Source: Escherichia phage vB_EcoS_SCS31. Taken from it: a stretch of 46,054 bases of DNA. The position numbers and the translations under genes were made by a program. Shown piece by piece: positions 1-46,054 of this stretch. The stretch lies in the sequence record ON081052; one strand, written 5' to 3'. Numbering within the stretch: the stretch's first letter is position 1; each line of letters starts with the position of its first letter. Below the pieces are notes generated by a model, which was given only the letters and a program-made list of their open reading frames with translations, ran no database searches and was not told where the DNA came from.

Positions 1-9397: not shown

Positions 9398-9421
9398 AAC
9401 CCGCTTCGGCGGGTTTTTTAT
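9398..9421 (+). terminator. rho-independent terminator
   Basis: Hairpin ACCCGCTTCGGCGGGT + T-run. Confidence 0.6.
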
Positions 9422-9438
9422 TGCCTATCATCTCATCA

Positions 9439-9466
9439 TTGCGTGGTCTAAAAACTCGTGTATAAT
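9439..9466 (+). promoter_or_regulatory. sigma70-like promoter (TTGCGT-N16-TGTATAAT) upstream of capsid gene
   Basis: -35/-10 hexamers read directly. Confidence 0.45.
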
Positions 9467-9504
9467 GAACCCGTAGACACCTAAATGAAAAGGAACAATA
9501 AAGA

Positions 9505-10449
9505 ATGGCCATTAAATTTGATGCAGAACAAGCAAAAATCACCGCTCACCTCGAGCAAATGGGCGTAGAGAAAGCTGATGCCGCTGGTATCTGGACCGTT
9601 AAGCAGCTTACGGCTACTCTGAATCGCGCTTACGAAAAAGAATATGCGGACAACTCCGTTGTTAATATCTTCCCTGTAACCAATGAAATTCCTGGTCACG
9701 CGAAGTATTTCGAATATCCAGAATTTGATGGCGTTGGTATTGCTCAGATTATCGCTGATTACTCTGACGACCTGCCGCTGGTTGATGCTTTCATGACCGA
9801 GAAACAAGGCAAAGTTTTCCGTTTCGGTAACGCATTCCTGATTTCTACCGATGAAATTAAAGCTGGCGCCGCAACTGGTCAGTCTCTGTCAACTCGCAAA
9901 CAGGCTCTGGCTTTCGAAGCGCACGACAACCTGCTGGATAAACTGGTTTGGTCTGGTTCCACTCCTCACGGTATCGTAAGCGTATTCGATCAGCCTAACA
10001 TCAACAACGTTGTTGCAACGCCAAGCTGGAGCGAGCCGCTTAACGCAATCAATGACGTAACCGCGATGATTGATGCAGTTGAGACTTCAACTCAGGGTAT
10101 CCATCATGTGACTGATATTCTGCTTCCGGCATCCTCTCGTCGAGTAATGCAGCGCCTGGTTCCGAACACAACCCTGAGCTATGGTGAGTTGTTCACTCGT
10201 AACAACCCTGGCCTGACTATTCGTTTCCTGCAGTTCCTGGATAACTACGATGGCGCAGGTGGTAAAGCCGCTCTGGCGTTTGAGAAAAACCCGCTGAACA
10301 TGTCTATCGAGATTCCAGAAGCTACAAATGTACTTCCTGGTCAACCGAAAGATTTGCACTTTAAGTACCCGGTAACTTCTAAAGCGACAGGTTTGATTGT
10401 TTATCGTCCTCTTACGATGGCTGTAATCAAAGGAATCACCTTCGCGTAA
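9505..10449 (+). CDS. major capsid protein (putative)
   Basis: 314-aa ORF with strong RBS, flanked by terminators (high-expression context); position in head module. Confidence 0.7.
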   Translation: MAIKFDAEQAKITAHLEQMGVEKADAAGIWTVKQLTATLNRAYEKEYADNSVVNIFPVTNEIPGHAKYFEYPEFDGVGIAQIIADYSDDLPLVDAFMTEKQGKVFRFGNAFLISTDEIKAGAATGQSLSTRKQALAFEAHDNLLDKLVWSGSTPHGIVSVFDQPNINNVVATPSWSEPLNAINDVTAMIDAVETSTQGIHHVTDILLPASSRRVMQRLVPNTTLSYGELFTRNNPGLTIRFLQFLDNYDGAGGKAALAFEKNPLNMSIEIPEATNVLPGQPKDLHFKYPVTSKATGLIVYRPLTMAVIKGITFA

Positions 10450-10454
10450 TAAAT

Positions 10455-10478
10455 CGCCCTCTTCGGAGGGCTTTTTTA
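10455..10478 (+). terminator. rho-independent terminator
   Basis: Hairpin GCCCTCTTCGGAGGGC + T-run. Confidence 0.6.
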
Positions 10479-10541
10479 CGTCTGTACCAAATGGATTTGT
10501 TCGGTTATAATCACTCAATCAGATAAACAAAGGAGAAAAAA

Positions 10542-10787
10542 ATGATTCGTTTAGAACATACAGGCGCTTGCCTTATCGTTTACAAAGGTGAGAAATATTT
10601 ACCTGGCGACGCTTTCGAGGTTGATGTAATTTGTGACGGTCTTAAGCGCTTAATCGCAGAGGGTAAACTCACCATTGAAGGTGATGCTAAAGCAACAAAA
10701 CAGATCGCGCAAGAAGTTGTTAGCAAGAAAAAGCGCAAAGAACCGAAAACCATCTCCGAAGCTGAGACTGGTAACGAGTACAAATAA
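10542..10787 (+). CDS. hypothetical structural protein (81 aa)
   Basis: ORF track; strong RBS AAGGAGAAA; between two terminators. Confidence 0.3.
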   Translation: MIRLEHTGACLIVYKGEKYLPGDAFEVDVICDGLKRLIAEGKLTIEGDAKATKQIAQEVVSKKKRKEPKTISEAETGNEYK

Positions 10788-10792
10788 TAAAC

Positions 10793-10815
10793 AGGGCGCT
10801 TCGGCGTCCTTTATT
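10793..10815 (+). terminator. weak terminator-like hairpin
   Basis: GGGCGCTTCGGCGTCC + TTTATT. Confidence 0.35.
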
Positions 10816-11230
10816 GTATGGAGGTAACATGAATGATGCAATTTTGGCGTTTATGCGCTCGCTTGTTCCGGCGCTCAAGGCGGTGGATGACGAATCAATT
10901 AATGTATGGATTGATTTGGCGCGCCTCTACGTATGTGAGAGTAAGTTTGGAGCAGATGATGACAATGCGCTCGGGCTTTATGCGCTACACCTGATGCTCG
11001 CTGATGGCGCATTTAAGGGAGAGAATGAAGGACTGGAAACATACAGCCGTAGAATGGCAAGTTATTCACTGAGCGGTGAATTCTCTATCACCTATGATAA
11101 CCAATCAGCAATCCAGGGTGATTTATCATCTTCCTCCTGGGGTCGTATGTACAAAGCACTACTCCGCAAGAAAGGTGGCGGCTTTGGATTGATTACTTCC
11201 GCTGGTGGCGGTGGGTGCGGTTGCCGATGA
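10814..11230 (+). CDS. head-tail connector protein (putative)
   Basis: Position between capsid and major tail genes. Confidence 0.3.
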   Translation: MYGGNMNDAILAFMRSLVPALKAVDDESINVWIDLARLYVCESKFGADDDNALGLYALHLMLADGAFKGENEGLETYSRRMASYSLSGEFSITYDNQSAIQGDLSSSSWGRMYKALLRKKGGGFGLITSAGGGGCGCR

Positions 11231-11598
11231 ACTACAGCGAAATAGAATCAATTACTCGCGCTGGCATTAACTTCTTTAGTGATGCCAATGGCGTTTACGA
11301 GATGAGTACTGGCGCTGGATATGTTGAAATCGTTAACGGCGTTGAAGTAGAAGTGCCAGCGCAAACATTCCAGCTAAAAGGCTTGGTGCGAGAAATCAAG
11401 ACGCGCGATATTGATGGTGAGTTTATCCAGTTTGGCGATAAGCGCGGAATCTTCACAGCCCAGGTAGAAATCGAACAGGGTTATCAGATTAAAGTTGATG
11501 GTGAGACTTTTGTTGTTGTTGATCCTTGCCCTGTAAAGCCAACTGGTACGGTTGTTGGCTACAGGCCGATTCTTCGTAGGGTGGCTACTTATGGCTAG
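11215..11598 (+). CDS. head-tail joining protein (putative)
   Basis: Position; overlapping starts suggest translational coupling. Confidence 0.3.
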   Translation: MRLPMNYSEIESITRAGINFFSDANGVYEMSTGAGYVEIVNGVEVEVPAQTFQLKGLVREIKTRDIDGEFIQFGDKRGIFTAQVEIEQGYQIKVDGETFVVVDPCPVKPTGTVVGYRPILRRVATYG

Positions 11599-12028
11599 AA
11601 ATATTGGAAGCGTGGCTACTTTTGAGAAATCTATTGCTGACTGGATTAACAGAGCAGATAAGGGATTTGAAATTGTAGTCGCCAACACGGTTACCAAGAC
11701 AGCCAACGCAATTGTGGACTTATTCCCAGTTGACACTGGCAGGTTCAAAGCCAACTGGCAAATCACTGCAAACTCTCCAGCTCAGCAGTCAGTAATTGAC
11801 TACGATAAGACTCGGGACCAGACAAAAAGGGCACTCGCAAGACAGGCTAGAGCAGTGGCTAGAGCAAATGGAACGAAAGTTATTTACATAACAAACAGGC
11901 TTGACTACTCAATCCACCTTGAGTATGGCGGCTCAGGCCAAGCGCCAACTGGCATTTTAGGATTGTTGCAAGCAGGCTTGGTCAGATACTTCCAGGAAGC
12001 GGTAGAGGAGGCTAAACGTGCACTATGA
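11591..12028 (+). CDS. head-tail joining protein (putative)
   Basis: In-frame ATG 11591 overlapping upstream stop; position. Confidence 0.3.
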   Translation: MARNIGSVATFEKSIADWINRADKGFEIVVANTVTKTANAIVDLFPVDTGRFKANWQITANSPAQQSVIDYDKTRDQTKRALARQARAVARANGTKVIYITNRLDYSIHLEYGGSGQAPTGILGLLQAGLVRYFQEAVEEAKRAL

Positions 12029-12419
12029 ATTATCTATAGCTGCCAGAAAATATGTTAATGACTTGCTGGTTAACAACTTCCCTGTCAGGTATCCAGTATC
12101 TTGGGAAAACTGTTGCTTTACTCCTCCAGCAGATGGCTCTATCTGGCTAAAGTATGACTATATCGAGGTTGACACTGTGACCTACAGTCTTAGCAGAAAG
12201 TGCAAATACTATGTAGGCATGGTGCAGATTTCTGTTTTCTTCAGCCCCGGCACTGGCATTGATAAGCCGAGACAAATCGCTAATCAATTGGCAGAATCAA
12301 TCGTTGATGGTACAATGCTTGACAGCGGGACCATTTATGAGTCTGGAGTTGTTAACCCGGTTATCAAATCCAAGTCTGGGTGGTTTATCCCGGTTCATTT
12401 TTATGTTCGTCTAGACTAA
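12018..12419 (+). CDS. tail completion protein (putative)
   Basis: Position immediately upstream of major tail gene. Confidence 0.3.
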   Translation: MHYELSIAARKYVNDLLVNNFPVRYPVSWENCCFTPPADGSIWLKYDYIEVDTVTYSLSRKCKYYVGMVQISVFFSPGTGIDKPRQIANQLAESIVDGTMLDSGTIYESGVVNPVIKSKSGWFIPVHFYVRLD

Positions 12420-12428
12420 ATAAATGAA

Positions 12429-13091
12429 ATGTATATGGCTCATTTCATCAATGGCACGCAGGTCTTCGTAGAAGGCTCTCGCGGAGCTGCAATTGACGTA
12501 ACTGCAATTTCTAACGCAGCTACCCCTGTTTTAACTGTATCTAGCGCGTCTAGCTTGGCTAAGGGTGACTACCTTCTGTTTACTTCCTCAGCTTCCACTC
12601 TTCTGGCTGACAAACAAGTACGAGTAACTGAAGTTTCTGGCACTTCGGTAACGGTTGAAGGTATTGATACCTCCAGCACCACCAAGTTCCCAGCTGGCTT
12701 AACTGGTGAAGTTGTTAAAATTACTTCATGGTTCGAAGTTCCGTGTGTTCAGGACGTTTCTACTGACGGCGGCGAACAGCAGTTCGTTAACTTCCAGTGC
12801 CTTTCTGATGACCGTGAACAGCAGATTCCGACTTATAAATCTGCCGTAACAAACACATTTACCTTTGCTCATGAGTACACTAACCCGGTTTATCCGGTTC
12901 TGCGTAACTACGATGAGTCTGGCCAGGTTGTTGCAATTCGCCTGTTCGTACCTCGCGCTCAGGAAATGCGTTTGCAGTCAGGCACTATCGCTTTCAACGA
13001 CACCCCTACCATTGGTGTTAACGAAATTGAAACGGTATCAATCGCGGTGTCAATTCGTGGTAGACTGTCATCTGTGGCAGCTGAAGTTTAA
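12429..13091 (+). CDS. major tail protein (putative)
   Basis: 220-aa Ser/Thr/Val-rich ORF followed by strong terminator; lambda V position. Confidence 0.5.
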   Translation: MYMAHFINGTQVFVEGSRGAAIDVTAISNAATPVLTVSSASSLAKGDYLLFTSSASTLLADKQVRVTEVSGTSVTVEGIDTSSTTKFPAGLTGEVVKITSWFEVPCVQDVSTDGGEQQFVNFQCLSDDREQQIPTYKSAVTNTFTFAHEYTNPVYPVLRNYDESGQVVAIRLFVPRAQEMRLQSGTIAFNDTPTIGVNEIETVSIAVSIRGRLSSVAAEV

Positions 13092-13098
13092 GACACAA

Positions 13099-13121
13099 AC
13101 CCTCTTCGGAGGGTTTTTTTA
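13099..13121 (+). terminator. rho-independent terminator
   Basis: Hairpin AACCCTCTTCGGAGGGTT + T7. Confidence 0.65.
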
Positions 13122-13124
13122 TTG

Positions 13125-13172
13125 ATAGCACTTTTTGCTAAAGAATTAATATCAATCTTCTGTATAGTTAAC
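13125..13172 (+). promoter_or_regulatory. phage promoter, palindromic motif class
   Basis: ATAGCACTTTTTGCTAAA ... TGTATAGTTAAC ... CATCGAAACGAAA. Confidence 0.5.
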
Positions 13173-13200
13173 TCATCGAAACGAAATGAGAGATTAAGAA

Positions 13201-13467
13201 ATGAATAGTAAGTTAGAAGTATTATCCGCACTTCGCGGCCCTATTTGTGTAGCTGCGCTGGTTGCCTTTTATGCAGCAGTTCAGATTATCAACCCAACAA
13301 GAGCGGAAACAGCAAACTCTGACGCGGCAAAATACAATTCGGTTTTCTCTGAGCACAAGGCAATCTGCGAGAAGGCTTCTGGTAGCAAGATTGATCAGGT
13401 TCTGAAGTATGGCAAGGAAATCTGCGTAGATATCGCGCACGACATTGCAAAAGAAAACACTAAGTAA
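13201..13467 (+). CDS. hypothetical moron protein with N-terminal hydrophobic/signal-like segment (88 aa)
   Basis: Own promoter copy; N-terminus ALVAFYAAVQIINPTRAETA hydrophobic; inserted between major tail and chaperone genes. Confidence 0.4.
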   Translation: MNSKLEVLSALRGPICVAALVAFYAAVQIINPTRAETANSDAAKYNSVFSEHKAICEKASGSKIDQVLKYGKEICVDIAHDIAKENTK

Positions 13468-13503
13468 TAGAATAATCATACTCTAAAAAAGGGGATCAAC
13501 AAA

Positions 13504-13818
13504 ATGGCTAAATTCAAACTTTCACTGGCGGCACTTCCTGACTTTAAGCTGCCTGTAAAATTCAAGCTGGCTAACGACCAGGATGTAGAGGTTATCTTTA
13601 CAGTCAAGCATAAGAAAACATCTGAGTTGCAGGAATTGCTTAGCAAGGAGGATTTGAGCACCAAAGAGCTTATCATGGCAATTGCCTCTGATTGGGACTT
13701 GGAGGAGGAATACAACGAGGATAACGTTAATGAGTTCTCAGACCTTTTCCCTTCCTCAACAGTTGCGCTTACTACCGCTTATATGCAAGCACTGGCTGGT
13801 CAGCGAGTAAAAAACTAA
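13504..13818 (+). CDS. tail assembly chaperone (lambda G-like)
   Basis: 104-aa acidic ORF just upstream of tape measure gene; ends at slippery heptamer. Confidence 0.55.
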   Translation: MAKFKLSLAALPDFKLPVKFKLANDQDVEVIFTVKHKKTSELQELLSKEDLSTKELIMAIASDWDLEEEYNEDNVNEFSDLFPSSTVALTTAYMQALAGQRVKN

Positions 13819-14138
13819 AGAGGGCGGTGTATCTACAGTACCAGTCAGAGCCAACTGATGCAGAACTGGAAGCTATTGGGATGCGCCGCTCTGATTACGA
13901 AGACGAAGAGCCCGAGATTTTACACTTCGACGACAATATGATGAAGGCGTGGGACATTTATTGTTCAATGGCTACACAGTGGCGAGTCGGAGCTAACGGA
14001 GCTACAGGCCTAGATTACAACGTGCTAAATTTCCTCTTTAGAGTGTATAATGTTTCTGAAGAAGAATTGGTACTCAGCGATTTACGCATCCTTGAAGCTA
14101 AGGCTCTAGAGATGATGGATAACCTGAGAAAAAAATAA
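13504..14138 (+). CDS. tail assembly chaperone GT-like frameshift fusion product
   Basis: Joining 13504-13815 with the -1 frame through 14138; conserved strategy in lambda-like tail modules. Confidence 0.5.
13809..13815 (+). other. -1 programmed ribosomal frameshift slippery heptamer A_AAA_AAC
   Basis: Heptamer in zero frame of 13504-13818 (codons AAA AAC then TAA); -1 frame continues into ORF 13827-14138, which has no ATG of its own. Confidence 0.6.
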
Positions 14139-14158
14139 CCCGCTTCGGCGGGTTTTCT
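14138..14158 (+). terminator. terminator-like hairpin
   Basis: ACCCGCTTCGGCGGGT + TTTTCT. Confidence 0.45.
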
Positions 14159-14173
14159 ATTATGGAGGCTTAG

Positions 14174-17152
14174 ATGGCAACAAATGAATTAGCCGGAATC
14201 ACACTAGCCGTAGACGTATCGCAGGTAGACAGGGGTACGCAATCACTACAGAAGTTCAGACAGGCCAACCAACAGGCTGCTTCTGGGATTAGTGAGTTCG
14301 TCAATGCTGAGCAGGTAGCAAAGACCCAGGCCAGAGACACGGCTCGTGCACTGGCTGAACAGCAAGCATCTTTAGCTAAATTGCAAACGGCCATTGACCC
14401 AACTGCGGCAAAGTTCCGTAAGCTGCAAGACGCAGCTGTAGGACTGGACAAGGCTTTCGCGGCTGGAGTGGTTCCTGATGAGGAGTTCTTCCGGTTAGGT
14501 GAGGCACTTGAAACGCAGAACGCAAAACTTGCTCGTTCACGTGCTGCGCTAACTGAAGAGGGGAGGGCAGCTGCACAGGCTGCAAAGGATAAGGCAAAAG
14601 CAAAGGCTGAGGCGGATAGGTTTATCGCATCACTTGAGCGACAGGCTCAAGCAGCGACATTGACGCGAGAGGAGTACCTAAAGTTACAAGCGGCCCAGCT
14701 TGGCGTTAGTTCTCAGGCTGCACCCATAATTGACAGAATAGCCGACGCATCACAGAAGGCAAACACGCAGCTAATTGCTCAGAGCAAGGCTTTTCAGAAA
14801 TCAGGATTAAGCGCCGGGCAATACAAGAATGCCATATCTCAACTACCAGCGCAGATTACTGATATTGGCACGTCGCTTGCTGGCGGGATTCCGATTTGGC
14901 TTATTGCAATTCAGCAAGGTGGTCAAATTAAGGATGCTTTTGGTGGTATTGGCAACACCTTTAGATTCGCGCTTGCAGCCTTAAACCCATTCAATGTAGC
15001 TGTTGGTGTTTTGGGTGGGGCGCTTGTAGCTCTTGGTGTTGGTGCAGCTCAAGCTGAAAGTGAATTCAGAGCATTAAACTCTGCGATTGCATTCTCCAAC
15101 AATTCTACAATCGCATCAATCTCGCAGGTTAGAGAGTTGGTTAGCTCTGTTTCTGATGCTACAGGAGCCACTAGGGGGCTTGTAACTAGCATCGCAACAA
15201 GCCTTATTGAACAAGGAAACCTTACGCTAACGCAGATTGATAAGATTACTAAATCTACATCCAGATGGGCGCAGTTGACAGGTAAGGATGCGAAGGAGAT
15301 TACTGGTTACTATAATCAGATTGCGAGTGACCCAATACAGGGATTGGTTGATTTGGATAAGCGCTTTAACTTCCTCACTCAGGGGCAGTTGACGACAATT
15401 GAAAACCTTAGGAAGACAAAGGGAGAAGTTGAGGCTGTAACTGCTGCTATTGATATCTTTAGTAAGTCACAGGAAGCCAACCTTAACGACATTGCAGCTC
15501 AATTGACGCCGCTTGAATTGGCATGGAATGATTTAAGAAAGTACATTTCTGATATCTGGGATGCAATTAGTCGCAGAACGGTTGGGGCGCTGAACCTGTT
15601 TGTTGATGTAATCGCCGGAACGATTGAACAGATCAGAGTATTCATTAACCAGGGTGACGTGCTGATTGGTGAATTCGTAATTAGCGCAACCCAGGCATTG
15701 CAGAACATCCCTGGCCTTGATGGTGTTGGTGATGATGTTATCAAGGGTCAGCAGAAGATTATCGATGCTGCCAAGAAGCAAAACCTTGAGCTAGAGAAGT
15801 CTATCAAGGAGCGAGATGCCAGAATTAGAGAGGGAGAACTTGGTTACGTTACTCGCAGGGAAAATAAGAATACCAATGAGCAATCAGGGACTGATGAGGA
15901 ATTTGCAAAAAGGAAGAAGGCACTTCATGATGAACTTGACGCGATCAAGAAGAACAGGAAAGAGGAAAATGGGAGGGTTAAGGAGCAAAGGGATCTAACA
16001 ATAGGTTATGAATCTGGCGTGCTGGCACTTCAGGCTCAACTCAAGGTGCTTCAGGAAAACAAGGATATCGGCGTAGTAATAAGCAATGAGCGCAAGCAGT
16101 ATCTTCAGGAGGTTGCCAAATTCCAGATTCTTGAGCAAAGACAACGTGATGGCTCGATAAAAAAAGAGCAGGCAAGACTCCTCGTTGAAAAGGATAAGGT
16201 TCTTGAGTTAGCCAGACAGAAAGCTGAGTTAGGCGATCAGATTGCTTTGCAGGAACGTGCCAATAAGTTAGCTGAAGATAACCGCAAGAAGATTCTTCAG
16301 ATTAACAATGAGGCAAGTAACATCGACTTGGGCGCTGGGTTATCATCTCGTGAGCAGCAGAGACTTAAAGAGATACAGGCTCTCAAATCCAATCAGGAAA
16401 ACGCTGGTGGTTCTCTTGATGATGTAGATTTCCAGCAATTACTGGAAGCAAGAAAGCAATTCTACAAGGATGAGGATAATCTCAGAGCAAACTGGCAATC
16501 CGGCGTACCAATCACTCTTGCCGACTGGGCTGAGAAGCGCACGGACTGCATCCAGATCGCTGAAGATTTAACACAACCGTCATTTGAAGGCATTACCGAC
16601 CAGATTACAAACCTTGTAACCACTGGCGAAACAAACTTCAGGGAGTTTACTGTTAGCATACTGAAGCAGATTGCTAAGATTGCAACCCAACTTCTTATTG
16701 TTAAGGCTATTGAGTCTAGCTTAAGTAGCTTTGGCGGAACTGGAGGTAACGCTATTGGTTCAATTGCTTCAGGTCTTGGTTTCGCTGGTGGCGGTTACAC
16801 TGGTGATGGTGGAAAATATCAGCCAGCAGGAACAGTACACCGCGGTGAGTTTGTATTCACAAAAGAAGCGACTAGCAGAATCGGCGTGAAAAACCTTTAC
16901 GCGCTAATGAAGGGATACGCAAACGGCGGCGCTGTAGGTGGTCCATCTGGTTATGCAAATGGCGGTTTGGTTTCTGGTGGAACAGATGTTAATGTTAGCG
17001 GCATCACTGTTAACGTAAACTCTGGTGTAGGTAGCGATCCGGAACAAGCTAAAGCGTTGCAGAGCGGAGTCAAGGCTATCGTAGCCGAAGAGATCGCTCA
17101 GTCTTTCCAGCAGGGTGGCAGGGCGTATGCCTATTTGAGAGGTTTTAACTAA
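14174..17152 (+). CDS. tail tape measure protein
   Basis: 992 aa, long Ala/Gln/Lys-rich helical regions, Gly-rich C-terminus; follows chaperone genes. Confidence 0.85.
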   Translation: MATNELAGITLAVDVSQVDRGTQSLQKFRQANQQAASGISEFVNAEQVAKTQARDTARALAEQQASLAKLQTAIDPTAAKFRKLQDAAVGLDKAFAAGVVPDEEFFRLGEALETQNAKLARSRAALTEEGRAAAQAAKDKAKAKAEADRFIASLERQAQAATLTREEYLKLQAAQLGVSSQAAPIIDRIADASQKANTQLIAQSKAFQKSGLSAGQYKNAISQLPAQITDIGTSLAGGIPIWLIAIQQGGQIKDAFGGIGNTFRFALAALNPFNVAVGVLGGALVALGVGAAQAESEFRALNSAIAFSNNSTIASISQVRELVSSVSDATGATRGLVTSIATSLIEQGNLTLTQIDKITKSTSRWAQLTGKDAKEITGYYNQIASDPIQGLVDLDKRFNFLTQGQLTTIENLRKTKGEVEAVTAAIDIFSKSQEANLNDIAAQLTPLELAWNDLRKYISDIWDAISRRTVGALNLFVDVIAGTIEQIRVFINQGDVLIGEFVISATQALQNIPGLDGVGDDVIKGQQKIIDAAKKQNLELEKSIKERDARIREGELGYVTRRENKNTNEQSGTDEEFAKRKKALHDELDAIKKNRKEENGRVKEQRDLTIGYESGVLALQAQLKVLQENKDIGVVISNERKQYLQEVAKFQILEQRQRDGSIKKEQARLLVEKDKVLELARQKAELGDQIALQERANKLAEDNRKKILQINNEASNIDLGAGLSSREQQRLKEIQALKSNQENAGGSLDDVDFQQLLEARKQFYKDEDNLRANWQSGVPITLADWAEKRTDCIQIAEDLTQPSFEGITDQITNLVTTGETNFREFTVSILKQIAKIATQLLIVKAIESSLSSFGGTGGNAIGSIASGLGFAGGGYTGDGGKYQPAGTVHRGEFVFTKEATSRIGVKNLYALMKGYANGGAVGGPSGYANGGLVSGGTDVNVSGITVNVNSGVGSDPEQAKALQSGVKAIVAEEIAQSFQQGGRAYAYLRGFN

Positions 17153-17196
17153 TAGCACTAAATGGTAAAGCCAAAAGGATTTGGCTTGCTATAATC
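17151..17196 (+). promoter_or_regulatory. phage promoter, degenerate palindromic motif class (AATAGCACTAAATGGTAAAG ... TATAAT)
   Basis: Motif read directly upstream of HNH gene. Confidence 0.4.
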
Positions 17197-17223
17197 AACT
17201 CATTAAAAGCATGAGGTGATAAA

Positions 17224-17721
17224 ATGAACTGGAATGATATTTTTGAGTATAGAGATGGGGTTCTTTATTGGAAGATTTCAACAAGCAACAAATCAAGAAA
17301 AAAGATTGGTGATGTTGCGGGTAATCAAATGAATGATGGATACATAATGGTTCAGGCATTTGGCAAAAGAATGCTTGCTCATAGGGTTGTTTGGGAAATG
17401 CATAATGGCAGAATAACTAATGGCATGCATATAGACCATTTAAACCACATAAGGAATGACAACAGGATAGAAAACCTAAGACTGGTGTCAAGAACAGAAA
17501 ACAACAGGAATAAATCACTGTCAAAAGTAAACAAAACAGGTGTTTCAGGAGTTAGATTAAAAGATGGGCTATTTGAGGTTTCGATAGGTGGAGAAAAAAA
17601 CAAGACTTACATAGGAAGGTTCTACACACTGGATGAGGCTAGAGCAGCAAGGAAATGCGCAGAATTTGAACTTAATTACCACAATAATCATGGGGATTGC
17701 AATGGCGATAGACACATTTAA
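17224..17721 (+). CDS. HNH homing endonuclease
   Basis: HNH core HRVVWEMHNG...HIDHLNH...RIENLRLVSRTENNRNK; paralog of 39194-39688. Confidence 0.8.
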   Translation: MNWNDIFEYRDGVLYWKISTSNKSRKKIGDVAGNQMNDGYIMVQAFGKRMLAHRVVWEMHNGRITNGMHIDHLNHIRNDNRIENLRLVSRTENNRNKSLSKVNKTGVSGVRLKDGLFEVSIGGEKNKTYIGRFYTLDEARAARKCAEFELNYHNNHGDCNGDRHI

Positions 17722-18052
17722 TTACTGCACTCAAATCCAAAATGGAGGCGGCTCGTTCTCTAATACCAACAACGTGCGAATTGTTAGCTTTGGCAATGGT
17801 TTTGAGCAAAGAGGCACTGGTGGCTATAACACAAGCGTCAGAACATACTCAATGACATACACTAACAAGGACTGGCGCGATGTGATGGATTTCTGCTTAA
17901 ACCATATCATCACTCCATTCTTCTGGACTACACCGCAGGGCGATACTTCAATGTTTGTTATTCAGCAGGATAGCATTTCAGTTACGCCAATTAGCAGCGA
18001 AGTTCAGAATGTAAACATGCAATTCGTGGAAGTATTTAGCTCAATGCGTTAA
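17690..18052 (+). CDS. minor tail protein (lambda M-like, putative)
   Basis: Position after tape measure; track ORF 17633 overlaps HNH 3' end, start uncertain (17633/17690/17702). Confidence 0.4.
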   Translation: MGIAMAIDTFNYCTQIQNGGGSFSNTNNVRIVSFGNGFEQRGTGGYNTSVRTYSMTYTNKDWRDVMDFCLNHIITPFFWTTPQGDTSMFVIQQDSISVTPISSEVQNVNMQFVEVFSSMR

Positions 18053-18055
18053 ACT

Positions 18056-18077
18056 AGGCCCCTTAGGGGCTTTTTTA
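18056..18077 (+). terminator. rho-independent terminator
   Basis: AGGCCCCTTAGGGGCT + T6. Confidence 0.6.
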
Positions 18078-18089
18078 TTGGAGAACAAT

Positions 18090-18845
18090 ATGTTAAGTCC
18101 AAAGTTTGAAAATCAGTTACAAAGCCTTTTCCCTGGCGAGATTGTGACACTAATCCAGGTAGACGGAACATCGTTTGGCTCTAACGTTTATTCGTTCCAC
18201 AATGAGAACATTTCATACACACCTGAAGAAATCATGCTAGCCCAAATGAATGGCGAGCCACTACCAGAGAAAACCATCACCTTCCGTGGTGAAGAGTACG
18301 GCCCAAGACCATTTGGAATCTCTGGCATCAATATGACCTCTGACGGCAAGGCCAACAAAGTGACGCTAACAGTATCAAACGTAGACCAGCGCATTAGCGC
18401 ATTGATTCGCACTTACAATGGATTGGTCAAGGCTAAGGTTACTATCTGGATTACCACGCGTGATAACATTAATGAAGACGGAAGCATTGCTGATGGGGAC
18501 TATCGCCGATTCGTTTACTTCATTGAGCGACCAAAGCAAGTTGATTACAAAACCGCATCATTTGAGCTTAGTAGTCCGATGGATATGGATGGCATTTATA
18601 TTCCAGCGAGACTTGTTCAGTCCGTTTGCTATTGGTCGTCAAGGGGGTGGTATCGTAGCGGTAATGGTTGCGACTATGCTGGCAATCGTTATTTTGACAA
18701 GGATGACAATCCAGTGTCAGACCCTTCACTTGACTTCTGCGCCGGAACGGTAAATAGCTGTAAGATTAGGTTTGGTGAGAATAATCAGCTTTCATTTGGT
18801 GGGTGCGCAGCAGCGAGCCTTCAAGCTAAAGCTAATCAGAGTTAA
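18090..18845 (+). CDS. minor tail protein (lambda L-like, putative)
   Basis: Position; C-terminal cysteine cluster (CYWSS...C...C...C) consistent with Fe-S-binding gpL-like proteins; ATG 18090 with RBS GGAGA. Confidence 0.55.
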   Translation: MLSPKFENQLQSLFPGEIVTLIQVDGTSFGSNVYSFHNENISYTPEEIMLAQMNGEPLPEKTITFRGEEYGPRPFGISGINMTSDGKANKVTLTVSNVDQRISALIRTYNGLVKAKVTIWITTRDNINEDGSIADGDYRRFVYFIERPKQVDYKTASFELSSPMDMDGIYIPARLVQSVCYWSSRGWYRSGNGCDYAGNRYFDKDDNPVSDPSLDFCAGTVNSCKIRFGENNQLSFGGCAAASLQAKANQS

Positions 18846-18892
18846 ATAGCACGAATTGCTAAAGACGATTTAAAAAGATGGGGTATAGTTAC
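18846..18892 (+). promoter_or_regulatory. phage promoter, palindromic motif class
   Basis: ATAGCACGAATTGCTAAAG ... TATAGTTAC ... AATCGAAACGAGA. Confidence 0.5.
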
Positions 18893-18911
18893 CCAATCGA
18901 AACGAGAGGAG

Positions 18912-19274
18912 ATGAAAAAAATGTTCCAAATTAAATTTAACGGATACAAAAAAGACAAAGAAGAGTGCGCTGGTTTGTTTTTTGTTGGCCACAATTACCC
19001 CTGCAGTGTTGTTGACTCAAACAGATACTATCAGACGCAGGATGAGAATGGCAATATTGTAAAGTTTAAAAGTATTTTTCGTGATGCTTGTTACGACTTT
19101 TCAAGAATTGATACTCAGAGCAAGGTATTAGACGAGCATGATAACAAGATGAAATATCGAATGAATGGTGTTGATGTCACTAAGTCATTCTTTGATGATA
19201 AGCTACTGGAAGTTGAGATGCTTAAATCAAGAGATGTTTCAGTATTTATAGATTTTGAGGTTTATTTTGAATAA
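18912..19274 (+). CDS. hypothetical moron protein (120 aa)
   Basis: Own promoter copy; inserted between L-like and K-like tail genes. Confidence 0.4.
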   Translation: MKKMFQIKFNGYKKDKEECAGLFFVGHNYPCSVVDSNRYYQTQDENGNIVKFKSIFRDACYDFSRIDTQSKVLDEHDNKMKYRMNGVDVTKSFFDDKLLEVEMLKSRDVSVFIDFEVYFE

Positions 19275-19332
19275 ACAAAATTAGTGTTAAACTAGGTCAA
19301 TCGAAAGGTTGGCCTTTTTTATTGGAGATAAA

Positions 19333-20091
19333 ATGTTAACACCAAAAGTTAAACTGCAAATCTTCCAGCACGCAAAAGATGTTTACCCTCATGAGTGCTG
19401 TGGAGTTGTTACGCAGAAGGGTCGCGCTCAGAAATACCACAGAATCAAGAACGCCAGCAAAGACCCTGAAAATGAGTTTATCCTTGATTCAAATGAGTAT
19501 GCAGATTTTCTCTTTGAGTTGGCTCACAATGAATCTATTGTTTACGTAGTTCACTCCCACACAGGTGATGGAGCCACAACAAGGCCAAGCCCTGCGGATA
19601 TTTGCAGCTGCAATGAGTGCGAGATTCCTTACGTTATTGTAAGCATACCAGAGGGAGATATGAGAATCCTTGAACCATCAACCATGCCGCTGATTGGGAG
19701 ACCTTGGGGGCTTGGTAGCTTTGATTGCTGGGAGCTGGTTATGTCGTTTCACAAGAAATACGGAGTCAAACTGAATGACTACCGAGTTAATTACCCGTGG
19801 TGGGAGAAACGGTACAATGAAAATATCTATGACGATAATTGGATTAATGAAGGATTTGAGGTAGTAAAAACTTCAGATATTCCGATTGGCTCAATGATTA
19901 TGATGCAGGTCCAGAGTGAAGTCACAAACCACGCCGGAATCTACATTGGCAACAACAGATTCATTCATCACCTTTATGGTAAAATGAGTTCCGTTGATAT
20001 CTACTCCGATTACTGGCGCGAGCGCACTGTGCGAATAGTTCGCCATAAGGATTTACCAGAGGATGTAAGTTATGACCAAGAAACTGATTGA
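19333..20091 (+). CDS. tail tip protein (lambda K-like; MPN/JAB + NlpC/P60-like motifs)
   Basis: HECCGVV ... HSH motif resembling JAB/MPN; position; ATG 19333 with RBS GGAGA (track TTG start rejected). Confidence 0.6.
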   Translation: MLTPKVKLQIFQHAKDVYPHECCGVVTQKGRAQKYHRIKNASKDPENEFILDSNEYADFLFELAHNESIVYVVHSHTGDGATTRPSPADICSCNECEIPYVIVSIPEGDMRILEPSTMPLIGRPWGLGSFDCWELVMSFHKKYGVKLNDYRVNYPWWEKRYNENIYDDNWINEGFEVVKTSDIPIGSMIMMQVQSEVTNHAGIYIGNNRFIHHLYGKMSSVDIYSDYWRERTVRIVRHKDLPEDVSYDQETD

Positions 20092-20644
20092 CATTAAATT
20101 AGGCCTGTCCATAGGCCGTAAGTTTGGAAAGATTCACCAAATGGCGGTGGGTAGTGTGCCTGAGGCAATGCGAGCGCTTTGCTCTCAGATTCCTGCTTTC
20201 AAGGAGTTCATGAATAGCCATGTCGGTCAGAACACAAGATACGCTGTGTTCGTTGACGGAAAAAATGTGAACGAGCATCGAATCGCTGATTTTAGTGCCG
20301 TTCAGGAAATACGCATTTTACCAATCCCTCAGGGCCGCAAGTCCGGTGGGTTGTTTCAGACAATTTTAGGCGCCGCACTTATCACAGTTGGTATCATTTC
20401 TGGGCAGATTTATCTTGTTGGCGCTGGTGTGTCTTTAGCGGCGGGAGGTATTGCGCAACTACTTTCACCGCAAGCAACTGGATTAAAGACCCAGAACAAC
20501 CAAACTAGCAATAGGGCATCTTACGCATTCGGCTCGGCTGTAAACACAGTAGCCGCTGGTTATCCAGTTTGCCTACCTTATGGCTACCGAACTGTTGGGG
20601 GCTCTGTGTTTAGTGCAGGCAGCTACGCTGAAGACAATGCTTAA
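20072..20644 (+). CDS. tail assembly protein (lambda I-like, putative)
   Basis: 190 aa with C-terminal hydrophobic Gly/Ala-rich segment; position. Confidence 0.5.
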   Translation: MTKKLIDIKLGLSIGRKFGKIHQMAVGSVPEAMRALCSQIPAFKEFMNSHVGQNTRYAVFVDGKNVNEHRIADFSAVQEIRILPIPQGRKSGGLFQTILGAALITVGIISGQIYLVGAGVSLAAGGIAQLLSPQATGLKTQNNQTSNRASYAFGSAVNTVAAGYPVCLPYGYRTVGGSVFSAGSYAEDNA

Positions 20645-20650
20645 ATATCA

Positions 20651-20675
20651 TACCCGCCTAGTGCGGGTTTTTTAT
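20651..20675 (+). terminator. rho-independent terminator
   Basis: ACCCGCCTAGTGCGGGT + T6. Confidence 0.6.
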
Positions 20676-20685
20676 TTAGTGTAGA

Positions 20686-23600
20686 ATGGCACAAATGATC
20701 AAAACAAATATGAGGCTTTGTGATATGGCTGAAGATATTAAGATTTATGGTGCCAAAGGAGGCAGCCAGAAGCAGCATCAACCAGTTGAACAGGAAGACA
20801 ACCTGATTTCATTAAACAAGGTTAAGGTGTTGCTTGCTGTCGCTGACGGAGAGGTTGATTCAAACTTCTCAATGAAGGATTTATACCTTGCTGACGTTCC
20901 TGTGCAAAACCAAGACGGCAGCTACAACTATGAAGGTGTTCGCGCTGAGTTCCGTGCTGGTACGCAGTATCAGGATTATATCGCTGGCCTTGATGGTGCA
21001 AACTCAGAGATTCAGGCTTCCAGAGAAATCACGAACGATACCCCGTACATCATTGCGGTTAACAATACTCAGCTATCAGCTATTCGTGTAAAGCTATATT
21101 GGCCCAGACTGGTTAAGCAAGAAAGTAATGGCGATCTGAACGGAACTACATGCGAGTATGCGATTGACCTGTCTGTTAATGGTGGCGCTTACCAGGAATA
21201 CACTAGCGGAGTTGCTAATGGCAAGACCACTACAGGTTACGACCGCAGCATTCGCGTGAACCTTCCGGCTGAATTTGATAGCGCACTGGTTCGAATCCGT
21301 AAAATTACGCCAGATTCGACAAGTAGCACACTGGTTAACGGGATGCAGATCACAACCTATCAGGAAGTAATTGACGCTAAATTCCGCTATCCGCTTACAG
21401 CCCTGGTTTATGTTGAGTTTGGCTCTGACCTGTTCCCTAACGGCATCCCAACAATCTCCATCAAGAAGCGATGGAAGCTAATTCAGGTTCCGACAAACTA
21501 CAACCCGGAGGCAAGGACTTACAGCGGGACATGGAATGGACTGTTCAAGATGGCGTGGTCAAATAACCCAGCATGGGTTCTTTATGACTTGGTGACAAAC
21601 CGCAGATATGGTCTTGACCAGCGAGAGCTAGGTGTAGAGATTGATAAATGGGGCCTGTACGAAGCTGCGCAATTCTGCGACCAGATGGTTCCAGATGGTA
21701 ATGGTGGAATGGAGCCTCGTTATCTCTGCGACATGGTTGTGCAAAACAAAGTTGAGGCCTACACGCTAATTCGTGATATCTGTTCAATCTTCCGTGGCCT
21801 GACTTTCTATGACGGTGAAAAGATTGGCATCGTGGTTGATAAGCCTCGCAACCCATCTTACATATTCACCAATGATAACGTTGTAAACGGATTGTTCAGT
21901 CGCACCTTTGCCAGTGATAAAAGCCTCTACACTACTGCTAACGTCCAGTTTGATGATGTAGAAAACAACTATCAGCAGGATGTTGAGCCAGTTTTTGAAC
22001 TCGAGGCTACTCGCAGATTCGGATTTAATCCAGTCGACCTTACGGCAATTGGATGTACTCGCAGAAGTGAAGCAAACAGACGTGGAAGATGGCTCCTAAA
22101 AACCAACCTTAGAAGCGAAACTATCAGCTTCACTACCGGGTTGGAAGGCATGATTCCGATGATTGGTGAGGTAATTGCGGTCAATGATGCAGCATGGTCG
22201 AGCAACTATCAGTTAAACCTTTCCGGTCGTATTGAATCAGTCCAGGGATTGCAGGTTTTTACACCGTTTAAAGTTGACGCAGCTCCTGGTGACAGAATTC
22301 TTCTTAACAAGCCTGACGGAAGTCCAGAGGCAAGAACTATTGCCAGCGTTTCGGAAGATGGTAGAACAATCAACCTTAACACTGCTTTCAGTTTTGTGGC
22401 TCAGCCTGACACTGTGTTCGCAATTGATAAGGACAATCTCGCACTTCAGCAGTATGTGGTGACCGGGATTCAAAAAGCAGATTCTGACGGTTCGGATTCA
22501 TTCCAGTATACGATTACTGCTGTAGAGTATGACCCGAACAAGTATGATGAGATTGACTACGGCGTTAACATTGTTGACCGTCCTACTTCAATCGTGGAAC
22601 CTGATAGATTATCGCCACCAGAAAACCTGACCGTATCAAGCTATAGCAAGGTTGTTCAGGGTTTATCAGTTGAGACGATGGTAATTGGCTGGGACAAGTC
22701 GCCATACGCTAAAACATACAATGTTCAATGGAGAAAAGAAAATGGCAACTGGATTAACGTACCCAGAACAGCAAGTACAGAGGTTGATATCGAAGGTATT
22801 TACGCAGGAATCTATGACGTTAGGGTTCGCAGCGTATCAGATACTGAAAACGTGTCTTCCTGGTCTGACATTGTAACGGTATCGCTAACTGGCAAGATTG
22901 GTCGCCCTTCGGCACCTACAGTTATTACGGCGTCAACTGATGAAGTCTTTGGTATCCGTGTTAAATGGGGATTCCCTGAAGGCTCTGGCGATACTGCTTA
23001 CACTGAACTTCAGCAGGTTCCTGATAATGGTGACGGTACTTACAACCCTGATAACGCGAGATTGCTGACGCTGCTGCCATACCCAGCCTATGAATACTGG
23101 CATACGCCAATTCAGCCAGGTAAGGTAATTTGGTATCGCGCAAGATTGATCGACAGAATCGGAAATACCTCTGATTGGTCTGGTTTCGCTAGAGGTATGA
23201 GTACTGACGACGCCAACATTATCAACGATTACATCAAGGTTGATATTGAGGGTTCGGAAGGATTCAAATACCTCGAGCAGAATGCGATTCAGAAGAACCA
23301 GGACATTCAGAATCAGGCAGAATCAATTCTTGAGAACGCATTAGCTAATGACACTGATGTTCGTCGCATGACTAAGGAGAACGGCAAACGTAAGGCTGAA
23401 TATGTTCAGGCGGTTAATCTCATAGCCGATGAAACTCAGGCGCGAGTAGAGGCTCTCACAGCTCTTAAAGCGCAGATAGATGATGAAGTTGTAGCATCGA
23501 TTACAGAAGTTCAGACAGCGCTAGCCACCGAGACAGAAGCAAGGACTACTGCTGACACGGCTCTATCAGCAAGACTTGGTGAAAACGAGGCTGCTCTAAA

Positions 23601-24111
23601 CCAGAAGCTTGATGCTTTCTCCAATGCCACGTCGACTGGTGTACAGTACGGAATTAGTCTTGGCCTGAAATACAATGGGCAGACTTATTCATCCGGTATG
23701 AGCATGGAGCTTGTTGGCACTGGTGGTAATGTTCGTAGTCAATTCATTTTTGACGCAAATAGATTCGCAATTAGTAATGGGATTGGTTCTGGTTCCGGTC
23801 AGTGGCAGCTCCCCTTCGTTGTCGAGAACGGAAACGTAATCATCCAGAGTGCAGTAATCGGTGATGGCTCAATCAGTAACGCGAAGATTGGAAACTTCAT
23901 TCAATCGAATAACTACGTAGCAGGAACTACAGGCTGGAGGATTGATAAATCAGGAAGTGCAGAGCTAAGTAATGCCACGGTAAGGGGTAATCTTTACGCT
24001 AACAATGGTAACTTCGCTTTTAATGGAACCAATAACACGGTTCAGATTAACGGGAATGGAATCACGGTAAACCTACAAAATGGTGGTCGTGTTGTTGTAG
24101 GAGTGTGCTAA
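20686..24111 (+). CDS. central tail fibre / host specificity protein (lambda J-like)
   Basis: 1141 aa; last large gene of tail module; start may be the internal ATG near 20725 (RBS GAGG). Confidence 0.8.
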   Translation: MAQMIKTNMRLCDMAEDIKIYGAKGGSQKQHQPVEQEDNLISLNKVKVLLAVADGEVDSNFSMKDLYLADVPVQNQDGSYNYEGVRAEFRAGTQYQDYIAGLDGANSEIQASREITNDTPYIIAVNNTQLSAIRVKLYWPRLVKQESNGDLNGTTCEYAIDLSVNGGAYQEYTSGVANGKTTTGYDRSIRVNLPAEFDSALVRIRKITPDSTSSTLVNGMQITTYQEVIDAKFRYPLTALVYVEFGSDLFPNGIPTISIKKRWKLIQVPTNYNPEARTYSGTWNGLFKMAWSNNPAWVLYDLVTNRRYGLDQRELGVEIDKWGLYEAAQFCDQMVPDGNGGMEPRYLCDMVVQNKVEAYTLIRDICSIFRGLTFYDGEKIGIVVDKPRNPSYIFTNDNVVNGLFSRTFASDKSLYTTANVQFDDVENNYQQDVEPVFELEATRRFGFNPVDLTAIGCTRRSEANRRGRWLLKTNLRSETISFTTGLEGMIPMIGEVIAVNDAAWSSNYQLNLSGRIESVQGLQVFTPFKVDAAPGDRILLNKPDGSPEARTIASVSEDGRTINLNTAFSFVAQPDTVFAIDKDNLALQQYVVTGIQKADSDGSDSFQYTITAVEYDPNKYDEIDYGVNIVDRPTSIVEPDRLSPPENLTVSSYSKVVQGLSVETMVIGWDKSPYAKTYNVQWRKENGNWINVPRTASTEVDIEGIYAGIYDVRVRSVSDTENVSSWSDIVTVSLTGKIGRPSAPTVITASTDEVFGIRVKWGFPEGSGDTAYTELQQVPDNGDGTYNPDNARLLTLLPYPAYEYWHTPIQPGKVIWYRARLIDRIGNTSDWSGFARGMSTDDANIINDYIKVDIEGSEGFKYLEQNAIQKNQDIQNQAESILENALANDTDVRRMTKENGKRKAEYVQAVNLIADETQARVEALTALKAQIDDEVVASITEVQTALATETEARTTADTALSARLGENEAALNQKLDAFSNATSTGVQYGISLGLKYNGQTYSSGMSMELVGTGGNVRSQFIFDANRFAISNGIGSGSGQWQLPFVVENGNVIIQSAVIGDGSISNAKIGNFIQSNNYVAGTTGWRIDKSGSAELSNATVRGNLYANNGNFAFNGTNNTVQINGNGITVNLQNGGRVVVGVC

Positions 24112-24115
24112 TAAA

Positions 24116-24145
24116 TAAAGCCCCTGAATAGGGGCTTTTCTTTTA
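24116..24145. terminator. bidirectional terminator between convergent genes
   Basis: AAAGCCCCTGAATAGGGGCTTTTCTTTT. Confidence 0.6.
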
Positions 24146-25105
24146 GTACATGTTTGGTATGTATGGAACTGCCATTGATATGTTTGTATCTAAATGGAAA
24201 TGTGCGCCAGTCCGTGTTGAATAGTTTCCAATTACACTACCAAACCCAGACCTGACAGATCCATTAGACATTACGACCCCTTTGTATCTAAGGTTGTTAT
24301 ACCCGCCAGTTACTCGAGTCGTAGCTCCAGTCCTGAGTATCGGGAAGTATCCGCCACCTATCGACTGATATCCATTGCTTATTTGTATAAATCCACTAAG
24401 TACGAATGGTCGCCTAACGCTTGAAAAAACAATCTGACCAGAGCTATTTGACATTGTTAGTCCTGGTCCGGCTGGTGGGGGTTCATTTCTGAATATCACC
24501 AGCTGAACATAAGTACTTGCCGAAACATCATCTGTACCTCCGTAGGTTATATCCCTGCACCATATTGTTGATCCATCTGATTCAAGTGATACGTTTGGAT
24601 TATCCCACTTGCCGAATGGTATGCCGCTAACTGGTAGCGATGCCGCCCCGTTAACCTGTATGCCTCCAACCCATGCTGCTGACATTAGTCTCGAGTTGCT
24701 TGATATAGCAAGGAAATCAGTTGAGTTCTCAACGAGTATCCCTGGGCTTGATGAAGGTGATGCTGGTAGAATTTCAAAACAATTACCCGCAAAGTCAATT
24801 ATTCGACCATTGGCACCATTGAAGTTACTAAGTGTTATCCTGCCAACTCCGTCATTAACCTTTTGGAATCCGTTCATGTAATAAACTTCAGGTATAACAT
24901 CGTAAGCATCAACGTGGACTGCCTTCGTTGGTAGGCAGAAAGCCGTAGAGCCAGGAGACATTGTCAATCCAAAATCCCACGAACTTGCTGGGGTTGAAAG
25001 TCCATTGGTATTTATTGATCCAGTCACAGCAGGTGCCCTTAATCCTGCCGTTATTTCCATCGCTGGTCTTCCGTCATTGAGGTCAATCAATATACCCTGC
25101 GGCAT
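24143..25105 (-). CDS. beta-rich Gly/Ser/Asn-rich protein, possible receptor-binding/tail-associated protein (320 aa)
   Basis: ATG 25105 with RBS AAGGAG, start overlaps lipoprotein stop (TAATG coupling); composition only. Confidence 0.4.
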   Translation of the reverse strand: MPQGILIDLNDGRPAMEITAGLRAPAVTGSINTNGLSTPASSWDFGLTMSPGSTAFCLPTKAVHVDAYDVIPEVYYMNGFQKVNDGVGRITLSNFNGANGRIIDFAGNCFEILPASPSSSPGILVENSTDFLAISSNSRLMSAAWVGGIQVNGAASLPVSGIPFGKWDNPNVSLESDGSTIWCRDITYGGTDDVSASTYVQLVIFRNEPPPAGPGLTMSNSSGQIVFSSVRRPFVLSGFIQISNGYQSIGGGYFPILRTGATTRVTGGYNNLRYKGVVMSNGSVRSGFGSVIGNYSTRTGAHFHLDTNISMAVPYIPNMY

Positions 25106-25356
25106 TATTTCCACTCCTTGCTGCCATGATCTGCAATAGAGCCACCGTAACCGCCGCCAGCCTTGCTTTCAATTCCGGCGTAGCGAACATCAACCTCACC
25201 AGCCGGAACAACTACGCCACCTTTCCATTTAGCTACGCACACACCATTTGCTTGTGTTGCACACCAACCATCCGGGCGAGGACCAGATGAGCAACCTACC
25301 ATCATGATTGCTGCTGCGGCGATGATTGAAAGTTTGATTAATTTAGTCATTTTCAT
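25105..25356 (-). CDS. outer-membrane lipoprotein, Cor/Llp-like superinfection-exclusion candidate
   Basis: N-terminus [25 protein letters not shown]: signal peptide plus lipobox Cys; small size; adjacent to tail fibre region. Confidence 0.5.
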
Positions 25357-25384
25357 GTTCCTTAGAATGTGTGTTTCGTTTTGA

Positions 25385-25436
25385 TGGAGTAATCATATCT
25401 TAACTGTTAGGTTTGTCTTTAGCTATTCGTGCTATT
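25385..25436 (-). promoter_or_regulatory. phage promoter, palindromic motif class (minus strand)
   Basis: Reverse complement reads AATAGCACGAATAGCTAAAG ... TATGATTAC ... CATCAAAACGAAAC. Confidence 0.45.
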
Positions 25437-25679
25437 CAACCATCTGTTATATTTATCCCTCTCCTTGATTGCCTTTTCAAGTGACTTGAATCTTAAAAGT
25501 AGCGGCATACAGTCAACACCCATAATTAAGGATTCGTCGCAGCTATTTGCGCCAGTCAGCCAAAGAGAGAAGTATTGTTGATCGAGGCCGTAGTTCCTGT
25601 CTTTATTGACCCTAACGCTAACAACTTTAAATTTTAAACCAGCCAACTTAACCTTATCTATAAATTCTGACTTATTCAT
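25419..25679 (-). CDS. hypothetical small protein (start trimmed from track ORF)
   Basis: Track ORF N-terminus overlaps promoter copy at 25737; internal ATG 25679 with RBS GGAGCAA. Confidence 0.35.
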   Translation of the reverse strand: MNKSEFIDKVKLAGLKFKVVSVRVNKDRNYGLDQQYFSLWLTGANSCDESLIMGVDCMPLLLRFKSLEKAIKERDKYNRWLNSTNS

Positions 25680-25699
25680 CTTGTTGCTCCTTTTTAGTT

Positions 25700-25753
25700 T
25701 ACCTGGAAATGGTACATCACCCATGAGATTTGTCTTTAGCAATTAGTGCTATT
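25700..25753 (-). promoter_or_regulatory. phage promoter, palindromic motif class (minus strand)
   Basis: Reverse complement reads AATAGCACTAATTGCTAAAG. Confidence 0.45.
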
Positions 25754-26225
25754 GGTTACGCGTAACCGATGTAACTCGATGTATACCATATCCATCCGCG
25801 GGAAATCAGTTACGCCATATTGCGCACAGTTACGCTTTAGTTACACTAAAATATCTATATATATAAAGGGTTTAGATAATTATTATTATTATCTATATAT
25901 ATAGTGTAACTGCTGCAACTCATAATATTGGTATGTTGCGTTTGTTTTTCTATATGATGATTATCTTTGTTATCTGGCGTGGCTAAATGGATGTAGGGTG
26001 TGGTGCACCACATAAAAGATACCGTTACATTGGTTACATGTGAGTTACATTGAGGATTTATGCGGTCTGCGGTGGCTAAAAACGTAACAAAGGAGAGCCT
26101 ATACATGAAATTACGTCATTTGACGCGTAATCATAATTTATTAATCGGTGATATCTATTGGACTGCGCTGCCACCCTCTCATATGATCAACCCATCGAAA
26201 GCAAACAACCATAGAGAGACGCAAA

Positions 26226-26420
26226 ATGGCTTACTTCATCATTAAAGAGAAAAACAACGCACTATTCGGCGACTGCTACTTCGGAGGTGAGGCAGGTTAC
26301 ACTACAGATAAGAATGAGGCAGACCGATTTGAAACGAAGGAAGATGCCAAATCTGTCCTGACCGGATACTTCACAGAAGAAGATTTTAAATTGGTTAAGA
26401 TTGTTAAGGTTAAGGAGTGA
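26226..26420 (+). CDS. hypothetical protein (64 aa)
   Basis: ORF track. Confidence 0.35.
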   Translation: MAYFIIKEKNNALFGDCYFGGEAGYTTDKNEADRFETKEDAKSVLTGYFTEEDFKLVKIVKVKE

Positions 26421-26423
26421 ATC

Positions 26424-26621
26424 ATGAAGGCTTTTATAGACATAAATAAGTCACCATACAACGACGAACCGGATCCTGAGGTAAGAATAAGGATAAAATT
26501 TAAAACTGGAAGAGAGATAAACATAACAACAACATGCTCTGGTATATCAAAAGCGATAATGGGATGCAGTGAAATCCCTGTAGATGTATCACTTAGAAAT
26601 GTAGAGGTTAAAATAAAATGA
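26424..26621 (+). CDS. hypothetical protein (65 aa)
   Basis: ORF track; ATGA overlap with next gene. Confidence 0.35.
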   Translation: MKAFIDINKSPYNDEPDPEVRIRIKFKTGREINITTTCSGISKAIMGCSEIPVDVSLRNVEVKIK

Positions 26622-27583
26622 GCTTTAAAGTTTTTACTCGAGAAGAGCTAAGCAATGAGTCTTACCACTCCGAGACCGACCACATCTCAGGCTCCTCACT
26701 TGTCGAGATTATCCAGGGATCCCCAGCCAAGTGGAAGTTTAAGCAGCGCAACAATGATAGCAAGGCCCTTAAGTTTGGAACGCTGAGTCACAGTATGATC
26801 CTTGAAGGTGACATGTTTGATAAAGAATACCTTCGCGCAACCGACCTTGACGCGATTGAAGGCCTAATTACAAGCCAGACAGGATTATCAGCAGCACTCA
26901 AAAAGGTTGGCGTGGCTGGAACGTCTGGGAAGGCCTATAGCGAGCTTGTGGAGATGATGTATCGATATTCTGAGGACTGGCCTGTTAAGTGGCTAATTGA
27001 ACAGCAGGAGAGCGCGCAGGCGATTGCGGAGGGTAAGGAGCTAGTTAGCGCAGCAGACTATGACAAAGTGGTAGCGATGCGCGAGGTTCTTTGCAACATT
27101 CCGGCGTATAATGCGATTGTGAATAGCGAGACGGCGCAGAAAGAGCTATCAATCTTTGGTGAGATTCTCGGGGTTGGCGTGAAGATTCGAATTGACCACG
27201 TTGATGTTATTGATGGAGTAGTTCGGATCACAGATTATAAAACGACAGCGGACGCAAGCCCGGAAGGATTCGGCAAATCGGCATTCTCGCACGGATACCT
27301 TGCAAAAATGGCGCTTCAGCGAGATCTGTTTGTGAAGGCATTTAACGAGAAGCGAAAAGTTGTTGTTGGATTGCTGGCGCAGGAGAAAGTAGAACCATAC
27401 CTTCCAATGCTGTACACCCTAACTGACGAACAGCTACGAATTGGTCGTCTTCAGTATCTTGAAGCGCTTGCCACATACAAGAAGTGTAAAGAGCTAGATA
27501 TCTGGCCTGGTTACTCGAATGGCATTACGGAGCAAGAGCTGATTATTCCTGAGTGGGCTATTAAACAATATAGAGAGATATAA
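26618..27583 (+). CDS. PD-(D/E)XK-type exonuclease (RecE/Cas4-like, putative)
   Basis: Motif IDHVDVIDGVVRITDYKT resembles the D...D-x-K nuclease core; sits upstream of annealing protein and SSB. Confidence 0.55.
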   Translation: MSFKVFTREELSNESYHSETDHISGSSLVEIIQGSPAKWKFKQRNNDSKALKFGTLSHSMILEGDMFDKEYLRATDLDAIEGLITSQTGLSAALKKVGVAGTSGKAYSELVEMMYRYSEDWPVKWLIEQQESAQAIAEGKELVSAADYDKVVAMREVLCNIPAYNAIVNSETAQKELSIFGEILGVGVKIRIDHVDVIDGVVRITDYKTTADASPEGFGKSAFSHGYLAKMALQRDLFVKAFNEKRKVVVGLLAQEKVEPYLPMLYTLTDEQLRIGRLQYLEALATYKKCKELDIWPGYSNGITEQELIIPEWAIKQYREI

Positions 27584-27655
27584 AATGAACAAATCGCTAA
27601 AAAAACTGGGATGACTTAGGTATAGTTATCCAATCAACAACGAACGAGGTTAAAG

Positions 27656-28306
27656 ATGCAAATTTCAGAATCATGCAAATCAATTTTAAAAGCGCTACAC
27701 ACTGCAAAATCGCTATTTGCGAAGGCTGAAAAGTCCAAGCAGAACTCTCACCTTAAAAATAAGTACGCCACACTTGAAGACGTACTGGCGGCTGTTGAGC
27801 CAGGACTTGATGAGTGCGGGCTGGTGATGTTACAGAGCGTGCTTGATGATGATCAAACTAATCTGCTAAAGGTTGAGACAAAGCTATTTCACGCAGAATC
27901 TGGGGAGTGGGTTAGCTTCTTAATGATTGTCCCAATCAGCAAGAATGATGCTCAAGGTTACGGCTCAGCGCTTACATACGCTCGACGCTACGGAATCACA
28001 GCAGCTTTAGGTCTTAGCCAGACAGATGATGATGGAAATCTTGCAGCTAAGGGTGTTAAAGACTTCAAGCGAGAACTTGAGAAGTGCAGCACTATTGATG
28101 AGCTTCGCAATGTTTGGAAGGAAGCTAAGCAATCACTAGACGCTGCAGGATGGAAGGTTTTCGAGCCACACATCATAGAGCGCAAGGCAGAGATTGAATC
28201 AAATGCGATGACTGGCTTCAACCCAGCAACACCAAAGAAAGTAGCAGAAAAAAGTAGTCCTGAAGAAAAGATTGAAGTAGAATCACAACAAATCGACACA
28301 TTCTAA
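27656..28306 (+). CDS. single-strand annealing protein (ERF-like, putative)
   Basis: Position between exonuclease and SSB; size 216 aa. Confidence 0.45.
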   Translation: MQISESCKSILKALHTAKSLFAKAEKSKQNSHLKNKYATLEDVLAAVEPGLDECGLVMLQSVLDDDQTNLLKVETKLFHAESGEWVSFLMIVPISKNDAQGYGSALTYARRYGITAALGLSQTDDDGNLAAKGVKDFKRELEKCSTIDELRNVWKEAKQSLDAAGWKVFEPHIIERKAEIESNAMTGFNPATPKKVAEKSSPEEKIEVESQQIDTF

Positions 28307-28353
28307 ATTTAACTTGGCTGCGGCCCCAACATAAAACGAGAAGAGATAAAAAC

Positions 28354-28815
28354 ATGCATGTAATTACTGGTCAGATTCGCCGCGCTCCATTCACTAAAGA
28401 AGGTCGCAACGCTAACGGTAACTGGAAAATGTTCGCCATCGAGATGAGCGAATCATACAAGACTAAAGATGGCGAGCGTAAGTACAGTAATTACCGGATT
28501 ACGATGTTTGCCAGTGAGGCGCAGATTAGTTGGTATGATGAAGCATTTCAGGAAGGAAAAGTTATTTCTGTTAGTGGTGATTCATTGGCGGTTAATGAGC
28601 GTGAGCATAATGGAAAGGTTTATATTACGCTTGAGTTGCAGAATCCTCGATTGATGTTTAGCCAGCGCGGCAGTGAATTAGCTACACAGCAACAGCGCCA
28701 GCAGCATCAGCAACAGCAGCGGCAGCAACCACAGCATCAAAGCCAGTTTGAAGACGATATTCCGTTTGCTCCTATTGGTCTTCAGTACGGTATGTCAAAT
28801 ATTTATGTACTATAA
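28354..28815 (+). CDS. ssb: single-stranded DNA-binding protein
   Basis: Gln-rich linker and C-terminal acidic tail ending DDIPF-like (FEDDIPFAPIG), a hallmark of SSB. Confidence 0.65.
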   Translation: MHVITGQIRRAPFTKEGRNANGNWKMFAIEMSESYKTKDGERKYSNYRITMFASEAQISWYDEAFQEGKVISVSGDSLAVNEREHNGKVYITLELQNPRLMFSQRGSELATQQQRQQHQQQQRQQPQHQSQFEDDIPFAPIGLQYGMSNIYVL

Positions 28816-29215
28816 AGTCTGTTTCAAATGTGGTGGGCTTAAGCCCATCACGGAGTTCTATAAACATAAAGCCATGGCTGACGGACGTGTAAATAAGTGT
28901 AATGAATGCAATAATGTTGATGTTAAATCAAATAGAAAATCAAAAATAGAATATTACAGAGAGTACGATAGAGAAAGGGGCAATAGACAGAAGGATGGTT
29001 ACGTTAAGGAGTATAGATCAAGAAACCCCATAAAATATAATTGCCACACGATTTTAAATAACGCTATAAGGGATGGTAAGATCAATAAAAAACCTTGCGA
29101 GGTTTGCGGGAATGATAAGGCGGTAGCTCATCATGATGATTACTCAAAACCAATGGATGTAAGATGGCTATGCCAAGCTCACCATATGCAATGGCACGCA
29201 GAAAACGGAGAATGA
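28748..29215 (+). CDS. HNH endonuclease (putative; start probably internal)
   Basis: C-terminal CEVCG ... HHDDYSKP ... WLCQAHHMQWH zinc-finger/HNH motif. Confidence 0.55.
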   Translation: MKTIFRLLLLVFSTVCQIFMYYKVCFKCGGLKPITEFYKHKAMADGRVNKCNECNNVDVKSNRKSKIEYYREYDRERGNRQKDGYVKEYRSRNPIKYNCHTILNNAIRDGKINKKPCEVCGNDKAVAHHDDYSKPMDVRWLCQAHHMQWHAENGE

Positions 29216-29232
29216 TTAAACGGATAAAAGAT

Positions 29233-29257
29233 AAGGCCCCCTTCGGGGCCTTTTTTA
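29233..29257. terminator. bidirectional terminator
   Basis: AAGGCCCCCTTCGGGGCC + T6. Confidence 0.6.
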
Positions 29258-32074
29258 CGAAGCTGTATTTACCTGAAGATATGCACCATTAGTTGCACCA
29301 AACCATGCGTAAGCAGATCCGTAAGTTGTTGGGTTGTCATTTAAAATGAAATCACCCGCTCTAATTACGCACTTTGCTCCATATGTATCAGTGGGTCTTG
29401 CACTAAACCCATAGTCAACATATCTAAAACCAACCTTCGTTACGTTATCGTTAAGCGGGAAGATCCTTAAGAAGCTGGAATCTCTAAAGTCATTGTTCCT
29501 GAAAATTCCTCCTGTAAAGTTATCCATATCAAACATTGTTGTTAAACTTGAAGCAACAGTATTCATGAACTTGTTGCCTTCATATGTCGGAGCTACTACT
29601 TCATAGCCAACTCTTAGCTGAACAAATCCCCCATCAATAATATTGTCCTTGACTATTGGATATTGCCCGCCGATTGCTAAGCCACCAAACCCAGGTGTAA
29701 ATTTGCAACTATTATTACTAAATATAGTGCCAACCCACGCCTGATTTGTAAGGTATGGTGCCTTAGTGTCTGTCATGGTGTTCCCGGTGATAATCAATCC
29801 ATTCTTGGCCTGGATTCCCTCCTGGTAGCCCTGAATCGCTACGCCGCCACCAATCATAATGTTGCTGGATATAATAATGTTGCTCAACCCCTCATTAACA
29901 CCCCAATCACTTTCTGCATCATTTGTTATCAGTAAGTAGTGAGAAGAAGCCCTGCCAGTAGCGTCCGTAGTTATAATGCTTGTATTGCCTTTGCATATAA
30001 CATTGTTTGCCGCAAAAACCTCAACAAACATACCAGCACCTTCGTAGTAGTTATCCGTAACCGTTACGTTATTGCCAGCCGGGGTTATCCTTGACTGGAT
30101 AGATATTGGATAATAGAACTTGTTGGCGTGAGCGTAAGACCTTCGGCTTCCCTCGGATATTGCATAATCCTCCGCGAAAGTATGCCATGCCCTTCCTGAC
30201 TGTTTTGTTGTGTTTCCTATAAACTCTGAGTAGTCACAGTTTCTTGTGATTAAGCAGTAGTTAGCGTTGTATCTGAAGCTTGAATTTCTAAGAGATACGA
30301 ATGCATTAGGTAAGCCATTAAGAGCATCGGCATTAACAAAGGCCCTCGAGGCATTAACCTCCATACCCTCGATCACAACTGATGCGCATCCTTCAACCAT
30401 AAAACCAAACCAGTCTTCTCTTGGTTTATGCTCTGTATCCGTTGGTTGGATTGAGTAATCTGAAAAGTCAGTATTCCAGTTGAGTCCGCTAGCTTTAAAT
30501 GTGCAATATTTAAGCCCGAAAACAACCCTCTCGGGTGATGTGCTTCCAGAGATATCAATATCAACATCATTATTGGCAAAAATGTCAACAGTAAGTCCAT
30601 TGAGGAAGAATGCCGTTTGCCTTAACACTCTGTACTTATCATTGTACTGAACACCATCGGAGAATGAGACTTTCAGTCTTCCAGCGCTAATTCTTACCTT
30701 CCTGTTTGTATTGTGACCAAGGTTTATACATGCCATAACCGAGGCGTTTGATTCATTAACTCCAGACACATCATGACCAGCCCATTCGGTATGGATATCA
30801 TCAACACCTCCCGTAAACCTAACCCAGCAACCATTTTTACCTGGTGATGTCTCACCCGCTCCGCTAAGGAATCCTGGGAGCGTGGAATATGTACCATCAA
30901 ATGGAACTGTTGGGCTAAAGATGGTAACCCCATTGTGACTACTCTTGCTTACTGATGGATCCCAGTAAAACAAACCACCTCCAGAGTTTGCTCCAGAAAT
31001 ATAAGACCTGACATTTGCCAAGTTTCCATTCGTAGTTGGTTGCCGGATTAGTTCATAAATTGAATTAACTGAAGATAGCCCTAAATTACTCCTGGCAAGG
31101 CTTTTATCTTCAATATCAGAGAAATTCAATGATTTGTTGAAAGTCTCAGATTTTGAATAAACATCAAGTAAGCCCCTTACTCGCTGGGCGCTAGCTCCGC
31201 CAACCTGACTTCCTGATGCGACATAAAGCGCCTCTCTTGAATAGTAAGTTTTGCTTGGTGCCGTGCCAGTCTGAGTTAAATCAATCACCCTGTACGCATT
31301 ATCTGAGCCGGTAGATGCTGAAACTTGTATGTTCTTAACACCAGTAAGCCCCCTTGCTGACTTAACCTCAATCGTACAAAGTGTGCTATCGGAGTAGGTT
31401 GTATTTATCACCTCTGGAGCGTTGATCATTGCTGACTTTTGGCATAGGTATCTAGCCCCGGACTTGAAATCAAACGTATTCCAGTCAAGTTCTGTCAACT
31501 GAGGTGTATTCGAGCCACCAATACCAATATTGGCAAGAGTTACCAAAGTACCAGCGTCACCAGCATTATTAATTGCTGCAATTGTAGCGTCACGGGCAGC
31601 TGTTGTTGTGTTTCTTGCACTAACAGCAGTAGCAGCGCTATCTGCGGCGGCAATCTGGCTAGCTAAAGCATCCGCTGCTCCTTGCACTGACTGGCTTGCC
31701 AATTGCTCAAAGCGAGGCCAATCAAAAGAATCCTGACCAATGAAATCAATCAGGCTCTGAATGCTAGTTTCCCTACTCTGATAATAACGCAGAGTCTCTG
31801 CAACATTCTGAGCCAAACCCTGAACGGTAATCCCATCGTGAGCAAGGATCGCATAACCAGTTCCGGCAGGAACAGTTTCAGAGTTAGGGTTGTAAACATT
31901 CAATCTGGTATCGCTGATAATTTCTGAGATGGTGTAAATCTGTACTGGTTCAGTTTTAAATACGATGGTTGCACCAACTCTGATCAGTGTAAGTGGCATG
32001 CTCCATGTCGTCCCAACGCCAGTTACCTCGCCATTTGCAGCTAGTGAAGCTGTTCCAAGATCATAAATTGCCAT
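29255..32074 (-). CDS. tail fibre / tailspike-like protein, possible depolymerase (approx 939 aa)
   Basis: Ala-rich helical segment (AADSAATAVSARNTTTAARDATIAAINNAG) then long Gly/Asn/Thr-rich region suggestive of beta-helix; ATG 32074 with RBS GGAGAC. Confidence 0.65.
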   Translation of the reverse strand: MAIYDLGTASLAANGEVTGVGTTWSMPLTLIRVGATIVFKTEPVQIYTISEIISDTRLNVYNPNSETVPAGTGYAILAHDGITVQGLAQNVAETLRYYQSRETSIQSLIDFIGQDSFDWPRFEQLASQSVQGAADALASQIAAADSAATAVSARNTTTAARDATIAAINNAGDAGTLVTLANIGIGGSNTPQLTELDWNTFDFKSGARYLCQKSAMINAPEVINTTYSDSTLCTIEVKSARGLTGVKNIQVSASTGSDNAYRVIDLTQTGTAPSKTYYSREALYVASGSQVGGASAQRVRGLLDVYSKSETFNKSLNFSDIEDKSLARSNLGLSSVNSIYELIRQPTTNGNLANVRSYISGANSGGGLFYWDPSVSKSSHNGVTIFSPTVPFDGTYSTLPGFLSGAGETSPGKNGCWVRFTGGVDDIHTEWAGHDVSGVNESNASVMACINLGHNTNRKVRISAGRLKVSFSDGVQYNDKYRVLRQTAFFLNGLTVDIFANNDVDIDISGSTSPERVVFGLKYCTFKASGLNWNTDFSDYSIQPTDTEHKPREDWFGFMVEGCASVVIEGMEVNASRAFVNADALNGLPNAFVSLRNSSFRYNANYCLITRNCDYSEFIGNTTKQSGRAWHTFAEDYAISEGSRRSYAHANKFYYPISIQSRITPAGNNVTVTDNYYEGAGMFVEVFAANNVICKGNTSIITTDATGRASSHYLLITNDAESDWGVNEGLSNIIISSNIMIGGGVAIQGYQEGIQAKNGLIITGNTMTDTKAPYLTNQAWVGTIFSNNSCKFTPGFGGLAIGGQYPIVKDNIIDGGFVQLRVGYEVVAPTYEGNKFMNTVASSLTTMFDMDNFTGGIFRNNDFRDSSFLRIFPLNDNVTKVGFRYVDYGFSARPTDTYGAKCVIRAGDFILNDNPTTYGSAYAWFGATNGAYLQVNTAS

Positions 32075-32096
32075 TATGTAAAGTCTCCATTTGTAA

Positions 32097-32116
32097 AATA
32101 GCACGAATTGCTAAGT
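32097..32116. promoter_or_regulatory. palindromic motif copy (AAATAGCACGAATTGCTAAG), orientation ambiguous
   Basis: Lies between primase terminator and tailspike start on minus strand. Confidence 0.4.
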
Positions 32117-32139
32117 TGGATTGTAGCATCTTTCAGGCA

Positions 32140-32162
32140 TAAAAAAACCTCCCTAAGGAGGT
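32140..32162 (-). terminator. rho-independent terminator (minus strand)
   Basis: Hairpin CCTCCCTAAGGAGG with T-run on minus strand after primase stop. Confidence 0.55.
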
Positions 32163-33088
32163 TAGTTAGTCAATAAATCGCTTGCCTTGTATATTCGCTT
32201 CCTGATGCCGCTCTTGAATGAGTATTCATCATTTGGTATTACCACGTCAATGTTCCTGTCATCCGCAACGCAAAGCAACTCCCTGTCAAGACGAGTACAA
32301 GCGACCCTTAATTTGAAATCCTTTAGCGCGTAAGCAACCATTTCCATGTTGTAACTGGAGTGGCAAACAAGTACACAGCTGTTACCAGTAGCAAGATGAA
32401 CGTGAACACCATCAATCCAATTATCGGCAAGATAAGCATACTCACTATCCTTAAAGGCACCAATAACAGCAATAGACTGGCGAGTATAATCTTTTGCAGC
32501 ATAACCAACGCCTCCATCTTCATTGATAAACATTACATTGCACATATCATCTGATATGCCATCATTATAAGCCATAAAGCACGGTATTGCGTGTATTAGT
32601 TCGCCTGATCTTGTCCTGCCAACATCAAAACCAAACTCGCTATAGATACCCTCGTATATACTGAGTGGAGTTGATTCTACTCTTTCAGTCCTTTCCATTA
32701 TCTCTAAGCATCTTTCGTGGTCAATCTGAGCACCCATTTTGTAGAGTGATGTTCTTGATGATTGCTTGTTTGCTTTAGTTACAACCTCAACAGGAATTAG
32801 GTTCAACCACTCACCGAGAACGTCGATACATTCACTGAATGACTCCCCTCTCATCTTCTGTAACCACAGAATTCCATCGCCTGAGCCACACTGGTTGCAG
32901 ATAATGCCGCCATCACCTTCTTCGCTAACCTTGTTAGTCCAGCGGCCACGGTCGTTGCCGCCGCAATATATACATGGCTGATGCTTTTTGGTCTGGAAGA
33001 ATTTTGGGTCTGCGCCGCAAATCTGAACCATTGCGTCAGCCCATAAACCTTTCATCTTTTGTAGTACTTCTTTCTTATCGTGATTCAT
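32162..33088 (-). CDS. DNA primase (zinc-ribbon + TOPRIM-like, putative)
   Basis: CIYCGG ... CNQCGSGDG zinc-binding pairs near N-terminus; ATG 33088 with RBS GGAGGTG. Confidence 0.55.
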   Translation of the reverse strand: MNHDKKEVLQKMKGLWADAMVQICGADPKFFQTKKHQPCIYCGGNDRGRWTNKVSEEGDGGIICNQCGSGDGILWLQKMRGESFSECIDVLGEWLNLIPVEVVTKANKQSSRTSLYKMGAQIDHERCLEIMERTERVESTPLSIYEGIYSEFGFDVGRTRSGELIHAIPCFMAYNDGISDDMCNVMFINEDGGVGYAAKDYTRQSIAVIGAFKDSEYAYLADNWIDGVHVHLATGNSCVLVCHSSYNMEMVAYALKDFKLRVACTRLDRELLCVADDRNIDVVIPNDEYSFKSGIRKRIYKASDLLTN

Positions 33089-33143
33089 ATGCACCTCCAT
33101 AAACAATAAAGGCACCATACATAATGTAGAGTGCCAATGTTTA

Positions 33144-33650
33144 TCAAATCGTGCTTTTTTTCTCTGCTTCTCTCTTTTTCTTATTCTCTTCTTTAATCTT
33201 ACGCCATGATCTGGCAGGCGGCTTTGTTGCTAACTCCTCTTTCTTAACAACTCTAAGCATTTCTCGACGGTCACAACGCAATGTTAAAGGCTTACCATTA
33301 CTATCAAATCGAAGGTCTGGACGAATGAAGCTAGCTCGATAACCCTCGCCTGTACGCTTGTACTTACCGTGTAATTTCTGCGCACCTTTAGCTGAAATCA
33401 TTCCGCGTTTACACCATTCAGAAACTACTGCATGTGTCACATTAGCGGCTTTTGCTAGCTTCGATTTACCACCATAAAAATCAAGAACAATCTCTAGCCG
33501 CGCGCGTAGCCCGGCTCTTACTTCATCTTTTAAAACATAGTAGCCTGAAGGTCGTTTGCGTTCTTTCTTGTCTTCGGTGCGATGTGTTCCGTTATTACCG
33601 TTTAATGTTCGCTTGTCAACTGCACCAGTTGATGCCGCAATTCTCGTCAT
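33144..33650 (-). CDS. HTH DNA-binding protein (Cro/YdaS-like, putative regulator)
   Basis: Segment GGKSKLAKAANVTHAVVSEWCKRGMISAKGAQKL resembles a helix-turn-helix; basic Lys/Arg-rich C-terminus. Confidence 0.4.
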   Translation of the reverse strand: MTRIAASTGAVDKRTLNGNNGTHRTEDKKERKRPSGYYVLKDEVRAGLRARLEIVLDFYGGKSKLAKAANVTHAVVSEWCKRGMISAKGAQKLHGKYKRTGEGYRASFIRPDLRFDSNGKPLTLRCDRREMLRVVKKEELATKPPARSWRKIKEENKKKREAEKKSTI

Positions 33651-33750
33651 TATCAATCTCCAATAGCATTTTTTGTTAAAAGCCATTCTGATTTGATGGT
33701 AGTATTGTACTCAATTAAACGCTACAAGACAATTTTATAGGAATTTAGAT

Positions 33751-35745
33751 ATGCTTGCCGTAGAGAAGCTGGTTGCCAACTTCGATAAGAGAAGAATCAA
33801 ACAGATTCAGAAAGACTACTCATTTGGTGAGATAACACCTTACGAGTTTCAGTGCGTGACATTTGATGAAATCGGAAAGGCTATTGGTAAGTATGAGGCG
33901 CCATTTATAGCAGACCTTTCCGTATCTGCGGGTAAGACAATCATCTTGCCGATGATTGGAAAGCGCATGGAGCAATTAGGGTTGCCTTATATGGTTCTTT
34001 CTCGCCAGTCAGAGATAATCAGCCAGAATAGAGAGGAGCTTAGAAACTTCGGCATCCGTAATAGCGTCTATTGCGCTGGCCTTAACGTTAAATCAGTTTA
34101 CTACCCAACCATAGTGGCTAGCGAAGGTACGGCAGCTAACGGCTTATTTAAGGGGCTTGGTGACTACGTTCCGGCTGTTATAGCTATCGATGAGTGTCAT
34201 ATGGTTGATCACATGGATATCGTTGAGGCTGAAGAGAACGAAGAAACATTTGAGCAAATGAGCACAAAGAAAGGCGAGATGGTTTTTAAGGATGGTGAGT
34301 ATACTGGCTTAATAGGAACTGGTCGTTCGCAATACACACTAATCATTACTGAGATGAAACGTCGCTGCCGTGAGAAATACGGGCGGGAGCTTCGTATATT
34401 CGGCCTAACTGGCAGCCCGTATCGCAACAACGACCATATCGTCGTTAGTAACCCTAATATCCGTGGATTTTGGCGAAAGACGGTAATTCAGGTTCCAACC
34501 AATTACCTGGTTGATTTGGGATTTGTTGTGCCAACAGTTTACGGTGAAGTTGGTGATTTGGGTTATGACCTTGCTGAGTTTATGCCTGACGGAAGCGATG
34601 GTGTGAAAGACTTTGGCAAAAAAGAAATGAATGAAATGGAAGAGAAAATCCACCAAAGCCAATCCATGACTCAAAAGATTATGCAGTTCGCAGCCAATTT
34701 CATGGAGACTCGCAACTCTGCGCTTGTGACATGCTCCGGTAAACGTCACTGCGAGGAAGCAGCAGCGGCGCTTCCTGAGGGCGTGACTTGGGCTATAGTA
34801 ACTGACTCTACAGGTGAGAAAAAGCGACGTGAGATTCTAGCTGACGCTTCAGATGGTAAGTATAAGTTCATCTTTCAGATTGGCTGTCTCACAACCGGAG
34901 TAAATGTCCCGCCGTGGGATACGTCAATAATTCTTCGCAAGGTTGGTAGTATCACGCTCCTTATTCAGTTACTTGGTCGTGGAATGCGAATCCTCAAGAA
35001 GAAACACAAGGAAATGGGCATGGTTAAAGATGATCACGTGGTTCTAGACTTCGCAGGAACCCTTGATGATATGGCAGAATTATACTTTGACCCAATCATA
35101 GAAGAGGTTCAGGACCAGAAATTTAAGTCTACTCATGATGCTTGTGATAAGCCAAGAGTGTGCCCGGAGTGTTCTTACGAAAACTCCTCATTTTCAGGTC
35201 GCTGTAATAATGTGATTGCCGGTAAGCGATGCGAGCACTTCTTCAAGTTTAATATTTGTGAAGATGTAGAAGACCCACAGACAAAGGTTATATTAAAGAA
35301 GGGGTGTGGCGAGAAGAACGACATTGCTGCCAAAAACTGTAGATGTTGTGGTGAGATGTTAATTGACCCTAATGCAAAACTTTCCGGCAAGATGTACCGT
35401 CAGGGGGATTGGTTGCGAGTTTACGGATTTGGCATTGGTTTAACAAAGAATCAAACTGGCATAGTTGCCCGTTACGAAATCATGGCGCATAGTGGTCAGA
35501 AGTTCATTGCATATGAAACATTCTTTCCAGAAAGTGACCATCGAGTTTGCTCTGTTAAGTGGAAAGCATTTTGCCAGACTCACATACAGAACAAAACAGA
35601 GGCTTTTAGGATTGGTCGCTTGCGTAATGCGAAAATGATAATGACAAATGCCAGCCAGTTCCGTGAGCCAATGCGAGTGACTCATAGAAGAAATCAGAAA
35701 GGCCGGGATATTATAGCTAATAAATCTTTTACTATGGAGGATTGA
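33751..35745 (+). CDS. SF2 DEAD/DEAH-box helicase with C-terminal Cys-rich zinc-ribbon region
   Basis: DECH motif (AIDECHM), helicase-like segments, multiple CxxC pairs near C-terminus. Confidence 0.75.
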   Translation: MLAVEKLVANFDKRRIKQIQKDYSFGEITPYEFQCVTFDEIGKAIGKYEAPFIADLSVSAGKTIILPMIGKRMEQLGLPYMVLSRQSEIISQNREELRNFGIRNSVYCAGLNVKSVYYPTIVASEGTAANGLFKGLGDYVPAVIAIDECHMVDHMDIVEAEENEETFEQMSTKKGEMVFKDGEYTGLIGTGRSQYTLIITEMKRRCREKYGRELRIFGLTGSPYRNNDHIVVSNPNIRGFWRKTVIQVPTNYLVDLGFVVPTVYGEVGDLGYDLAEFMPDGSDGVKDFGKKEMNEMEEKIHQSQSMTQKIMQFAANFMETRNSALVTCSGKRHCEEAAAALPEGVTWAIVTDSTGEKKRREILADASDGKYKFIFQIGCLTTGVNVPPWDTSIILRKVGSITLLIQLLGRGMRILKKKHKEMGMVKDDHVVLDFAGTLDDMAELYFDPIIEEVQDQKFKSTHDACDKPRVCPECSYENSSFSGRCNNVIAGKRCEHFFKFNICEDVEDPQTKVILKKGCGEKNDIAAKNCRCCGEMLIDPNAKLSGKMYRQGDWLRVYGFGIGLTKNQTGIVARYEIMAHSGQKFIAYETFFPESDHRVCSVKWKAFCQTHIQNKTEAFRIGRLRNAKMIMTNASQFREPMRVTHRRNQKGRDIIANKSFTMED

Positions 35746-35746
35746 A

Positions 35747-36166
35747 ATGAAGATTACAGATAAAGAAGATTACATTGAGTTTTACCCGGGTGCTGTAAAA
35801 TCATGTCCAAAGGAGGATGACGAACAAATCTTTTGCTCTGATTGGGTTAAGTACCATTATCCGCAGATTGTTTACTGGCACACGATTAATGAAAATAAGA
35901 AGACCATAGGGCAAGCAAGAAAAGACCAGGCGAAAGGACTCCTTAAGGGCGTATCAGACTGCTTATTCCTGATACCTGAATCAATGCGAGGCAAATACCC
36001 TTTTGGAGCCATAGAGCTAAAGAGGGCAGGAAAAACTCAAGCAAGCCCTGTCAGCGATGAACAAAAGGTTTTCTTAAAAAGCGTAAGGGAATCAGGCGGT
36101 TTCTCTGCTGTAGCCTACGGTCGCGAAGGTTTTCTTGCAGCATTCAAAGAAATGATTTCAAAATAG
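35747..36166 (+). CDS. VRR-NUC-like nuclease (putative)
   Basis: SDCLFLIPE...GAIELKRAGK resembles D...E-x-K nuclease motif; stop overlaps promoter copy. Confidence 0.45.
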   Translation: MKITDKEDYIEFYPGAVKSCPKEDDEQIFCSDWVKYHYPQIVYWHTINENKKTIGQARKDQAKGLLKGVSDCLFLIPESMRGKYPFGAIELKRAGKTQASPVSDEQKVFLKSVRESGGFSAVAYGREGFLAAFKEMISK

Positions 36167-36209
36167 CACGAATTGCTAAAGAAGATTTTAAAGGATGGGG
36201 TATAGTTAC
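36163..36209 (+). promoter_or_regulatory. phage promoter, palindromic motif class
   Basis: AATAGCACGAATTGCTAAAG ... TATAGTTAC ... CATCGAAACGAAACG. Confidence 0.5.
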
Positions 36210-36242
36210 TCCATCGAAACGAAACGCAGAGAGAGAAACAAA

Positions 36243-36440
36243 ATGGCTACTATCTATACAGGAATCAACTACGAGTCACGCAAAACTGGTTACATCTACG
36301 AGCTAGTCGTTACTGAAGATGGTTACATTCTCGAGGATATCGACGACTCAAATTACGCATTCGAAGTTACCCCAACATACAAAGATGATTTAGAAACTGT
36401 TAAAAACGCATTTGGCGAAAAATTTGATGAGGTATCATAA
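36243..36440 (+). CDS. hypothetical protein
   Basis: ATG 36243 downstream of conserved leader. Confidence 0.3.
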   Translation: MATIYTGINYESRKTGYIYELVVTEDGYILEDIDDSNYAFEVTPTYKDDLETVKNAFGEKFDEVS

Positions 36441-36597
36441 TGAGAGAGGCAATCGTAAACTGGAAAACCGGAGAAGATTCAAAGTTCTTCTTCAATACAT
36501 TCTCACAATATATTGACAAGTTTGTTTTCGTGATTGATGGTGGATGTGAGGTTGTTGTTCCAATTAATCTGGTTGATGTATTGGAGGTATCAGAATA

Positions 36598-36819
36598 ATG
36601 GCAATTTTTACATTTGAGAATCAATGGGAAGTATTTAAATTAATGGCAGTCCAGGAGCTAAAGAAATCTGGGTATAACAAAAACCCATGGGACTTAGTAT
36701 TTTGTCTTGACATGAGCTTTGAAGAAGACTACCTGAATACCGACATCGAAACATGGCGCGACCGCATGGTTGCTGATATCGAAGAAATGAAGAAAGATTG
36801 CCATGAGGATTTCTTATGA
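36598..36819 (+). CDS. hypothetical protein (73 aa)
   Basis: ORF track. Confidence 0.3.
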   Translation: MAIFTFENQWEVFKLMAVQELKKSGYNKNPWDLVFCLDMSFEEDYLNTDIETWRDRMVADIEEMKKDCHEDFL

Positions 36820-37016
36820 TTAATAATAGACCGTTCGTTGTTACGTTTAAGCCAAGAAACAACACCCCACGGATGGATATTGATGAGTACCTTCTGAAAC
36901 GAGGAAATAGCTATTTTGTTCTTGAAATTTCAGCAGACTCAGATAGGTATATAGTAAAAAACGATGCTGGTATTGTTGTTAGTGTTTCAAAATTGGATGT
37001 GGAGATTGTGAGATGA
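36816..37016 (+). CDS. hypothetical protein (66 aa)
   Basis: ORF track; ATGA overlap. Confidence 0.3.
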   Translation: MINNRPFVVTFKPRNNTPRMDIDEYLLKRGNSYFVLEISADSDRYIVKNDAGIVVSVSKLDVEIVR

Positions 37017-37207
37017 TTAATGCAACTTGTGTAAAAGCAAATGGTTCCTTTACTCTACTTGAAGATTACGAAATTATCTTTAATTCAGATGGTGCAATAA
37101 CAGTATTAAGCGATGATGGATGCTATTGGTTCGTTAGTTATCAAGGTGATGGGTATTACGGGTGTAGAGATTCTAATGGAAAAGAAGTTAGCTTCTTAGT
37201 AGAATAG
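37013..37207 (+). CDS. hypothetical protein (64 aa)
   Basis: ORF track; overlapping start. Confidence 0.3.
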   Translation: MINATCVKANGSFTLLEDYEIIFNSDGAITVLSDDGCYWFVSYQGDGYYGCRDSNGKEVSFLVE

Positions 37208-37250
37208 CATTTTTTGTTAAAACTAAAATCCACGGATGGATTATATTAAA
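37203..37250 (+). promoter_or_regulatory. phage promoter, palindromic motif class (TTGTTAAAA subtype)
   Basis: AATAGCATTTTTTGTTAAAA with small hairpin before -10. Confidence 0.45.
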
Positions 37251-37399
37251 CACATCAACAGCGCAGAGGTTTGAGATATGAAAATCGTAGACAAAGAGAT
37301 GTTCGAAATTGCACAGACTTATGCAAATGACGCAGTTAAAACTGGATCTGAATATTGCTGGGTGTGCGCTAAAGAATACCTGAAAATGGCTTACGGGTT

Positions 37400-37648
37400 A
37401 TGATAGTTGAAACCGGACGCGCCGCTGTATGGGCACATTGCGGAGAGGCGGGATTGCAAGATGATATTAAACAGATATCTCGCTTTTTTGATATCAAAGA
37501 TATTAGCGTTGTGTTTAATGGTAAATTCTCTTACATGGATGATCGACCAAGGAAATACGTAAGAGTTAAGCCGGGTGTGAGAATTGATGTTAACGAGTTC
37601 CTTAAATCTGAGGGATTCAAGTTTAAGATAACGAAGCATAAGGATTGA
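37400..37648 (+). CDS. hypothetical protein (82 aa)
   Basis: ORF track; same strand as surrounding operon. Confidence 0.25.
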   Translation: MIVETGRAAVWAHCGEAGLQDDIKQISRFFDIKDISVVFNGKFSYMDDRPRKYVRVKPGVRIDVNEFLKSEGFKFKITKHKD

Positions 37649-37902
37649 GTATGTTGGGTTTAGATTTTCAGCCAGAGCATTACGATTTAGTGTATGGGCA
37701 AAGTGGTGCGAAGTTTAGAGCGATACCGATTGCTGACTGGTTTCCTCCTGACTATGTGGATGTTAATGCGAAGACGAAGGATGGCAAATGGGTACAGATT
37801 TACTATTCTCCAGCGTGCGGAAATTTGTGCATGACAGACCTGGACCAGAAATTAGCAATTAGTGCTGATTTAATCGATTACTGGCTGAAAGAGGTTGTAT
37901 GA
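37645..37902 (+). CDS. hypothetical protein (85 aa)
   Basis: ORF track. Confidence 0.3.
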   Translation: MSMLGLDFQPEHYDLVYGQSGAKFRAIPIADWFPPDYVDVNAKTKDGKWVQIYYSPACGNLCMTDLDQKLAISADLIDYWLKEVV

Positions 37903-37985
37903 AGAGCCTGCCACTAGTAGCATTAGTCCAACTATTTAGCTTTACTATCTTATACTTTATCGTGATGAACTAAGGAACTTAAATA

Positions 37986-39122
37986 ATGGCAGTAGCAAAG
38001 ATTACCAACGATCAGTTAGCAGAAGAATTAAAAAACGGCCTGACTAACAAGGCGATCGCAGAGAAGTATGGCATGAACATTCGCAACGTTGAGCTTCGTC
38101 GCAGCAAGTTAGCTAAGCAGGGTGATTGGCATGGTAATGAAGGTATCAAGAAGCTAGTTCCGGACGGCTACTTGGTAAAAGGCACCTCAACAATGATTGA
38201 TGCGGATGGGAACGAGAAAATCAGATGGGTTAAGACTTCAATAGATAATGAGCGCCTTGAGGTTTTAATGGAGCAAGCTAGAGAAGCATTCTGCTCTGAT
38301 TTGCCAAAGGCTATCCCATCTGAATCACCGAATGTTAACTTTGATGATAACACGCTTGCGATGTATCCAGTTTTTGATTTGCACATTGGGGCGATGGCTC
38401 ACAAACATGAGTGTGGCGAAAACTACGATACAGCAACAGCAGAGAAGGTTATGAATGGTTTCTTTGACTACGCTGTAGATAAGGCTCCGAACTCAAAGAA
38501 TGCTGTACTTGGTATTGGTGGCGATTTCCTACATTACGATTCCCTGGAGGCTAAAACCCCGGCCTCAGGCCATATCTTAGACTCTGACAGTCGTTACGCT
38601 AAGATTGTTTATGTCGCAATCCGTTCAGTGCGACGTGCAATCTTTCGAATGATGGAGAAGCATCAAGTTATTGATATTAAGGTGATAAGTGGAAATCACG
38701 ACGAGGCAGGGATGGTTTGGCTTCGCGCTGCGCTTGCTGCATTTTATGAAGACGAACCGCGCGTAAACGTTGATGTTAGCCCAGCCGCAATGATGATGAC
38801 CAACTTTGGAACGACTCTTATTGGATACACCCACGGGCATCAAATGCGCAAAGCCGATACTCGACTAACTGTTATGGCAACTGATTTTCGTAAGTTATTT
38901 GGTCAAAGTGAGTATGTTTACACACATAGTGGCCACTGGCATTCGCAGAAGATTACAGAAACAAACTTGGGAATTGATGAGGTTCATGGGCAGCTTGGAA
39001 GTCCTGACGCGTACTCCGCAAATGGCGGCTGGCGCTCTCAACGTCAAGCGGCAGTTATTGTCTACCACAAAGAATTCGGTGAAGTTGGCCGATTCATTTG
39101 TCGCCCTAAAATGTTTAGCTAA
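37986..39122 (+). CDS. calcineurin-like metallophosphoesterase with N-terminal HTH-like segment
   Basis: Phosphoesterase signatures GIGGDFLHYD, ISGNHDE, YTHGH; N-terminal ITNDQLAEELKNGLTNKAIAEKYGMNIRNVELRR resembles an HTH. Confidence 0.55.
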   Translation: MAVAKITNDQLAEELKNGLTNKAIAEKYGMNIRNVELRRSKLAKQGDWHGNEGIKKLVPDGYLVKGTSTMIDADGNEKIRWVKTSIDNERLEVLMEQAREAFCSDLPKAIPSESPNVNFDDNTLAMYPVFDLHIGAMAHKHECGENYDTATAEKVMNGFFDYAVDKAPNSKNAVLGIGGDFLHYDSLEAKTPASGHILDSDSRYAKIVYVAIRSVRRAIFRMMEKHQVIDIKVISGNHDEAGMVWLRAALAAFYEDEPRVNVDVSPAAMMMTNFGTTLIGYTHGHQMRKADTRLTVMATDFRKLFGQSEYVYTHSGHWHSQKITETNLGIDEVHGQLGSPDAYSANGGWRSQRQAAVIVYHKEFGEVGRFICRPKMFS

Positions 39123-39170
39123 TAGCACATTTTGTTAAAACAGTAGCCGCGAAAGCGGCTATTATTGTTT
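39121..39170 (+). promoter_or_regulatory. phage promoter, palindromic motif class (TTGTTAAAA subtype)
   Basis: AATAGCACATTTTGTTAAAA followed by hairpin TAGCCGCGAAAGCGGCTA. Confidence 0.45.
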
Positions 39171-39193
39171 TATACAAACGAGAGGGGATTTAA

Positions 39194-39688
39194 ATGAATT
39201 GGAATGATTTTCTTGAGTATAGAGATGGCAGGCTTTACTGGACTGACCCGCATTCAACAAAACTCAAGCCAGGTGATGAGGCTGGTAGCAGGCATCATAG
39301 GGGTTATTGGTACATTCGCAGATATGACAAAACAATGTCAAGGCACCGAATCGTATGGGAGATGCACAACGGACCAATACCAGAAGGCATGGAGATAGAT
39401 CATATAAATCACGTCCCTGGAGATGACAGGATTGAAAACCTAAGAATGGTCACAAGAAGGCAAAACAATCAAAACAAAAAATTAGATGGAAGAAATACAA
39501 GCGGACACGTCGGGGTAAGCTGGAGCAAGAAGACAAACAAATGGAGAGCAATGATAGGCATAAAGGGAGAGGACGGAAAGAGGAAAACTTTATACGTTTA
39601 CTATGGTGATTCTTTCGATGACGCAGTGTCAGCAAGAAAGAGAGCTGAAGTTGAGTACTCATTTCACGAAAATCACGGAAGAAGCTAG
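39194..39688 (+). CDS. HNH homing endonuclease
   Basis: HRIVWEMHNGPIPEGMEIDHINH ... RIENLRMVTRRQNNQNK; N-terminus nearly identical to 17224 product. Confidence 0.8.
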   Translation: MNWNDFLEYRDGRLYWTDPHSTKLKPGDEAGSRHHRGYWYIRRYDKTMSRHRIVWEMHNGPIPEGMEIDHINHVPGDDRIENLRMVTRRQNNQNKKLDGRNTSGHVGVSWSKKTNKWRAMIGIKGEDGKRKTLYVYYGDSFDDAVSARKRAEVEYSFHENHGRS

Positions 39689-39689
39689 A

Positions 39690-39738
39690 AATAGCACTTT
39701 TTGCCTAAAGCATGCCGTATAAATGCGGCATAATTACC
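39690..39738 (+). promoter_or_regulatory. phage promoter, palindromic motif class
   Basis: AATAGCACTTTTTGCCTAAAG, hairpin GCCGTATAAATGCGGC, CATAATTAC, CATCGAAACGAGA. Confidence 0.45.
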
Positions 39739-39764
39739 ACATCGAAACGAGATGAGGAATTGTA

Positions 39765-40238
39765 ATGATTTACGTATTTGATATCGATGGAACTATAGCT
39801 AATAATGAACATAGAAGTCACCTCTTGCCATACAGTGACCTTCACTTGACTTCAAGTTGGAAGGATTACAATAAAGCCTGTTCTGGAGACTCACCAATAA
39901 TCCCAATGATAAACATGATGAACAAACTTGCGGAATTATGTCAGGTTTACATTATGACCTCCAGAAGTGATGAAGTTGAATGGAGAACACTTGAGTGGCT
40001 TCAGGATAATGAGGTTGAGTATGATTCGATATACATGAGAAGTCGACATGACAACCGAAAAGATTACAAAATAAAAGAGGAATGGCTTAATGAAATCAGT
40101 GGTGGCGATAAAAGCAATGTGGTTATTTTTGAAGATAACCCACAAGTAATTAAGCACCTAAGGAGTTGCGGATACACCGTTATGGCCGTATGTGAATATG
40201 AAGAACTACCTAAAGATTGCGAATCTCACGGAGAATGA
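39765..40238 (+). CDS. HAD-superfamily phosphatase / nucleotidase (putative)
   Basis: N-terminal FDIDGTIA (DxDGT) motif typical of HAD phosphatases. Confidence 0.5.
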   Translation: MIYVFDIDGTIANNEHRSHLLPYSDLHLTSSWKDYNKACSGDSPIIPMINMMNKLAELCQVYIMTSRSDEVEWRTLEWLQDNEVEYDSIYMRSRHDNRKDYKIKEEWLNEISGGDKSNVVIFEDNPQVIKHLRSCGYTVMAVCEYEELPKDCESHGE

Positions 40239-40795
40239 AAATGACTAAATTATTTATCCTTAATGGCCCCGCTGGAGTTGGTAAGGATACTATAGCGGAT
40301 ATCATGGTTGAGACTGGTGTCGCCAAAGAAAAGGTATCATTCAAGTCACCAATGTTTAACGTTGCTAGAGGTATTCTTTCAATAGATGAATTCGATTGGT
40401 TTATTGAAAACTACAACAATCGCGACGAGAAGGAGAAACATCAGAAAATTCTAGGTGGAAAAAGCATTCGAGAGTTCATGATCTGGATTAGCGAGTCTGT
40501 AATGAAGCCAGTCTTTGGTGATGATGTTTTTGGTAAAAGGCTCGCCCAGTCACTTAGTGATGGTTGCTACATTTGCGCTGACGGTGGATTTGCTAGCGAG
40601 ATTAAGCCACTGATCGACGCTGGTGTTGAGGTCACGTTAATCAGATTGCATAGGGCGGGGCACACATTTGATGGCGATAGTCGCTCATACATTCACGGGG
40701 TGTGCGCAAGAGAAATTGATGTTCGTGTTGTTGGTGGTGATATTGATGGAACATCAGCATTGGTAAGGCACGTAATAAATAGCACTAATTGCTAA
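40235..40795 (+). CDS. P-loop kinase, dNMP-kinase-like (putative)
   Basis: Walker A GPAGVGKDT near N-terminus; stop lies in promoter copy. Confidence 0.55.
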   Translation: MKMTKLFILNGPAGVGKDTIADIMVETGVAKEKVSFKSPMFNVARGILSIDEFDWFIENYNNRDEKEKHQKILGGKSIREFMIWISESVMKPVFGDDVFGKRLAQSLSDGCYICADGGFASEIKPLIDAGVEVTLIRLHRAGHTFDGDSRSYIHGVCAREIDVRVVGGDIDGTSALVRHVINSTNC

Positions 40796-40826
40796 AGATA
40801 ATAATAAAAACTGAGTTATCATTAAC
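40778..40826 (+). promoter_or_regulatory. phage promoter, palindromic motif class
   Basis: AATAGCACTAATTGCTAAAG ... GTTATCATTAAC ... CATCGAAACGAGA. Confidence 0.45.
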
Positions 40827-40863
40827 ACATCGAAACGAGATGAAACAAACGAGGAAACACAAG

Positions 40864-41040
40864 ATGACTAAAATGATTTATTGCACCAAGAACAACTCCA
40901 AGACGCTTCCATTTACAGTTAACCAGCCGTACAATGCAGAGTATCAGGGTGACGGATATTACAAGATTTACGGAGACGATATGACGTGGATTTTAGCACC
41001 GATTGATGGTTCGCTTGTTGAATTTATTATCGCAGAATAG
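40864..41040 (+). CDS. hypothetical small protein
   Basis: ATG 40864 after conserved leader. Confidence 0.3.
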   Translation: MTKMIYCTKNNSKTLPFTVNQPYNAEYQGDGYYKIYGDDMTWILAPIDGSLVEFIIAE

Positions 41041-41169
41041 CGCATCTAAAACATAGCTTTACAAGTGGGGGCCTTTTGGCTCCCTTTTTTTTGCTTCTTT
41101 TCCGAACAGGGCTACTGTATCATGTTTACACTAACTTAAACATTGACAAATAGACAAATGGAGGATCAC

Positions 41170-41385
41170 ATGAGGGAAGTAATCAACGCCGCTACGGCGT
41201 CAACTGGAGGGGCAGCGGTAACTGGAGCGGCAACTGGTCAGATGACTATAGCAATAATCAGCCTTATCGCTTTAATCATTTTTGGTGCGTGGGGTGCTTA
41301 CTGGAAGTTTAAGGATAGCCAGGCGATTCGGCGCGCTCTTGAATCAGGAGACTTAAAAACAGCAATCAAGATAAGGAGTAAGTAA
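41170..41385 (+). CDS. holin (putative)
   Basis: Small protein with hydrophobic segment MTIAIISLIALIIFGAWGAYW and charged C-terminus; directly upstream of endolysin. Confidence 0.45.
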   Translation: MREVINAATASTGGAAVTGAATGQMTIAIISLIALIIFGAWGAYWKFKDSQAIRRALESGDLKTAIKIRSK

Positions 41386-41871
41386 ATGAAGCAGAAGCTG
41401 CTAATTAGCGCGGCTACGGCTACGGCAATATACATCGCAGCACCGCTTATTGAGCTCGTAGAGGGTGTGGAAAACAAGCCTTACATGGACATTGCTGGAA
41501 TCCCTACTGTTTGCTCTGGCGTTACTGGCCCTGACGTTGTTTGGGGTAAGACCTACAGCAACAGGGAATGCCGGAACTTACTGGAGAAGCACATTCAGAT
41601 TCATGCCAGGCATGTTCAGAATGCAGTTACCTACCCAATCGCACCTCAGACAAGAGCGGCTTTAATCAGCTTTAGCTACAACGTTGGTGGAAATGCGATG
41701 AGGAATTCAACGGCAGTTCGACTTATTAATCAGGGTAAAGTTGAGCAGGGTTGCAATGCTCTCGGGATGTGGAATAAGGCTCGGGTTAACGGAAAGCTAA
41801 AGGTAGTTAAAGGCCTGGTTAACAGGAGAAACGAGGAGATTAAGTTATGCTTAAGTGGATTGCAGCGTTAG
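41386..41871 (+). CDS. SAR endolysin (lysozyme-like)
   Basis: N-terminal weakly hydrophobic signal-anchor-release-like segment, then E...D...T lysozyme-like region (ELVEGVENKPYMDIAGIPTVCSGVTG). Confidence 0.7.
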   Translation: MKQKLLISAATATAIYIAAPLIELVEGVENKPYMDIAGIPTVCSGVTGPDVVWGKTYSNRECRNLLEKHIQIHARHVQNAVTYPIAPQTRAALISFSYNVGGNAMRNSTAVRLINQGKVEQGCNALGMWNKARVNGKLKVVKGLVNRRNEEIKLCLSGLQR

Positions 41872-42236
41872 TAATGTGCATGGCTTTATCTGGATGCTCA
41901 GCAACTGAAGTCCTGACCGGATTGATTGGAAGTAAACCAGATGTCACTGCGCAGGTTGGAGCGGCTAACAATAAAGTCGGCGTTGGTGCTTCCGTTAGTA
42001 GCGACTCCAGCAATTCCAGTGAAGCCACTGTAAGGGATTCTAAGGTTGGGAGCCTGGATAGCTCAAGCAGAAAAAAGACCTCCGACAATTCAATTAAGGC
42101 ATCAACAATCACTGCCGAAAAGATTGAGATTACAAACAATGAATCATCATCACTACCGTGGATTGGTACTGGCGTTATGTTCTGCCTGGTTCTTATTCTT
42201 CTGGCAATTATCTTAAGACGTAAAAAAGCCCCTTAA
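41847..42236 (+). CDS. unimolecular spanin (T1 gp11-like)
   Basis: N-terminal lipoprotein signal with lipobox LSGC and a C-terminal transmembrane segment (VMFCLVLILLAIIL) in one 129-aa protein. Confidence 0.6.
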   Translation: MLKWIAALVMCMALSGCSATEVLTGLIGSKPDVTAQVGAANNKVGVGASVSSDSSNSSEATVRDSKVGSLDSSSRKKTSDNSIKASTITAEKIEITNNESSSLPWIGTGVMFCLVLILLAIILRRKKAP

Positions 42237-42252
42237 TAGGGGCTATATTTTT
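42222..42252. terminator. bidirectional terminator between lysis genes and minus-strand genes
   Basis: AAAAAAGCCCCTTAATAGGGGCTATATTTTT. Confidence 0.55.
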
Positions 42253-42586
42253 AGCTAAATAACTCGTCGTCAGTCATGTTTCCTATGTTCATCATTTCCT
42301 TTATGTACTTACTATCATAACCGTTCAGTGCTTCGAAGTTAAACTCAAAAGGCCTCTTCAAACTCCCTCTACTAACAAACTCACCACACTTACCATCAAT
42401 ATATCCTGAGCTTAACATCTTTGCGCAGAACTCCTTTGAAGCTGCACTGCAAAACTTCCGATGTGGCAAACCTGCCGCCTTGCTAAACCTCTCTGAATCT
42501 TTGTGCTTGTATATGAATCGCGCCAAATGCTGGCGCGTAAAATAACTGTAGGACTCGCAAAATCTGTATAAATCAAGAAGAAACAT
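42251..42586 (-). CDS. hypothetical protein (111 aa)
   Basis: ORF track; downstream of 42590-44173 on minus strand. Confidence 0.3.
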   Translation of the reverse strand: MFLLDLYRFCESYSYFTRQHLARFIYKHKDSERFSKAAGLPHRKFCSAASKEFCAKMLSSGYIDGKCGEFVSRGSLKRPFEFNFEALNGYDSKYIKEMMNIGNMTDDELFS

Positions 42587-42589
42587 AAA

Positions 42590-44173
42590 TCACCCCATTA
42601 CACGTGGATTAACATAAACACGGTCATCAATCATGCAAACGTAGTTACGTTCTTCAAGCATTGGGATTAAGTGGTCCTTAATCTTCGTCATTACACCGGC
42701 CTGAGATTCGAATGGCTTAACCTTTCTTGCTGACTCATACAGCGCGCGAAGGCTAACAAAACCTTTACCAGCCTTACCCATTTTCAAAGCCAGGTCGATA
42801 AGTTTATTCATCTCTGCGTTATCACCAGCATGACCTGCGGCATTAGCAGAAGATAAATATGTTTTGCTTAACTCGTTAAACATTAATACCGCCTCCTGCA
42901 TGGTTTCTAATTCAATCTCACGAGACTTTTTAGGATTGCCACCTTCTTCAGATACCCAATTGCGAACAGTATGAATAACCGAAGCTATACGGATTGCCTG
43001 CTTGTCAAATTTACCAAGTGCGCCTCGTAACATAGTGTGACTGTATTTACCTCCATCACGTAAGTGCGGTTCCATATCCTGGCGAGCACGGTTTAGATAA
43101 CGCATGGCTGAATCACTAATAGTTAGCTTAACATCCACCTCACTCATGATGTTGTGAATAAGTTTAAAGTAAGTCGCCTTAAGCGCTCCATCAATAGGTT
43201 CATAAGTTGAGCGACCTTCATCATCAACAAAAACACGTTCACCTAAGAATGATTTCTCACGAACAAGCAAAAAACGCTCTGATACACCGATACCGCGAGC
43301 ACCAGCATTCATGATTGCGTTGATTGTCTCATCTTGTGCAATTACAGAGATGCAACCCAGCGCAGTAAAAGACATGTTGTTTTCAGCGTTAGCACGAGCA
43401 ATAGAAACATCGCCAGAGTCCCATGCCTTAAGAACCAATTCACTGTTTGTCTTTTTGCTCCCGTCGCCATAAGTCATGCCTAATAATGAGTTTACAGAAG
43501 TTGCTTCATCAGATATTACAGCAAAGTTACCTTGACGGAAGTTAATTCGCGCAAGACCTTCTGGAGTTGTATCAGATACCGGAAAAACAACATCGCATAA
43601 CTTCTCTAACTTCTCCTCAAGATTCTCTTTATCCTCAAATAATCTCGCCATTTCAGAAGGTGATTGCTCCTGCTTCATTTCTTTAGCGAGAGAAGATAGT
43701 TTTGCCATAATCTTTTTTCGTTCACGCTTACGTTCCTCGTTGATTCTGTCTCGTTCAGCAATCATTGGCGCAGTTGCCAGGCTGTTAATTGCTGATTTAC
43801 CAGTTGAAGGAGGTTGGCTTGTAACAACATAAAGCGCGGTTGGCTGAGTTGTTCCGTGATACTCAACGGTAAAACGACCCAGCATTGCAGAAGATACGCA
43901 GCCTAAAAAGTGCATATAGGCAGAAGATGATGGGAACTGTACTGATCGGGCGATGTTGGCTGACAGCTTGCCTACCACATCAAAATCATTCCCGAGGCTT
44001 ATTACAGGATATTTATCATTGCAATTCTCAACCTCTACTGGGTCCTTCCAGAATGACTGAGCATATCGCATACCGTTCGCTTTAATTGCCACACGAAGCG
44101 GGGAGATGCCTTGCTGCTGCGCAATAGCCATAACCTGGTCAACACTCAACTTACTGGATTCGAACTCAAACAT
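42590..44173 (-). CDS. P-loop NTPase-like large early protein, function unresolved
   Basis: Walker A-like PPSTGKS and Walker B-like AVISDEATS; ATG 44173 with RBS GGAG. Confidence 0.4.
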   Translation of the reverse strand: MFEFESSKLSVDQVMAIAQQQGISPLRVAIKANGMRYAQSFWKDPVEVENCNDKYPVISLGNDFDVVGKLSANIARSVQFPSSSAYMHFLGCVSSAMLGRFTVEYHGTTQPTALYVVTSQPPSTGKSAINSLATAPMIAERDRINEERKRERKKIMAKLSSLAKEMKQEQSPSEMARLFEDKENLEEKLEKLCDVVFPVSDTTPEGLARINFRQGNFAVISDEATSVNSLLGMTYGDGSKKTNSELVLKAWDSGDVSIARANAENNMSFTALGCISVIAQDETINAIMNAGARGIGVSERFLLVREKSFLGERVFVDDEGRSTYEPIDGALKATYFKLIHNIMSEVDVKLTISDSAMRYLNRARQDMEPHLRDGGKYSHTMLRGALGKFDKQAIRIASVIHTVRNWVSEEGGNPKKSREIELETMQEAVLMFNELSKTYLSSANAAGHAGDNAEMNKLIDLALKMGKAGKGFVSLRALYESARKVKPFESQAGVMTKIKDHLIPMLEERNYVCMIDDRVYVNPRVMG

Positions 44174-44244
44174 CTTAATGCTCCATCTCGTTAATGTGCG
44201 GGTATTATATAACACCCGCTCAGTATGTCTTTATCTTTTAGTGC

Positions 44245-44598
44245 TTATTTGTATTGCGCCTCGAATTTGTAAGTCTCGCAGAGCGTCTTGAAGCCAACTT
44301 CCTCATCTCGGTAAAGCTGCCAGGCATTGCCTTCTTTGTCATAGATGTAACCAGCATTTTGGCCCAGGCCAGCGTGCATGTTTACCTGATATCTCTTTCC
44401 TTCCGCGAACACTTTAGAGACGCCACTCTTATGGTTAACCTTTGTGCAATACAGAGTCTTGGTCTTGATGTATTTGCCGCGCTCTGTAAGGTTCTTCCAT
44501 TTTCCATTAACCTTGATTTGCTCTACACCATCTTTAACGCGAGCCTTGAACAAATCGTTATCGCTTGAAACCCAGTGTTTTGTAATCGTAGTAGTCAT
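44245..44598 (-). CDS. hypothetical protein
   Basis: ATG 44598 with RBS GAGAGGG. Confidence 0.3.
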   Translation of the reverse strand: MTTTITKHWVSSDNDLFKARVKDGVEQIKVNGKWKNLTERGKYIKTKTLYCTKVNHKSGVSKVFAEGKRYQVNMHAGLGQNAGYIYDKEGNAWQLYRDEEVGFKTLCETYKFEAQYK

Positions 44599-44777
44599 TT
44601 TAAGCCCTCTCTTTCGTTTTCCACATAAATTTGTTTGGTACTGATTTGCGAACGATTCGCACAACAATCTTATCTGTCTTTTGCACTAAGCCGTAAATCT
44701 TGCCGTCAAGTGATGAGCGGTATACTGCCTCTTCCATCTCGTCGTAAAAGTTGTCGAACATTTCTCATCTCCCGTCT

Positions 44778-44832
44778 CGATGGAAAGATAATGCCGTATC
44801 TCACATAAATGCTTTTAGCAATTCGTGCTATT
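44778..44832 (-). promoter_or_regulatory. phage promoter, palindromic motif class (minus strand)
   Basis: Reverse complement reads AATAGCACGAATTGCTAAAAG ... CATTATC ... ATCGAGACGGGAGATG. Confidence 0.45.
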
Positions 44833-44975
44833 GCGCGCCTTTTGTATCGCCTTAAGCATAATCTCATGACTCTCAAGCAAGTCCTCGCGGAACCAGTCGC
44901 CGCAAGGCCAGCCCTTTCCGCTGTATGCGCTGATGACCTCGAGATCGAAATAATTTATCTCAGATGGTAGTAGCA

Positions 44976-45218
44976 TCATTTCACCTCATCAAAAGTTGCA
45001 ATCCCAGGAATAAACATTCCAACCTTCCAGCCTGCAATGGCAATCCATCCAGAATCGTGCTTGTGCGGTCGATCAGCGCCTTTAATTAACCACTCGTTCG
45101 GGATTGTCTTGCCGTTAATGATTAGAGGCTCAGCGTCGTATACAGAGCCTTTTACGAATGGTGTTAAGGCTTTCTTGTCAGTGCTATTGATAACGTTAGT
45201 GCAGATTATTTTAGTCAT
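44976..45218 (-). CDS. hypothetical early protein (80 aa)
   Basis: ORF track. Confidence 0.3.
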   Translation of the reverse strand: MTKIICTNVINSTDKKALTPFVKGSVYDAEPLIINGKTIPNEWLIKGADRPHKHDSGWIAIAGWKVGMFIPGIATFDEVK

Positions 45219-45402
45219 TTACAACCTCGTACTCACCTTTATAAACAGCGACCTCTTCATTCACATTGTTGACAATCACTGCTAAACAAAGAGCACCCAA
45301 ATATTTTACCACTTCGTACTCGCAGCCAAGCGTCAGACCATAGTCCTCACATGAACGTCCACTGCAATCTAAATCTTCGAATTTAACTAACTTAATTTTC
45401 AT
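45211..45402 (-). CDS. hypothetical early protein (63 aa)
   Basis: ORF track. Confidence 0.3.
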   Translation of the reverse strand: MKIKLVKFEDLDCSGRSCEDYGLTLGCEYEVVKYLGALCLAVIVNNVNEEVAVYKGEYEVVND

Positions 45403-45959
45403 ATCTCAATCCTCAAATAAATGGCAAGCATTCGACGCAGCCAAGCCCATCACAGCACATGAATTCATCTTCTGACTGGAACTGCTTTGCTAAATCAATG
45501 TCTAGCCTTCCGCGCAACACAAGGTCGGTGTAATCTTCATTAAGCCCAATCAGTGCGCACTCGTTACGTAACTCATCTTTATTCTTTTTCATTTATCCTG
45601 GCCTTTTAAATTATGACGCTCTCTCAGAACTTCAACCCATTCTTGCGCGTCATTCTCTCTCATGAAGAAACTTAACTTTGGGTACTTGTGAAACCCTTTA
45701 AGTTCAACTATCCAATGGCCACCTTCGTAACTATAACTAACTTTCTTCTCTGTCATTTTGTTACCTTTTGAGTTTTTTTTGTTATCGACATCTCTTCAAC
45801 GTACTCGCTACAACTCGGGATTTTACTCCCGGCCCGGCATCCTAACAAAAGGACCCGCTCGGCGCTTTGGTGGGTGAGGTAACGCTTCCTCACATTGCGC
45901 GGTATCATTTACCCTTTTTAGTCCCTTTCGGGAGTGACTCAGAGTCTGCTACCGTGTCG

Positions 45960-46015
45960 ATGAAATGAAGTATACGCACATCGATTCAATATGTCTTTAG
46001 CAAAAAGTGCTATTT
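45960..46015 (-). promoter_or_regulatory. phage promoter, palindromic motif class (minus strand), heading a long leader
   Basis: Reverse complement reads AAATAGCACTTTTTGCTAAAG. Confidence 0.4.
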
Positions 46016-46054
46016 ATCAGATTACCCAGAACCACTGGTATCATAAAGGCATTA

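What the first reader, a model, noticed from the sequence alone, without database searches (positions are those of the whole stretch)
13125..13467. Moron encoding a small signal-peptide-like protein inside the tail module
An 88-aa ORF with its own promoter copy lies between the major tail gene and the chaperone. Its hydrophobic N-terminus followed by a polar domain suggests a secreted or membrane-anchored protein, for example for superinfection exclusion or host-envelope modulation, rather than a virion component.
Basis: inference. Interest (0 to 1): 0.5.

Follow-up and report, generated by a model that had tools for sequence, protein, structure and literature searches.

The report
Small exported protein cassette in tail genes
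A virulent T1-like coliphage carries, between its tail-tube and tail-chaperone genes, a real, conserved 88-residue gene for a small protein sent to the cell envelope; it sits in a swappable promoter-bearing slot and its function is still unknown.

Summary
ORF 13201-13467 (88 aa) is a real gene under purifying selection (dN/dS 0.04-0.25). It lies between the major tail protein and the tail assembly chaperone. It follows a terminator and one copy of a promoter-like element that recurs about 18 times in the window.

The window is a Braunvirinae (Rtp-like, virulent) phage, collinear with ACG-M12, where this gene is gp52, annotated hypothetical (PHROG 22925, unknown function).

Other Drexlerviridae have nothing in this slot. 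Braunvirinae fill it with either this 82-88-aa family or an unrelated 126-128-aa lipoprotein (Rtp34 type). One metagenomic phage fuses this family's N-terminus to the lipoprotein's mature domain, which argues that the N-terminus is an export module. SignalP and TMHMM were positive for the homologue in phage MSK. The roughly 50-aa mature part has two invariant cysteines and models as a helical hairpin, with no known relatives.

"Moron" fits only partly: there is no terminator of its own, the GC content is average, and the phage is not temperate. A second conserved sigma-70-like promoter for the chaperone genes overlaps the ORF's 3' end.

Function is inferred only. A periplasm-facing accessory protein is likely, possibly receptor-independent exclusion. 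Receptor masking is already done by the Rtp45 homologue elsewhere in the genome.

The parts
12429..13091 (+). Major tail (tube) protein gene, the upstream neighbour
   Evidence: Pfam PF08813, E 2.4e-68; PHROG 584; annotated 12435-13091 in ACG-M12
13097..13122 (+). Intrinsic terminator (8-bp GC-rich stem, loop TTCG, T run) ending the major tail transcript
   Evidence: Terminator scan. Fold -11.6 kcal/mol, z -2.4. The hairpin (stem, loop and T run) is invariant in 10 related phages.
13125..13184 (+). P1, one copy of the repeated promoter-like element. Dyad TAGCA-N5-TGCTA at 13126-13140; -10-like TATAGT at 13163-13168; conserved leader ATCGAAACGA at 13175-13184.
   Evidence: 11 matches against 0.03 expected. 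Repeat families D1, D2 and D6. About 18 copies with fixed geometry. The dyad, the -10 and the leader are conserved while the 17-nt spacer varies across 10 phages. Not called by the strict sigma-70 scan. Function is not shown.
13188..13192 (+). Shine-Dalgarno-like GAGAG, 8 nt before the ATG
   Evidence: Read from the sequence; conserved in relatives
13201..13467 (+). ORF88, equivalent to ACG-M12 gp52 and a member of PHROG 22925: a small exported accessory protein
   Evidence: ORF list. PHROG match E 1.9e-24. dN/dS 0.04-0.25. 81 phage records. 100% identical to a protein of phage vB_EcoS_SCS31.
13201..13314 (+). N-terminal export module (aa 1-38): basic n-region, hydrophobic core at aa 13-30, invariant N31-P32, and candidate signal-peptidase sites TRA|E (after aa 35) or ETA|N (after aa 38)
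   Evidence: Heuristics. Alignment A1. SignalP and TMHMM on the MSK homologue. The chimera P0049 carries this module on a lipoprotein's mature domain. Cleavage in this allele is uncertain.
13315..13464 (+). Predicted periplasmic domain (aa 39-88) with invariant C56 and C75 and invariant G61, Y70, K63 and Q66
   Evidence: Alignment A1. AlphaFold2 gives helix-turn-helix, mean pLDDT 77.8. No matches by fold or sequence.
13445..13473 (+). P2, a sigma-70-like promoter (TTGCAA, 17 nt, TAGAAT) overlapping the last codons and the stop codon of ORF88. Probably the ancestral promoter of the chaperone genes.
   Evidence: Promoter scan, 9 of 12 matches. Conserved in all type A alleles, with TATAAT in CY1, ES and IMM-001, and an extended -10 in TR1 and L019. 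PhiSITE promoter annotated at the same place in CEB_EC3a.
13504..14138 (+). Tail assembly chaperone genes (G-like 13504-13818; T-like 13827-14138), the downstream neighbours, co-transcribed with any read-through from P1
   Evidence: PF08748 and DUF1799; frameshift product annotated in OzMSK
14137..14154 (+). Next intrinsic terminator, the first one downstream of ORF88
   Evidence: Terminator scan

Best explanation
ORF88 encodes a small accessory protein whose C-terminal ~50 residues face the periplasm. It is either released by signal peptidase or held in the inner membrane by its N-terminal helix.

The gene is the cargo of a compact cassette (promoter-like element P1, conserved leader, ORF). 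In the Braunvirinae lineage this cassette was inserted between the major-tail terminator and the older promoter (P2) of the tail-chaperone genes. The conserved P1/leader on the left and P2 on the right act as recombination anchors, so different cargos and alleles are exchanged between phages while the flanking tail genes stay nearly identical.

Shown by sequence and comparison: the anatomy, the purifying selection, the modular N-terminus, the restriction to Braunvirinae and the allele replacement.

Inferred: the promoter activity, the export itself, and a disulfide between the two invariant cysteines.

My committed guess for function is that the periplasmic domain binds a host or incoming-phage envelope component during lytic infection, and that it acts independently of the outer-membrane receptor. 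The most likely version is a second, post-adsorption layer of superinfection exclusion that blocks tail-tip or DNA passage through the periplasm and inner membrane, as HK97 gp15 or T4 Imm and Sp do.

The confidence score of 0.45 is for the whole statement. I put the anatomy and export part at about 0.8 and the exclusion mechanism at about 0.3.
For: - **Real gene.** dN/dS is 0.04-0.25. Fifteen columns of the mature region are invariant, including both cysteines.
- **Insertion.** The slot is empty in Tempevirinae (Warwickvirus orkinos, Tlsvirus LL5, Henuseptimavirus Henu7), the Klebsiella phage Smiley, Vilniusvirus NBD2 and Rogunavirus JK06. It is filled in all Braunvirinae inspected.
- **P1.** It is a copy of a fixed-geometry element that also precedes the Rtp45-type exclusion lipoprotein gene at 25105-25350 (-) and many small accessory genes.
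- **Export.** The n-region is basic, the hydrophobic core is 15-21 residues long, NP is invariant, and most alleles have AxA|N. SignalP and TMHMM were positive for MSK_000011.
- **Natural chimera.** P0049 consists of aa 1-33 of this family joined to aa 19-126 of the TR1 lipoprotein (80.6% identity). It sits in the same slot with the same P1 and P2.
- **All cargos are envelope proteins.** The Rtp34 and TR1 lipoproteins have lipoboxes LAGC and LTGC, and CY1 carries an additional 46-aa membrane ORF.
- **Allele replacement.** The ORF is 44-58% identical to the 82-aa alleles, while the flanking tail proteins of the three relatives compared (ACG-M12, OzMSK, PCEc3) are 94-99% identical. The megablast alignment breaks exactly over the ORF. 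Within an allele group, dS of the ORF is lower than dS of the chaperone gene.
- **Receptor independence.** Type A occurs in LptD-dependent phages (JeanPiccard, OzMSK) and in JulesPiccard, whose receptor is one of FhuA, BtuB, YncD or TolC. Type B occurs in the LptD-dependent phages Rtp and AugustePiccard.
- **Precedent.** HK97 gp15 is a small inner-membrane exclusion protein encoded next to the tail chaperone genes (PMC3594210).
Against: - There is no experimental datum on this protein or any homologue.
- No homology to any exclusion protein or any known family was found.
- The phage already has a dedicated exclusion lipoprotein.
- In this allele the conserved cleavage position has Glu at -3, so cleavage is uncertain.
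- The full-length AlphaFold model is poor (pLDDT 58).
- P1 lacks a canonical -35 at sigma-70 spacing and has not been tested.
- Read-through from P1 into the chaperone genes means the gene is not an isolated unit.
- Fast allele turnover fits conflict-type functions in general, not exclusion in particular.
Confidence: 0.45

Rival explanations
1. Receptor-masking exclusion protein of the Cor, Llp or Rtp45 kind: it binds the periplasmic face of the phage's outer-membrane receptor and stops adsorption to infected cells and to lysis debris.
For: It is small and exported, and it uses the same promoter-like element as the Rtp45-type lipoprotein gene. The alternative cargo in the slot is a lipoprotein.
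Against: ORF88 has no lipobox. It is not next to the receptor-binding gene, where such genes sit. The window already has an Rtp45-type lipoprotein at 25105-25350. The cargo type does not follow receptor specificity.
Confidence: 0.08
2. Envelope or lysis-timing modulator: a periplasmic regulator such as the T4 RI antiholin, or an inhibitor of a host periplasmic enzyme or stress pathway, that tunes the infected cell rather than excluding other phages.
For: The size and layout match RI-type proteins: an N-terminal signal or anchor followed by a ~50-aa helical periplasmic domain. The hydrophobic core is Ala-rich and only moderately hydrophobic (KD 1.6-2.1). Established knowledge of T4 RI supplies the comparison.
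Against: It lies 28 kb from the lysis cassette at 41170-42236. It shows no similarity to RI or any solved structure. Fast allele replacement is unusual for a housekeeping regulator.
Confidence: 0.15
3. Counter-defence or host-manipulation factor acting on a membrane or periplasmic host defence or transport system. It would be host-strain-specific, which would explain the alternative cargos.
For: The slot is swappable and holds unrelated envelope cargos under purifying selection. The family is restricted to one phage subfamily.
Against: There is no match to defence-related models and no host-range correlation is available. This explanation is entirely inferential.
Confidence: 0.2
4. Tail-assembly factor or minor virion component, encoded where it is because it works with the tail tube, the chaperones or the tape measure.
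For: Its position is inside the tail gene block, and it can be co-transcribed with the chaperone genes because no terminator lies before 14137.
Against: It has an export signal, whereas tails assemble in the cytoplasm. It is absent from other Drexlerviridae with homologous tail proteins. It can be replaced by an unrelated lipoprotein. Its allele is uncoupled from the flanking tail proteins. Two of the other genes preceded by this element (6039-6347, 18921-19274) are annotated as virion structural proteins, so location and promoter type alone do not settle the matter. MSK_000011 is not among the proteins the MSK paper names in its gel-band analysis, but that analysis matched bands by mass only and is weak evidence.
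Confidence: 0.05
5. Spurious or decaying ORF with no function, kept only because the DNA carries the promoters P1 and P2.
For: The C-terminal IAKENTK motif coincides with the P2 -35 and spacer, so part of the apparent protein conservation could reflect constraint on the DNA.
Against: dN/dS is well below 1 along the whole ORF. The ORF stays open in all listed family proteins from phage genomes and metagenomes, apart from a few shorter entries. Residues are invariant far from P2.
Confidence: 0.02

Closest known systems
HK97 gp15 moron (YebO-like inner-membrane superinfection exclusion protein)
   Same: Both are small proteins with one N-terminal hydrophobic helix. Both are encoded as an add-on inside a siphophage tail gene block next to the tail assembly chaperone genes. 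Both are candidates to act at the envelope without touching the receptor (PMC3594210).
   Different: No sequence relation was found; ORF88 has no Pfam hit at all. HK97 is temperate and expresses gp15 from the prophage, whereas this phage is virulent. gp15 lies between the chaperone and tape-measure genes, whereas ORF88 lies between the tube and chaperone genes. ORF88 has no terminator of its own and an average GC content.
Rtp45, Cor and Llp periplasmic exclusion lipoproteins of small siphophages
   Same: All are small exported proteins of virulent T1- or T5-like phages. In this window the Rtp45-type gene is preceded by the same promoter-like element as ORF88.
   Different: ORF88 has no lipobox. 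It sits at a different locus (tail tube/chaperone rather than downstream of the gpJ/receptor-binding locus). It has no sequence similarity to them, and its cargo type is independent of the receptor used.
Rtp34-type lipoprotein (Rtp, AugustePiccard, RobRod40, MM01, TR1)
   Same: It occupies exactly the same slot with the same P1 and leader. It is also exported, also has two conserved cysteines in the mature part, and also has no known function. A natural chimera joins the ORF88-type N-terminus to this mature domain.
   Different: It is 126-128 aa long with a lipobox. BLASTP finds no similarity to ORF88. The profile-profile comparison gives only 39% probability and is biased because the chimera is in the alignment.
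PHROG 22925 / ACG-M12 gp52 / MSK_000011 (the family itself)
   Same: ORF88 is a member (E 1.9e-24). It differs from ACG-M12 gp52 by one residue.
   Different: Nothing differs. The family is annotated only as hypothetical or unknown function.
T4 RI antiholin (signal-anchor-release periplasmic regulator)
   Same: Similar size and layout: an N-terminal weakly hydrophobic signal followed by a short helical periplasmic domain. This comparison rests on my own knowledge.
   Different: No sequence or fold match. It is not in the lysis cassette.

Membership tests
Moron (as defined for HK97/HK022; criteria taken from PMC3594210) | An extra gene compared with related genomes | tested here: met
   The slot is empty in orkinos, LL5, Smiley, NBD2, Henu7 and JK06.
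Moron (as defined for HK97/HK022; criteria taken from PMC3594210) | Its own promoter | tested here: inconclusive
   A copy of the repeated promoter-like element is present at 13125-13184. It is not a canonical sigma-70 promoter, and its activity cannot be tested here.
Moron (as defined for HK97/HK022; criteria taken from PMC3594210) | Its own terminator downstream | tested here: not met
   No terminator lies between 13467 and 13504. The next one is at 14137-14154, after the chaperone genes.
Moron (as defined for HK97/HK022; criteria taken from PMC3594210) | Base composition different from the neighbouring genes | tested here: not met
   GC is 44.2% against 43.5% for the genome, the 52nd percentile of 267-nt windows.
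Moron (as defined for HK97/HK022; criteria taken from PMC3594210) | Expressed from a repressed prophage of a temperate phage | tested here: not met
   This is a virulent Drexlerviridae phage. No integrase appears in the collinear annotation, and MSK is described as virulent.
Sec-type exported protein (cleavable signal peptide or signal anchor) | Basic n-region, hydrophobic core, helix breaker, and small residues at -3 and -1 | tested here: met
   K4 and R12; the core at aa 13-30; invariant N31-P32. AxA|N is present in most alleles, while this allele has TRA|E or ETA|N. Whether this allele is cleaved is unresolved.
Sec-type exported protein (cleavable signal peptide or signal anchor) | A positive call by a trained predictor | not testable with these tools
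   SignalP and TMHMM are not available here. The literature reports both as positive for the 82-aa homologue MSK_000011 (PMC8421802).
Sec-type exported protein (cleavable signal peptide or signal anchor) | The N-terminus is interchangeable with a known export signal | tested here: met
   The chimera P0049 replaces the TR1 lipoprotein signal with this N-terminus.
Bacterial lipoprotein (as for the Cor, Llp and Rtp45 exclusion proteins) | Lipobox [LVI][ASTVI][GAS]C at the end of the signal peptide | tested here: not met
   No type A allele has a lipobox. Rtp34 and TR1 have LAGC and LTGC.
Bacterial lipoprotein (as for the Cor, Llp and Rtp45 exclusion proteins) | Encoded next to the receptor-binding protein gene downstream of the gpJ homologue | tested here: not met
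   ORF88 is about 11 kb upstream of that locus. The Rtp45-type gene is at 25105-25350 (-).
YebO / HK97 gp15 family | Sequence membership in the Pfam YebO family | tested here: not met
   No Pfam family matches at E <= 1.
YebO / HK97 gp15 family | Blocks phage DNA entry when expressed | not testable with these tools
   This needs plating, adsorption and DNA-entry assays.
PHROG 22925 | Profile match over most of its length | tested here: met
   E 1.9e-24; aa 17-88 against profile positions 11-82 of 82.
Virion structural protein | Present in purified particles | not testable with these tools
   No mass-spectrometry data exist for this gene. The MSK gel-band assignment does not name MSK_000011, but it matched bands by mass only.

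The most novel reading that the evidence does not exclude
In Braunvirinae, the gap between the tail-tube and chaperone genes is a dedicated exchange site for periplasm-targeted effectors. It is bracketed by two promoters that double as recombination anchors. Signals and mature domains are themselves shuffled there, as the chimera P0049 shows.

The cargos (the ORF88 family and the Rtp34 family, each with a conserved cysteine pair) would form a previously unrecognised, receptor-independent class of lytic-phage exclusion or envelope-takeover proteins. They might, for example, intercept the incoming tape-measure or tail-tip complex, or interfere with oxidative maturation of envelope proteins such as LptD.
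Probability: 0.15. Interest if true: 0.6.

Novelty: new member of a known kind. Interest (0 to 1): 0.38.

Why it matters
Rtp-like phages are common laboratory and fermentation contaminants and are candidate therapeutic phages, yet more than half of their genes have no known function.

This work narrows one of those genes from "hypothetical" to a testable statement: a small periplasm-facing protein encoded in a swappable, promoter-bearing slot, with an unrelated lipoprotein as its natural alternative and a natural signal-swap chimera.

If it proves to be a second, receptor-independent exclusion layer, it would affect the design of phage cocktails, because related phages could exclude each other. 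It would also add a lytic-phage counterpart to the HK97 gp15 paradigm. If it does not, the result still shows how virulent phages move accessory genes as cassettes anchored on promoters.

Tried and rejected
- **Family searches.** Pfam, NCBIfam and PADLOC scans of ORF88 gave nothing meaningful.
- **Exhaustive sequence search.** phmmer against 1.84 billion representative proteins found one real relative, the 82-aa allele. The profile search found only the same family plus the chimera.
- **Structure.** The full-length AlphaFold2 model was poor (pLDDT 58). The mature-domain model was acceptable (77.8), but Foldseek against the PDB and against viral structures returned no matches, and the PDB sequence profile search returned nothing. 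I therefore drew no conclusion about function from the fold.
- **Type A versus type B homology.** BLASTP found nothing. hhalign gave 39% probability and was biased by the chimera in the alignment. I left this as inconclusive.
- **RNA elements.** Rfam gave only a sub-threshold rsmX hit over the terminator, which I rejected as chance. The leader hairpin is weak (-3.3 kcal/mol) and I did not pursue it.
- **Literature.** The Rtp genome paper could not be read. Text searches for rtp34, for the promoter motif and for Drexlerviridae transcriptomes found nothing relevant.
- **Sigma-54 reading of the dyad.** I considered it and rejected it, because the GG/GC spacing is 10 rather than 12 and the first dinucleotide is AG.
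- **Plain sigma-70 reading of P1.** I considered TTGCTA as the -35 and rejected it, because the spacing to TATAGT is 22 nt.
- **Receptor-linked exclusion.** I considered it and downgraded it, because the cargo type does not follow the receptor.
Full report
**1. What is there**

The window is a T1-like siphophage of the subfamily Braunvirinae. It is collinear base for base with Escherichia phage ACG-M12 (46,054 nt, no indels). The protein of interest is 100% identical to a protein of phage vB_EcoS_SCS31.

The ORF at 13201-13467 (+, 88 aa) exists as described. It corresponds to ACG-M12 gp52, annotated 'hypothetical protein'. Upstream lies the major tail protein gene (PF08813, E 2.4e-68). Downstream lie the two tail assembly chaperone reading frames (PF08748, DUF1799) and the 992-aa tape measure gene.

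The major tail gene is followed by an intrinsic terminator at 13097-13116 plus a T run. The first terminator after ORF88 is at 14137-14154, beyond the chaperone genes.

**2. The 'promoter copy'**

Its pattern is ATAGCAC-nnn-TTGCTAAAG, then about 17 variable bases, then TATAGTTA, then ATCGAAACGA.

The 19-mer occurs 11 times with up to 3 mismatches, against 0.03 expected. A broader scan finds about 18 copies on both strands. In each, a -10-like hexamer sits at a fixed offset of 38 nt and a start codon lies 70-85 nt downstream.

The copies precede small accessory ORFs, both HNH endonuclease genes, the Rtp45-type exclusion lipoprotein gene at 25105-25350 (-), and ORF88.

In ten related phages the dyad TAGCA-N5-TGCTA, the TATAGT hexamer and the leader are conserved, while the spacer varies in sequence but not in length. 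That is the footprint of a functional site.

It is not a textbook sigma-70 promoter. TTGCTA and TATAGT are 22 nt apart and the strict scan does not call it. By my arithmetic the centre of the dyad falls near -42 relative to a start inferred from TATAGT. That is where a class II activator would bind, but this is inference only.

**3. A second promoter**

A sigma-70-like site (TTGCAA, 17 nt, TAGAAT; 13445-13473) overlaps the last codons and the stop codon of ORF88.

It is conserved in every allele of the family, although the proteins are only about 50% identical elsewhere. In CY1, ES and IMM-001 the -10 improves to TATAAT. TR1 and the metagenomic locus L019, which carry a different cargo, have an extended -10 (TGATACAAT) at the same place. 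Another group's annotation predicts a promoter here in CEB_EC3a.

Drexlerviridae without the extra gene have terminator, then a short promoter-like sequence (TGTTATAAT in JK06), then the chaperone gene. I therefore read P2 as the ancestral chaperone promoter. I read the segment P1 + leader + ORF as the piece inserted between the terminator and P2. The overlap also explains the oddly conserved C-terminal peptide IAKENTK.

**4. It is a real gene, and an add-on**

Pairwise dN/dS is 0.04-0.25 wherever synonymous sites are not saturated.

tblastn finds one copy in each of 81 phage records, nearly all named as coliphages (two carry Pseudomonas or Campylobacter names); every one inspected belongs to Braunvirinae. 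The chaperone gene, by contrast, is found in 853 records across the family.

In orkinos, LL5, Smiley, NBD2, Henu7 and JK06 the tube and chaperone genes are separated by only 75-100 nt.

An exhaustive search of 1.84 billion representative proteins finds only the 82-aa form of the same family. A profile search finds 48 clusters, all phage-sized contigs or fragments. The family is PHROG 22925, function unknown.

**5. The slot is a swap site**

Rtp, AugustePiccard, RobRod40, MM01 and TR1 carry a 126-128-aa lipoprotein at exactly this position, behind the same P1 and leader. Their lipoboxes are LAGC and LTGC. Rtp34 and the TR1 protein are 31% identical (E 4e-14). CY1 carries an additional 46-aa membrane ORF in front of its type A gene.

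Between the window and OzMSK or PCEc3 the flanking tail proteins are 94-99% identical, whereas ORF88 is only 44-58% identical to the 82-aa alleles. The megablast alignments break over just the ORF body. Within one allele group the ORF has a lower dS than the adjacent chaperone gene, as expected if alleles spread by recombination.

GC content is average (44.2%), so the gene is long resident in this phage group rather than a recent import.

**6. Evidence for export**

The N-terminus has a basic n-region (K4, R12), a 15-21-residue uncharged core, and invariant Asn-Pro at its end. In most alleles an AxA|N site follows 6-8 residues later. In the window's allele that position reads ETA|N, with an unfavourable Glu at -3, and there is an alternative site TRA|E. 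Cleavage of this particular allele is therefore open.

The MSK genome paper reports that SignalP 4.1 and TMHMM were both positive for MSK_000011. In that paper MSK_000010 is the major tail protein and MSK_000014 the 992-aa tape measure, so 000011 is the 82-aa homologue (PMC8421802).

The strongest new evidence is a natural chimera. The metagenomic protein P0049 (141 aa) sits in the same slot between a PF08813 gene and a PF08748 gene. Its residues 1-33 are of the ORF88 type. Its residues 34-141 are 80.6% identical to residues 19-126 of the TR1 lipoprotein. In other words, the lipoprotein signal has been replaced by this N-terminus.

The charge distribution follows the positive-inside rule for an N-in, C-out orientation, as I read it from the sequence.

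**7. The mature domain**

Residues 39-88 contain 13 of the family's invariant positions, including C56 and C75 together with G61, K63, Q66 and Y70.

AlphaFold2 on this part gives two helices joined at the invariant glycine, with mean pLDDT 77.8. The full-length model is unreliable (pLDDT 58). Foldseek against the PDB and viral models, and a PDB sequence profile search, return nothing.

A disulfide, either within one chain or between chains, is plausible in the periplasm but is not shown.

**8. What it probably does**

The steps that are shown:
- the gene is selected;
- it is specific to Braunvirinae;
- it has a modular export-type N-terminus;
- it sits in an exchangeable cassette;
- it is uncoupled from the flanking tail proteins.

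The inferred step is that its periplasmic domain binds an envelope component during infection.

Receptor masking is unlikely to be its job. This group has the Rtp45-type lipoprotein for that, encoded beside the receptor-binding gene and shown structurally to bind LptDE (PMC12685063). Cargo type also does not follow receptor. JeanPiccard and OzMSK (type A) and Rtp and AugustePiccard (type B) all use LptD. JulesPiccard (type A) is among the phages assigned to FhuA, BtuB, YncD or TolC.

The closest functional precedent is HK97 gp15. It is a small inner-membrane protein encoded beside the tail chaperone genes, and it blocks DNA entry without touching the receptor (PMC3594210).

I therefore favour a receptor-independent, post-adsorption exclusion or envelope-conditioning role, at roughly 0.3 for exclusion specifically. 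The main rivals are a lysis or envelope regulator and a counter-defence factor. A virion role is unlikely.

**9. Is it a moron?**

Only partly. It is an add-on with a plausible promoter of its own. But it has no terminator of its own and no compositional difference from its neighbours. Prophage expression is impossible in a virulent phage.

'Promoter-bearing accessory cassette of a lytic phage' describes it better. The same element precedes other low-GC inserts within the structural block: 6039-6347, the HNH gene at 17224-17721, and 18921-19274.

**10. Provenance caveat**

Against ACG-M12 the window shows 3,058 substitutions and not one indel. The substitutions are arranged as blocks of 0% mismatch alternating with blocks of 5-27% mismatch.

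ORF88 lies in a 264-nt mismatch-free run (13193-13456). The edges of that run coincide with the conserved leader and with P2, which are the limits of the segment that is too divergent between alleles to align.

This is what a reference-guided consensus would produce. The physical linkage of this allele to these flanks in this isolate should therefore be checked. The biology does not depend on it, because ACG-M12 and the de novo contig L016 carry 88-aa alleles in the same context.

**11. Verdict**

The gene was already catalogued as hypothetical, and its signal peptide has been noted in passing in one paper. The new findings are the slot architecture, the alternative cargo, the signal-swap chimera and the embedded chaperone promoter. 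Interest is moderate.

Noticed in passing
window, + strand near 1306, 2116, 2747, 5966, 13125, 17152, 18846, 33663, 36163, 37204, 39122, 39691, 40779; - strand near 46013, 44831, 25752, 25435: A repeated ~60-nt promoter-like element with fixed geometry. It consists of the dyad TAGCA-N5-TGCTA, then TATAGT-like 38 nt after the start of the element, then the conserved leader ATCGAAACGA, with a start codon 70-85 nt downstream. The dyad centre falls near -42, which suggests an activator- or regulator-dependent phage promoter class rather than a plain sigma-70 promoter. A candidate regulator gene lies at 33144-33650 (-).
   Followed up: partly
whole window compared with NC_019404 (ACG-M12): The two sequences have the same length (46,054 nt) with zero indels. 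About 49% of the genome lies in blocks with no mismatch (for example 1-3543, 9313-10823, 13193-13456, 17096-17763, 18612-19346, 24363-26621, 28434-31789 and 39650-46054). These alternate with blocks of 5-27% mismatch. The transition/transversion ratio is 1.19. The pattern looks like a reference-guided consensus or a chimeric assembly rather than a natural pair of genomes.
   Followed up: partly
L019:4001-4426 (protein P0049, ENA metagenome contig k141_176850): A natural chimera in the tube/chaperone slot. The N-terminal 33 residues are of the ORF88 type. They are fused to the mature domain of the TR1-type lipoprotein (80.6% identity), replacing its lipobox signal. The joint falls at a shared Gly-Glu.
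   Followed up: yes
L007:~620-760 (phage CY1, between P1 and the type A gene): An additional 46-aa ORF, made up almost entirely of hydrophobic residues (MILIGMLTAFFYYATGL...), is inserted behind P1 and ahead of the 82-aa gene. It is a third envelope-type cargo in the same slot.
   Followed up: no
window 17152-17721 and 39122-39688: There are two HNH endonuclease genes, each behind a copy of the promoter-like element. One interrupts the tail block between the tape measure and the minor tail genes. Their 5' ends share a 51-nt stretch at 84% identity, and the first has low GC (36.5%).
   Followed up: no
window 5966-6347 and 18846-19274: Two further low-GC (33%) small genes lie inside the structural block, each behind a copy of the same element. 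Both are annotated as virion structural proteins by similarity to phiEB49. They look like cassettes of the same kind as ORF88.
   Followed up: no
window 13186-13197: A three-codon upstream ORF (ATG AGA GAT TAA) ends 3 nt before the ORF88 start codon. It overlaps the Shine-Dalgarno sequence and a weak leader hairpin (CTCAT...ATGAG). It is conserved in the type A relatives. Its significance is unknown.
   Followed up: no
window 6382-6416, 9388-9422, 13088-13122, 14127-14161, 20642-20676: A family of similar terminators (AACCCGCTTCGGCGGGTTTTTT-like) cuts the late region into short units. This includes one between the chaperone genes and the tape measure gene.
   Followed up: no
phage database records PP134917.1 and a Campylobacter-labelled record; protein P0039: Near-identical Rtp-like coliphage sequences are deposited under Pseudomonas syringae, Campylobacter and Nitratidesulfovibrio names. 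These are probably laboratory contaminants, in keeping with the reputation of this phage group.
   Followed up: no

Follow-up and report, generated by a model that had tools for sequence, protein, structure and literature searches.

The stretch of DNA that we have analysed, called the window hereafter, spans 46,054 nt, as does the genome of Escherichia phage vB_EcoS_ACG-M12 (NC_019404.1; Drexlerviridae, Braunvirinae, Guelphvirus), with which it is colinear. In its tail operon, the gene for the homologue of minor tail protein L (18090-18845, + strand; PF05100, E = 5.5e-47; gp46 in ACG-M12) ends with a TAA stop codon that directly adjoins a small cassette, beyond which lies the gene for the homologue of tail protein K (19333-20091, + strand), with Prok-JAB and NlpC/P60 domains. 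The cassette extends from 18846 to 19327, filling precisely the interval that separates the L stop codon from the K ribosome-binding site. On the + strand it contains, in this order: the 19-nt upstream element ATAGCACGAATTGCTAAAG (18846-18864), which contains the inverted repeat TAGCA-N5-TGCTA; a gap of exactly 19 nt; the -10-like hexamer TATAGT (18884-18889); a conserved leader, TTACCCAATCGAAACGA, with the Shine-Dalgarno sequence GAGAGGAG at 18904-18911 (leader region 18890-18920), the same leader being present after most copies of the motif; an ORF of the gp45 family (18921-19274), whose product of 117 aa (13.9 kDa, pI 5.2) has 100% protein identity to gp45 of ACG-M12; and a 3' module (19288-19327) comprising TAAACTAG, the terminator hairpin AGGTCAATC-GAAA-GGTTGGCCT (19294-19315) and a T-run/ATTGGAG stretch with TTTTTATTGGAG. 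The GC content of the cassette is 33.8%, about 10 points below its neighbours, versus 42-48% in the M, L, K, I and J genes and 43.5% in the whole genome.

The first-pass annotation of this region had described a moron with its own promoter at 18846-19300, lying between L-like and K-like tail tip genes. The left edge stands, but the right edge has to be moved to about 19327; since the terminator hairpin and TTTTTATTGGAG belong to the cassette, the unit is longer than originally claimed. The flanking genes are indeed true homologues of the lambda-type M, L, K, I and J genes, having PF05939, PF05100, NlpC/P60 plus JAB, Lambda_tail_I and gpJ domains. The reading frame that had been reported as a 120-aa ORF at 18912-19274 does exist, but its conserved ATG is at 18921, not 18912, giving the 117-aa product. 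We place the start there because the homologues in 40 of 40 database clusters begin with MF(Y)IKF, extended to MF(Y)IKFNGYKK, corresponding to the ATG at 18921, and because this codon sits 9 nt past the Shine-Dalgarno sequence; the upstream in-frame ATG is missing in SU57, phiEB49 and BEK6.

The 5' part of the cassette had been called a perfect promoter copy. This is accurate insofar as ATAGCACGAATTGCTAAAG is a perfect copy of a promoter-like element that is repeated in this phage family, with an exact twin at 36163 of the window, but it does not hold for a canonical sigma-70 promoter. Copies with up to three mismatches number 13 in the window, versus 0.02 expected by chance, and a looser pattern retrieves 15 oriented copies of the element. 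Considering the window together with Rtp, T1 and CEB_EC3a, there are 60 oriented copies, 43 of which have TAnnnT at the fixed offset of 19 nt, and many viral contigs of 45-53 kb also possess multiple copies. Copies of the element start where the gene before them stops, either at its stop codon or overlapping it, and are followed by the same layout: exactly 19 nt, TATAGT or TATAAT, TTAC, a leader with ATCGAAACGA, a Shine-Dalgarno sequence and, in the same orientation, a gene with its ATG. The copy preceding gp45 has TATAGTTAC in common with those at 2116, 5966 and 36163.

A canonical sigma-70 promoter is rejected on spacing, as TTGCTA and TATAGT are 22 nt apart and there is no -35 hexamer at 16-18 nt; a sigma-70 consensus scan of the window did not call the gp45 site. 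Because of these two results, promoter activity and its timing are features that we infer. The BPROM annotation of SU57 marks exactly TTGCTA...TATAGT as a promoter. Our literature searches for the motif sequence and for transcription start sites of Drexlerviridae returned nothing relevant, and the published descriptions of ACG-M12, Rogue1, AHP24 and SU57 do not describe the motif. Assuming that transcription starts 7 nt past the hexamer, the centre of the dyad TAGCA-N5-TGCTA would lie at approximately -42, where activators overlapping the -35 region typically bind. The location of the dyad near -42, combined with the missing -35 hexamer, might point to dependence of the element on an activator. 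We have rejected an analogy with the MotA box of T4, which TGCTAAA might evoke by its resemblance to TGCTTTA, on account of its geometry, since the distance from this box to the -10 hexamer is about 22 nt instead of the roughly 12 nt of T4. Given that the + strand copies of T1 are located in the non-structural arms of its genome, the cassette would be expressed on the schedule of non-structural genes rather than with the tail operon.

A variant of the motif, ATAGCATTTTTTGTTAAAAG (33663-33681), is found in the divergent region between gp29 (33144-33686, minus strand) and the helicase gene. The gp29 protein is a conserved Cro/CI-like HTH protein, below Pfam thresholds, and its divergent control region has a copy of the motif at the same position in four of four genomes (window, Rtp, T1 and CEB_EC3a). 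Owing to the motif copy in its own divergent region, gp29 is a candidate binder of the dyad TAGCA-N5-TG(C/T)TA and possibly the activator of the element, which we present as a lead only. Additional copies lie outside the common layout. An orphan copy at 32098-32116 of the window, which has no -10-like hexamer at the fixed offset, is situated between the primase terminator and the start of a minus-strand tail-fibre gene, about 10 nt from the ribosome-binding site of the latter; the same arrangement is conserved in Rtp (33763), T1 (34903) and CEB_EC3a (32079), and this copy may be an operator rather than a promoter. On the minus strand of T1 (L209), two copies at 15085 and 18849 are antisense within the structural block, one close to the major head gene and the other past the major tail gene. 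Many copies of the element, moreover, have a short hairpin in or beside the 19-nt spacer, for example GCCA-CGGA-TGGC or GGGTA-TAGT-TACCC (18884-18897 in the gp45 region is among such sites), while the spacer of the HNH cassettes has the hairpin GGATAGC...GCTATCC; GGATGG is recurrent immediately ahead of the -10-like hexamer.

At the other end of the cassette, a 9-bp hairpin with a T-run constitutes a predicted terminator (19294-19321), whose RNA fold has an energy of -13.7 kcal/mol with z = -3.2. The stem of this hairpin is preserved through changes from G.U to A.U in SU57, phiEB49 and BEK6. The hairpin and T-run continue into TTTTTATTGGAG, which supplies the ribosome-binding site for K and has no more than three occurrences in the window (6409, 18072 and 19316). 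The complete 3' module, consisting of TAAACTAG, the hairpin and TTTTTTATTGGAG, is present exactly three times in the window: after gp63, after gp45 and at the M|L junction, where the module stands alone with no gene (18053-18083, + strand). The three junctions involved, TerL|portal, M|L and L|K, are those in which members of the gp45 family occur. In T1, terminators are present at TerL|portal and M|L and there is none at L|K, for which reason we consider that the cassette at L|K probably brought along its terminator from one of the other two sites.

The proposal that the cassette breaks the M-L-K-I-J gene order, having been acquired by insertion, is supported by several lines of evidence: L and K adjoin in relatives, the inserted segment is bracketed by 5' and 3' modules, its GC content is low, its presence is rare and its dS is low. 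In a comparison of synteny, L and K overlap in T1, are separated by 10 nt in CEB_EC3a, which belongs to the same genus, and have a gap of 12-19 nt in eight relatives from IMG/VR, as in TAA-GGGGAAATAA-ATG. The sole difference between filled and empty L|K junctions is the segment lying between the TAA of L and the ribosome-binding site of K, and the polymorphisms of presence and absence fall exactly on the borders of the modules. The junctions have neither target-site duplications nor terminal repeats, so a transposon-like insertion is rejected. The same junction is occupied by an HNH endonuclease cassette in Rtp (rtp40), JulesPiccard and three IMG/VR phages, and by a different insert in IME253; the HNH inserts at L|K open with the same motif (TCATAGCACTTATTGCTAAG...TATAAT).

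How common is the gene? Homologues of gp45 are present in 14 records, versus approximately 1,086 phage records that encode a homologue of L; in 814 of these, the identity is at least 60%. A gene universally present as a core tail component, which would contradict acquisition by insertion, is not what we have found. Even relatives in which L has 96-99% and K 92-96% protein identity have no such gene, and gp45 has no Pfam match, whereas its neighbours in the tail tip set (M, L, K, I and J) match PF05939, PF05100, JAB/NlpC and Lambda_tail_I. The whole family amounts to 40 clusters among 5.8 billion proteins, and a profile search retrieved 15 representatives among 1.84 billion.

A paralogous cassette, gp63, occupies the TerL|portal junction (5966-6420, + strand), with the same promoter module and 3' module as gp45. 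Direct BLASTP of gp45 versus gp63 yields a match of only 7 residues; their kinship emerged via distant family members and profile comparison, with an hhalign probability of 96.5% for the N-domain. The gp63 ORF (6039-6420) is split by a 1-nt frameshift at an A7 run around 6230: frame 0 encodes the N-domain and frame -1 the C-domain (KQFKYYING...IKFEVKFE), the join being CAAT-A7-GC (A-run at about 6228-6240). The counterpart in CEB_EC3a has A8 and encodes an intact protein of 110 aa, while the split is also seen in ACG-M12, ECH1 and phiEB49; it may reflect a sequencing error in the homopolymer, pseudogene status or -1 slippage on A AAA AAA G. Several phages retain two paralogues of the gp45 family. 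The tail operon of the window has, in addition, a second insertion 1.1 kb upstream of the gp45 cassette, namely an HNH endonuclease cassette (gp48; 17152-17721, + strand; PF13392, E = 2e-19) at the junction between the tape-measure gene and M, with the motif variant ATAGCACTAAATGGTAAAG...TATAAT ahead of it; this cassette is missing in SU57, CEB_EC3a and others.

Similar arrangements are scattered elsewhere in these genomes. A second HNH gene (39194-39688) lies behind a motif variant at 39122, and in Rtp and T1 the same element precedes HNH genes at junctions other than these. The interval 13097-13467, which follows the major tail protein, contains a terminator, a motif copy at 13125 and an 88-aa ORF (gp52) with a hydrophobic N-terminus; at this site Rtp has an unrelated predicted lipoprotein of 128 aa, rtp34 (MKAIIAIMATLLLAGC...). 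Downstream of J, the minus strand encodes a membrane protein labelled 'moron/host takeover' (phrog_1265) and a phage lipoprotein (PF24052) at 24143-25356, the gene for the latter being preceded by a motif copy at 25417-25435. From its position, we suspect that the PF24052 lipoprotein has a Cor-like role in superinfection exclusion, similar to that of T1 gene ST30.

With the same flanking modules, homologues of gp45 are found at L|K in ACG-M12, ECH1, SU57, phiEB49, BEK6, AugustePiccard and one metagenomic contig, at M|L in JulesPiccard, and at TerL|portal in Opt-79 and its relatives, Rtp (rtp22) and two metagenomic contigs; weak homologues are present also in coliphages of 137-145 kb. Between ACG-M12 and SU57, the values of dS are 0.88 for M, 0.90 for L, 0.54 for K and 0.76 for I, but 0.040 for gp45, approximately 20 times lower. 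Between ACG-M12 and phiEB49 they reach 1.6-4.2 in the flanking genes, where they are saturated, versus 0.51 in gp45. Because dS is so much lower in gp45 than in its flanks, the cassette was exchanged between phage lineages long after the divergence of their tail genes, indicating a recent horizontal transfer. The 5' modules are themselves mosaic. Among the resident copies in the window, the one most similar to that of gp45 is at 36163-36224 (+ strand), with 56 of 62 nt identical, and the Rtp equivalent of this copy has 57 of 62; for the BEK6 module the copy at TerL|portal is the nearest (55 of 62), and the SU57 module is a hybrid between copies of the 36163 type and of the TerL|portal type. 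Such mosaic copies suggest that recombination takes place between modules.

The gp45 protein matches the profile of phrog_14592 over its full length (E = 3.7e-41), while no match was found for the ORF or the region in Pfam, NCBIfam, PADLOC, PDB sequences and Rfam; in particular, the defence and anti-defence profiles of PADLOC gave no match to gp45 at E up to 1, and the search of PDB sequences none under E = 0.27. A first structure prediction, based on 26 close homologues, was unusable (pLDDT 54), whereas AlphaFold2 with 35 more diverse sequences reached a pLDDT of 85.9. In the predicted architecture, a disordered linker joins an SH3-like N-domain of five strands (residues 1-63) to a C-domain with beta-beta-alpha-beta topology (77-116). 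What the fold matches is a generic SH3-like barrel, without sequence similarity, and a BFVD structure search retrieved only members of the family and many uncharacterised phage ORFs of 60-68 aa. Reading the gp45 sequence we have seen no hydrophobic N-terminal or membrane-spanning stretch, hence the protein is taken as soluble. We have also considered a nuclease role for the beta-beta-alpha unit of the C-domain, as in HNH homing endonucleases, and rejected it: there is no match to PF13392 or other nucleases, and histidines occur only at variable positions of the alignment, leaving no invariant His.

Distant pairs of gp45 proteins show omega values of 0.2-0.5, with dS up to more than 1, from which we conclude that this is a real gene under purifying selection, the protein sequence of which matters. 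Since the transfer separating ACG-M12 from SU57, the omega of gp45 has been 1.5 versus 0.02-0.09 in the flanking genes, a value derived from only some 19 substitutions that does not exceed 1 significantly. In this pair the N-domain has 13 amino-acid changes versus 1 silent-only codon change, while the linker and C-domain together have 2 amino-acid changes versus 1 silent-only, all of these being small counts.

Taken as a whole, the evidence is best explained by considering the segment 18846-19327 as a self-contained moron in the sense of Hendrix, located between tail genes L and K of a virulent T1-like phage, an interpretation that we regard as likely and that the sequence comparisons support. 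The cassette would have spread in co-infections by homologous recombination, using as regions of homology either the conserved tail genes on both sides or the repeated modules at its 5' and 3' ends, a mechanism like that put forward for the PeSL cassettes of T4-like phages. Its 5' module would drive transcription on the schedule of the non-structural clusters, independently of the tail operon, and the hairpin would limit read-through into K. The product, in turn, would not be a tail building block but a soluble two-domain protein binding a host or phage protein in the phage-host conflict, for either counter-defence or host takeover, with the fast-changing SH3-like N-domain as its contact surface. 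A function as a host-interaction or counter-defence binder is favoured by the combination of rarity, promoter class, evolutionary rate and fold, but we advance it tentatively, judging its probability to be somewhat short of even.

Is the cassette native to the phage from which the window derives? Compared along its whole length with ACG-M12, the window has 3,058 substitutions, the majority at third codon positions in conserved genes, and yet no indel in the equal length of 46,054 nt. The substitutions leave 12 zero-difference blocks of at least 150 nt, with sizes of 264-6,405 nt, and the gp45 cassette lies entirely within one of these, the 735-nt block 18612-19346. The pattern looks like that of either an assembly guided by a reference or a mosaic recombinant of very recent origin. 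If the former applies, the block 18612-19346 and the other zero-difference blocks would be carried over from the ACG-M12 reference and the real phage might lack the cassette. In favour of this possibility, zero-difference blocks cover all four variable small cassettes (gp63, gp52, HNH and gp45), whereas the divergent blocks are about 10.5% away from every known phage in the collection compared and have natural-looking omega values (0.03-0.09 for the tail genes). Other zero-difference blocks, however, span conserved genes as well (1-3543, 7620-8540, 9313-10823 and 39650-46054), and a recent natural recombinant would produce an identical pattern. We consider a carry-over to be rather unlikely; in either case, the cassette is real in ACG-M12, ECH1, SU57, phiEB49, BEK6 and AugustePiccard.

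Two further explanations concern the function of gp45. It could be a dispensable virion protein, an accessory or decoration of the tail or head that is made with the structural genes and packed into particles; all known copies of the family lie within the structural module (TerL|portal, M|L or L|K), as would fit this role, and the family is labelled 'virion structural protein' in RefSeq and PHROGs and 'putative tail fiber protein' in the annotation of SU57. Yet these labels form a chain of similarity that could not be traced to evidence: the original record of phiEB49 says 'gp37' only, the paper on SU57 has no proteomics, and the publications on ACG-M12, Rogue1, AHP24 and SU57 contain no proteomics relevant to gp45. 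Published proteomics of four T1-like phages identified seven structural proteins, each of which was assigned a named function in the head or tail, and none was named as gp45-like. The absence of the gene from relatives with nearly identical L and K also speaks against a virion role, as do the element ahead of gp45, which otherwise precedes clusters of non-structural genes, and its omega of 0.2-1.5 versus 0.02-0.1 in tail genes. Consequently, we find the virion explanation improbable and the labels of the gp45 family probably wrong. Alternatively, the gene could be a purely selfish passenger of L|K, a hot spot for homing or recombination where its occupancy would block HNH cassettes targeting the junction. 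The alternation of empty, gp45 and HNH states at L|K, the same motif opening all inserts there and the presence of the second HNH cassette 1.1 kb upstream fit this possibility, but gp45 has no nuclease motif or family match, it is under purifying selection in distant pairs and several phages keep two paralogues of it. A mere passenger seems to us more improbable still, and we continue to favour a host-interaction or counter-defence binder over both.

Extending this preferred reading, we may speculate that ATAGCAC-N4-TG(C/T)TAA, 19 nt and TAnnnT define a non-canonical class of promoters common to the whole family of Drexlerviridae, which would depend on an activator, possibly gp29, and would serve also as a portable recombination module by which the structural operon gains and loses small genes. 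In that case, the gp45/gp63/rtp22 family would constitute a two-domain counter-defence factor, or the target of a defence sensor, with its SH3-like N-domain under diversifying selection. In such a comprehensive form the proposal is quite doubtful. Its separate elements have, nonetheless, implications of their own. The doubtful label of 'virion structural' or 'tail fiber' protein matters for annotating therapeutic T1-like phages, and the promoter-like element of fixed geometry that is common to T1-like phages, which we have not found described in the literature searched, renders the control of T1 transcription testable. At the L|K, M|L and TerL|portal hot spots, HNH endonucleases alternate with small genes that evolve fast; these junctions are a good hunting ground for counter-defence genes and provide safe sites for payload engineering.

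Comparison with known systems helps in placing the gp45 cassette. Regarding its product, Gp54 of Bas11 (PDB 9axb; PMC11578894) has 16% identity to gp45 in a structural alignment, with no detectable sequence similarity; it is a single domain of 64 aa with six strands, whereas gp45 has an extra C-domain, and the only known property of Gp54 is the triggering of CapRel (PMC11578894). Regarding its location, the cassette resembles the free-standing HNH cassettes of Drexlerviridae, such as rtp40 at L|K of Rtp and gp48 at the junction of the tape-measure gene with M in the window, in sharing the same junction, the 5' motif at the upstream stop codon and a sporadic distribution. It differs from them in lacking a nuclease signature, while the HNH cassettes have no terminator module and overlap the start of K. 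In its modular organization, the cassette recalls the PeSL (promoter-early stem-loop) cassettes of T4-like phages, in which small ORFs that are not essential are enclosed by short repeated modules, promoter and terminator, to which indels and replacements between close relatives map and whose recombination yields mini-circles (PMC2839356, PMC4122927). The gp45 cassette similarly has repeated 5' and 3' modules (15 plus 3 copies in the window), polymorphisms at their borders and mosaic copies. However, it belongs to a different phage family, its cassettes lie inside a late structural operon and not in hyperplastic early regions, and instead of a strong consensus sigma-70 early promoter it has the TAGCA-N5-TGCTA dyad, with a spacer of 22 nt between TTGCTA and TATAGT.

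A further parallel is with the morons of tailed phages, a concept of Hendrix and Juhala. As in morons, two genes that adjoin in relatives are separated by an additional gene, which is bracketed by a promoter-like element and a terminator, has a deviant composition and is distributed sporadically. Unlike morons, gp45 resides in a virulent phage, with no expression from a prophage and no lysogenic conversion, and its promoter-like element copies the phage family's own repeat instead of being a foreign sigma-70 promoter. Viewed in this context, the gp45 cassette is an ordinary but clean moron, annotated as a hypothetical ORF of a known phage, a single gene of little weight by itself; of broader interest are the promoter-like element found throughout the family and the cassette hot spots.

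Follow-up and report, generated by a model that had tools for sequence, protein, structure and literature searches.

What does the cassette of three minus-strand genes that separates the GpJ-like tail-tip gene from the recombination module in Escherichia phage vB_EcoS_SCS31 (ON081052) encode, and could two of its products form a pair in which one protein binds the phage receptor and the other masks it? Such a pair had been suggested in an initial annotation made from the sequence alone. The complete record of 46,054 nucleotides (the window) was analyzed. Its sequence is a mosaic related to that of phage ACG-M12 (Drexlerviridae), with 100% identity across most of the cassette. As first described, the three genes (24143-25105, 320 aa; 25105-25350, 81 aa; 25419-25679, 86 aa) run opposite to plus-strand flanks, formed by the gpJ-like gene (20686-24111) on one side and by genes from 26060 on at the other. 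The features of the region are as follows.

20686..24111, plus strand: GpJ-like central tail fibre or tail-tip protein, 1141 aa (Pfam matches FNIII-A_GpJ, Phage-tail_3 and Phage_Tail_Tip)
24117..24138, both strands: bidirectional intrinsic terminator of the convergent gpJ and RBP genes (stem and T-runs)
24143..25105, minus strand: predicted LptD-targeting receptor-binding protein (RBP), 320 aa, DUF6453 / Rtp44 / RBP-Oeko family (Pfam, phmmer, AF2 and Foldseek)
25105..25350, minus strand: predicted superinfection-exclusion outer-membrane lipoprotein, 81-aa precursor, Rtp45 family (Pfam PF24052, phmmer)
25392..25436, minus strand: promoter-like module before the lipoprotein-RBP operon (motif AATAGCACGAATAGCTAAAGA at 25436-25416; -10 TATGAT at 25397-25392)
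25419..25679, minus strand: 86-aa putative accessory gene, phrog_4423, outside the RBP/exclusion module (PHROG match)
25709..25753, minus strand: second copy of the promoter-like module, before the 86-aa gene (motif at 25753-25733; weak -10-like TACCAT at 25714-25709)

The start of the lipoprotein gene was placed at 25350 (MTKL...; 81 aa) rather than at 25356 (83 aa), on the basis of Shine-Dalgarno spacing and homologues, and the RBP reading frame starts with the ATG at 25105. The proposed translational coupling of these two genes was confirmed: in the sequence TAATG the last base of the lipoprotein stop (25107-25105) is also the first base of the RBP start codon ATG (25105-25103), with AAGGAG located 8 nt upstream of the RBP start. 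The same one-base overlap is found in the annotated coordinates of Rtp, Bas01 and OzMSK. For the third gene the ATG at 25679 is the most likely start, rather than the TTG at 25742 given by the listing of open reading frames. The stop codons of gpJ and the RBP gene converge 31 bp apart and have the terminator in common. A minus-strand reading frame at 25855-26106 (83 aa) was considered as a further gene, but it has no family match and is unannotated in ACG-M12, and it was treated as non-coding.

The 320-aa protein had been described as Gly/Ser/Asn-rich and beta-rich, which its composition (Gly 12.1%, Ser 11.5%, Asn 7.2%) and an almost entirely beta AF2 model (pLDDT 87.4, pTM 0.87) bear out. It matched Pfam DUF6453 (PF20051) with E=1e-140 over profile positions 1-291 of 291, and in phmmer its residues 2-320 matched chain C of 9RPT, the Oekolampad RBP on open LptDE, with E=1.4e-64. 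When the model was compared with the PDB using Foldseek, the sole significant match was again 9rpt_C (TM 0.90, target-normalised; rmsd 3.0 Å; E=3e-21), and the predicted fold is consistent with the double beta-sandwich of RBP-Oeko. The structure and homology comparison with known RBPs called for in the initial annotation thus returned a solved LptD ligand. Identity was 95% to ACG-M12 gp41, 92% to the OzMSK RBP and 42-43% over the full length to Rtp44 and the Bas01 RBP; for the RBPs of Dhillonvirus it came to about 42%. Conservation within the family is highest in the first 25 residues, in agreement with the base-docking model of PMC13035648. The RBP gene adjoins gpJ here as in Rtp, Bas01 and OzMSK, and the RBP presumably docks onto GpJ, which is 84-100% identical to Rtp gp43 per 100-aa block.

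The RBP family has been characterized structurally and genetically (PMC8594841, PMC13035648, PMC12685063), and the view of the 320-aa protein as uncharacterised, possibly a novel exclusion factor, was mistaken. Maffei (2021) matched this type of locus to LptD (PMC8594841), and two mutants in LptD loops are not infected by OzMSK (PMC13035648). Phages whose RBPs share >30% identity over >99% coverage constitute an LptD RBP family, set off from the FhuA, BtuB and YncD families, and all experimentally typed members above 30% identity use LptD (bioRxiv 10.64898/2026.04.02.716166). By this rule the SCS31 RBP falls within the LptD family (92% to OzMSK, 43% to Bas01).

In RefSeq the 320-aa protein is named "membrane protein", and phrog_1265 carries the category "moron, auxiliary metabolic gene and host takeover". 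Read literally, these labels would make it a non-virion membrane protein or an exclusion factor, a reading that is almost certainly wrong. The protein has no hydrophobic or transmembrane segment (maximum KD19 of 1.08), no signal peptide is visible in its sequence, and its predicted all-beta fold is soluble. It is, besides, a direct homologue of a solved extracellular LptD ligand, and in prophages the DUF6453 genes belong to the tail gene cluster, where they come directly after gpJ and have its orientation. The "membrane protein / moron" label was rejected on the hydrophobicity profile and the predicted fold.

The product of the middle gene carries the lipobox that had been pointed out (...AAAIMMVG-C20-SSG), with Ser as residue +2. 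It matched Pfam PF24052 (Phage_lipoprotein) with E=1e-38 and chain D of 9RPS, which is Rtp45 solved on LptDEM (PMC12685063), with E=9e-38 in phmmer. Identity to the homologues of Rtp (Rtp45), Bas01 and OzMSK was 83-88% (about 86% to Rtp45, 88% to the OzMSK protein), and the ACG-M12 lipoprotein has exactly the same sequence (100%). In an alignment of five lipoproteins Cys20 (lipobox MVGC), Cys30 and Cys38 are invariant. In Rtp45 the last two form a disulfide pair and strand 30-35 pairs with LptD residues 318-323 (PMC12685063); the corresponding residues 30-35 read CATQAN in SCS31 and CATQAS in Rtp45. Relative to Rtp45 a 5-residue insertion, SKAGG, is present near the C-terminus, common to OzMSK.

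The lipoprotein had been called Cor/Llp-like, and a Cor or Llp homologue, like the proteins of T1, phi80 and T5, would be expected to mask FhuA or a different TonB-dependent transporter. Its position and orientation are indeed those of T1 cor, downstream of gpJ and the RBP gene, with the exonuclease VIII gene beyond it, and one GenBank record labels a feature beneath the match "Cor superinfection exclusion protein". However, T1 Cor aligned in BLASTP only over residues 6-25, a 20-aa stretch made up of signal peptide and lipobox, and scored 17.7 bits against the PF24052 profile, for which the cut-off is 27; with these two methods no similarity between the mature lipoprotein and T1 Cor could be detected. 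A phmmer search of all PDB chains at E<=10, among which structures of T5 Llp are presumably included, returned only Rtp45 and chance matches such as L27 and glyoxylate carboligase, with no Llp. Candidate homology to Cor and to Llp was rejected on these grounds, and, given also the 86% identity to Rtp45, it is extremely improbable that the protein is a FhuA-type Cor or Llp. The comparison that had been recommended with Cor and Llp thus led to Rtp45 instead; the functional and positional analogy stood, the sequence homology did not. Judged from its sequence, the lipoprotein is a predicted analogue of Cor and Llp, without detectable homology to either.

Both proteins match solved structures of an LptDE-bound pair, in agreement with the proposal of a receptor-binding plus receptor-masking pair next to the tail-tip gene, and the matches to 9RPT and 9RPS support LptD, which was among the receptors first suggested. 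Small T1-like siphoviruses have a "bona fide RBP locus" just downstream of gpJ, and the cassette very probably represents its LptD allele. The LptD dependence of SCS31 is predicted by transfer from OzMSK, whose RBP is 92% identical, and from more distant homologues. Since homology and gene arrangement were established here and the binding modes by cryo-EM of homologues, we infer the binding modes of the SCS31 proteins. The combination of an RBP with a receptor-masking lipoprotein is an already described module of T1-like coliphages and is not new; Dunbar (2025) reported both structures, of the RBP and of the exclusion lipoprotein on LptDE, together with the exclusion mechanism (PMC12685063).

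By this model the RBP would be a terminal, beta-sandwich protein whose variable tip loops enter the lumen of the LptD beta-barrel from outside. LptD is the barrel of the LptDE lipopolysaccharide translocon, and insertion of the tip would lead to irreversible adsorption and DNA ejection. In the infected cell the lipoprotein would be made from the same operon as the RBP, exported, lipidated at Cys20 and, with Ser at +2, sorted to the inner leaflet of the outer membrane. There it would bind LptDE from the periplasm and push a hairpin up the barrel lumen, displacing extracellular loop 4 (EL4), so that incoming virions would be unable to bind via their RBP, resulting in superinfection exclusion. 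Exclusion would also shield progeny from adsorption to cell debris.

Comparison of the window with ACG-M12 revealed 100% identity from 24400 to 26600 and about 18% nucleotide divergence in the final 260 nt of the RBP coding sequence, with a recombination breakpoint near 24400. The C-terminal 85 residues of the protein are thus recombinant, and 16 of 86 residues differ from ACG-M12. The closest sequence to this segment in the databases searched is 85% identical as protein and 82% as DNA. Gln299 of RBP-Oeko, which contacts LptD EL4, aligns within the variable segment, where the window has Arg or Thr; as Gln299 is not kept, the details of the contact may differ. An artificial mutation of ACG-M12 was considered, the two sequences being of the same length without indels, and was rejected: 286 of the 326 substitutions in gpJ fall at third codon positions and the substitutions are clustered in blocks, a pattern of natural mosaicism. 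A swap of the tip-proximal C-terminal segment near 24400 with the lipoprotein left unchanged could reflect natural tip swapping that alters the LptD loops or alleles recognized, or that escapes common lptD resistance mutations; we regard this as an unlikely interpretation. If true, it would be of use in engineering phages that target LptD.

Could the recombinant tip have retargeted the RBP to another outer-membrane protein, another LptD surface or a co-receptor, so that LptD is not the sole receptor? The number of changed residues and the distance to the best match are in favor, as is the fact that the tip loops are the variable part of the RBP family (PMC13035648); Bas01 does use dual receptors, though via GpJ (bioRxiv 10.64898/2026.04.02.716166). 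On the other hand, the cognate lipoprotein is unchanged, and an LptD-directed exclusion protein would be useless after a change of receptor. Every typed family member above 30% identity targets LptD, and the 33-aa divergent block inserted in Bas01 GpJ, which may equal its NupG-specific domain, is missing from the GpJ of the window. Retargeting is very unlikely, and recognition of LptD by the recombinant RBP remains the preferred reading.

The cassette had been described as bounded by a bidirectional terminator and an AT-rich module, and both were found. The sequence AAAGCCCCTGAATAGGGGCTTT at 24117-24138 scores as a terminator on either strand; its hairpin has a 9-bp stem (5 GC pairs), a 4-nt loop and T-runs on both strands, and is kept in ACG-M12 with a different loop. 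At the other edge the GC content is 31% in 25800-25999. Palindromic promoter-like motifs precede the cassette genes, as proposed, with copies before the third gene (25753-25733) and before the lipoprotein gene (25436-25416). They belong to an oriented module, AATAGCAC-N-AAT-N-GCTAAA, which includes TAGCA-N5-TGCTA and has a TATNAT-like hexamer at motif positions 40-45, and of which the window has about 13 copies (0 expected). The copy before the 86-aa gene (25709-25753) was also detected as a direct repeat (D1, 28 nt, 89%). The -10 TATGAT ahead of the lipoprotein gene was also recovered by a separate scan, and in OzMSK, Rtp and Bas01 the module likewise stands immediately before the lipoprotein gene.

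The third gene, listed with the other two in the initial annotation, does not belong to the RBP/exclusion module. Its product matched PHROG 4423 (E=8e-41), annotated as of unknown function; a search of Pfam and NCBIfam gave no match, and that of PHROG no functional one. Homologues with 44-57% identity are spread among T-even-like phages (IME08, AR1), E. coli phages of about 150 kb and Klebsiella siphoviruses, and a large protein search returned only two close relatives. In relatives the slot holds other genes or none. The AF2 model (pLDDT 72) has an alpha-beta3-alpha topology, and comparison of the fold with the PDB gave no match at E<0.5; a dsRBD- or HicA-like fold had been suspected and was set aside with that result. 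On these comparisons the third gene is a putative unrelated accessory gene in a variable slot, outside the RBP/exclusion module and independent of it, preceded by its own copy of the promoter-like module that is standard in the phage.

The cassette reveals no new biology. The practical gain lies in annotation: in ACG-M12-type genomes "membrane protein" becomes "LptD receptor-binding protein" and "putative phage lipoprotein" becomes "superinfection-exclusion lipoprotein". The terminal receptor of the phage also becomes predictable. LptD is essential and conserved, and phages that use it are therefore relevant to therapy and "phage steering". They are also troublesome contaminants of laboratories and fermentations, and infect fhuA (T1-resistant) strains.

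Among known systems, the RBPs of Oekolampad (Bas18; PDB 9RPT/9RPW/9RQI), Rtp (Rtp44), Bas01 (Bas01_0028) and OzMSK (OzMSK_038) have the same length, fold, N-terminal base, gpJ neighbor and pairing with a lipoprotein gene. The SCS31 RBP differs in belonging to the ACG-M12/OzMSK sub-clade, in the recombinant allele of its last 85 residues (<=85% identity elsewhere) and in lacking the Oekolampad contact residue Gln299. Rtp45 (9RPS), about 86% identical to the SCS31 lipoprotein, has the same signal peptide, Cys20, Cys30-Cys38 pair and overlap with the RBP gene, and a near-identical LptD-pairing strand; the SCS31 protein is distinguished by the SKAGG insertion and by a few substitutions within the Gly-rich C-terminal tail, both of them common to OzMSK. 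The DUF6453 genes of Enterobacter and Citrobacter prophages (30-47% identity) also directly adjoin gpJ, but on the same strand, with a tail-fibre gene next and no lipoprotein gene called at the loci examined. The T5 pb5/Llp pair and the FhuA-RBP/Cor pairs of T1 and phi80 follow the same logic, an RBP and a lipoprotein acting from the periplasmic side encoded together, in T1 at the same genomic position. Their mature proteins have no detectable similarity to those of the SCS31-type pair, and the receptor is FhuA there and LptDE for the SCS31-type pair. In the Rtp45-type mechanism EL4 is displaced sterically by way of the barrel lumen, in contrast to the long-range allostery of the FhuA pairs (PMC12685063).

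Three minus-strand genes were found in the ORF list and the sequence to run against their flanks, as proposed in the initial annotation. On one side is the plus-strand gene for a 1141-aa protein, and on the other a plus-strand recombination module (exonuclease VIII, Erf and SSB).

Genes and terminator of the cassette and its border
20686-24111, plus strand: GpJ gene, 1141 aa, with GpJ, Phage-tail_3 and tail-tip domains
24117-24138, both strands: bidirectional intrinsic terminator
24143-25105, minus strand: receptor-binding protein (RBP) gene, 320 aa
25105-25350, minus strand: lipoprotein gene, 81 aa (83 aa if the upstream ATG is used)
25419-25679, minus strand: third gene, 86 aa

The other features read earlier from the sequence were also recovered: the terminator hairpin scored on each strand, the GC content of the AT-rich stretch fell to 31% at 25800-25999, the lipobox reads MVG-C20 followed by SSG, and the lipoprotein stop codon overlaps the ATG of the RBP gene as TAATG, with AAGGAG 8 nt upstream of that ATG. 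The Shine-Dalgarno sequence AAGGA is spaced 8 nt from the ATG at 25350 and only 2 nt from that at 25356; this spacing and the N termini of homologues favour the 81-aa lipoprotein.

The 320-aa product is Gly/Ser/Asn-rich (12.1, 11.5 and 7.2%) and predicted to be almost entirely beta, as first described. It belongs to Pfam DUF6453 over its full length (E=1e-140). Among all PDB chains it had one match (E=1.4e-64, residues 2-320): chain C of 9RPT/9RPW/9RQI, which carries the label 'tail fiber protein' and represents the RBP of phage Oekolampad (Bas18) (PMC12685063). The structure prediction suggested in the initial annotation agreed: an AlphaFold2 model from 51 homologues (pLDDT 87.4) gave 9rpt_C, a known receptor-binding protein, as the only significant Foldseek match in the PDB (E=3e-21, target-normalised TM 0.90). 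The RefSeq label 'membrane protein' is unsupported, since the protein has no hydrophobic segment (maximum KD19 = 1.08).

Using resistance mutations, Maffei et al. were the first to link the outer-membrane channel LptD to this allele of the gpJ-downstream locus, and their prediction for phage Rtp was LptD as well (PMC8594841). Two lptD loop-deletion mutants are not infected by phage OzMSK (PMC13035648), whose GenBank record names the RBP gene putative LptD receptor-binding protein. According to a 2026 preprint, four unrelated families at the locus, defined by >30% identity at >99% coverage, track FhuA, BtuB, LptD and YncD (bioRxiv 10.64898/2026.04.02.716166); by this rule the window RBP belongs to the LptD family. 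Conservation across the RBP family peaks in the first 25 residues, which fits a proposed model of tail docking by an N-terminal base and LptD binding by variable loops (PMC13035648). In Enterobacter and Citrobacter prophages a DUF6453 gene directly follows gpJ on the same strand, strengthening the tie of DUF6453 to the tail tip. In the loci L006-L009 of such temperate prophages a tail-fibre gene (Phage_tail_C_2) came next after this gene (5001-5966), and none of the genes called nearby was a PF24052 lipoprotein gene. Given the same-strand arrangement and the lack of a called lipoprotein gene, the inverted cassette may be specific to small lytic siphoviruses.

The lipoprotein matched Pfam PF24052 (E=1e-38) and had one PDB match, chain D of 9RPS (E=9e-38); this chain is Rtp45, the exclusion lipoprotein of Rtp, solved on LptDEM (PMC12685063). 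Cys20, Cys30 and Cys38 were invariant among the aligned lipoproteins; in Rtp45 Cys20 is lipidated, Cys30 and Cys38 form a disulfide pair, and residues 30-35 (CATQAS, against CATQAN in the window) form a beta-sheet with LptD 318-323 (PMC12685063). Rtp45 occupies a periplasmic site between LptE and LptM; its hairpin reaches up the lumen and moves extracellular loop 4 of LptD by as much as 20 A, blocking RBP binding (PMC12685063). Residue +2 of the window lipoprotein is Ser. Under the standard Lol sorting rule Ser at +2 directs a lipoprotein to the outer membrane, so the window protein should be destined for that membrane.

The RBP was 95% identical to ACG-M12 gp41, 92% to OzMSK_038 and 42-43% to Rtp44 and Bas01_0028, the RBPs of Rtp and Bas01, whereas the lipoprotein was 100% identical to that of ACG-M12, 88% to OzMSK, 86% to Rtp45 and 83% to Bas01. 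One reading of the contrast with Rtp and Bas01 (42-43% against 83-86%) is that the extracellular interface would be fast-evolving and recombining and the periplasmic face of LptD constant; if so, cross-exclusion would be expected among LptD phages of different RBP sub-clades.

Positions 23900-26300 were collinear, at 96%, with Escherichia phage vB_EcoS_ACG-M12 (46,054 bp; Drexlerviridae, Braunvirinae, Guelphvirus). Compared base by base over 20402-29800, the two showed no indels; blocks of 100% identity (24400-26600 and 28500-29800) alternated with blocks 7-20% diverged (20400-24400 and 26600-28500), and most substitutions fell at third codon positions (286/326 in gpJ). These observations show the window to be a natural mosaic relative of ACG-M12. 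At about 24400, inside the RBP gene, complete identity fell sharply and 16 of the last 86 residues were changed; the last 85 residues are thus a different allele, with a best DNA match of 82% and a best protein match of 85%, to a protein 66% identical elsewhere. Gln299 of the Oekolampad RBP, which contacts LptD EL4 (PMC12685063), aligns inside this variable segment. The breakpoint is the sole feature of the cassette with some novelty, and this is modest.

In the neighbouring GpJ, alignment columns 901-1000 were 95-99% identical to Rtp GpJ. The insertion of 33 residues and the divergent block that Bas01 has are missing from the window protein; the block may correspond to the NupG-specific GpJ domain reported for Bas01, so a NupG co-requirement would not be expected here. 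Beyond the cassette, plus-strand ORFs 26060-26245 and 26226-26420 matched consecutive halves of phrog_35664 (28-79 and 80-143). In Rtp the place is taken by the single 132-aa gene rtp46; a split or frameshifted version may be present in the window and in ACG-M12.

The cassette had been described as driven by palindromic-motif promoters. An oriented module of about 60 nt, AATAGCAC-N-AAT-N-GCTAAA, includes the palindrome TAGCA-N5-TGCTA and, at motif positions 40-45, a TATAGT/TATGAT-like -10 hexamer followed by the conserved leader CCATCGAAACGA (also given as TTACCCCATCGAAACGA). About 13 copies occurred against 0 expected (25-mer at up to 3 mismatches), nearly always oriented with the downstream genes.

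Copies of the promoter-like module
2115, 2746, 5965, 13124, 17151, 18845, 36162, 40778 and also 32097, plus strand
25436, minus strand: before the lipoprotein-RBP operon
25753, minus strand: before the third gene
44832 and 46014, minus strand

Since the palindrome module and hexamer precede both units, the earlier wording was fair, the promoters themselves remaining putative. OzMSK, Rtp and Bas01 likewise carry the module before the lipoprotein-RBP operon. No -35 element was found at normal spacing; the palindrome centre lies about 42 bp ahead of where transcription is expected to start, off the normal -35 position and like a class-II activator site. The module may mark a class of promoters dependent on a phage or host factor; no published description was found in a search extending to sources other than the Rtp genome paper. 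Intergenic clusters of the pentamer GTTAC/GTAAC were also seen at 139-560, 36205-36366, 45568-45879 and 25755-26084, the last (12 copies in 330 bp against about 0.8 expected) lying between the cassette and the divergent plus-strand genes and including, at 25755, a perfect palindrome, GTTACGCGTAAC. These clusters may serve a phage regulator as operator sites.

The third-gene product belongs to phrog_4423 (function unknown) and matched nothing in Pfam or NCBIfam; its model (alpha-beta3-alpha, moderate pLDDT of 72) had no match in the PDB. Homologues at 44-57% identity, in T-even-like phages (IME08, AR1), E. coli phages of about 150 kb and Klebsiella siphoviruses, sit away from RBP loci. The same slot is empty in Rtp, holds DNA methyltransferases in Bas01 and OzMSK, and anti-repressor or KilA genes in others. 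The third gene is accessory, fills a variable slot and lies outside the RBP/lipoprotein module. It is flanked by a 28-nt direct repeat (25409-25436 and 25726-25753, 89% identical) whose copies are the two promoter-like modules of the cassette, the downstream one also coding the last five codons and stop codon of the gene. These repeated promoters may be recombination points for accessory-gene exchange in this slot.

The lipoprotein had been called Cor/Llp-like. This holds as an analogy of position, T1 cor occupying the same genomic position, and of presumed function; homology to either family was not detected. T1 Cor aligned in BLASTP only over the 20-residue signal peptide and lipobox, and scored under the PF24052 threshold. 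T5 Llp is expected among the PDB chains, where at E<=10 nothing beyond Rtp45 and chance matches appeared. The lipoprotein thus would act, by analogy, like Cor and Llp, yet is no detectable member of either family, and its mechanism would differ in being steric, not allosteric (PMC12685063). The proposed receptor-binding and receptor-masking pair was right in substance, with matches to the Oekolampad RBP and Rtp45 on LptDE. The pair is an already described system: its genetics date from 2021, and experiments on a 92%-identical RBP and structures for both protein families followed in 2025.

Follow-up and report, generated by a model that had tools for sequence, protein, structure and literature searches.

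A duplicated array of lineage-specific short repeats around an AT-rich core is a candidate replication origin of T1-like phages

We describe an intergenic module of short repeats flanking an AT-rich core that occurs twice in the genome of a T1-like phage, at 25754-26050 and, as a twin, at 138-402. Its architecture suggests a replication origin of the short-iteron, AT-core type, a reading that we hold with moderate confidence; among such origins it would stand out by its duplication and its four repeat clusters. The window, that is, the whole stretch of 46,054 bases analysed here, comes from a member of the Drexlerviridae and is called ACG-M12 in the comparisons below. Published reports, in which neither an origin nor iterons were found, state the origin of T1-like phages as unidentified (PMC11447400, PMC7718038), and our search of the literature found no description of this module.

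Results

Anatomy of the repeat module

The window differs from the deposited vB_EcoS_ACG-M12 genome (NC_019404; Drexlerviridae, Braunvirinae, Guelphvirus) by 3,058 substitutions, with identical coordinates. None of these falls in 25000-26000, 1-3000 or 40000-46054, so both modules are native phage sequence. Copy 2 (25754-26050) is intergenic, with gp39 on the minus strand to one side and small ORFs preceding recE on the plus strand to the other. As the sequence-only reading of this DNA had it, the region parts the minus-strand genes at 24143-25679 from the plus-strand recE block.

The pentamer GTTAC/GTAAC is found 11 times in 25754-26090, against 0.80 expected (Poisson probability 1e-9), and in 5000 first-order Markov simulations of the region the count never exceeded 7. 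Alignment of the repeat sites gave the 8-bp consensus RGTTACRY, which occurs 30 times genome-wide as compared with 8.2 +/- 3.0 in shuffles; 15 of the 30 lie inside the two modules, which together make up about 1.3% of the genome.

Both copies are assembled from the same parts in the same order (Table 1): a distal-left cluster with a palindrome, a short conserved box, four tandem units, the core, inverted units and a distal array. The core is about 45-52 bp long (52 bp in copy 2) and has two TATATATA blocks around (ATT)n; TATATATA is confined to the two modules in the ACG-M12, T1 and Rtp genomes. One or two inverted units follow the core, and about 100 bp further on comes the distal array of two to three direct units. 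In copy 2 the distal-right array pairs with the distal-left cluster as an inverted repeat (I4, 93% complementary), and a second inverted repeat, I14, pairs AGTTACACTA with TAGTGTAACT, 53 nt apart.

Every element listed in the sequence-only reading was confirmed, with one position corrected. The palindrome is present at 25754-25767; the tandem repeats noted near 25808-25845 consist of AGTTACGC at 25808-25815 and 25828-25835 and AGTTACAC at 25839-25846; and the block described as (ATT)n-TATATAT consists of (ATT)4, TATCTATATATATA and GTGTAACT at 25877-25911. The three GTTACAT repeats also exist, at 26024-26030, 26033-26039 and 26044-26050; they had been assigned to 26043-26071, a range that takes in only the third.

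Perfect 14-bp palindromes are not rare by themselves, with 5 found genome-wide and 2.8 expected; the GTTAC-N2-GTAAC arrangement of the copy 2 palindrome is seen again in copy 1, at 139-150. Distal-left clusters with lineage-specific words are present at the same position in relatives, and the copy 1 equivalent is 138-151. Segments akin to the conserved box (CCGCGGAAAAT or CGTAAATTT..CATTTTTT) occupy the same position in the modules of Rtp, T1-like, TLS-like and Webervirus phages, and the proximal-left arrays of Rtp and T1 match that of ACG-M12. A further 14-bp perfect palindrome, TGTGGTGCACCACA, lies at 25999-26012, immediately upstream of the distal-right array.

An Rfam search of 25500-26300 returned no match at E <= 1. 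The module contains no DnaA box, IHF site or GATC, and copy 1 has a single DnaA match, with one mismatch; for a self-loading helicase these absences are neutral. GC skew tracks gene orientation only.

Table 1. Positions of the module parts, promoter elements and candidate genes in the window
Feature	Position	Strand	Remarks
Copy 2, distal-left cluster	25754..25776	.	palindrome GGTTAC-GC-GTAACC, GGTTACGCGTAACC, at 25754-25767; third unit AGTTACAT on minus strand
Copy 2, conserved box	25795..25806	+	TCCGCGGGAAAT; between distal and proximal repeats
Copy 2, proximal-left array	25808..25848	+	four tandem 9-11-bp units: AGTTACGCCAT, ATTGCGCAC, AGTTACGCTTT, AGTTACACTAA
Copy 2, AT-rich core	25852..25903	.	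TATCTATATATATA twice (25852-25865, 25890-25903) flanking TTTAGATA and (ATT)4; candidate DNA-unwinding element
Copy 2, proximal-right units	25904..25919	-	AGTTACAC inverted, then degenerate unit GTTGCAG
Copy 2, distal-right array	26024..26050	+	GTTACAT three times, spaced 9 and 11 bp
Copy 1	138..402	.	palindrome 138-151; four 10-bp units 181-220; AT core 229-272; inverted units 272-288; distal direct units 377-402
DR-type promoter element, copy 2 left flank	25735..25752	-	ATAGCACTAATTGCTAAA; points left to gp39; outside module
Candidate promoter for gp37, gp36, recE	26159..26187	+	TGGACT-17-TATGAT; outside module
Strong canonical promoter for gp78	457..485	+	TTGTCT-17-TATAGT; outside copy 1
DR-type promoter element, copy 1 left flank	45996..46013	-	leftward operon gp01 to gp10, including helicase
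DR element copies	1306, 2116, 2747, 5966, 13125, 17152, 18846, 25418(-), 25735(-), 32098
DR element copies, continued	33140(-), 33663, 36163, 37204, 39122, 39691, 40779, 44814(-), 45996(-)
gp09, DUF3987 MCM-like helicase	42590..44173	-	predicted C-terminal winged helix, residues ~451-521; PF13148 and AlphaFold model
gp78, DUF7174	528..1025	+	weak winged-helix-like fold in model
Primase gp30 and gp29	32162..33650	-	gp30, primase-helicase zinc ribbon; gp29, Cro/YdaS-type helix-turn-helix; replication-associated

A twin module and the stability of the cores

Copy 1 spans the conventional start of the genome (~130-405) and is colinear with copy 2 when the two are aligned, which bears out the earlier description of the latter as the second copy of a common module. 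It has 8 GTTAC/GTAAC in 130-405, and two inverted proximal-right units at 272-288 as against one clear and one degenerate unit in copy 2.

Duplex stability was scanned by the nearest-neighbour method in 60-bp and 40-bp windows. The core of copy 2 ranks first for instability among the 60-bp segments of the genome and second among the 40-bp segments (z 4.4-5.1), and the core of copy 1 has the complementary rank. In each of four genomes from four lineages (ACG-M12, T1, Rtp and the Klebsiella phage P11, a Webervirus) no other duplex segment is as unstable as the two cores, which have z of 4.4-5.8 versus at most 3.8 for the next segment. We also considered the core as a cruciform or hairpin and rejected it, the potential not being kept between the copies (z -3.7 vs -1.2).

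Conservation of layout and replacement of the repeat word

More than 130 deposited T1-like phage records match the left two-thirds of the copy 2 region at 76-84% identity. For more distant comparisons we took recE homologues, down to 45% identity, as anchors for 80 IMG/VR loci. An AT core is present at all 80, mostly some 300-420 bp upstream of recE and farther away only where small ORFs have been inserted. Across these loci the clusters follow the order distal-left (<), proximal-left (>), AT core, proximal-right (<), distal-right (>). Repeats on the two sides of the core point in opposite directions in every lineage, apart from the Webervirus proximal-right unit, and the distal-right arrays are found, in all lineages, some +140 to +170 relative to the core.

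The repeat word itself is specific to the lineage. It is GTTAC in T1, Rtp, ACG-M12 and the Rogunavirinae, GTAAT, GAACAA and GAAACA (TLS-like) in others, GTAAGAT in Klebsiella Weberviruses, and GGGACA or GGGGAGG elsewhere, and both copies within one genome carry the word of that lineage. The Webervirus palindrome, GTAAGAT-GC-ATCTTAC, has the same 2-bp spacer as the GTTAC palindrome. Retention of the layout while the word is replaced implies co-evolution with a specific DNA-binding protein that would be encoded by the phage. A host-encoded reader is unlikely because the word of TLS, an E. coli phage, differs from that of the E. coli phages T1 and ACG-M12. We had entertained a GntR-type reader, since GTTAC-N2-GTAAC resembles a GntR operator, and dropped it, as the different word of TLS argues for a phage-encoded protein. 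Together these comparisons lend strong support to an origin-like architecture, in keeping with the suggestion of the sequence-only reading that the region possibly holds an origin.

That reading had also raised the question whether the two copies mark the ends of a mobile cassette. This idea is not supported: they hold equivalent positions in four complete genomes from four Drexlerviridae lineages, where they bracket essential structural genes.

In Weberviruses, copy 2 lies between co-directional genes, the 3′ end of the primase and then recE, and recE has a DR promoter of its own. A divergent-promoter role is therefore not the conserved function of the module.

The recE-erf-ssb block and copy 2 are inverted in Weberviruses relative to T1 and ACG-M12 (P11 30245-33943, compared with 26618-33650 of the window). 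The inverted block adjoins the genes for the primase and the helix-turn-helix protein, with no cor-type cassette present; module and recombination genes moved as one unit in this rearrangement.

Promoters lie outside the module

The repeats and AT block of copy 2 had been taken to hold divergent early promoters, and this assignment is not supported. A sigma-70 weight-matrix scan of 25754-26075 gave nothing above genome background: the best scores in 25680-26105 are 7.5-8.2, the genome mean (best per 200 bp) being 7.2 +/- 2.0. Scanning for consensus -35/-10 pairs likewise found sigma-70-like sites to be no more numerous than in shuffles. Promoter-like elements are found outside the module, and the Webervirus arrangement argues in the same direction. 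To the right of copy 2, the element at 26159-26187 presumably serves gp37, gp36 and recE; the DNA downstream of it, CCCATCGAAAGCAA, is similar to leaders found at other promoters of the phage. To the right of copy 1, the promoter of gp78 scores 12.1, the 99th percentile of the genome being 12.2.

The left flank of both copies carries a DR element with the consensus ATAGCAC-N3-TTGnTAAA. About 20 copies are present in the genome, and T1 and Rtp have comparable numbers. In those copies whose downstream DNA was lined up, a TATAGT/TATAAT hexamer appeared exactly 20 nt downstream, which places 22 nt between TTGnTA and the -10 hexamer. This is too long for a normal sigma-70 spacer and looks like a phage-specific promoter class, possibly one that needs a factor; gp29, a helix-turn-helix protein conserved family-wide, is a candidate partner. 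A DR repeat has been described in phage TLS with its function given as unknown (PMC11447400). The likely true start of gp39, to which the copy 2 DR element points, is the ATG at 25679, with an AAGGAG ribosome-binding site.

Candidate binding proteins

DUF3987 proteins are MCM-like (SF6) replicative helicases with a winged helix-turn-helix at the C-terminus, as described by Kazlauskas et al. (PMC4889955). Such a helicase, gp09, is encoded about 2.1 kb from copy 1, which lies upstream of it, and about 17 kb from copy 2, which adjoins recE. An AlphaFold model of gp09, built from 33 sequences (pLDDT 86.6, pTM 0.85), shows a canonical winged helix of the order H-S-H-H-S-wing-S at 451-521. The best PDB matches of the model are MCM subunits, with E from 3e-5; gp09 sequence or profile searches against PDB chains, including the solved chains of Rep, the helicase of the staphylococcal pathogenicity islands (SaPIs) discussed below, gave no matches. 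In distant phages whose DUF3987 helicase is 33-59% identical to gp09, a similar module is found 0.4-1.8 kb upstream of the helicase operon, each with its own word (GGGCGAA, AGGGTAAAA, TGTAAG, TAGGAAAA/TGGGAA or CGTACA). Because distant phages place the module there, copy 1, which heads the helicase operon, is suggested to be in the putative ancestral position. On these grounds gp09 is our leading candidate for initiator and loader.

We then asked which protein residues follow the repeat word. Under a strict test, a class-specific residue had to be invariant in the GTTAC class and absent from every other repeat class. Among about 940 in-group-invariant columns of the 12 families sampled across at least five repeat classes, the test returned a single position, D517 of gp09, at the wing tip; six more strict positions came from two sparsely sampled families. 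No position was returned in recE, erf, ssb, primase, the RadD-like helicase gp28, VRR-NUC, gp20, gp18, gp10 or gp08. With a relaxed test, all five class-specific positions of gp09, D517 included, lie in its last 106 aa; other proteins had 0-5 such positions, scattered. Covariation of gp09 with the repeat word is weak, and its predicted recognition helix differs between T1 and ACG-M12 despite their common word.

An alternative candidate is gp78, a DUF7174 protein with a predicted winged-helix-like fold, whose gene comes first to the right of copy 1 in all lineages in which it was detected. Its best conserved segment (KLKSSYV..SR) is alike in ACG-M12, Rtp and T1 and different in TLS-like and Webervirus lineages; the DUF7174 alignment is too divergent for an IMG/VR search. 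In Weberviruses the counterparts of gp29 and of the primase gp30 abut copy 2. As the reader of the repeats, gp29 (T1 gp23) was rejected: it is 50-67% conserved family-wide, and its recognition helix does not follow the repeat class, being identical in a GTAAT and a GTTAC phage, with no strict class-specific residue. Small proteins common to T1 and ACG-M12 and absent from Webervirus (gp72, gp14 and others) were set aside as well, as they have no DNA-binding signal and their distribution does not fit.

Discussion

Likeness to known origins

The closest parallel is with the SaPI elements. SaPI Rep is an MCM-like self-loading helicase whose C-terminal winged helix binds 6-12 penta- or hexanucleotide iterons (Qiao et al., PMC9371898); these flank an AT-rich centre, no fewer than two on each side and in opposite directions, and their words are element-specific (PMC9371898). 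The architecture of the phage module fits this description in every point: it has 11 (copy 2) and 8 (copy 1) GTTAC units, and in both copies at least two opposed repeats lie on each side of a central AT region. Counted by side, copy 2 has three to four left-proximal units, and on the right one clear and one degenerate proximal unit and three distal ones. The phage also encodes, in gp09, what is predicted to be an MCM-like helicase with a C-terminal winged helix. Its lineage-specific words are clear, and their match to gp09 comes down to five class-specific C-terminal residues. The systems differ in that the SaPI origin is immediately downstream of rep, whereas copy 1 is upstream of the helicase and copy 2 elsewhere; in that the phage has two copies, with extra distal clusters and a palindrome, and is a virulent enterobacterial carrier; and in that gp09 has no detected sequence similarity to the solved Rep chains.

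The ori and crr of P4 are two separated cis elements with common short repeats, bound by the winged-helix domain of the primase-helicase alpha. The phage module likewise consists of two separated cis elements with the same short repeats, and T1-family primases are annotated as related to the N-terminus of P4-type alpha. In P4, primase, helicase and origin binding reside on one polypeptide and crr is not a full copy of ori; the phage, by contrast, has separate proteins and two equivalent copies, both containing an AT core of their own. Iteron plasmid origins (RepE, Pi, RepA) have 17-22-bp iterons with a period of about 22 bp and usually DnaA boxes. The module departs from these and from lambda-type origins, having 8-11-bp units with a period of about 10 bp and being intergenic rather than within an initiator gene. 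The primary origins of T7 and T4, virulent phages without a classical initiator, are AT-rich, easily melted and next to promoters. The module is also AT-rich, easily melted and flanked by promoters, but T7 and T4 origins have no arrays of lineage-specific short repeats.

How the module might work

We infer that replication would start at the module following binding of a protein to its repeats. A phage-encoded winged-helix protein would read the RGTTACRY units, whose clusters flank the core with opposite polarity. The C-terminal domain of gp09 is the most plausible reader, and gp78 might replace or assist it. Two helicase assemblies would thereby be placed facing the 52-bp TATATATA/(ATT)n core, predicted to be the easiest DNA of the genome to melt, and the core would open with the aid of negative supercoiling from promoters firing outward. 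The zinc-ribbon primase gp30 might then prime synthesis, with a host polymerase elongating.

A broader proposal, which we put forward tentatively, is that every Drexlerviridae genome has two equivalent origins, each a four-cluster dyad of lineage-specific repeats around the least stable DNA, read by the MCM-like DUF3987 helicase or a partner winged-helix protein. The word would have been switched repeatedly, as a SaPI-like specificity code, and one of the origins would be permanently linked to the recE/erf block.

Several observations count against an origin. The covariation of gp09 is weak, and its recognition helix differs in T1 and ACG-M12. In Drexlerviridae the helicase gene is not beside the module. 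Two equivalent origins in one genome would be unusual. Copy 2 stays constantly with recE, its core about 350 bp upstream, even through inversion, which fits a role in expression equally well. Finally, TATAAT-like hexamers face inward in the core in many lineages.

Other readings

The hexamers, found at both core edges about 10-12 nt from the nearest repeat, are among the points in favour of a regulatory nucleoprotein site, in which a phage DNA-binding protein such as gp78 would coat the clusters and switch four early operons (gp78 rightward, gp01-gp10 leftward, gp39-41 leftward and gp37-recE rightward) by looping or occlusion, the AT core perhaps holding factor-dependent promoters. In ACG-M12, T1 and Rtp early operons point outward on either side of both copies, the position of copy 2 upstream of recE is fixed in all lineages, and other annotators have assigned in-silico promoters here. 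Beside copy 1 the first gene is always that of DUF7174; its modelled structure is similar to winged-helix DNA binders, and its best conserved segment groups the same-word phages ACG-M12, Rtp and T1 apart from the TLS-like and Webervirus lineages. The repeat clusters, however, do not overlap the best flanking promoters and are 56-110 bp from the right-hand ones, canonical promoter scores inside the module equal genome background, and the Webervirus copy 2 has no leftward operon to control. Such a site would also leave unexplained why the cores are genome-wide stability minima and why the module is paired with the helicase in distant phages. We regard it as less likely than an origin, though as the serious competitor to it.

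A packaging (pac) element, with the small terminase binding arrays around a bendable AT core as at the pac sites of P1 and SPP1, seems quite improbable. It draws on the deposited genome starts, 120-230 bp left of the copy 1 core in T1, Rtp, ACG-M12, SU57 and TLS (based on read coverage for SU57 and on restriction mapping for TLS; PMC7718038), on a small terminase that is P22 gp3-like, and on a core centre, TTAGATTTAT, that faintly resembles the P22 pac word quoted in PMC11447400. Yet some 25 kb separate copy 2 from the mapped packaging start, and the reports consulted describe one pac region (PMC7718038). The DNA at the mapped ends occurs with copy 1 and has no counterpart at copy 2, and in distant phages it is the helicase, not the terminase, that has the module beside it. 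The repeat-bearing DNA to the left of copy 1, which coincides with deposited or mapped genome starts, is for that reason a likelier place for pac. An ordinary AT-rich spacer, with repeats arising from slippage and gene conversion between the copies and no sequence-specific function, would account for the degeneracy of the short units (T-N-AC-R-C in some arrays) and for a cruciform potential that is not kept between the copies. It is hard to reconcile with a four-cluster layout and polarity kept while the word was replaced in at least seven lineages, with the conservation of the left two-thirds of the region or with the strong enrichment of the repeats, and we consider it very improbable, the least credible of these readings.

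Implications and further observations

T1 is a classical coliphage, and its relatives are common as therapy candidates and as fermentation contaminants. The origin question becomes directly testable in these phages once two candidate origins are defined, together with a predicted unwinding core, a repeat word and proteins named as possible binders. If the origin reading is true, the SaPI-type mechanism of a self-loading MCM-like helicase and short iterons would extend from Gram-positive satellites to a large family of virulent enterobacterial phages; the conservation of this intergenic DNA would be explained, and it would offer a handle for engineering or blocking these phages.

The DNA to the left of copy 1 (46014-46054 and 1-130) is specific to that copy and has short repeats of its own: TGATTG/TTGCA in T1 (48780-48836 and 1-120), Rtp and SU57, and GATTTGA in TLS (1-60). 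Both flanks of copy 2 (25419-26621 and homologous positions in relatives) are a hotspot of variable small accessory genes, here gp39 and gp38-36 and in relatives genes for KilA or anti-repressor-like proteins, a 'regulatory protein' or a 'DNA-binding protein'; the distance from core to recE ranges from about 350 to about 1350 bp. The annotated gp38 (26060-26245) and gp37 (26226-26420) overlap in different frames and jointly match the 143-residue phrog_35664 end to end, so that they appear to be a single gene, probably split by a frameshift relative to relatives. Alternatively, gp38 may be spurious, with the promoter-like site of gp37 at 26159-26187 lying inside it.

The substitutions that distinguish the window from ACG-M12 form blocks within 3000-40000, are restricted to certain annotated genes and are not purely synonymous; terL, for example, has 337 nt and 95 aa changes and recE 165 nt and 29 aa. 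No difference from ACG-M12 is seen in intergenic regions or in most hypothetical genes.

What the first reader, a model, noticed from the sequence alone, without database searches (positions are those of the whole stretch)
29255..32116. Large tailspike-like gene located in the replication module, away from the tail operon
A protein of about 940 aa on the minus strand has an Ala-rich helical neck and a long Gly/Asn/Thr-rich region suggestive of a beta-helix depolymerase. It is preceded by a palindromic motif copy and lies between the SSB/HNH genes and the primase. It is a probable host-range determinant, such as a capsule or O-antigen depolymerase, on its own transcription unit, which favours modular exchange.
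Basis: inference. Interest (0 to 1): 0.5.

Follow-up and report, generated by a model that had tools for sequence, protein, structure and literature searches.

The report
Side tailspike gene of a T1-like phage
This is the ordinary side tail-spike gene of a T1-like coliphage, a protein predicted to cut the host's surface sugar coat, and it sits exactly where the whole phage family keeps this gene, so the finding is correct but not new.

Summary
The window is a near-copy of Escherichia phage vB_EcoS_ACG-M12 (Drexlerviridae, Guelphvirus). The flagged ORF is real: minus strand, 29255-32074, ATG start, 939 aa. It is ACG-M12 gp31, annotated "tail fiber protein".

It is built from modules:
- **aa 1-125:** the virion anchor, shared with about 900 T1-like phage records and with solved Klebsiella depolymerases.
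- **aa 126-185:** a helical neck with 33% Ala.
- **aa ~186-300:** a middle domain that is exchanged separately.

Its position between the recombination/SSB genes and the primase is the family norm. T1, Rtp and FritzSarasin have the same layout, and the BASEL paper describes it.

A terminator hairpin, an extended -10 and an inverted copy of the phage's repeated 17-bp promoter box precede the gene. The hairpin and the box recur upstream of the fibre gene in T1 and FritzSarasin.

It most likely depolymerises O-antigen, possibly O6, as a non-essential first receptor. Enzyme activity is inferred, not shown.

The parts
29255..32074 (-). Coding sequence of the lateral tailspike / tail fibre: 939 aa plus stop, ATG at 32074. 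It corresponds to ACG-M12 gp31.
   Evidence: ORF list. Annotation of NC_019404. PHROG 24092 'tail fiber protein' full-length, 1999 bits. 556 homologues.
31700..32074 (-). aa 1-125: N-terminal virion-anchor domain, the only part conserved across Drexlerviridae. It is distantly related to the N-terminus of the side tail fibre of lambdoid phages.
   Evidence: tblastn finds 900 phage records, including Klebsiella 397 and Escherichia 337, plus lambdoid phages HK140, mEpX1 and HK446 at 33-37% identity. PDB sequence hits 7LZJ/7VYV/7VZ3 cover aa 1-182 at E about 1e-33. Rtp rtp50 is 74% identical over the first 144 aa only.
31520..31699 (-). aa 126-185: Ala-rich helical neck, presumably a trimeric coiled coil.
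   Evidence: 33% Ala. Helices predicted at 119-170 and 175-181, with low pLDDT as expected for a monomer model of a coiled coil. The homologous region of DpK2 is a triple-helical bundle.
31175..31519 (-). aa 186-300: beta-rich middle domain that is exchanged independently of both flanks.
   Evidence: pLDDT about 70-90 with beta strands. In CEB_EC3a and P0012-P0015 this block is only 13-50% identical while both flanks are 80-99% identical.
31055..31174 (-). aa 301-340: linker and recombination junction between the T1-type N-terminal half and the receptor-binding module.
   Evidence: P0022 is 86% identical up to aa 342 and then unrelated. Similarity to the P22-like tailspike P0121 starts at about aa 318-340. 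phiEB49 gp24 carries an extra Tail_spike_N domain inserted here.
29258..31054 (-). aa 341-939: receptor-binding module, a right-handed parallel beta-helix and predicted polysaccharide depolymerase. Conserved charged residues: invariant E515, R516, R628, E635, E685 and Y750; near-invariant E553, D583 and H712.
32146..32163 (-). GC-rich hairpin AACCTCC-TTAG-GGAGGTT followed by T7: an intrinsic terminator directly after the primase stop codon (32162).
   Evidence: A hairpin plus T-run with a different stem sequence is present at the same place in T1, FritzSarasin and Klebsiella phage P11.
32120..32128 (-). TGcTACAAT: candidate extended -10 promoter for the fibre gene.
   Evidence: Sequence read. 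The exact GATGCTACAAT is found once in the window. TGCTATTAT lies at the aligned position in FritzSarasin and P11. Function is inferred.
32096..32112 (-). 17-bp palindromic box AGCAATTCGTGCTATTT. It is an inverted copy of the upstream box of the phage's repeated promoters and lies between the candidate -10 and the ribosome-binding site.
   Evidence: 13 copies against 0.22 expected. Orientation analysis. The same inverted copy lies 16-22 nt before the fibre ATG in T1, FritzSarasin and Rtp.
32085..32088 (-). GGAG ribosome-binding site, 10 nt before the ATG.
   Evidence: Sequence read.
29233..29252 (.). Hairpin AAGGCCCC-GAAG-GGGGCCTT between the convergent HNH gene and the fibre gene: terminator of the fibre transcript and probably bidirectional.
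   Evidence: 8 pairs, 6 of them GC, followed by a T-rich tail.

Best explanation
The gene encodes the lateral (side) tailspike of a T1-like siphovirus.

**Anatomy.** The N-terminal 125 aa dock a presumed trimer to the tail tip. An Ala-rich coiled-coil neck and a small middle domain hold out a C-terminal right-handed beta-helix.

**Mechanism.** The beta-helix binds the host's surface polysaccharide and most probably cleaves it. The target is most likely O-antigen and possibly E. coli O6; because that antigen is neutral, a glycoside hydrolase is expected. Cutting through this layer would bring the tail tip to an outer-membrane protein, the terminal receptor, which is read by the J-type central fibre and the gene set downstream of it (24143-25350). 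The sugar step should therefore decide which smooth strains can be infected but be dispensable on rough strains.

**Expression and exchange.** The gene sits at the family's fixed lateral-fibre locus. It is probably transcribed from its own promoter behind a terminator. Its modules are swapped by recombination at the conserved 5' anchor and at the aa 301-340 linker.

**Shown here:** homology, predicted fold, synteny and mosaicism.
**Inferred:** trimer formation, catalysis, sugar specificity, promoter use and presence in virions.
For: **Identity and annotation.**

**Anchor.** It is homologous to the anchor of the depolymerases DpK2 and Depo32. DpK2 was localised to the tail tip by immunogold labelling and strips K2 capsule (PMC8552709).

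**Receptor-binding module.**
- It is 62% identical to a tailspike with a P22 Head_binding domain. That tailspike occupies the canonical tailspike slot of a Salmonella prophage, next to gtrABC.
- The same module occurs in Citrobacter phage K1M ('tail spike') and, more distantly, in Kagunavirus, Kayfunavirus and Vectrevirus phages.
- Acidic, basic and aromatic residues are invariant or near-invariant at 27-50-residue spacing along the helix: E515/R516, E553, D583, R628/E635, E685, H712, Y750.

**Host range.**
- ACG-M12 lysed 4 of 4 O6:H1 isolates and CFT073.
- It also lysed 2 of 2 O14 strains, which lack a true O-antigen (PMC7685785), and 4 of 6 rough strains.
- Phages with 96% and 72% identical modules were isolated on ATCC 25922 and CFT073. 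Both strains are O6, from my own knowledge.

**Other support.**
- The ACG-M12 tail ends in 12-nm fibres, which suits a spike.
- Synteny holds in T1, FritzSarasin and Rtp.
- The BASEL paper gives the same functional model for the family.
Against: - No enzymatic test exists for this protein or for any member of its C-terminal module family.
- The local Pfam and NCBIfam scans gave no hit.
- I could not map the conserved residues onto the model, so an active-site groove is not demonstrated.
- The original authors stated that no depolymerase gene was demonstrable in ACG-M12, and no halo is reported for it.
- Host range is not cleanly O6. One O6:H25 strain was resistant, while some O18ac:H7, O25:H1 and O135:H6 strains were lysed in spot tests.
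- The O6:H1 UPEC strains may also share capsule types, so the data do not separate O-antigen from K-antigen.
Confidence: 0.8

Rival explanations
1. The architecture and virion position are the same, but the target is a capsular (K) polysaccharide of uropathogenic E. coli, such as K2 or K5, rather than O-antigen.
For: The closest solved relatives of the N-terminal anchor are Klebsiella capsule depolymerases. Many fold neighbours are capsule depolymerases or lyases, including K1 lyase, K5 lyase, KP34p57 and Acinetobacter tailspikes. Sensitive strains are O6:H1 UPEC and CFT073, a lineage that is usually encapsulated (my own knowledge).
Against: The anchor is a shared docking domain and says nothing about the target. 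The receptor-binding module itself is 62% identical to a P22-like Salmonella prophage tailspike placed beside gtrABC O-antigen glucosylation genes. From established knowledge, characterised tailspikes in that setting (P22, Sf6, HK620) target O-antigen. No Klebsiella phage carries this C-terminal module.
Confidence: 0.12
2. The beta-helix is a binding-only fibre tip. It recognises the polysaccharide or another surface structure but does not cleave it.
Against: Several acidic residues are invariant or near-invariant (E515, E553, D583, E635, E685) across homologues down to 25% identity, which is more than binding alone usually requires. Most fold neighbours, and the closest homologous context of P22-like tailspikes, are enzymes.
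Confidence: 0.07
3. The protein is not a virion component. It is a soluble enzyme or a replication-module protein that happens to be large.
For: Only its location among the recombination and primase genes.
Against: The N-terminal anchor is shared with about 900 tail-fibre and tailspike genes and with a depolymerase localised on virions. The location is the conserved lateral-fibre locus.
Confidence: 0.01

Closest known systems
Lateral tail fibre genes of Drexlerviridae: T1 'putative tail fiber' (gp26), Rtp rtp50, and BASEL FritzSarasin bas04_0030
   Same: The locus is the same: regulator, then primase, then fibre, convergent with SSB, Erf and exonuclease VIII. The N-terminal anchor is the same. 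A hairpin plus an inverted 17-bp box lies upstream in each. The Rtp record already notes a 'beta-helix fold' for rtp50.
   Different: Beyond about aa 120-340 the sequences are unrelated, so each carries a different receptor-binding module.
Klebsiella Webervirus capsule depolymerases DpK2 (phage RAD2, PDB 7LZJ) and Depo32 (phage GH-K3, PDB 7VYV/7VZ3)
   Same: The N-terminal 182 aa are homologous at E about 1e-33. The overall plan matches: anchor, triple-helix neck, then beta-helix. The phage family is also the same.
   Different: The beta-helix shares only about 13% sequence identity. The target there is Klebsiella K2 capsule. In Webervirus the gene follows the SSB-like gene on the same strand and lacks the 17-bp box.
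Tailspikes of P22-like prophages and phages: Salmonella Johannesburg prophage protein P0121, with HK620 (PDB 2VJI) and P22 gp9 as the characterised archetypes
   Different: The N-terminus is the T1-type anchor plus neck and middle domain, not the 113-aa P22 Head_binding domain. The virion is a siphovirus that also has a separate terminal-receptor system.
Escherichia phage phiEB49 gp24 and Citrobacter phage vB_CfrS_K1M tail spike
   Same: They carry the same C-terminal module, at 72% and about 59% identity. phiEB49 also shares the T1-type N-terminal half, and its host CFT073 is lysed by ACG-M12.
   Different: Both carry a Tail_spike_N (PF18668, TSP1/Gp66-type) domain before the beta-helix, which this protein lacks.
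Phage lambda-type side tail fibre (Stf) N-terminus
   Same: There is distant homology to aa 3-98 at 33-37% identity in the lambdoid phages HK140, mEpX1 and HK446. The role is the same: an accessory, non-essential fibre.
   Different: Lambda Stf is a long fibre with a chaperone-assisted tip, not a beta-helix spike.

Membership tests
Drexlerviridae lateral tail fibre / tailspike | Conserved N-terminal anchor of about 120 aa | tested here: met
   900 phage records match aa 1-125. Identity is 74% to Rtp rtp50 over aa 1-144 and 54% to T1 over aa 1-113.
Drexlerviridae lateral tail fibre / tailspike | Gene lies between the recombination/SSB genes and the primase, outside the tail operon | tested here: met
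   The window layout equals that of T1, FritzSarasin and Rtp. The locus is described in PMC8594841.
Drexlerviridae lateral tail fibre / tailspike | Protein is part of the virion, at the tail tip | not testable with these tools
   Shown only for the homologue DpK2 by immunogold labelling. ACG-M12 electron microscopy shows 12-nm terminal fibres.
Phage tailspike polysaccharide depolymerases (right-handed parallel beta-helix, pectate-lyase-like) | Central right-handed parallel beta-helix | tested here: met
Phage tailspike polysaccharide depolymerases (right-handed parallel beta-helix, pectate-lyase-like) | Catalytic acidic residues in a substrate groove | tested here: inconclusive
   E515, E635 and E685 are invariant; E553 and D583 are near-invariant.
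Phage tailspike polysaccharide depolymerases (right-handed parallel beta-helix, pectate-lyase-like) | Homotrimer | not tested
   Only a monomer was modelled. The low pLDDT in the neck is compatible with a coiled coil that needs partner chains.
Phage tailspike polysaccharide depolymerases (right-handed parallel beta-helix, pectate-lyase-like) | Cleavage of a defined surface polysaccharide | not testable with these tools
   No experimental data were found for this module. The original paper reports no depolymerase.
Pfam PF27114 (Phage_tail_beta) | Profile match above threshold | tested here: inconclusive
   The local Pfam copy returned nothing for the query, and none of six homologues scanned locally returned this family either. 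The 96%-identical P0001 and nearly all listed C-terminal homologues carry a precomputed PF27114 hit.
P22-type tailspike (gp9 family) | N-terminal Head_binding domain (PF09008) | tested here: not met
   No Pfam hit in the query. P0121 has the domain at residues 1-113. Similarity to the query starts only after that domain.
Fibres with a C-terminal intramolecular chaperone (Peptidase_S74) | C-terminal S74 chaperone domain | tested here: not met
   No hit in the query. The domain is found in other alleles at this locus, for example P0033.

The most novel reading that the evidence does not exclude
The inverted copy of the phage's 17-bp promoter box lies between the fibre gene's own extended -10 and its ribosome-binding site. 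The same arrangement is conserved in T1, Rtp, FritzSarasin and this phage. It could be an operator through which one phage regulator, perhaps gp29 encoded two genes upstream, activates the standard promoters and at the same time holds back or times tailspike expression. Together with the terminator hairpin it could also serve as the conserved 'handle' that lets whole tailspike cassettes move between T1-like backbones.
Probability: 0.2. Interest if true: 0.4.

Novelty: already known. Interest (0 to 1): 0.15.

Why it matters
This protein is the practical host-range determinant of a phage that was proposed for treating uropathogenic E. coli biofilms.

Recognising it as a probable O-antigen depolymerase, possibly O6-specific, corrects the 2012 statement that ACG-M12 has no depolymerase gene. 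It also explains the serotype pattern of that phage's host range. Finally, it marks clean junctions for engineering host range: the 5' anchor and the aa 301-340 linker.

As biology it adds nothing unexpected. The locus, the modular build and the functional model are already described for the family.

Tried and rejected
- **Profile scans.** Pfam-A and NCBIfam scans of the protein gave no hit. The relevant family, PF27114, appears to be missing from the local copy.
- **E. coli prophages.** I searched 5,426 complete E. coli genomes for prophage copies of the C-terminal module, hoping to read the host serotype. There was only one weak 270-nt match, so no inference is possible.
- **Terminal receptor.** I tested whether the terminal-receptor locus equals Rtp rtp44/45, which the BASEL authors link to LptD. 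The window protein is only 41% identical to rtp44, so I do not claim LptD.
- **Salmonella O40 versus E. coli O6.** I looked for a structural link between Salmonella O40, the serogroup of serovar Johannesburg from my own knowledge, and E. coli O6. The O-antigen review gave none.
- **Hairpin as a repeat.** I first took the 'palindromic motif' to be the terminator hairpin. That hairpin is unique in the window. The repeated motif is the 17-bp box instead.
- **Motif in the literature.** A full-text search for the 17-bp motif found nothing relevant.
- **Alternative promoters.** A sigma-70 promoter using the box as -35 in the fibre direction has no -10 at a usable distance (sequence read). The promoter-like sites listed inside the gene are at chance level: 12 found against 12.8 expected.
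- **GTG start at 32104.** Rejected, because all homologues start at the ATG.
Full report
**What the window is.** The flagged region matches Escherichia phage vB_EcoS_ACG-M12 at the same coordinates. ACG-M12 is a 46,054-bp member of Drexlerviridae, Braunvirinae, genus Guelphvirus. The window has the same length as that record and differs by 3,058 substitutions with no indels. The differences fall in blocks that are 8-16% divergent, alternating with blocks that are 100% identical. The public annotation therefore applies to the window directly.

**The observation.** A minus-strand ORF runs from 32104 (GTG) to 29255. The true start is the ATG at 32074, giving 939 aa:
- A GGAG lies 10 nt upstream.
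- Every homologue begins MAIYD or MALY.
- The record annotates 29255..32074 as 'tail fiber protein'.

The protein matches PHROG 24092 (tail fibre) end to end. Of the 62 nucleotide differences from ACG-M12, 44 are at third codon positions and only 9 change the protein, so the gene is under purifying selection. Residues 126-185 are 33% Ala and fall within a region predicted helical. The C-terminal half is moderately rich in Gly, Asn and Thr. SSB and an HNH endonuclease converge on the 3' end, and the primase lies upstream.

**Anatomy of the protein.** Block-wise identity to 46 relatives and pairwise alignments show four exchangeable parts.
1. **aa 1-125, the anchor.** This is the only part shared across the family. 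tblastn finds it in 900 phage records, including Klebsiella 397 and Escherichia 337, and more distantly in the side tail fibres of the lambdoid phages HK140, mEpX1 and HK446. By sequence, aa 1-182 match the solved Klebsiella depolymerases 7LZJ, 7VYV and 7VZ3 at E about 1e-33. The RAD2 paper shows that this protein, DpK2, sits at the tail tip (immunogold labelling), has a triple-helical neck and strips K2 capsule.
2. **aa 126-185, the Ala-rich helical neck.**
3. **aa ~186-300, a beta-rich middle domain.** It is only 13-50% identical in CEB_EC3a and four metagenomic relatives, although both flanks are 80-99% identical.
4. **aa ~341-939, the receptor-binding module**, reached through a conserved linker (aa 301-340). 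P0022 is 86% identical up to residue 342 and unrelated afterwards.

**The receptor-binding module.**
- **Fold.** AlphaFold2 on a 47-sequence alignment gives mean pLDDT 79.7, mostly above 90 from residue 370 to the end, with the strand pattern of a long beta-helix.
- **Foldseek.** The top hits are CBA120 TSP2, K2-2 TSP, Depo32 and Fri1 gp49. Sequence identity to all of these is 7-15%, so no solved structure is a close relative.
- **Sequence relatives.** The module is 72% identical to phiEB49 gp24, about 59% to the 'tail spike' of Citrobacter phage K1M, and 62% to a Salmonella protein with a P22 Head_binding domain.
- **Context of the Salmonella protein.** It occupies the tailspike slot of a P22-like prophage, after the homologues of gp4, gp10, gp26, gp7, gp20 and gp16. 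It is followed by gtrABC-type O-antigen glucosylation genes and an integrase.
- **Size of the family.** More distant copies at 33-40% identity occur in Kagunavirus, Kayfunavirus and Vectrevirus phages and in a 72-kb phage. The exhaustive HMMER scan found only 18 clusters at E below 1e-30. Hundreds more share just the first ~100-150 residues of the module.
- **Conserved residues.** In an alignment of 29 members down to 25% identity, E515, R516, R628, E635, E685 and Y750 are invariant, and E553, D583 and H712 are nearly so. Their 27-50-residue spacing is what a stripe of residues on successive rungs of the helix would give.

**Location.** The gene's position is not a peculiarity of this phage.
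- T1 (Tunavirinae), FritzSarasin (Tempevirinae) and Rtp (Braunvirinae) all have regulator, primase and fibre on one strand, converging on SSB, Erf and exonuclease VIII.
- The Rtp record already describes rtp50 as a 'putative tail fiber with beta-helix fold; similarity to T1 gp26 limited to the N-terminal region'.
- The BASEL paper (PMC8594841) describes exactly this locus. It sits between conserved recombination and primase/helicase genes, and only the 5' end of the fibre gene is conserved. The authors propose that these fibres bind O-antigen as a non-essential first receptor.
- In Klebsiella Webervirus the spike follows the SSB-like gene on the same strand, still within the replication and recombination module.

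**Transcription signals.**
- **Terminator.** Directly after the primase stop codon lies the hairpin AACCTCC-TTAG-GGAGGTT followed by T7 (32163-32146).
- **Candidate promoter.** TGcTACAAT (32128-32120) follows; it is an extended -10.
- **Palindromic box.** The 17-bp box AGCAATTCGTGCTATTT (32112-32096) comes next, then GGAG and the ATG.
- **Conservation.** An alignment with T1, FritzSarasin and Klebsiella P11 shows a hairpin plus T-run at the same place with different stem sequences. TGCTATTAT lies at the aligned position in FritzSarasin and P11. The 17-bp box is present in T1 and FritzSarasin.
- **3' end.** A strong hairpin (29252-29233) lies between the convergent genes.

A separate transcription unit is therefore plausible but unproven.

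- It occurs 13 times in the window, against 0.22 expected by chance.
- In most of the other copies, read along local transcription, it is AAATAGCACGAATTGCTAAAG followed about 20 nt later by TATAGTTAC-like -10 sequences. Most of these lie 55-70 nt before the next start codon. There it is the upstream box of the phage's repeated promoters, centred near -42.
- The copy in front of the fibre gene is the only strong match (3 or fewer mismatches allowed, but this one exact) that lies inverted relative to the gene it precedes. It lies downstream of the candidate -10 and has no -10 on its usual side.
- The same inverted copy lies 16-22 nt before the fibre start codon in T1, FritzSarasin and Rtp.
- I found no description of this motif in the searchable literature. 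It remains an unexplained but conserved regulatory feature.

**Target and mechanism.** In Chibeu et al. 2012 (PMC3347319), ACG-M12 showed this pattern in spot tests:
- It lysed all four O6:H1 isolates and CFT073.
- It lysed both O14 isolates and four of six rough isolates.
- It lysed a few O18ac:H7, O25:H1 and O135:H6 strains.
- All O1, O2, O8, O25:H4 and O75 strains were resistant.

O14 strains lack a true O-antigen (PMC7685785). Phages whose module is 96% and 72% identical were isolated on ATCC 25922 and CFT073; both strains are O6 from my own knowledge.

The pattern fits the family model. The spike opens a specific O-antigen, here probably O6, and is not needed on rough strains. A terminal outer-membrane receptor is read by the J-type fibre and the genes at 24143-25350. 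I do not name that receptor, because the protein there is only 41% identical to Rtp rtp44. From my own knowledge the O6 antigen is neutral, so a hydrolase is more likely than a lyase.

The capsule alternative is not excluded by host range. It is disfavoured because the module's closest non-siphoviral home is a P22-like Salmonella prophage with gtr genes.

**Comparison with what is known, and novelty.** The gene is annotated in GenBank. Its locus and modular logic are published for the family, and homologues of its anchor have solved structures and shown depolymerase activity. What this analysis adds is modest:
- This allele carries a confidently predicted beta-helix with conserved acidic residues, contrary to the 2012 statement that no depolymerase gene was demonstrable.
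- Its module is shared with P22-like, Kagunavirus and podoviral tailspikes.
- O6 is the likely target.
- An inverted promoter box is conserved upstream.

The finding is correct and ordinary.

**Verdict.** Novelty: already known. Interest: 0.15.

Noticed in passing
window 2114, 2745, 5964, 18844, 25421, 25738, 32096, 33143, 36161, 37854, 40777, 44817, 45999 (17-bp sites): A 17-bp box, AGCAATTCGTGCTATTT (core TAGCA-N5-TGCTA), occurs 13 times against 0.22 expected by chance. In most copies it sits about 23 nt upstream of a TATAGTTAC-type -10, and usually 55-70 nt before a start codon, so it looks like an activator or UP-type box centred near -42 of a repeated phage promoter. The copy before the tail-fibre gene is inverted and lies downstream of an extended -10. 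The same holds in T1, FritzSarasin and Rtp. No description was found in the literature.
   Followed up: partly
whole window versus NC_019404 (L001): The window has exactly the length of ACG-M12 and differs by 3,058 substitutions and no indel. Nine blocks are 100% identical (for example 1-3543, 28434-31789 and 39650-46054) and alternate with blocks 8-16% divergent, mostly at third codon positions. In the 28000-34000 stretch checked, ECH1 (also 46,054 bp) does not share the divergent blocks. One block boundary falls inside the fibre gene at codon 95/96, so the receptor-binding part plus HNH and the SSB 3' end are identical while both flanks differ. This looks like cassette exchange. However, a total lack of indels at 15% divergence is odd for natural sequence.
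   Followed up: partly
window 24143-25350 (minus strand): Downstream of the J-type tail protein (20695-24111) lie a 320-aa protein and a small lipoprotein gene. This is the family's terminal-receptor-binding and superinfection-exclusion locus. The 320-aa protein is only 41% identical to Rtp rtp44, so the LptD specificity proposed for Rtp cannot be transferred. Homologues occur in 423 phage records.
   Followed up: partly
phage record PP134917.1 (Pseudomonas phage PsgS01F, 44,679 bp): A record labelled as a Pseudomonas syringae phage has the same length as Escherichia phage vB_EcoS_UALMA_PCEc3 and carries a tail-fibre module 96% identical to this one. The host label is probably wrong, or the phage came from a contaminating coliphage.
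   Followed up: no
window 17224-17721, 28874-29215 and 39194-39688: Three HNH endonuclease genes are scattered through the genome. One interrupts the tail operon between the tape-measure and minor tail genes, and one lies directly beside the 3' end of the tailspike gene. A homing endonuclease next to the exchangeable cassette could promote its transfer.
   Followed up: no
protein aa 330-470 (window about 30665-31087): The first 100-150 residues of the receptor-binding module (motif GGGxFYWD...HNGITIFSPTVPWDG) are shared by hundreds of otherwise unrelated tailspike-like proteins, including Pseudomonas, Providencia, Cronobacter, Hafnia and Vibrio phages and even Synechococcus phages. This may be a widely reused adaptor or cap domain at the start of beta-helices.
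   Followed up: no

Follow-up and report, generated by a model that had tools for sequence, protein, structure and literature searches.

Mammalian PNKP consists of a HAD 3'-phosphatase followed by a 5'-kinase and works alongside Mre11 in end processing. In T4 Pnkp (PseT) the phosphatase is fused to a Pnk-type kinase, and its phosphatase domain belongs to the same HAD family, Pfam PF25109, as Pnkp1 of the Pnkp1-Rnl-Hen1 system. The dNMP kinase gp1 of T4 and the nucleases Mre11, SbcD and the small subunit of archaeal PolD (DP1) are the further known systems closest to the genes considered here. In this context, a survey of 522 Drexlerviridae described a layout of exonuclease, PNK, dNMP kinase and lysis cassette, with occasional HNH genes and a DUF7244/SH3 gene, and proposed nucleotide supply as the role of the exonuclease, 'PNK' and dNMP-kinase genes (PMC13164509, 2026). 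The first of these, a metallophosphoesterase (MPE), was persistent (508/522), while the 'PNK' and dNMP-kinase genes were accessory at the MPE site.

The window analysed here comprises 46,054 nucleotides of Escherichia phage vB_EcoS_SCS31 (ON081052). It is the complete genome of a T1-like coliphage, a Guelphvirus (Drexlerviridae), nearly identical to phage ACG-M12, in whose 79-feature RefSeq record the same four genes already carry annotation. Genes and gene order in SCS31 are identical to the published layout (Table 1), and the locus is an ordinary accessory locus that had been annotated before. PMC13164509 handles the genes by annotation only; the gene fusions, the island in a Kagunavirus and the relocation in T1 that are described below come from the present analysis. 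The four ORFs and every motif quoted in the first-pass annotation were found where it had placed them, all on the + strand, and its calls of a calcineurin-like phosphoesterase, a HAD phosphatase, a P-loop kinase and an HNH protein were correct. The cluster is not a single unit in SCS31: a terminator-like hairpin ends the MPE gene, and a separate promoter-like motif precedes both the HNH gene and the HAD-kinase pair. The interval is best explained as three elements side by side: a persistent MPE gene, a selfish HNH gene and a two-gene HAD-kinase module.

Table 1. Features of the SCS31 locus, in positions of the window.
Feature	Position	Strand	Description
HTH-metallophosphoesterase (MPE) gene	37986..39122	+	378 aa; PHROG 704 'DNA repair exonuclease'
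LuxR/GerE-like HTH segment (candidate)	38007..38138	+	MPE residues ~8-51; several weak but agreeing lines
Promoter-type motif AATAGCACATTTTGTTAAA with hairpin/T-run	39121..39166	+	motif overlaps MPE stop codon; left border of HNH insertion
HNH endonuclease gene	39194..39688	+	164 aa; HNH_3 plus weak AP2; free-standing, predicted homing-type
Second motif copy AATAGCACTTTTTG	39690..39703	+	right border of HNH insertion; promoter-like element before HAD gene
HAD phosphatase gene	39765..40238	+	157 aa; stand-alone, T4 Pnkp phosphatase-domain family
P-loop kinase gene	40241..40795	+	184 aa; predicted T4 gp1 (dNMP kinase) fold; longer ORF 40217-40795, 192 aa
Third motif copy	40778..40791	+	2 mismatches; in last kinase codons; precedes DUF7244 gene
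DUF7244/SH3 gene	40864-41040		downstream of kinase gene

The MPE appears from its sequence to be a calcineurin-fold enzyme that has diverged strongly, with motifs like those of Mre11, SbcD and PolD DP1. It matches PHROG 704 at 1.7e-152 in a profile search and stays below the gathering scores of Pfam Metallophos and Metallophos_2; against PDB sequences, its sequence and profile matches are limited to the HTH part. The core spans residues ~120-372. The motifs FDLHIG, GGDFLHYD, SGNHDE, THGHQ and SGHWH are present, representing all five metal-binding motifs of the calcineurin superfamily (DxH, GD, GNH[DE], H, GHxH), and the metal-ligand residues D131, H133, D180, H183, N237, H238, D239, H283, H285, H317 and H319 do not vary across 21 aligned sequences. 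In their forms DxH[LI]G, GDxxH and GNHD, the motifs agree with the Mre11/SbcD type. Mre11 and SbcD have a capping domain, whereas the AlphaFold model of the MPE has none and stops at the end of the core, and the 79 features annotated for the near-identical genome include no SMC/Rad50-like gene that could provide a Rad50/SbcC partner. The protein is most likely a putative DNA-binding exo- or endonuclease of the Mn type, acting without a Rad50/SbcC partner.

The N-terminus of the MPE is weakly but consistently predicted to be a LuxR-type HTH. Residues 8-51 align with the LuxR/GerE HTH of SsrB, EsrB and FixJ in a PDB profile search (E 0.17-1.4, weak), NCBIfam TtrR/FixJ (0.002-0.05) and Pfam HTH_24 (0.066) match weakly, AlphaFold places three helices at residues 8-44 (pLDDT 65-81), and distant homologues show sub-threshold HTH matches of other kinds at the same position. 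The HTH-like segment proposed earlier is thus consistent across methods, although each line of support is weak. Its fusion to a phosphoesterase had been thought unusual but is the normal architecture of PHROG 704, a family matching 2,056 phage records.

A counter-defence or regulatory role, in which the HTH-MPE would hydrolyse nucleotide second messengers or regulate by binding DNA while phosphatase and kinase alter signalling or remodel nucleotide pools that have been depleted, seems very unlikely. The cyclic-nucleotide phosphodiesterases MJ0936 and Rv0805 are among the top fold matches of the MPE, the Guernseyvirinae genes lie in a moron-like island next to a superinfection-immunity gene, and the conserved promoter motif could in principle be bound by the HTH. 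The catalytic motifs, however, are of the Mre11/SbcD type, there is no sign of DNA-sequence specificity, and the MPE, HAD and kinase returned no defence-related match in PADLOC and no anti-defence family match. Literature on the Drexlerviridae phosphoesterase, T1-like escape mutants and T1 host-DNA degradation yielded nothing specific, including no escape-mutant or other link, and overall nothing points to the second-messenger hydrolysis suggested by the first-pass annotation.

The stand-alone HAD protein is clearly assigned by sequence to the T4-Pnkp-type phosphatases. It matches PF25109 (HAD_PNKP) at 4.6e-17 and 62.9 bits, with a curated cut-off of 27.6 bits, and its profile finds Pnkp1 (4XRP) at 6e-24 and T4 Pnkp (5UJ0/1LTQ) at 1e-19 in the PDB; matches to Pnkp1 and T4 Pnkp extend as far as 1e-18, the next unrelated HAD following at 6e-4. 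The FDIDGT motif supplies the DxDxT nucleophile, including T10, and D6, D8, R17, R67, D100 and D124 align with T4 D165, D167, R176, R213, D254 and D278, six residues that are reportedly essential in the T4 phosphatase. A ~14-residue insert (LLPYSDLHLTSSW...) of the SCS31 protein is missing from T4 Pnkp and Pnkp1. In contrast to PseT, the SCS31 phosphatase is a separate protein, no Pnk-type 5'-kinase domain was found fused to it or paired with it, and its partner kinase is of a different fold family.

Structure prediction, one of the checks the first-pass annotation had proposed, brought out the kinase as closest to the T4-gp1-type fold rather than the polynucleotide-kinase type, as judged from the model. 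T4 gp1 dNMP kinase was its top structural match in both fold searches, no polynucleotide kinase was among the best 50-60 fold matches, and the model combines an NMP-binding helical insert with the GxxxxGKD[TS] P-loop, here GPAGVGKDT. By sequence, the kinase matches PHROG 139 'dNMP kinase' at 5.6e-45 and nothing in Pfam or NCBIfam; single-sequence and profile HMM searches against PDB sequences returned P-loop matches only. In hhalign a 22-sequence profile reached T4 gp1 weakly (38.6%), and a 128-sequence profile did so at 91% and E 1e-6 over only 74 N-terminal columns. T4 gp1 (PDB 1DEK) shares ~16-17% identity with the SCS31 kinase and has 241 rather than 184 residues, and by our reading of the alignment its PDTR segment corresponds to an invariant DGGF in the SCS31 family. 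The kinase ORF was confirmed with its end at 40795, but its start needed correction: ATG 40241 is most likely used instead of TTG 40217, because of the N-termini of homologues, the RefSeq annotation and a GGAG 7 nt upstream within the last HAD codons.

The genes for HAD and kinase form a linked pair. Only 2 nt separate the genes, with the kinase SD inside the HAD gene, and in SCS31 they are predicted to be translationally coupled. This coupling, the HAD-then-kinase order kept in 69/80 viral contigs, the joint move of the pair to a position ~35 kb away in T1 and the fusion of both in two metagenomic proteins, P0293 and P0296, establish the link. In P0293 the equivalent of HAD D100 is replaced, and an IMG/VR scan with this protein as query found nothing; P0296 comes without genome context because its contig is 1.9 kb long. 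A further candidate, a fused gene in SH6-type phages, was rejected, as a single tblastn piece covers two same-frame genes 108 nt apart.

The MPE does not adjoin this pair in T1 and is absent within 5 kb of it at 45/69 loci. Together with its persistence in Drexlerviridae, where the pair is accessory at the MPE site, and with the separate terminator-like and promoter-like elements in SCS31, this would fit a mere juxtaposition, in which the MPE would serve recombination or replication as a nuclease with no relation to the pair, and the pair would be an accessory dNTP-pool module that happens to sit between the modules for replication and lysis. We consider this reading rather unlikely, since the adjacency recurs in three different genome contexts: besides the present one, MPE and pair make up an island among the tail genes of a Kagunavirus, encoded on the opposite strand and with start and stop codons that overlap, and elsewhere an MPE flanks a HAD-kinase fusion with the gene order inverted.

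The same recurrence, as well as a distant MPE homologue that adjoins a DNA ligase gene, would also fit a split or non-orthologous polynucleotide kinase-phosphatase that heals broken DNA or RNA ends. The HAD phosphatase would clear 3'-phosphates or 2',3'-cyclic phosphates, the gp1-fold kinase would phosphorylate 5'-OH ends, the Mre11-like MPE would trim ends and a host ligase would seal. In favour of this alternative, raised earlier, the phosphatase is unambiguously of the Pnkp family, with six of six essential T4 residues kept, and in some phages it is paired with or fused to such a kinase in phosphatase-then-kinase order. Against it stands the lack of a companion ligase gene among the 79 annotated features of the near-identical genome, and we regard it as unlikely. 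The supposed connection to the phage tRNA fell away; tRNA-Arg(UCU) lies 34 kb from the cluster and the link is not needed, because codon supply accounts for this tRNA, with AGA used 15.1 times per 1000 codons in SCS31 (29% of Arg codons).

The interruption by the HNH gene was borne out. The protein matches Pfam HNH_3 at 1.5e-21 and AP2 weakly; the gene is free-standing and has paralogues of 36-48% identity at other sites of SCS31 and in T1, and SU57, Msk and further close relatives lack it while its flanks are intact. It is polymorphic for presence at a single fixed intergenic position, flanked by two copies of a duplicated motif, which marks it as a selfish, predicted homing-type endonuclease gene whose insertion site is a conserved promoter motif between genes. 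This motif, AATAGCACTTTTTGYTAAA, is found family-wide; what is conserved in it is a 20-mer upstream together with a TGnTATAAT-like extended -10. After the copy AATAGCACATTTTGTTAAA come a G+C-rich hairpin and a run of T, resembling a terminator, and the third copy encodes the kinase C-terminus ...NSTNC*. A variable hairpin in every copy was largely rejected; spacer folding energies are modestly below those of shuffles (-4.0 vs -2.1 kcal/mol), with 28% vs 16% folding at or below -4 kcal/mol.

Nucleotide salvage, favoured from the outset, is still the best-supported reading, with the kinase fold nearest T4 gp1 and homologous kinases of other phage groups located among thyA, nrd, NT5C or exonuclease/endonuclease genes. 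Folds and families, active-site residues and gene linkage are observed, and from these we infer all substrates and the order of steps. The MPE nuclease would convert host or damaged DNA to 5'-dNMPs. The HAD protein, as a T4-Pnkp-type 3'-phosphatase encoded upstream of the gp1-type nucleotide kinase in a coupled module with its own promoter-like motif, would act on 3'-phosphates, stripping them from ends or from those nucleotides which otherwise block the nuclease or are dead ends. The kinase would then turn dNMPs into dNDPs for phage DNA synthesis. We hold this salvage of DNA precursors by nuclease, phosphatase and kinase tentatively, at slightly less than an even chance.

Quite unlikely, by analogy with eukaryotic Mre11 plus PNKP, HTH-MPE, Pnkp-type HAD and gp1-fold kinase could constitute a portable three-part end-processing system, with a nucleotide-kinase fold recruited as 5'-kinase and displacing the Pnk domain. 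The phosphatase-then-kinase order, fused in P0293 and P0296, and the adjacent Mre11-like MPE resemble the mammalian arrangement; PNKP, however, has an FHA domain and a Pnk-type kinase, neither of which occurs in the SCS31 proteins.

T1-like phages are abundant and notorious laboratory contaminants, and the MPE is carried by nearly all Drexlerviridae, the phosphatase-kinase pair by many. If the three-part system were true, small phages lacking a ligase would mend 3'-P/5'-OH breaks in their own DNA, or in host RNA, for host enzymes to seal, and end healing would in itself represent a new solution to polynucleotide repair that uses a nucleotide-kinase fold. The preferred salvage line, if true, would explain precursor supply in a phage without annotated polymerase or reductase genes.

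The window is a complete Guelphvirus genome (Drexlerviridae, Braunvirinae) of 46,054 bases. Escherichia phage vB_EcoS_ACG-M12 (ACG-M12, NC_019404) has the same length and differs by 3,058 substitutions and no indels, which at 6.6% divergence is unusual among natural isolates. The substitutions are clustered and leave identical blocks at 1-3000, 25-26 kb, 29-31 kb, 36-37 kb and 39.2-46 kb; in the metallophosphoesterase (MPE) gene, third codon positions account for 83 of the 107 differences. At the protein level, the HAD phosphatase and the kinase are 100% identical in both phages, while the MPE shows 16 residue differences.

All four open reading frames described in the first-pass annotation, with every motif it quoted, were found where it had placed them. 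RefSeq names them in ACG-M12, in gene order, 'DNA repair exonuclease', 'HNH endonuclease', 'polynucleotide kinase' and 'hypothetical protein'. The genes are also annotated in the curated T1 record, where the curators' HHpred notes indicate SbcD, T4 Pnk and T4 dNMP kinase, and the layout was described in 2026 together with a proposed nucleotide-supply role (PMC13164509). Genes and layout are thus already known, and the finding, though real, is an ordinary one. The present analysis adds natural fusions, the joint relocation of HAD and kinase, and repeated placement of the MPE next to this pair in unrelated genome contexts.

Coordinates of the features discussed (in the window unless another genome is named)
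Feature	Coordinates	Strand	Remarks
tRNA-Arg(UCU)	3487-3561		
Second HNH_3-type gene	17224-17721		46% identity to the gene at 39194; between tape-measure and minor-tail genes
MPE gene	37986-39122	+	378 aa
MPE residues 319-352	38940-39041		
HNH gene	39194-39688	+	164 aa
HAD gene	39765-40238	+	157 aa
Kinase gene	40241-40795	+	184 aa
DUF7244 protein	40864-41040		58 aa
Promoter-like element	1305, 13124, 33662, 37203, 39121, 39690, 40778	+	
Promoter-like element	25740, 46001	-	
Promoter-like element	30112		weaker match
Promoter-like element	31377	-	weaker match
Three-gene adjacency, setting 1			between replication and lysis modules, as in the window
Three-gene adjacency, setting 2	Kagunavirus fTaEco01, 1533-4055	opposite	overlapping Imm-MPE-HAD-kinase island inside tail module
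Three-gene adjacency, setting 3	60.7-kb phage contig		inverted order; HAD-kinase fusion, directly then full-length HTH-MPE homologue (E 2e-125)

The HAD protein matches Pfam HAD_PNKP with 62.9 bits (cut-off 27.6), and a 12-sequence profile retrieves Pnkp1 (6e-24) and T4 Pnkp (~1e-19) from the PDB, the next HAD reaching merely 6e-4. Six residues are essential for the T4 3'-phosphatase, and D6, D8, R17, R67, D100 and D124 are the equivalents of all six. Profile matches and retained residues together point to a genuine, stand-alone Pnkp-type phosphatase by family. Another stand-alone copy (45% identity) overlaps the end of nrdB in a Krischvirus, whose genome holds a second HAD match at another place, presumably pseT.

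The HAD and kinase genes are conserved as a pair. The HAD gene lies upstream on the same strand in 69 of 80 kinase-carrying IMG/VR loci, at <=120 bp in 27 and 140-2,171 bp in 42; these and the other linkage counts are descriptive only, because the samples are phylogenetically redundant. In T1 the two genes are located in the left arm (4.9-6.5 kb) and separated by an HNH gene, and the MPE gene sits at 40.8 kb. HAD-linker-kinase fusions occur in two metagenomic representatives, P0293 (403 aa), present on two contigs from different samples, and P0296 (461 aa). In the window, the HAD stop TGA ends at 40238, GGAG lies within the last HAD codons and ATG 40241 is the most likely kinase start; stop and GGAG make translational coupling of the two genes probable.

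The confidently predicted kinase model (pLDDT 92.8) has T4 gp1 dNMP kinase as its top structural match, followed by adenylate-kinase-like proteins and phosphomevalonate kinase. The protein matches PHROG 139 'dNMP kinase' (E 5.6e-45), and a 128-sequence profile aligns with T4 gp1 at an hhalign probability of 91% over the N-terminal 74 columns alone. The family comprises 4,044 representatives at 50% identity, with distant homologues beside nrdA in an Aeromonas phage and 3' of exonuclease and endonuclease genes in a Vibrio podophage. Vequintavirus MaxBurger (3004-4205) harbours a second, non-orthologous kinase-HAD pairing: a kinase homologue (~31% identity) is followed by an overlapping NT5C-type HAD 5'(3')-deoxyribonucleotidase, and thyA and nrd adjoin. 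Such nucleotide-metabolism neighbourhoods of related kinases, the kinase fold and the absence of a ligase gene from the RefSeq annotation of the near-identical ACG-M12 all argue against the main rival, end healing by a Pnkp-like system whose kinase domain has been displaced; although the HAD family and the HAD-kinase fusions favour it, we consider it unlikely.

End healing had also been linked to the phage tRNA, a connection that codon use makes unnecessary. E. coli rarely uses AGA. In 36 phage genes, its frequency is 15.1 per 1000 codons, which makes up 29% of Arg codons, and that of AGG is 8.5 per 1000; codon supply is therefore enough to account for tRNA-Arg(UCU). In the HNH gene, AGA and AGG make up 16 of 18 Arg codons.

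The MPE belongs to PHROG 704 (E 1.7e-152), and its catalytic part has diverged so far that it has no match in Pfam Metallophos or among PDB sequences. All 21 homologues compared retain the metal-binding residues within its five motifs (FDLHIG, GGDFLH, GNHD, HGH, GHWH). The motif wording is of the Mre11/SbcD type, but the predicted model is devoid of the capping domain and the RefSeq-annotated ACG-M12 genome of a Rad50/SbcC gene. Residues 8-51 resemble a LuxR/GerE HTH with weak statistics (E 0.17-1.4 and 0.002-0.05); the matches are mutually consistent and coincide with three predicted helices. At the same position, sub-threshold HTH matches are also obtained with homologues of Vibrio, Rhodobacter and Salmonella phages. 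The first-pass annotation regarded an HTH-MPE fusion as unusual. It is the norm of the family, since 2,056 phage records are matched and the MPE persists in 508 of 522 Drexlerviridae (PMC13164509).

Residues 319-352 are strongly conserved (E325, L328, G329, D331, E332, H334, D341, A342, Y343, G347, G348 and R350 invariant), yet have a predicted pLDDT <50, and may represent an element induced by a partner or a substrate.

Distant MPE members neighbour SSB and endolysin genes, DNA ligase, or dCMP deaminase and thyA, or are located 3' of a holin/endolysin pair. The MPE gene lies directly 5' of the HAD-kinase pair in 24 of the 69 IMG/VR loci and is not always near it, and three-gene adjacency recurs in three settings (see table). 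That the MPE is merely juxtaposed to the pair is an unlikely reading, if slightly less so than end healing.

In Guernseyvirinae, a small opposite-strand island within the tail-gene block holds the MPE and, adjacent to it, a gene for superinfection immunity (Imm_superinfect); HAD and kinase are included in Kagunavirus (fTaEco01) and absent in Jerseyvirus (SETP7 3759-5358). On the 60.7-kb contig (8001-12436), fusion and MPE are followed by PAPS-reductase-family and Dam-type methylase genes, and for the fusion protein no relative with more than 60% protein identity is known.

The HNH gene encodes a free-standing endonuclease (Pfam HNH_3, E 1.5e-21; weak AP2 besides). Close relatives, SU57 and Msk among them, lack it but still align in both flanks, and the insertion has a copy of the motif AATAGCAC[A/T]TTTTG on either side. 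Paralogues with 36-48% identity occupy other intergenic sites in the window (17224-17721) and in T1, there one 3' of the MPE gene and another between HAD and kinase genes. By these sequence traits, the gene appears to behave as a homing-type selfish element.

A family-wide, intergenic promoter-like element starts with ATAGCACTTTTTG[T/C]TAAAAC, which a variable spacer of ~16 bases separates from an extended -10 resembling TGnTATAAT; in many cases CATCGAAACGA and a ribosome-binding site come next, and only some copies have a spacer hairpin. With <=2 mismatches, the window holds 11 copies against 1.4 expected, and an exact 18-mer of the element occurs in 53 of 99 loci compared, T1 among them. Copies are located at the stop codon of the MPE gene, together with a terminator-like hairpin, 5' of the HAD gene and in the last kinase codons; MPE, HNH gene and HAD-kinase pair are therefore separate cassettes in this phage. 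Because it borders the HNH gene and the pair, the promoter-like cassette may be a recombination or insertion site, by analogy with the PeSL cassettes that act as such in T4-type phages. Read in frame (40775-40795, and in an ORF ending at 39138), the motif encodes ...NST(N/F)C and a stop, which explains the C-terminal 'NSTNC' conserved in the kinase and several homologues with otherwise divergent C-termini. The DUF7244 protein (2e-29) is an SH3-like lysis-module protein; the phage therefore has both PNK/dNMP-kinase and SH3 genes, a rare combination with seven instances (PMC13164509).

An anti-defence or regulatory reading has little support and is very improbable. Folds, active-site residues and linkage are established, all substrates are inferred, and we tentatively favour precursor salvage as the best-supported mechanism: the MPE, as a DNA-binding nuclease, would free 5'-dNMPs, the Pnkp-type phosphatase would take 3'-phosphates off ends or nucleotides, and the gp1-type kinase would produce dNDPs.

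Follow-up and report, generated by a model that had tools for sequence, protein, structure and literature searches.

The window analyzed here (46,054 nucleotides) covers the whole genome of Escherichia phage vB_EcoS_ACG-M12, a member of Drexlerviridae. Its gp09 gene (D861_gp09) encodes a large protein with P-loop NTPase motifs, which raises the question of what this ATPase does for the phage. The initial annotation had described an open reading frame (ORF) of about 527 aa on the minus strand at 42590-44173, carrying PPSTGKS and VISDEATS motifs, followed by a 111-aa partner, and different from both the primase and the SF2 helicase. All of this is borne out. The ORF is present, the two motifs lie at residues 121 to 127 and 219 to 226, respectively, the partner ORF (gp10) begins 3 nt past the gp09 stop codon, and gp09 is distinct from both gp30 (primase) and gp28 (SF2 helicase). 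A P-loop NTPase was also rightly recognized, and a role in replication was guessed, but the "unresolved function" assigned to it is an overstatement, as gp09 is a DUF3987/MCM-like protein whose RefSeq product name is "DNA helicase." Annotation of the gene is uneven (i.e., "hypothetical protein" in the GenBank record and "putative ATPase" in the TLS record).

Genomic context of gp09

The annotated start of gp09 is the ATG at 44173, which gives 527 aa and is preceded 8 nt upstream by GGAG (44181 to 44184). The longest minus-strand form in the ORF listing starts at a GTG and spans 42590..44215 (541 aa). The gene is located 9.5 kb from the primase gene, where a leftward cluster comes to its end next to the lysis cassette. 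Coordinates of the gene, its domains, and its surroundings are compiled in Table 1. Neither a DnaB-like gene nor a polymerase gene is annotated in the phage genome, and the same holds for a separate initiator, DnaA/DnaC-like, or lambda O/P-like gene. The phage encodes the recombination functions RecE/Erf/SSB. The primase gp30 covers only positions 11 to 346 of a 667-position primase(-helicase) profile.

TABLE 1 Features of the gp09 locus and related replication genes in the window
Feature	Position	Strand	Size or residues	Remark
gp09, DUF3987/MCM-like (SF6) AAA+ DNA helicase	42590..44173	-	527 aa
N-terminal small helical region	43979..44173	-	1-65	Lineage specific, without family match
Walker A/P-loop, TSQPPSTGKS	43793..43822	-	118-127
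Long antiparallel helical hairpin	43601..43798	-	126-191	Extends the Walker A helix; outside the MCM core
Walker B, FAVISDEATS	43496..43525	-	217-226	After strand 217-221 in the AF2 model
Predicted beta-hairpin	43364..43411	-	255-270	Candidate pre-sensor-1 DNA-binding hairpin
VIAQDE and GVSERF	43271..43345	-	277-282 and 296-301	Candidate sensor 1 and candidate arginine finger (R300)
C-terminal winged-helix domain	42593..42823	-	451-527
gp10, small winged-helix protein	42251..42586	-	111 aa	3 nt after the gp09 stop codon
Bidirectional terminator-like hairpin	42227..42244			Between gp10 and the convergent lysis cassette; 7-bp GC-rich stem, T runs on both strands
Inverted repeat, GCGGGTGT-TATATA-ATACCCGC	44198..44219	-		24 nt before the gp09 ATG
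Degenerate copy of the Drexlerviridae direct repeat, ATAGCACnnnTTGnTAAAA	44228..44248	-		22 nt upstream of the -10-like hexamer
gp30, primase	32162-33088	-
gp28, SF2 helicase	33751-35745	+		Adjoins the primase gene

gp09 is a DUF3987 protein with an MCM-like fold

The family membership and the fold of gp09 are established here. Pfam DUF3987 (PF13148) matched the protein with an E value of 1.1e-40 and 140.3 bits against a cutoff of 27; the initial annotation had named DUF3987-like among the things to check. The match is nearly complete, with gp09 residues 81 to 431 corresponding to profile positions 3 to 350 of 364. PHROG 2373 ("DNA helicase") matched with an E value of about 1e-246, and all 120 of the 120 homologues listed carry the PF13148 tag.

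The best fold matches were MCM helicases, and MCM proteins are the closest structural relatives of the AAA+ core, with identities of 11 to 19% in the structural alignments. ComM, Cch (SCCmec), and the SaPI5 primase-helicase were also among the fold matches, and the viral structural neighbors included primase-polymerase fusions. At the sequence level, gp09 gave no match to Pfam MCM (PF00493) at an E value of ≤1, and searches against PDB sequences, with the single sequence or with a 35-sequence profile, returned chance matches only (E values of 0.26 to 7). No solved DUF3987 structure appears to exist. Because gp09 lacks an N-terminal OB/zinc-finger domain, as well as a PF00493 or PDB sequence match, we call it MCM-like rather than MCM. 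Three observations were counted against the reading of gp09 as a replicative, MCM-like helicase, i.e., the lack of a direct sequence link to MCM, the lack of an OB/zinc-finger domain, and a variable Walker B aspartate.

Other helicase and ATPase classes did not account for the protein. It had no Pfam DnaB_C match and its fold is AAA+, which separates it from SF4 (DnaB/T7 gp4). It showed neither the AAA+ core with motifs A, B, B', and C nor the D5_N-, Pox_D5-, or Parvo_NS1-type matches of SF3 helicases (P4 alpha/D5/viral Rep type), and it did not fit IstB_IS21/DnaC, Phage_lambda_P, or the initiator clade of AAA+ proteins. An NCBIfam search gave only a spurious 17-bit match. A Pfam ADDT match below the cutoff (E value of 0.036), in the lid/linker region before the winged-helix domain, was disregarded.

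Conserved motifs and domain organization

Motif conservation was assessed in an alignment of 35 homologues with identities down to 34%. In Walker A, residues Q120, P121, P122, S123, G125, K126, and S127 are invariant. In Walker B, S221, E223, and A224 are invariant, and D222 is replaced by Ala in 5 of the 35 sequences. The helical hairpin that follows the P-loop is highly charged. Strands 255-258 and 267-270 of the AF2 model directly precede strand 273-279, and R260 between them is invariant; judging from this topology, the element may be the pre-sensor-1 hairpin. Further downstream, V277, I278, A279, and E282, together with G296, S298, E299, R300, and F301, are invariant. Placed against AF2 strands 273-279 and 301-305, VIAQDE would be sensor 1 and R300 would be the arginine finger, in a GVSERF motif that resembles the "SRF" motif of MCM.

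The N-terminal region comprises helices 11-21, 25-33, and 36-41 in the AF2 secondary structure. Its place is taken in relatives by a DnaG zinc ribbon, a DnaB_N domain, or an archaeo-eukaryotic-type (AEP) primase, and it may contact the primase.

Distribution across phages and linkage to primases

The family-wide distribution of gp09, its synteny, and the primase fusions of its relatives are likewise established here. Homologues were found in 922 phage records, of which 901 carry a nearly full-length copy. Among these phages are T1, whose protein is 55% identical along its entire length, TLS, and Webervirus; synteny is kept. In genus counts, gp09 is close to the primase. The initial annotation had named clear homology to a canonical replication protein of all T1-like phages as grounds for its own refutation, and the conservation of gp09 across Drexlerviridae supplies just that. 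In this respect, gp09 is already explained as a helicase carried by nearly all T1-like phages.

Relatives are tied to primases. In close relatives (E values of 1e-120 to 1e-142), the helicase is fused to a CHC2 zinc ribbon of the DnaG type or to the primase-binding N-terminal domain of DnaB, and in a remoter one (E value of about 1e-69), it is fused to an AEP primase of the BT4734 type. In a lineage with 36% identity, the helicase gene lies about 1 kb or less from the primase/SF2-helicase/VRR-NUC module. The gp09 relative of Salmonella phage ST1UNAM is close to the primase, compared with the 9.5-kb gap in the present genome.

gp09 as the probable replicative helicase

In our assessment, gp09 is most probably the replicative DNA helicase of the phage, with DUF3987 forming a divergent lineage among the AAA+ helicases of MCM-like type (superfamily 6). 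[quoted passage not shown] One protein of PriCT-DUF3987 architecture has been shown biochemically to be a 5'-3' helicase; it depends on ATP, requires Walker A and Walker B, and binds its primase-polymerase (PMC11724360). A search for literature on Drexlerviridae replication genes, helicase escape mutants, and host dna-gene requirements found no usable experimental work.

For the oligomeric state and polarity of gp09, its partnership with gp30 and host Pol III, and any role in loading or initiation, we infer the following scheme. The protein would form a ring, probably a hexamer, in which ATP would be bound by K126 of Walker A and hydrolyzed with E223 of Walker B, and in which the neighboring subunit would supply the arginine finger (R300 of the SERF motif). 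The ring would translocate on single-stranded DNA and unwind the fork, and its polarity, by analogy with the one characterized DUF3987 member, would be 5'-3' on the lagging-strand template. Its predicted partner is the T7 gp4-type primase gp30, which is without a helicase half. It would also work with the phage SSB, which has an EDDIPF motif, and with host DNA polymerase III, the latter because the phage has no polymerase gene. The C-terminal winged helix of gp09, the co-transcribed gp10, or both probably recognize DNA or a partner for loading.

Two further observations were counted against this reading, i.e., its distance from the primase and the presence of a second helicase, gp28, beside the primase; a 2024 paper on TLS treats the SF2 helicase as "the helicase" (PMC11447400).

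gp10 and the upstream inverted repeat

The small winged-helix protein gp10 is co-conserved with the helicase and confined to Drexlerviridae. Its C-terminal part carries a conserved acidic-aromatic motif, (M/I)SDDELF. The terminator-like arrangement after gp10 is also annotated in T1 and KP36. In Salmonella phage ST1UNAM, the small ORF that lies upstream of the helicase gene was considered as a gp10 relative and rejected (hhalign probability of 0.1%). An Rfam scan of 41800-46054 gave two subthreshold matches, one located on the terminator and the other to a Lysine riboswitch within the ORF, both treated as chance.

Upstream of gp09, the loop of the inverted repeat holds a -10-like TATAAT at 44204 to 44209. 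A hairpin occurs at the same position in other Drexlerviridae with entirely different stem sequences. In many genera, an inverted repeat of 8 to 12 bp with an A/T-rich loop lies 13 to 28 nt (mostly 15 to 24 nt) upstream of the gene, its arms varying between genera. A stem of at least 8 bp was found in 29 of 52 distinct upstream regions (shuffled sequences, mean of 3.2 and maximum of 9). G-T pairs made up 26 of 212 pairs in these stems, counted on maximal perfect runs, which cannot show mismatch types. Within the window, the gp09 copy was the only TATAAT-in-hairpin arrangement with a stem of at least 6 bp (0.5 expected), which is nonsignificant by itself. Generic hairpins of at least 8 bp gave about 100 rows, among which a single hairpin could be called more than once with overlap, compared with 77 ± 12 in shuffled sequences, i.e., no clear excess. 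It is only cross-genome conservation that supports the upstream element.

The -10 element in the loop belongs to a promoter cassette repeated throughout the genome. The direct-repeat copy upstream of it overlaps the gp08 stop codon and is a member of a family with 22 copies in the window against 2.3 expected; the family was described for TLS, where its function was unknown (PMC11447400).

Alternative roles

An additional initiator role may exist for the gp09 helicase. In its full form, which we regard as unlikely, gp09 would be an initiator-helicase, i.e., a self-loading origin recognizer that then serves as the fork helicase, comparable to papillomavirus E1, SV40 large T antigen, P4 alpha, and SaPI Rep. 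The winged helix and/or gp10 would bind a specific origin, for which the AT-centered inverted repeat in the gp09 promoter is the candidate. Such a role is consistent with the lack of an annotated initiator gene of any of the types listed above, with the C-terminal winged helix and an always co-transcribed small winged-helix protein, and with the 8- to 12-bp repeat whose arms change between genera. Cch and the SaPI5 primase-helicase, which are among the fold matches, also act as origin-binding initiators. However, the hairpin amounts to just 4 bp in Webervirus, some Rtp-like phages have it at another position with respect to the -10, and its loop coincides with the -10 of the genome-wide cassette, so that a transcriptional role is at least as likely as an origin role. 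Nor was anything convincing found among iterons near gp09 or tandem repeats genome-wide, and the TLS authors likewise reported no iterons or repeated binding-site arrays genome-wide (PMC11447400).

It is rather improbable, by our estimate, that the gp09-gp10 operon and its covarying A/T-looped inverted repeat constitute a self-contained origin/initiator module. In such a module, the gp09 ring would load itself at a hairpin/cruciform origin inside its own promoter, guided by the winged helix or gp10, with the SSB-tail-like DDELF of gp10 coupling the ring to the host replisome. If true, the module would provide the origin and the initiation mechanism that have long been missing for T1-type phages, as well as a counterpart, in a bacterial virus, of eukaryotic and archaeal MCM loading.

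We consider it very unlikely that gp09 is instead an accessory translocase for recombination-dependent replication, fork restart, or packaging, with gp28 or host DnaB as the fork helicase. The RecE/Erf/SSB functions would suit such a role, T1-type phages replicate through concatemers, and other MCM-fold proteins, e.g., ComM, act in recombination. In addition, gp28 adjoins the primase and was taken as the replication helicase in the TLS work (PMC11447400). However, the fusions of DUF3987 to primases and DnaB_N point to joint action with a primase at the fork, and the phage primase corresponds to the T7 gp4-like N-terminal half, which normally needs a ring helicase partner. Moreover, gp28 directly precedes the VRR-NUC nuclease gene, and the pairing of an SF2 helicase with VRR-NUC is typical of fork-remodeling/repair helicases, not of ring helicases.

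The proposals of the initial annotation that gp09 is a helicase loader or an anti-defense or abortive-infection/exclusion ATPase can be set aside as extremely improbable, given that the protein has no DnaC/IstB- or DnaA-type Pfam match and has MCM helicases as its best fold matches, that gp09, gp10, and gp08 matched no PADLOC-DB model at an E value of ≤0.1, and that a variable accessory gene would not be as uniform as this full-length, syntenic core gene of about 900 phages.

Reading gp09 as the replicative helicase is mostly a clean-up, which turns a mystery ATPase into the conserved MCM-like helicase of Drexlerviridae, a family widely used in defense-system and therapy studies. The pairing of a T7-type primase with an MCM-like ring helicase and the host polymerase gives a testable model of the T1-type replisome and draws attention to gp10 and the upstream hairpin.

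Comparison with known systems

Characterized or predicted DUF3987 relatives include AgaPH (PriCT-DUF3987) from Seonamhaeicola (PMC11724360), phage N4 dns, and the SF6 protein of Mycobacterium phage Corndog (PMC4889955). With these helicases gp09 shares the near-full profile match, Walker A and B, the C-terminal winged helix, and the family association with primases. Their role as replicative helicases of mobile elements has been predicted or demonstrated, and gp09 would share the predicted role; among DUF3987 proteins, ATP-dependent unwinding and an oligomeric ring have been shown only for AgaPH (PMC11724360). Unlike AgaPH-type proteins, gp09 has no PriCT/primase domain of its own, a DnaG/T7-type primase being encoded 9.5 kb away, and unlike other DUF3987 proteins, it has a dedicated winged-helix protein of 111 aa encoded after it, which is found in Drexlerviridae only.

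Like MCM, gp09 has an AAA+ core and a C-terminal winged helix. Its predicted beta-hairpin ahead of the candidate sensor-1 strand and its "S(E)RF" motif, which resembles an arginine finger, may correspond to those of MCM. Unlike MCM, it has no N-terminal OB-fold/zinc-finger and carries a 66-residue charged helical hairpin inserted after the P-loop. The characterized DUF3987 helicase moves 5'-3', opposite to MCM (3'-5'), which limits the transfer of mechanism from MCM.

Cch (SCCmec, DUF927) and the SaPI5 primase-helicase belong to another Pfam family, and their fold scores are far below those of MCM. They act in integrated elements or satellites, whereas gp09 is found in a virulent phage.

Finally, T7 gp4 offers a parallel in its functional logic, as a ring helicase there acts on the lagging strand in concert with a zinc-ribbon/Toprim primase, and gp30 matches the N-terminal half of the profile. 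In T7 gp4 the helicase is a fused RecA-fold SF4 domain, whereas gp09 is AAA+ and MCM-like and is encoded by a separate, distant gene; this arrangement would represent a non-orthologous replacement.

gp09 belongs to the DUF3987 helicase family

The window is a complete T1-like phage genome, 100% identical over a 1965-bp stretch to Escherichia phage vB_EcoS_ACG-M12 (JN986845/NC_019404; Drexlerviridae, Braunvirinae, Guelphvirus), whose 46,054-bp record matches the window in length. The initial annotation of a 527-aa minus-strand protein with PPSTGKS and VISDEATS motifs (gp09), a 111-aa downstream partner (gp10), and separateness from the primase (gp30) and the SF2 helicase (gp28) was confirmed in these respects (see the table of features). 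Its description of gp09 as a protein of unresolved function was not upheld: Pfam DUF3987 matched at an E value of 1.1e-40, with residues 81 to 431 spanning nearly the whole profile, PHROG 2373 ("DNA helicase") matched at about 1e-247, and a RefSeq name was already present. gp09 can be recognized as one of a described family of helicases, had been annotated before, and is encoded by a core gene of T1-like phages. Names differ by source: GenBank JN986845 gives "hypothetical protein," RefSeq gives "DNA helicase," and the TLS record AY308796 gives "yfiJ putative ATPase."

Phage DUF3987 proteins, including the replication-essential N4 dns, have been described as divergent SF6 (MCM-like) helicases with a C-terminal wHTH, often fused or adjacent to AEP or DnaG primases, and were predicted to act as replicative helicases (Kazlauskas et al. 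2016, PMC4889955). A 2018 survey counted DUF3987 among the ATPase domains that, within primase fusions, take the place of MCM, RepA, or DnaB (PMC5862659). In 2025, AgaPH (PriCT-DUF3987) was reported to be an oligomeric, ATP/dATP-dependent 5'-3' helicase that depends on Walker A and B and binds its own primase-polymerase (PMC11724360).

Conservation was evaluated on 35 homologous sequences with identities down to 34%. Invariant residues were Q120, P121, P122, S123, G125, K126, and S127 of the P-loop, the Walker B glutamate E223, V277-I278-A279 and E282 of VIAQDE (277 to 282; Q280 and D281 in at least 90% of sequences), and G296 and E299-R300 of GVSERF. Five of the 35 homologs have alanine in place of Walker B D222 (ISAEAT), which is odd for an active AAA+ ATPase; the next residue is the invariant glutamate. 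Structure prediction, proposed earlier as a check, gave a confident AlphaFold2 model on the same alignment (mean pLDDT, 89.3; pTM, 0.87), with an AAA+ core and a C-terminal winged helix. A search of the PDB by sequence alone returned no match for gp09, and a solved structure appears to be absent for the family. The feature is real, but the protein had already been annotated as a helicase; the remaining interest concerns gp10, the hairpin upstream of gp09, and the proposed model of the replisome.

Features of the gp09 locus and related sites (window positions unless stated otherwise)
Feature	Position	Strand	Remarks
gp09 ORF	42590..44215	-	annotated ATG at 44173 (527 aa, 42590-44173); GGAG 8 nt upstream of ATG
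gp09 PPSTGKS; VISDEATS	residues 121-127; 219-226		
gp09 N-terminus	residues 1-65		short, helical (AlphaFold2 model)
gp09 AAA+ core			AlphaFold2 model
gp09 charged helical hairpin	residues 126-191		66 residues; prolongs Walker A helix; outside MCM core (AlphaFold2 model)
gp09 D222 codon	43508-43510		
gp09 beta-hairpin	residues 255-270		invariant R260; immediately precedes sensor-1 strand (AlphaFold2 model)
gp09 helical lid			AlphaFold2 model
gp09 winged helix	residues 451-527		C-terminal (AlphaFold2 model)
gp10	42251..42586	-	111 aa; starts 3 nt past gp09 stop codon
gp10 (M/I)SDDELF	42251-42271		residues 105-111
Terminator-like hairpin	42227-42244		bidirectional; ends gp10; common to gp10 and convergent lysis cassette
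SSB gp33 FEDDIPF	about 28744-28764		residues 131-137
gp30 primase	32162-33088	-	gene distinct from gp09
gp28 SF2 helicase	33751-35745		followed by VRR-NUC gene; gene distinct from gp09
Inverted repeat GCGGGTGT-TATATA-ATACCCGC	44198-44219	-	directly upstream of gp09
Hairpins in related phages	about 13-36 nt upstream of helicase start		helicase loci L007-L057
ATAGCACnnnTTGnTAAAA sites (examples)	1306-1324, 2116-2134, 5966-5984, 18846-18864, 36163-36181, 39122-39140	+	
ATAGCACnnnTTGnTAAAA sites (examples)	44813-44831, 45995-46013	-	
Extra winged-helix copy	L008:618-839, L009:1132-1413, L022:929-1135, L015:131-322, L017:207-377, L018:218-385	-	positions and strand within those helicase loci

Distribution and genomic context

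Homologs of gp09 were detected by tblastn in 922 phage records (901 near full length), chiefly T1-group phages of Klebsiella, Escherichia, Salmonella, and Shigella; ST9 of T1 itself shares 55% identity end to end. Clear homology to a replication protein thus extends throughout the T1-like phages, the very result that the initial annotation had named as refuting its claim. Helicase record counts per genus are close to those of the primase (Klebsiella, 420 versus 469; Escherichia, 294 versus 316; Shigella, 37 versus 37). Local gene order is alike in TLS, Rtp, and Webervirus KP36: T1p07-like or other small genes, helicase, small winged-helix gene, terminator, and convergent lysis genes. In Salmonella phage ST1UNAM, from a 36%-identical lineage, only about 800 bp separate the helicase gene from the primase/SF2-helicase/VRR-NUC module.

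When 1.84 billion representatives were searched with a profile, 6510 family members were recovered (E ≤ 0.001). Some of the longer ones are fused to a DnaG-type CHC2 zinc ribbon (P0155), a DnaB N-terminal domain (P0185), or a BT4734-type AEP primase (P0231), and many primase-polymerase fusions occur among the viral structural neighbors of gp09.

In some Rtp-like phages, the winged-helix domain at the helicase C terminus has a further homolog (38 to 53% identity) that stands alone, about 3 kb upstream of the helicase and encoded on the other strand. This protein matches PHROG 7327 (function not known) and is absent from ACG-M12. Separately, about 21 "Campylobacter jejuni phage" records (e.g., MG065688, MG065657, MG065663, and MG065670, "Campylobacter phage" A110b, C4, A134, and A121) contain T1-like helicase, gp10, and primase genes that share 72 to 87% identity with their E. 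coli phage counterparts. These host labels look doubtful, and contaminating coliphages are possibly the source.

The gp10 partner

gp10 is present in 832 phage records and adjoins the helicase in each annotated record examined, including T1; named homolog sources were T1-like phages or bacterial records. None of the 85 homologs retrieved carried a Pfam domain. A conserved acidic-aromatic (M/I)SDDELF motif with four invariant residues ends gp10 in ACG-M12, but in other genera some 20 further residues come after it. The phage SSB (gp33) contains a similar motif, an E. coli SSB-tail-like FEDDIPF, internal, with 16 residues after it. Replisome proteins could be the partners bound by both peptides, and gp10 could plausibly serve the helicase as a DNA-binding or adaptor subunit.

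A hairpin and a direct-repeat cassette upstream of gp09

The inverted repeat upstream of gp09 holds a -10-like TATAAT in its loop and, taken by itself, had no significance. Across Drexlerviridae, a stem of 8 bp or longer stands at the equivalent position in 29 of 52 distinct regions upstream of the helicase gene (shuffles: mean, 3.2; maximum, 9). The hairpin, with its A/T-rich, -10-like loop, keeps its placement across genera, between which stem sequences are unrelated. G-T accounted for 26 of 212 stem pairs, a count made on maximal perfect runs and hence blind to other mismatch types. One stem position varies as the series A-T, G-T, and G-C, which is suggestive of a sense-strand hairpin over a protein-bound palindrome. 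Rfam does not have the hairpin among its families. The hairpin may regulate transcription, regulate translation, or mark an origin; it could serve as a hairpin-borne promoter, as an operator in the mRNA, or as part of an origin.

The hairpin sits within a degenerate copy of a cassette built on the direct repeat ATAGCACnnnTTGnTAAAA, a type known from TLS with its function given as "unknown" (PMC11447400). The window contains 22 copies where 2.3 would be expected, and nearly all of them point the same way as the gene that follows. With the degenerate copy added, 23 were inspected; in 15 of these, TTGnTA of the repeat precedes a -10-like hexamer (TATAGT, TATAAT, or CATAAT) by 22 nt (23 nt in one case), a gap exceeding standard sigma-70 -35/-10 spacing; a conserved leader ...CATCGAAACGAGAtGAG comes next in most of these 15, and the 22-nt spacer of several cassettes contains an inverted repeat.

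A proposed role in the replisome

The ACG-M12 annotation includes neither a polymerase gene nor a DnaB-like gene. The gp30 primase carries a T7-type zinc ribbon and aligns only to positions 11 to 346, the first half, of the 667-position PHROG 510 primase(-helicase) profile; it resembles a T7 gp4-like primase-helicase reduced to its N-terminal half (zinc ribbon plus Toprim), with the helicase half missing. In the simplest reading, which we regard as highly probable, gp09 is the ring helicase needed by gp30, and it would cooperate with the phage SSB and host Pol III. Motif conservation and topology suggest that K126 binds ATP, that E223 catalyzes, that R300 in SERF acts as a trans arginine finger, and that the R260 hairpin touches DNA; hexamer formation and 5'-3' polarity would follow by analogy with AgaPH.

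The main variant, in which gp09 would double as the initiator, is compatible with everything seen. The alternative that gp28 is the fork helicase follows the 2024 TLS paper, which takes the SF2 helicase beside the primase, alone, as the replication helicase (PMC11447400); it is weakened by the pairing of gp28 with a VRR-NUC nuclease and by the primase fusions of the DUF3987 family. Of the roles first suggested, replication was the right direction, but helicase loading and anti-defense or abortive infection lack support, as does a defense role, because gp09 matched neither DnaC or IstB nor PADLOC and is a syntenic core gene.

As the ring helicase, gp09 would stand in for the SF4 helicase domain found in T7 gp4. 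Its SERF motif resembles the SRF motif of MCM. The hairpin that prolongs its Walker A helix is no part of the MCM core.
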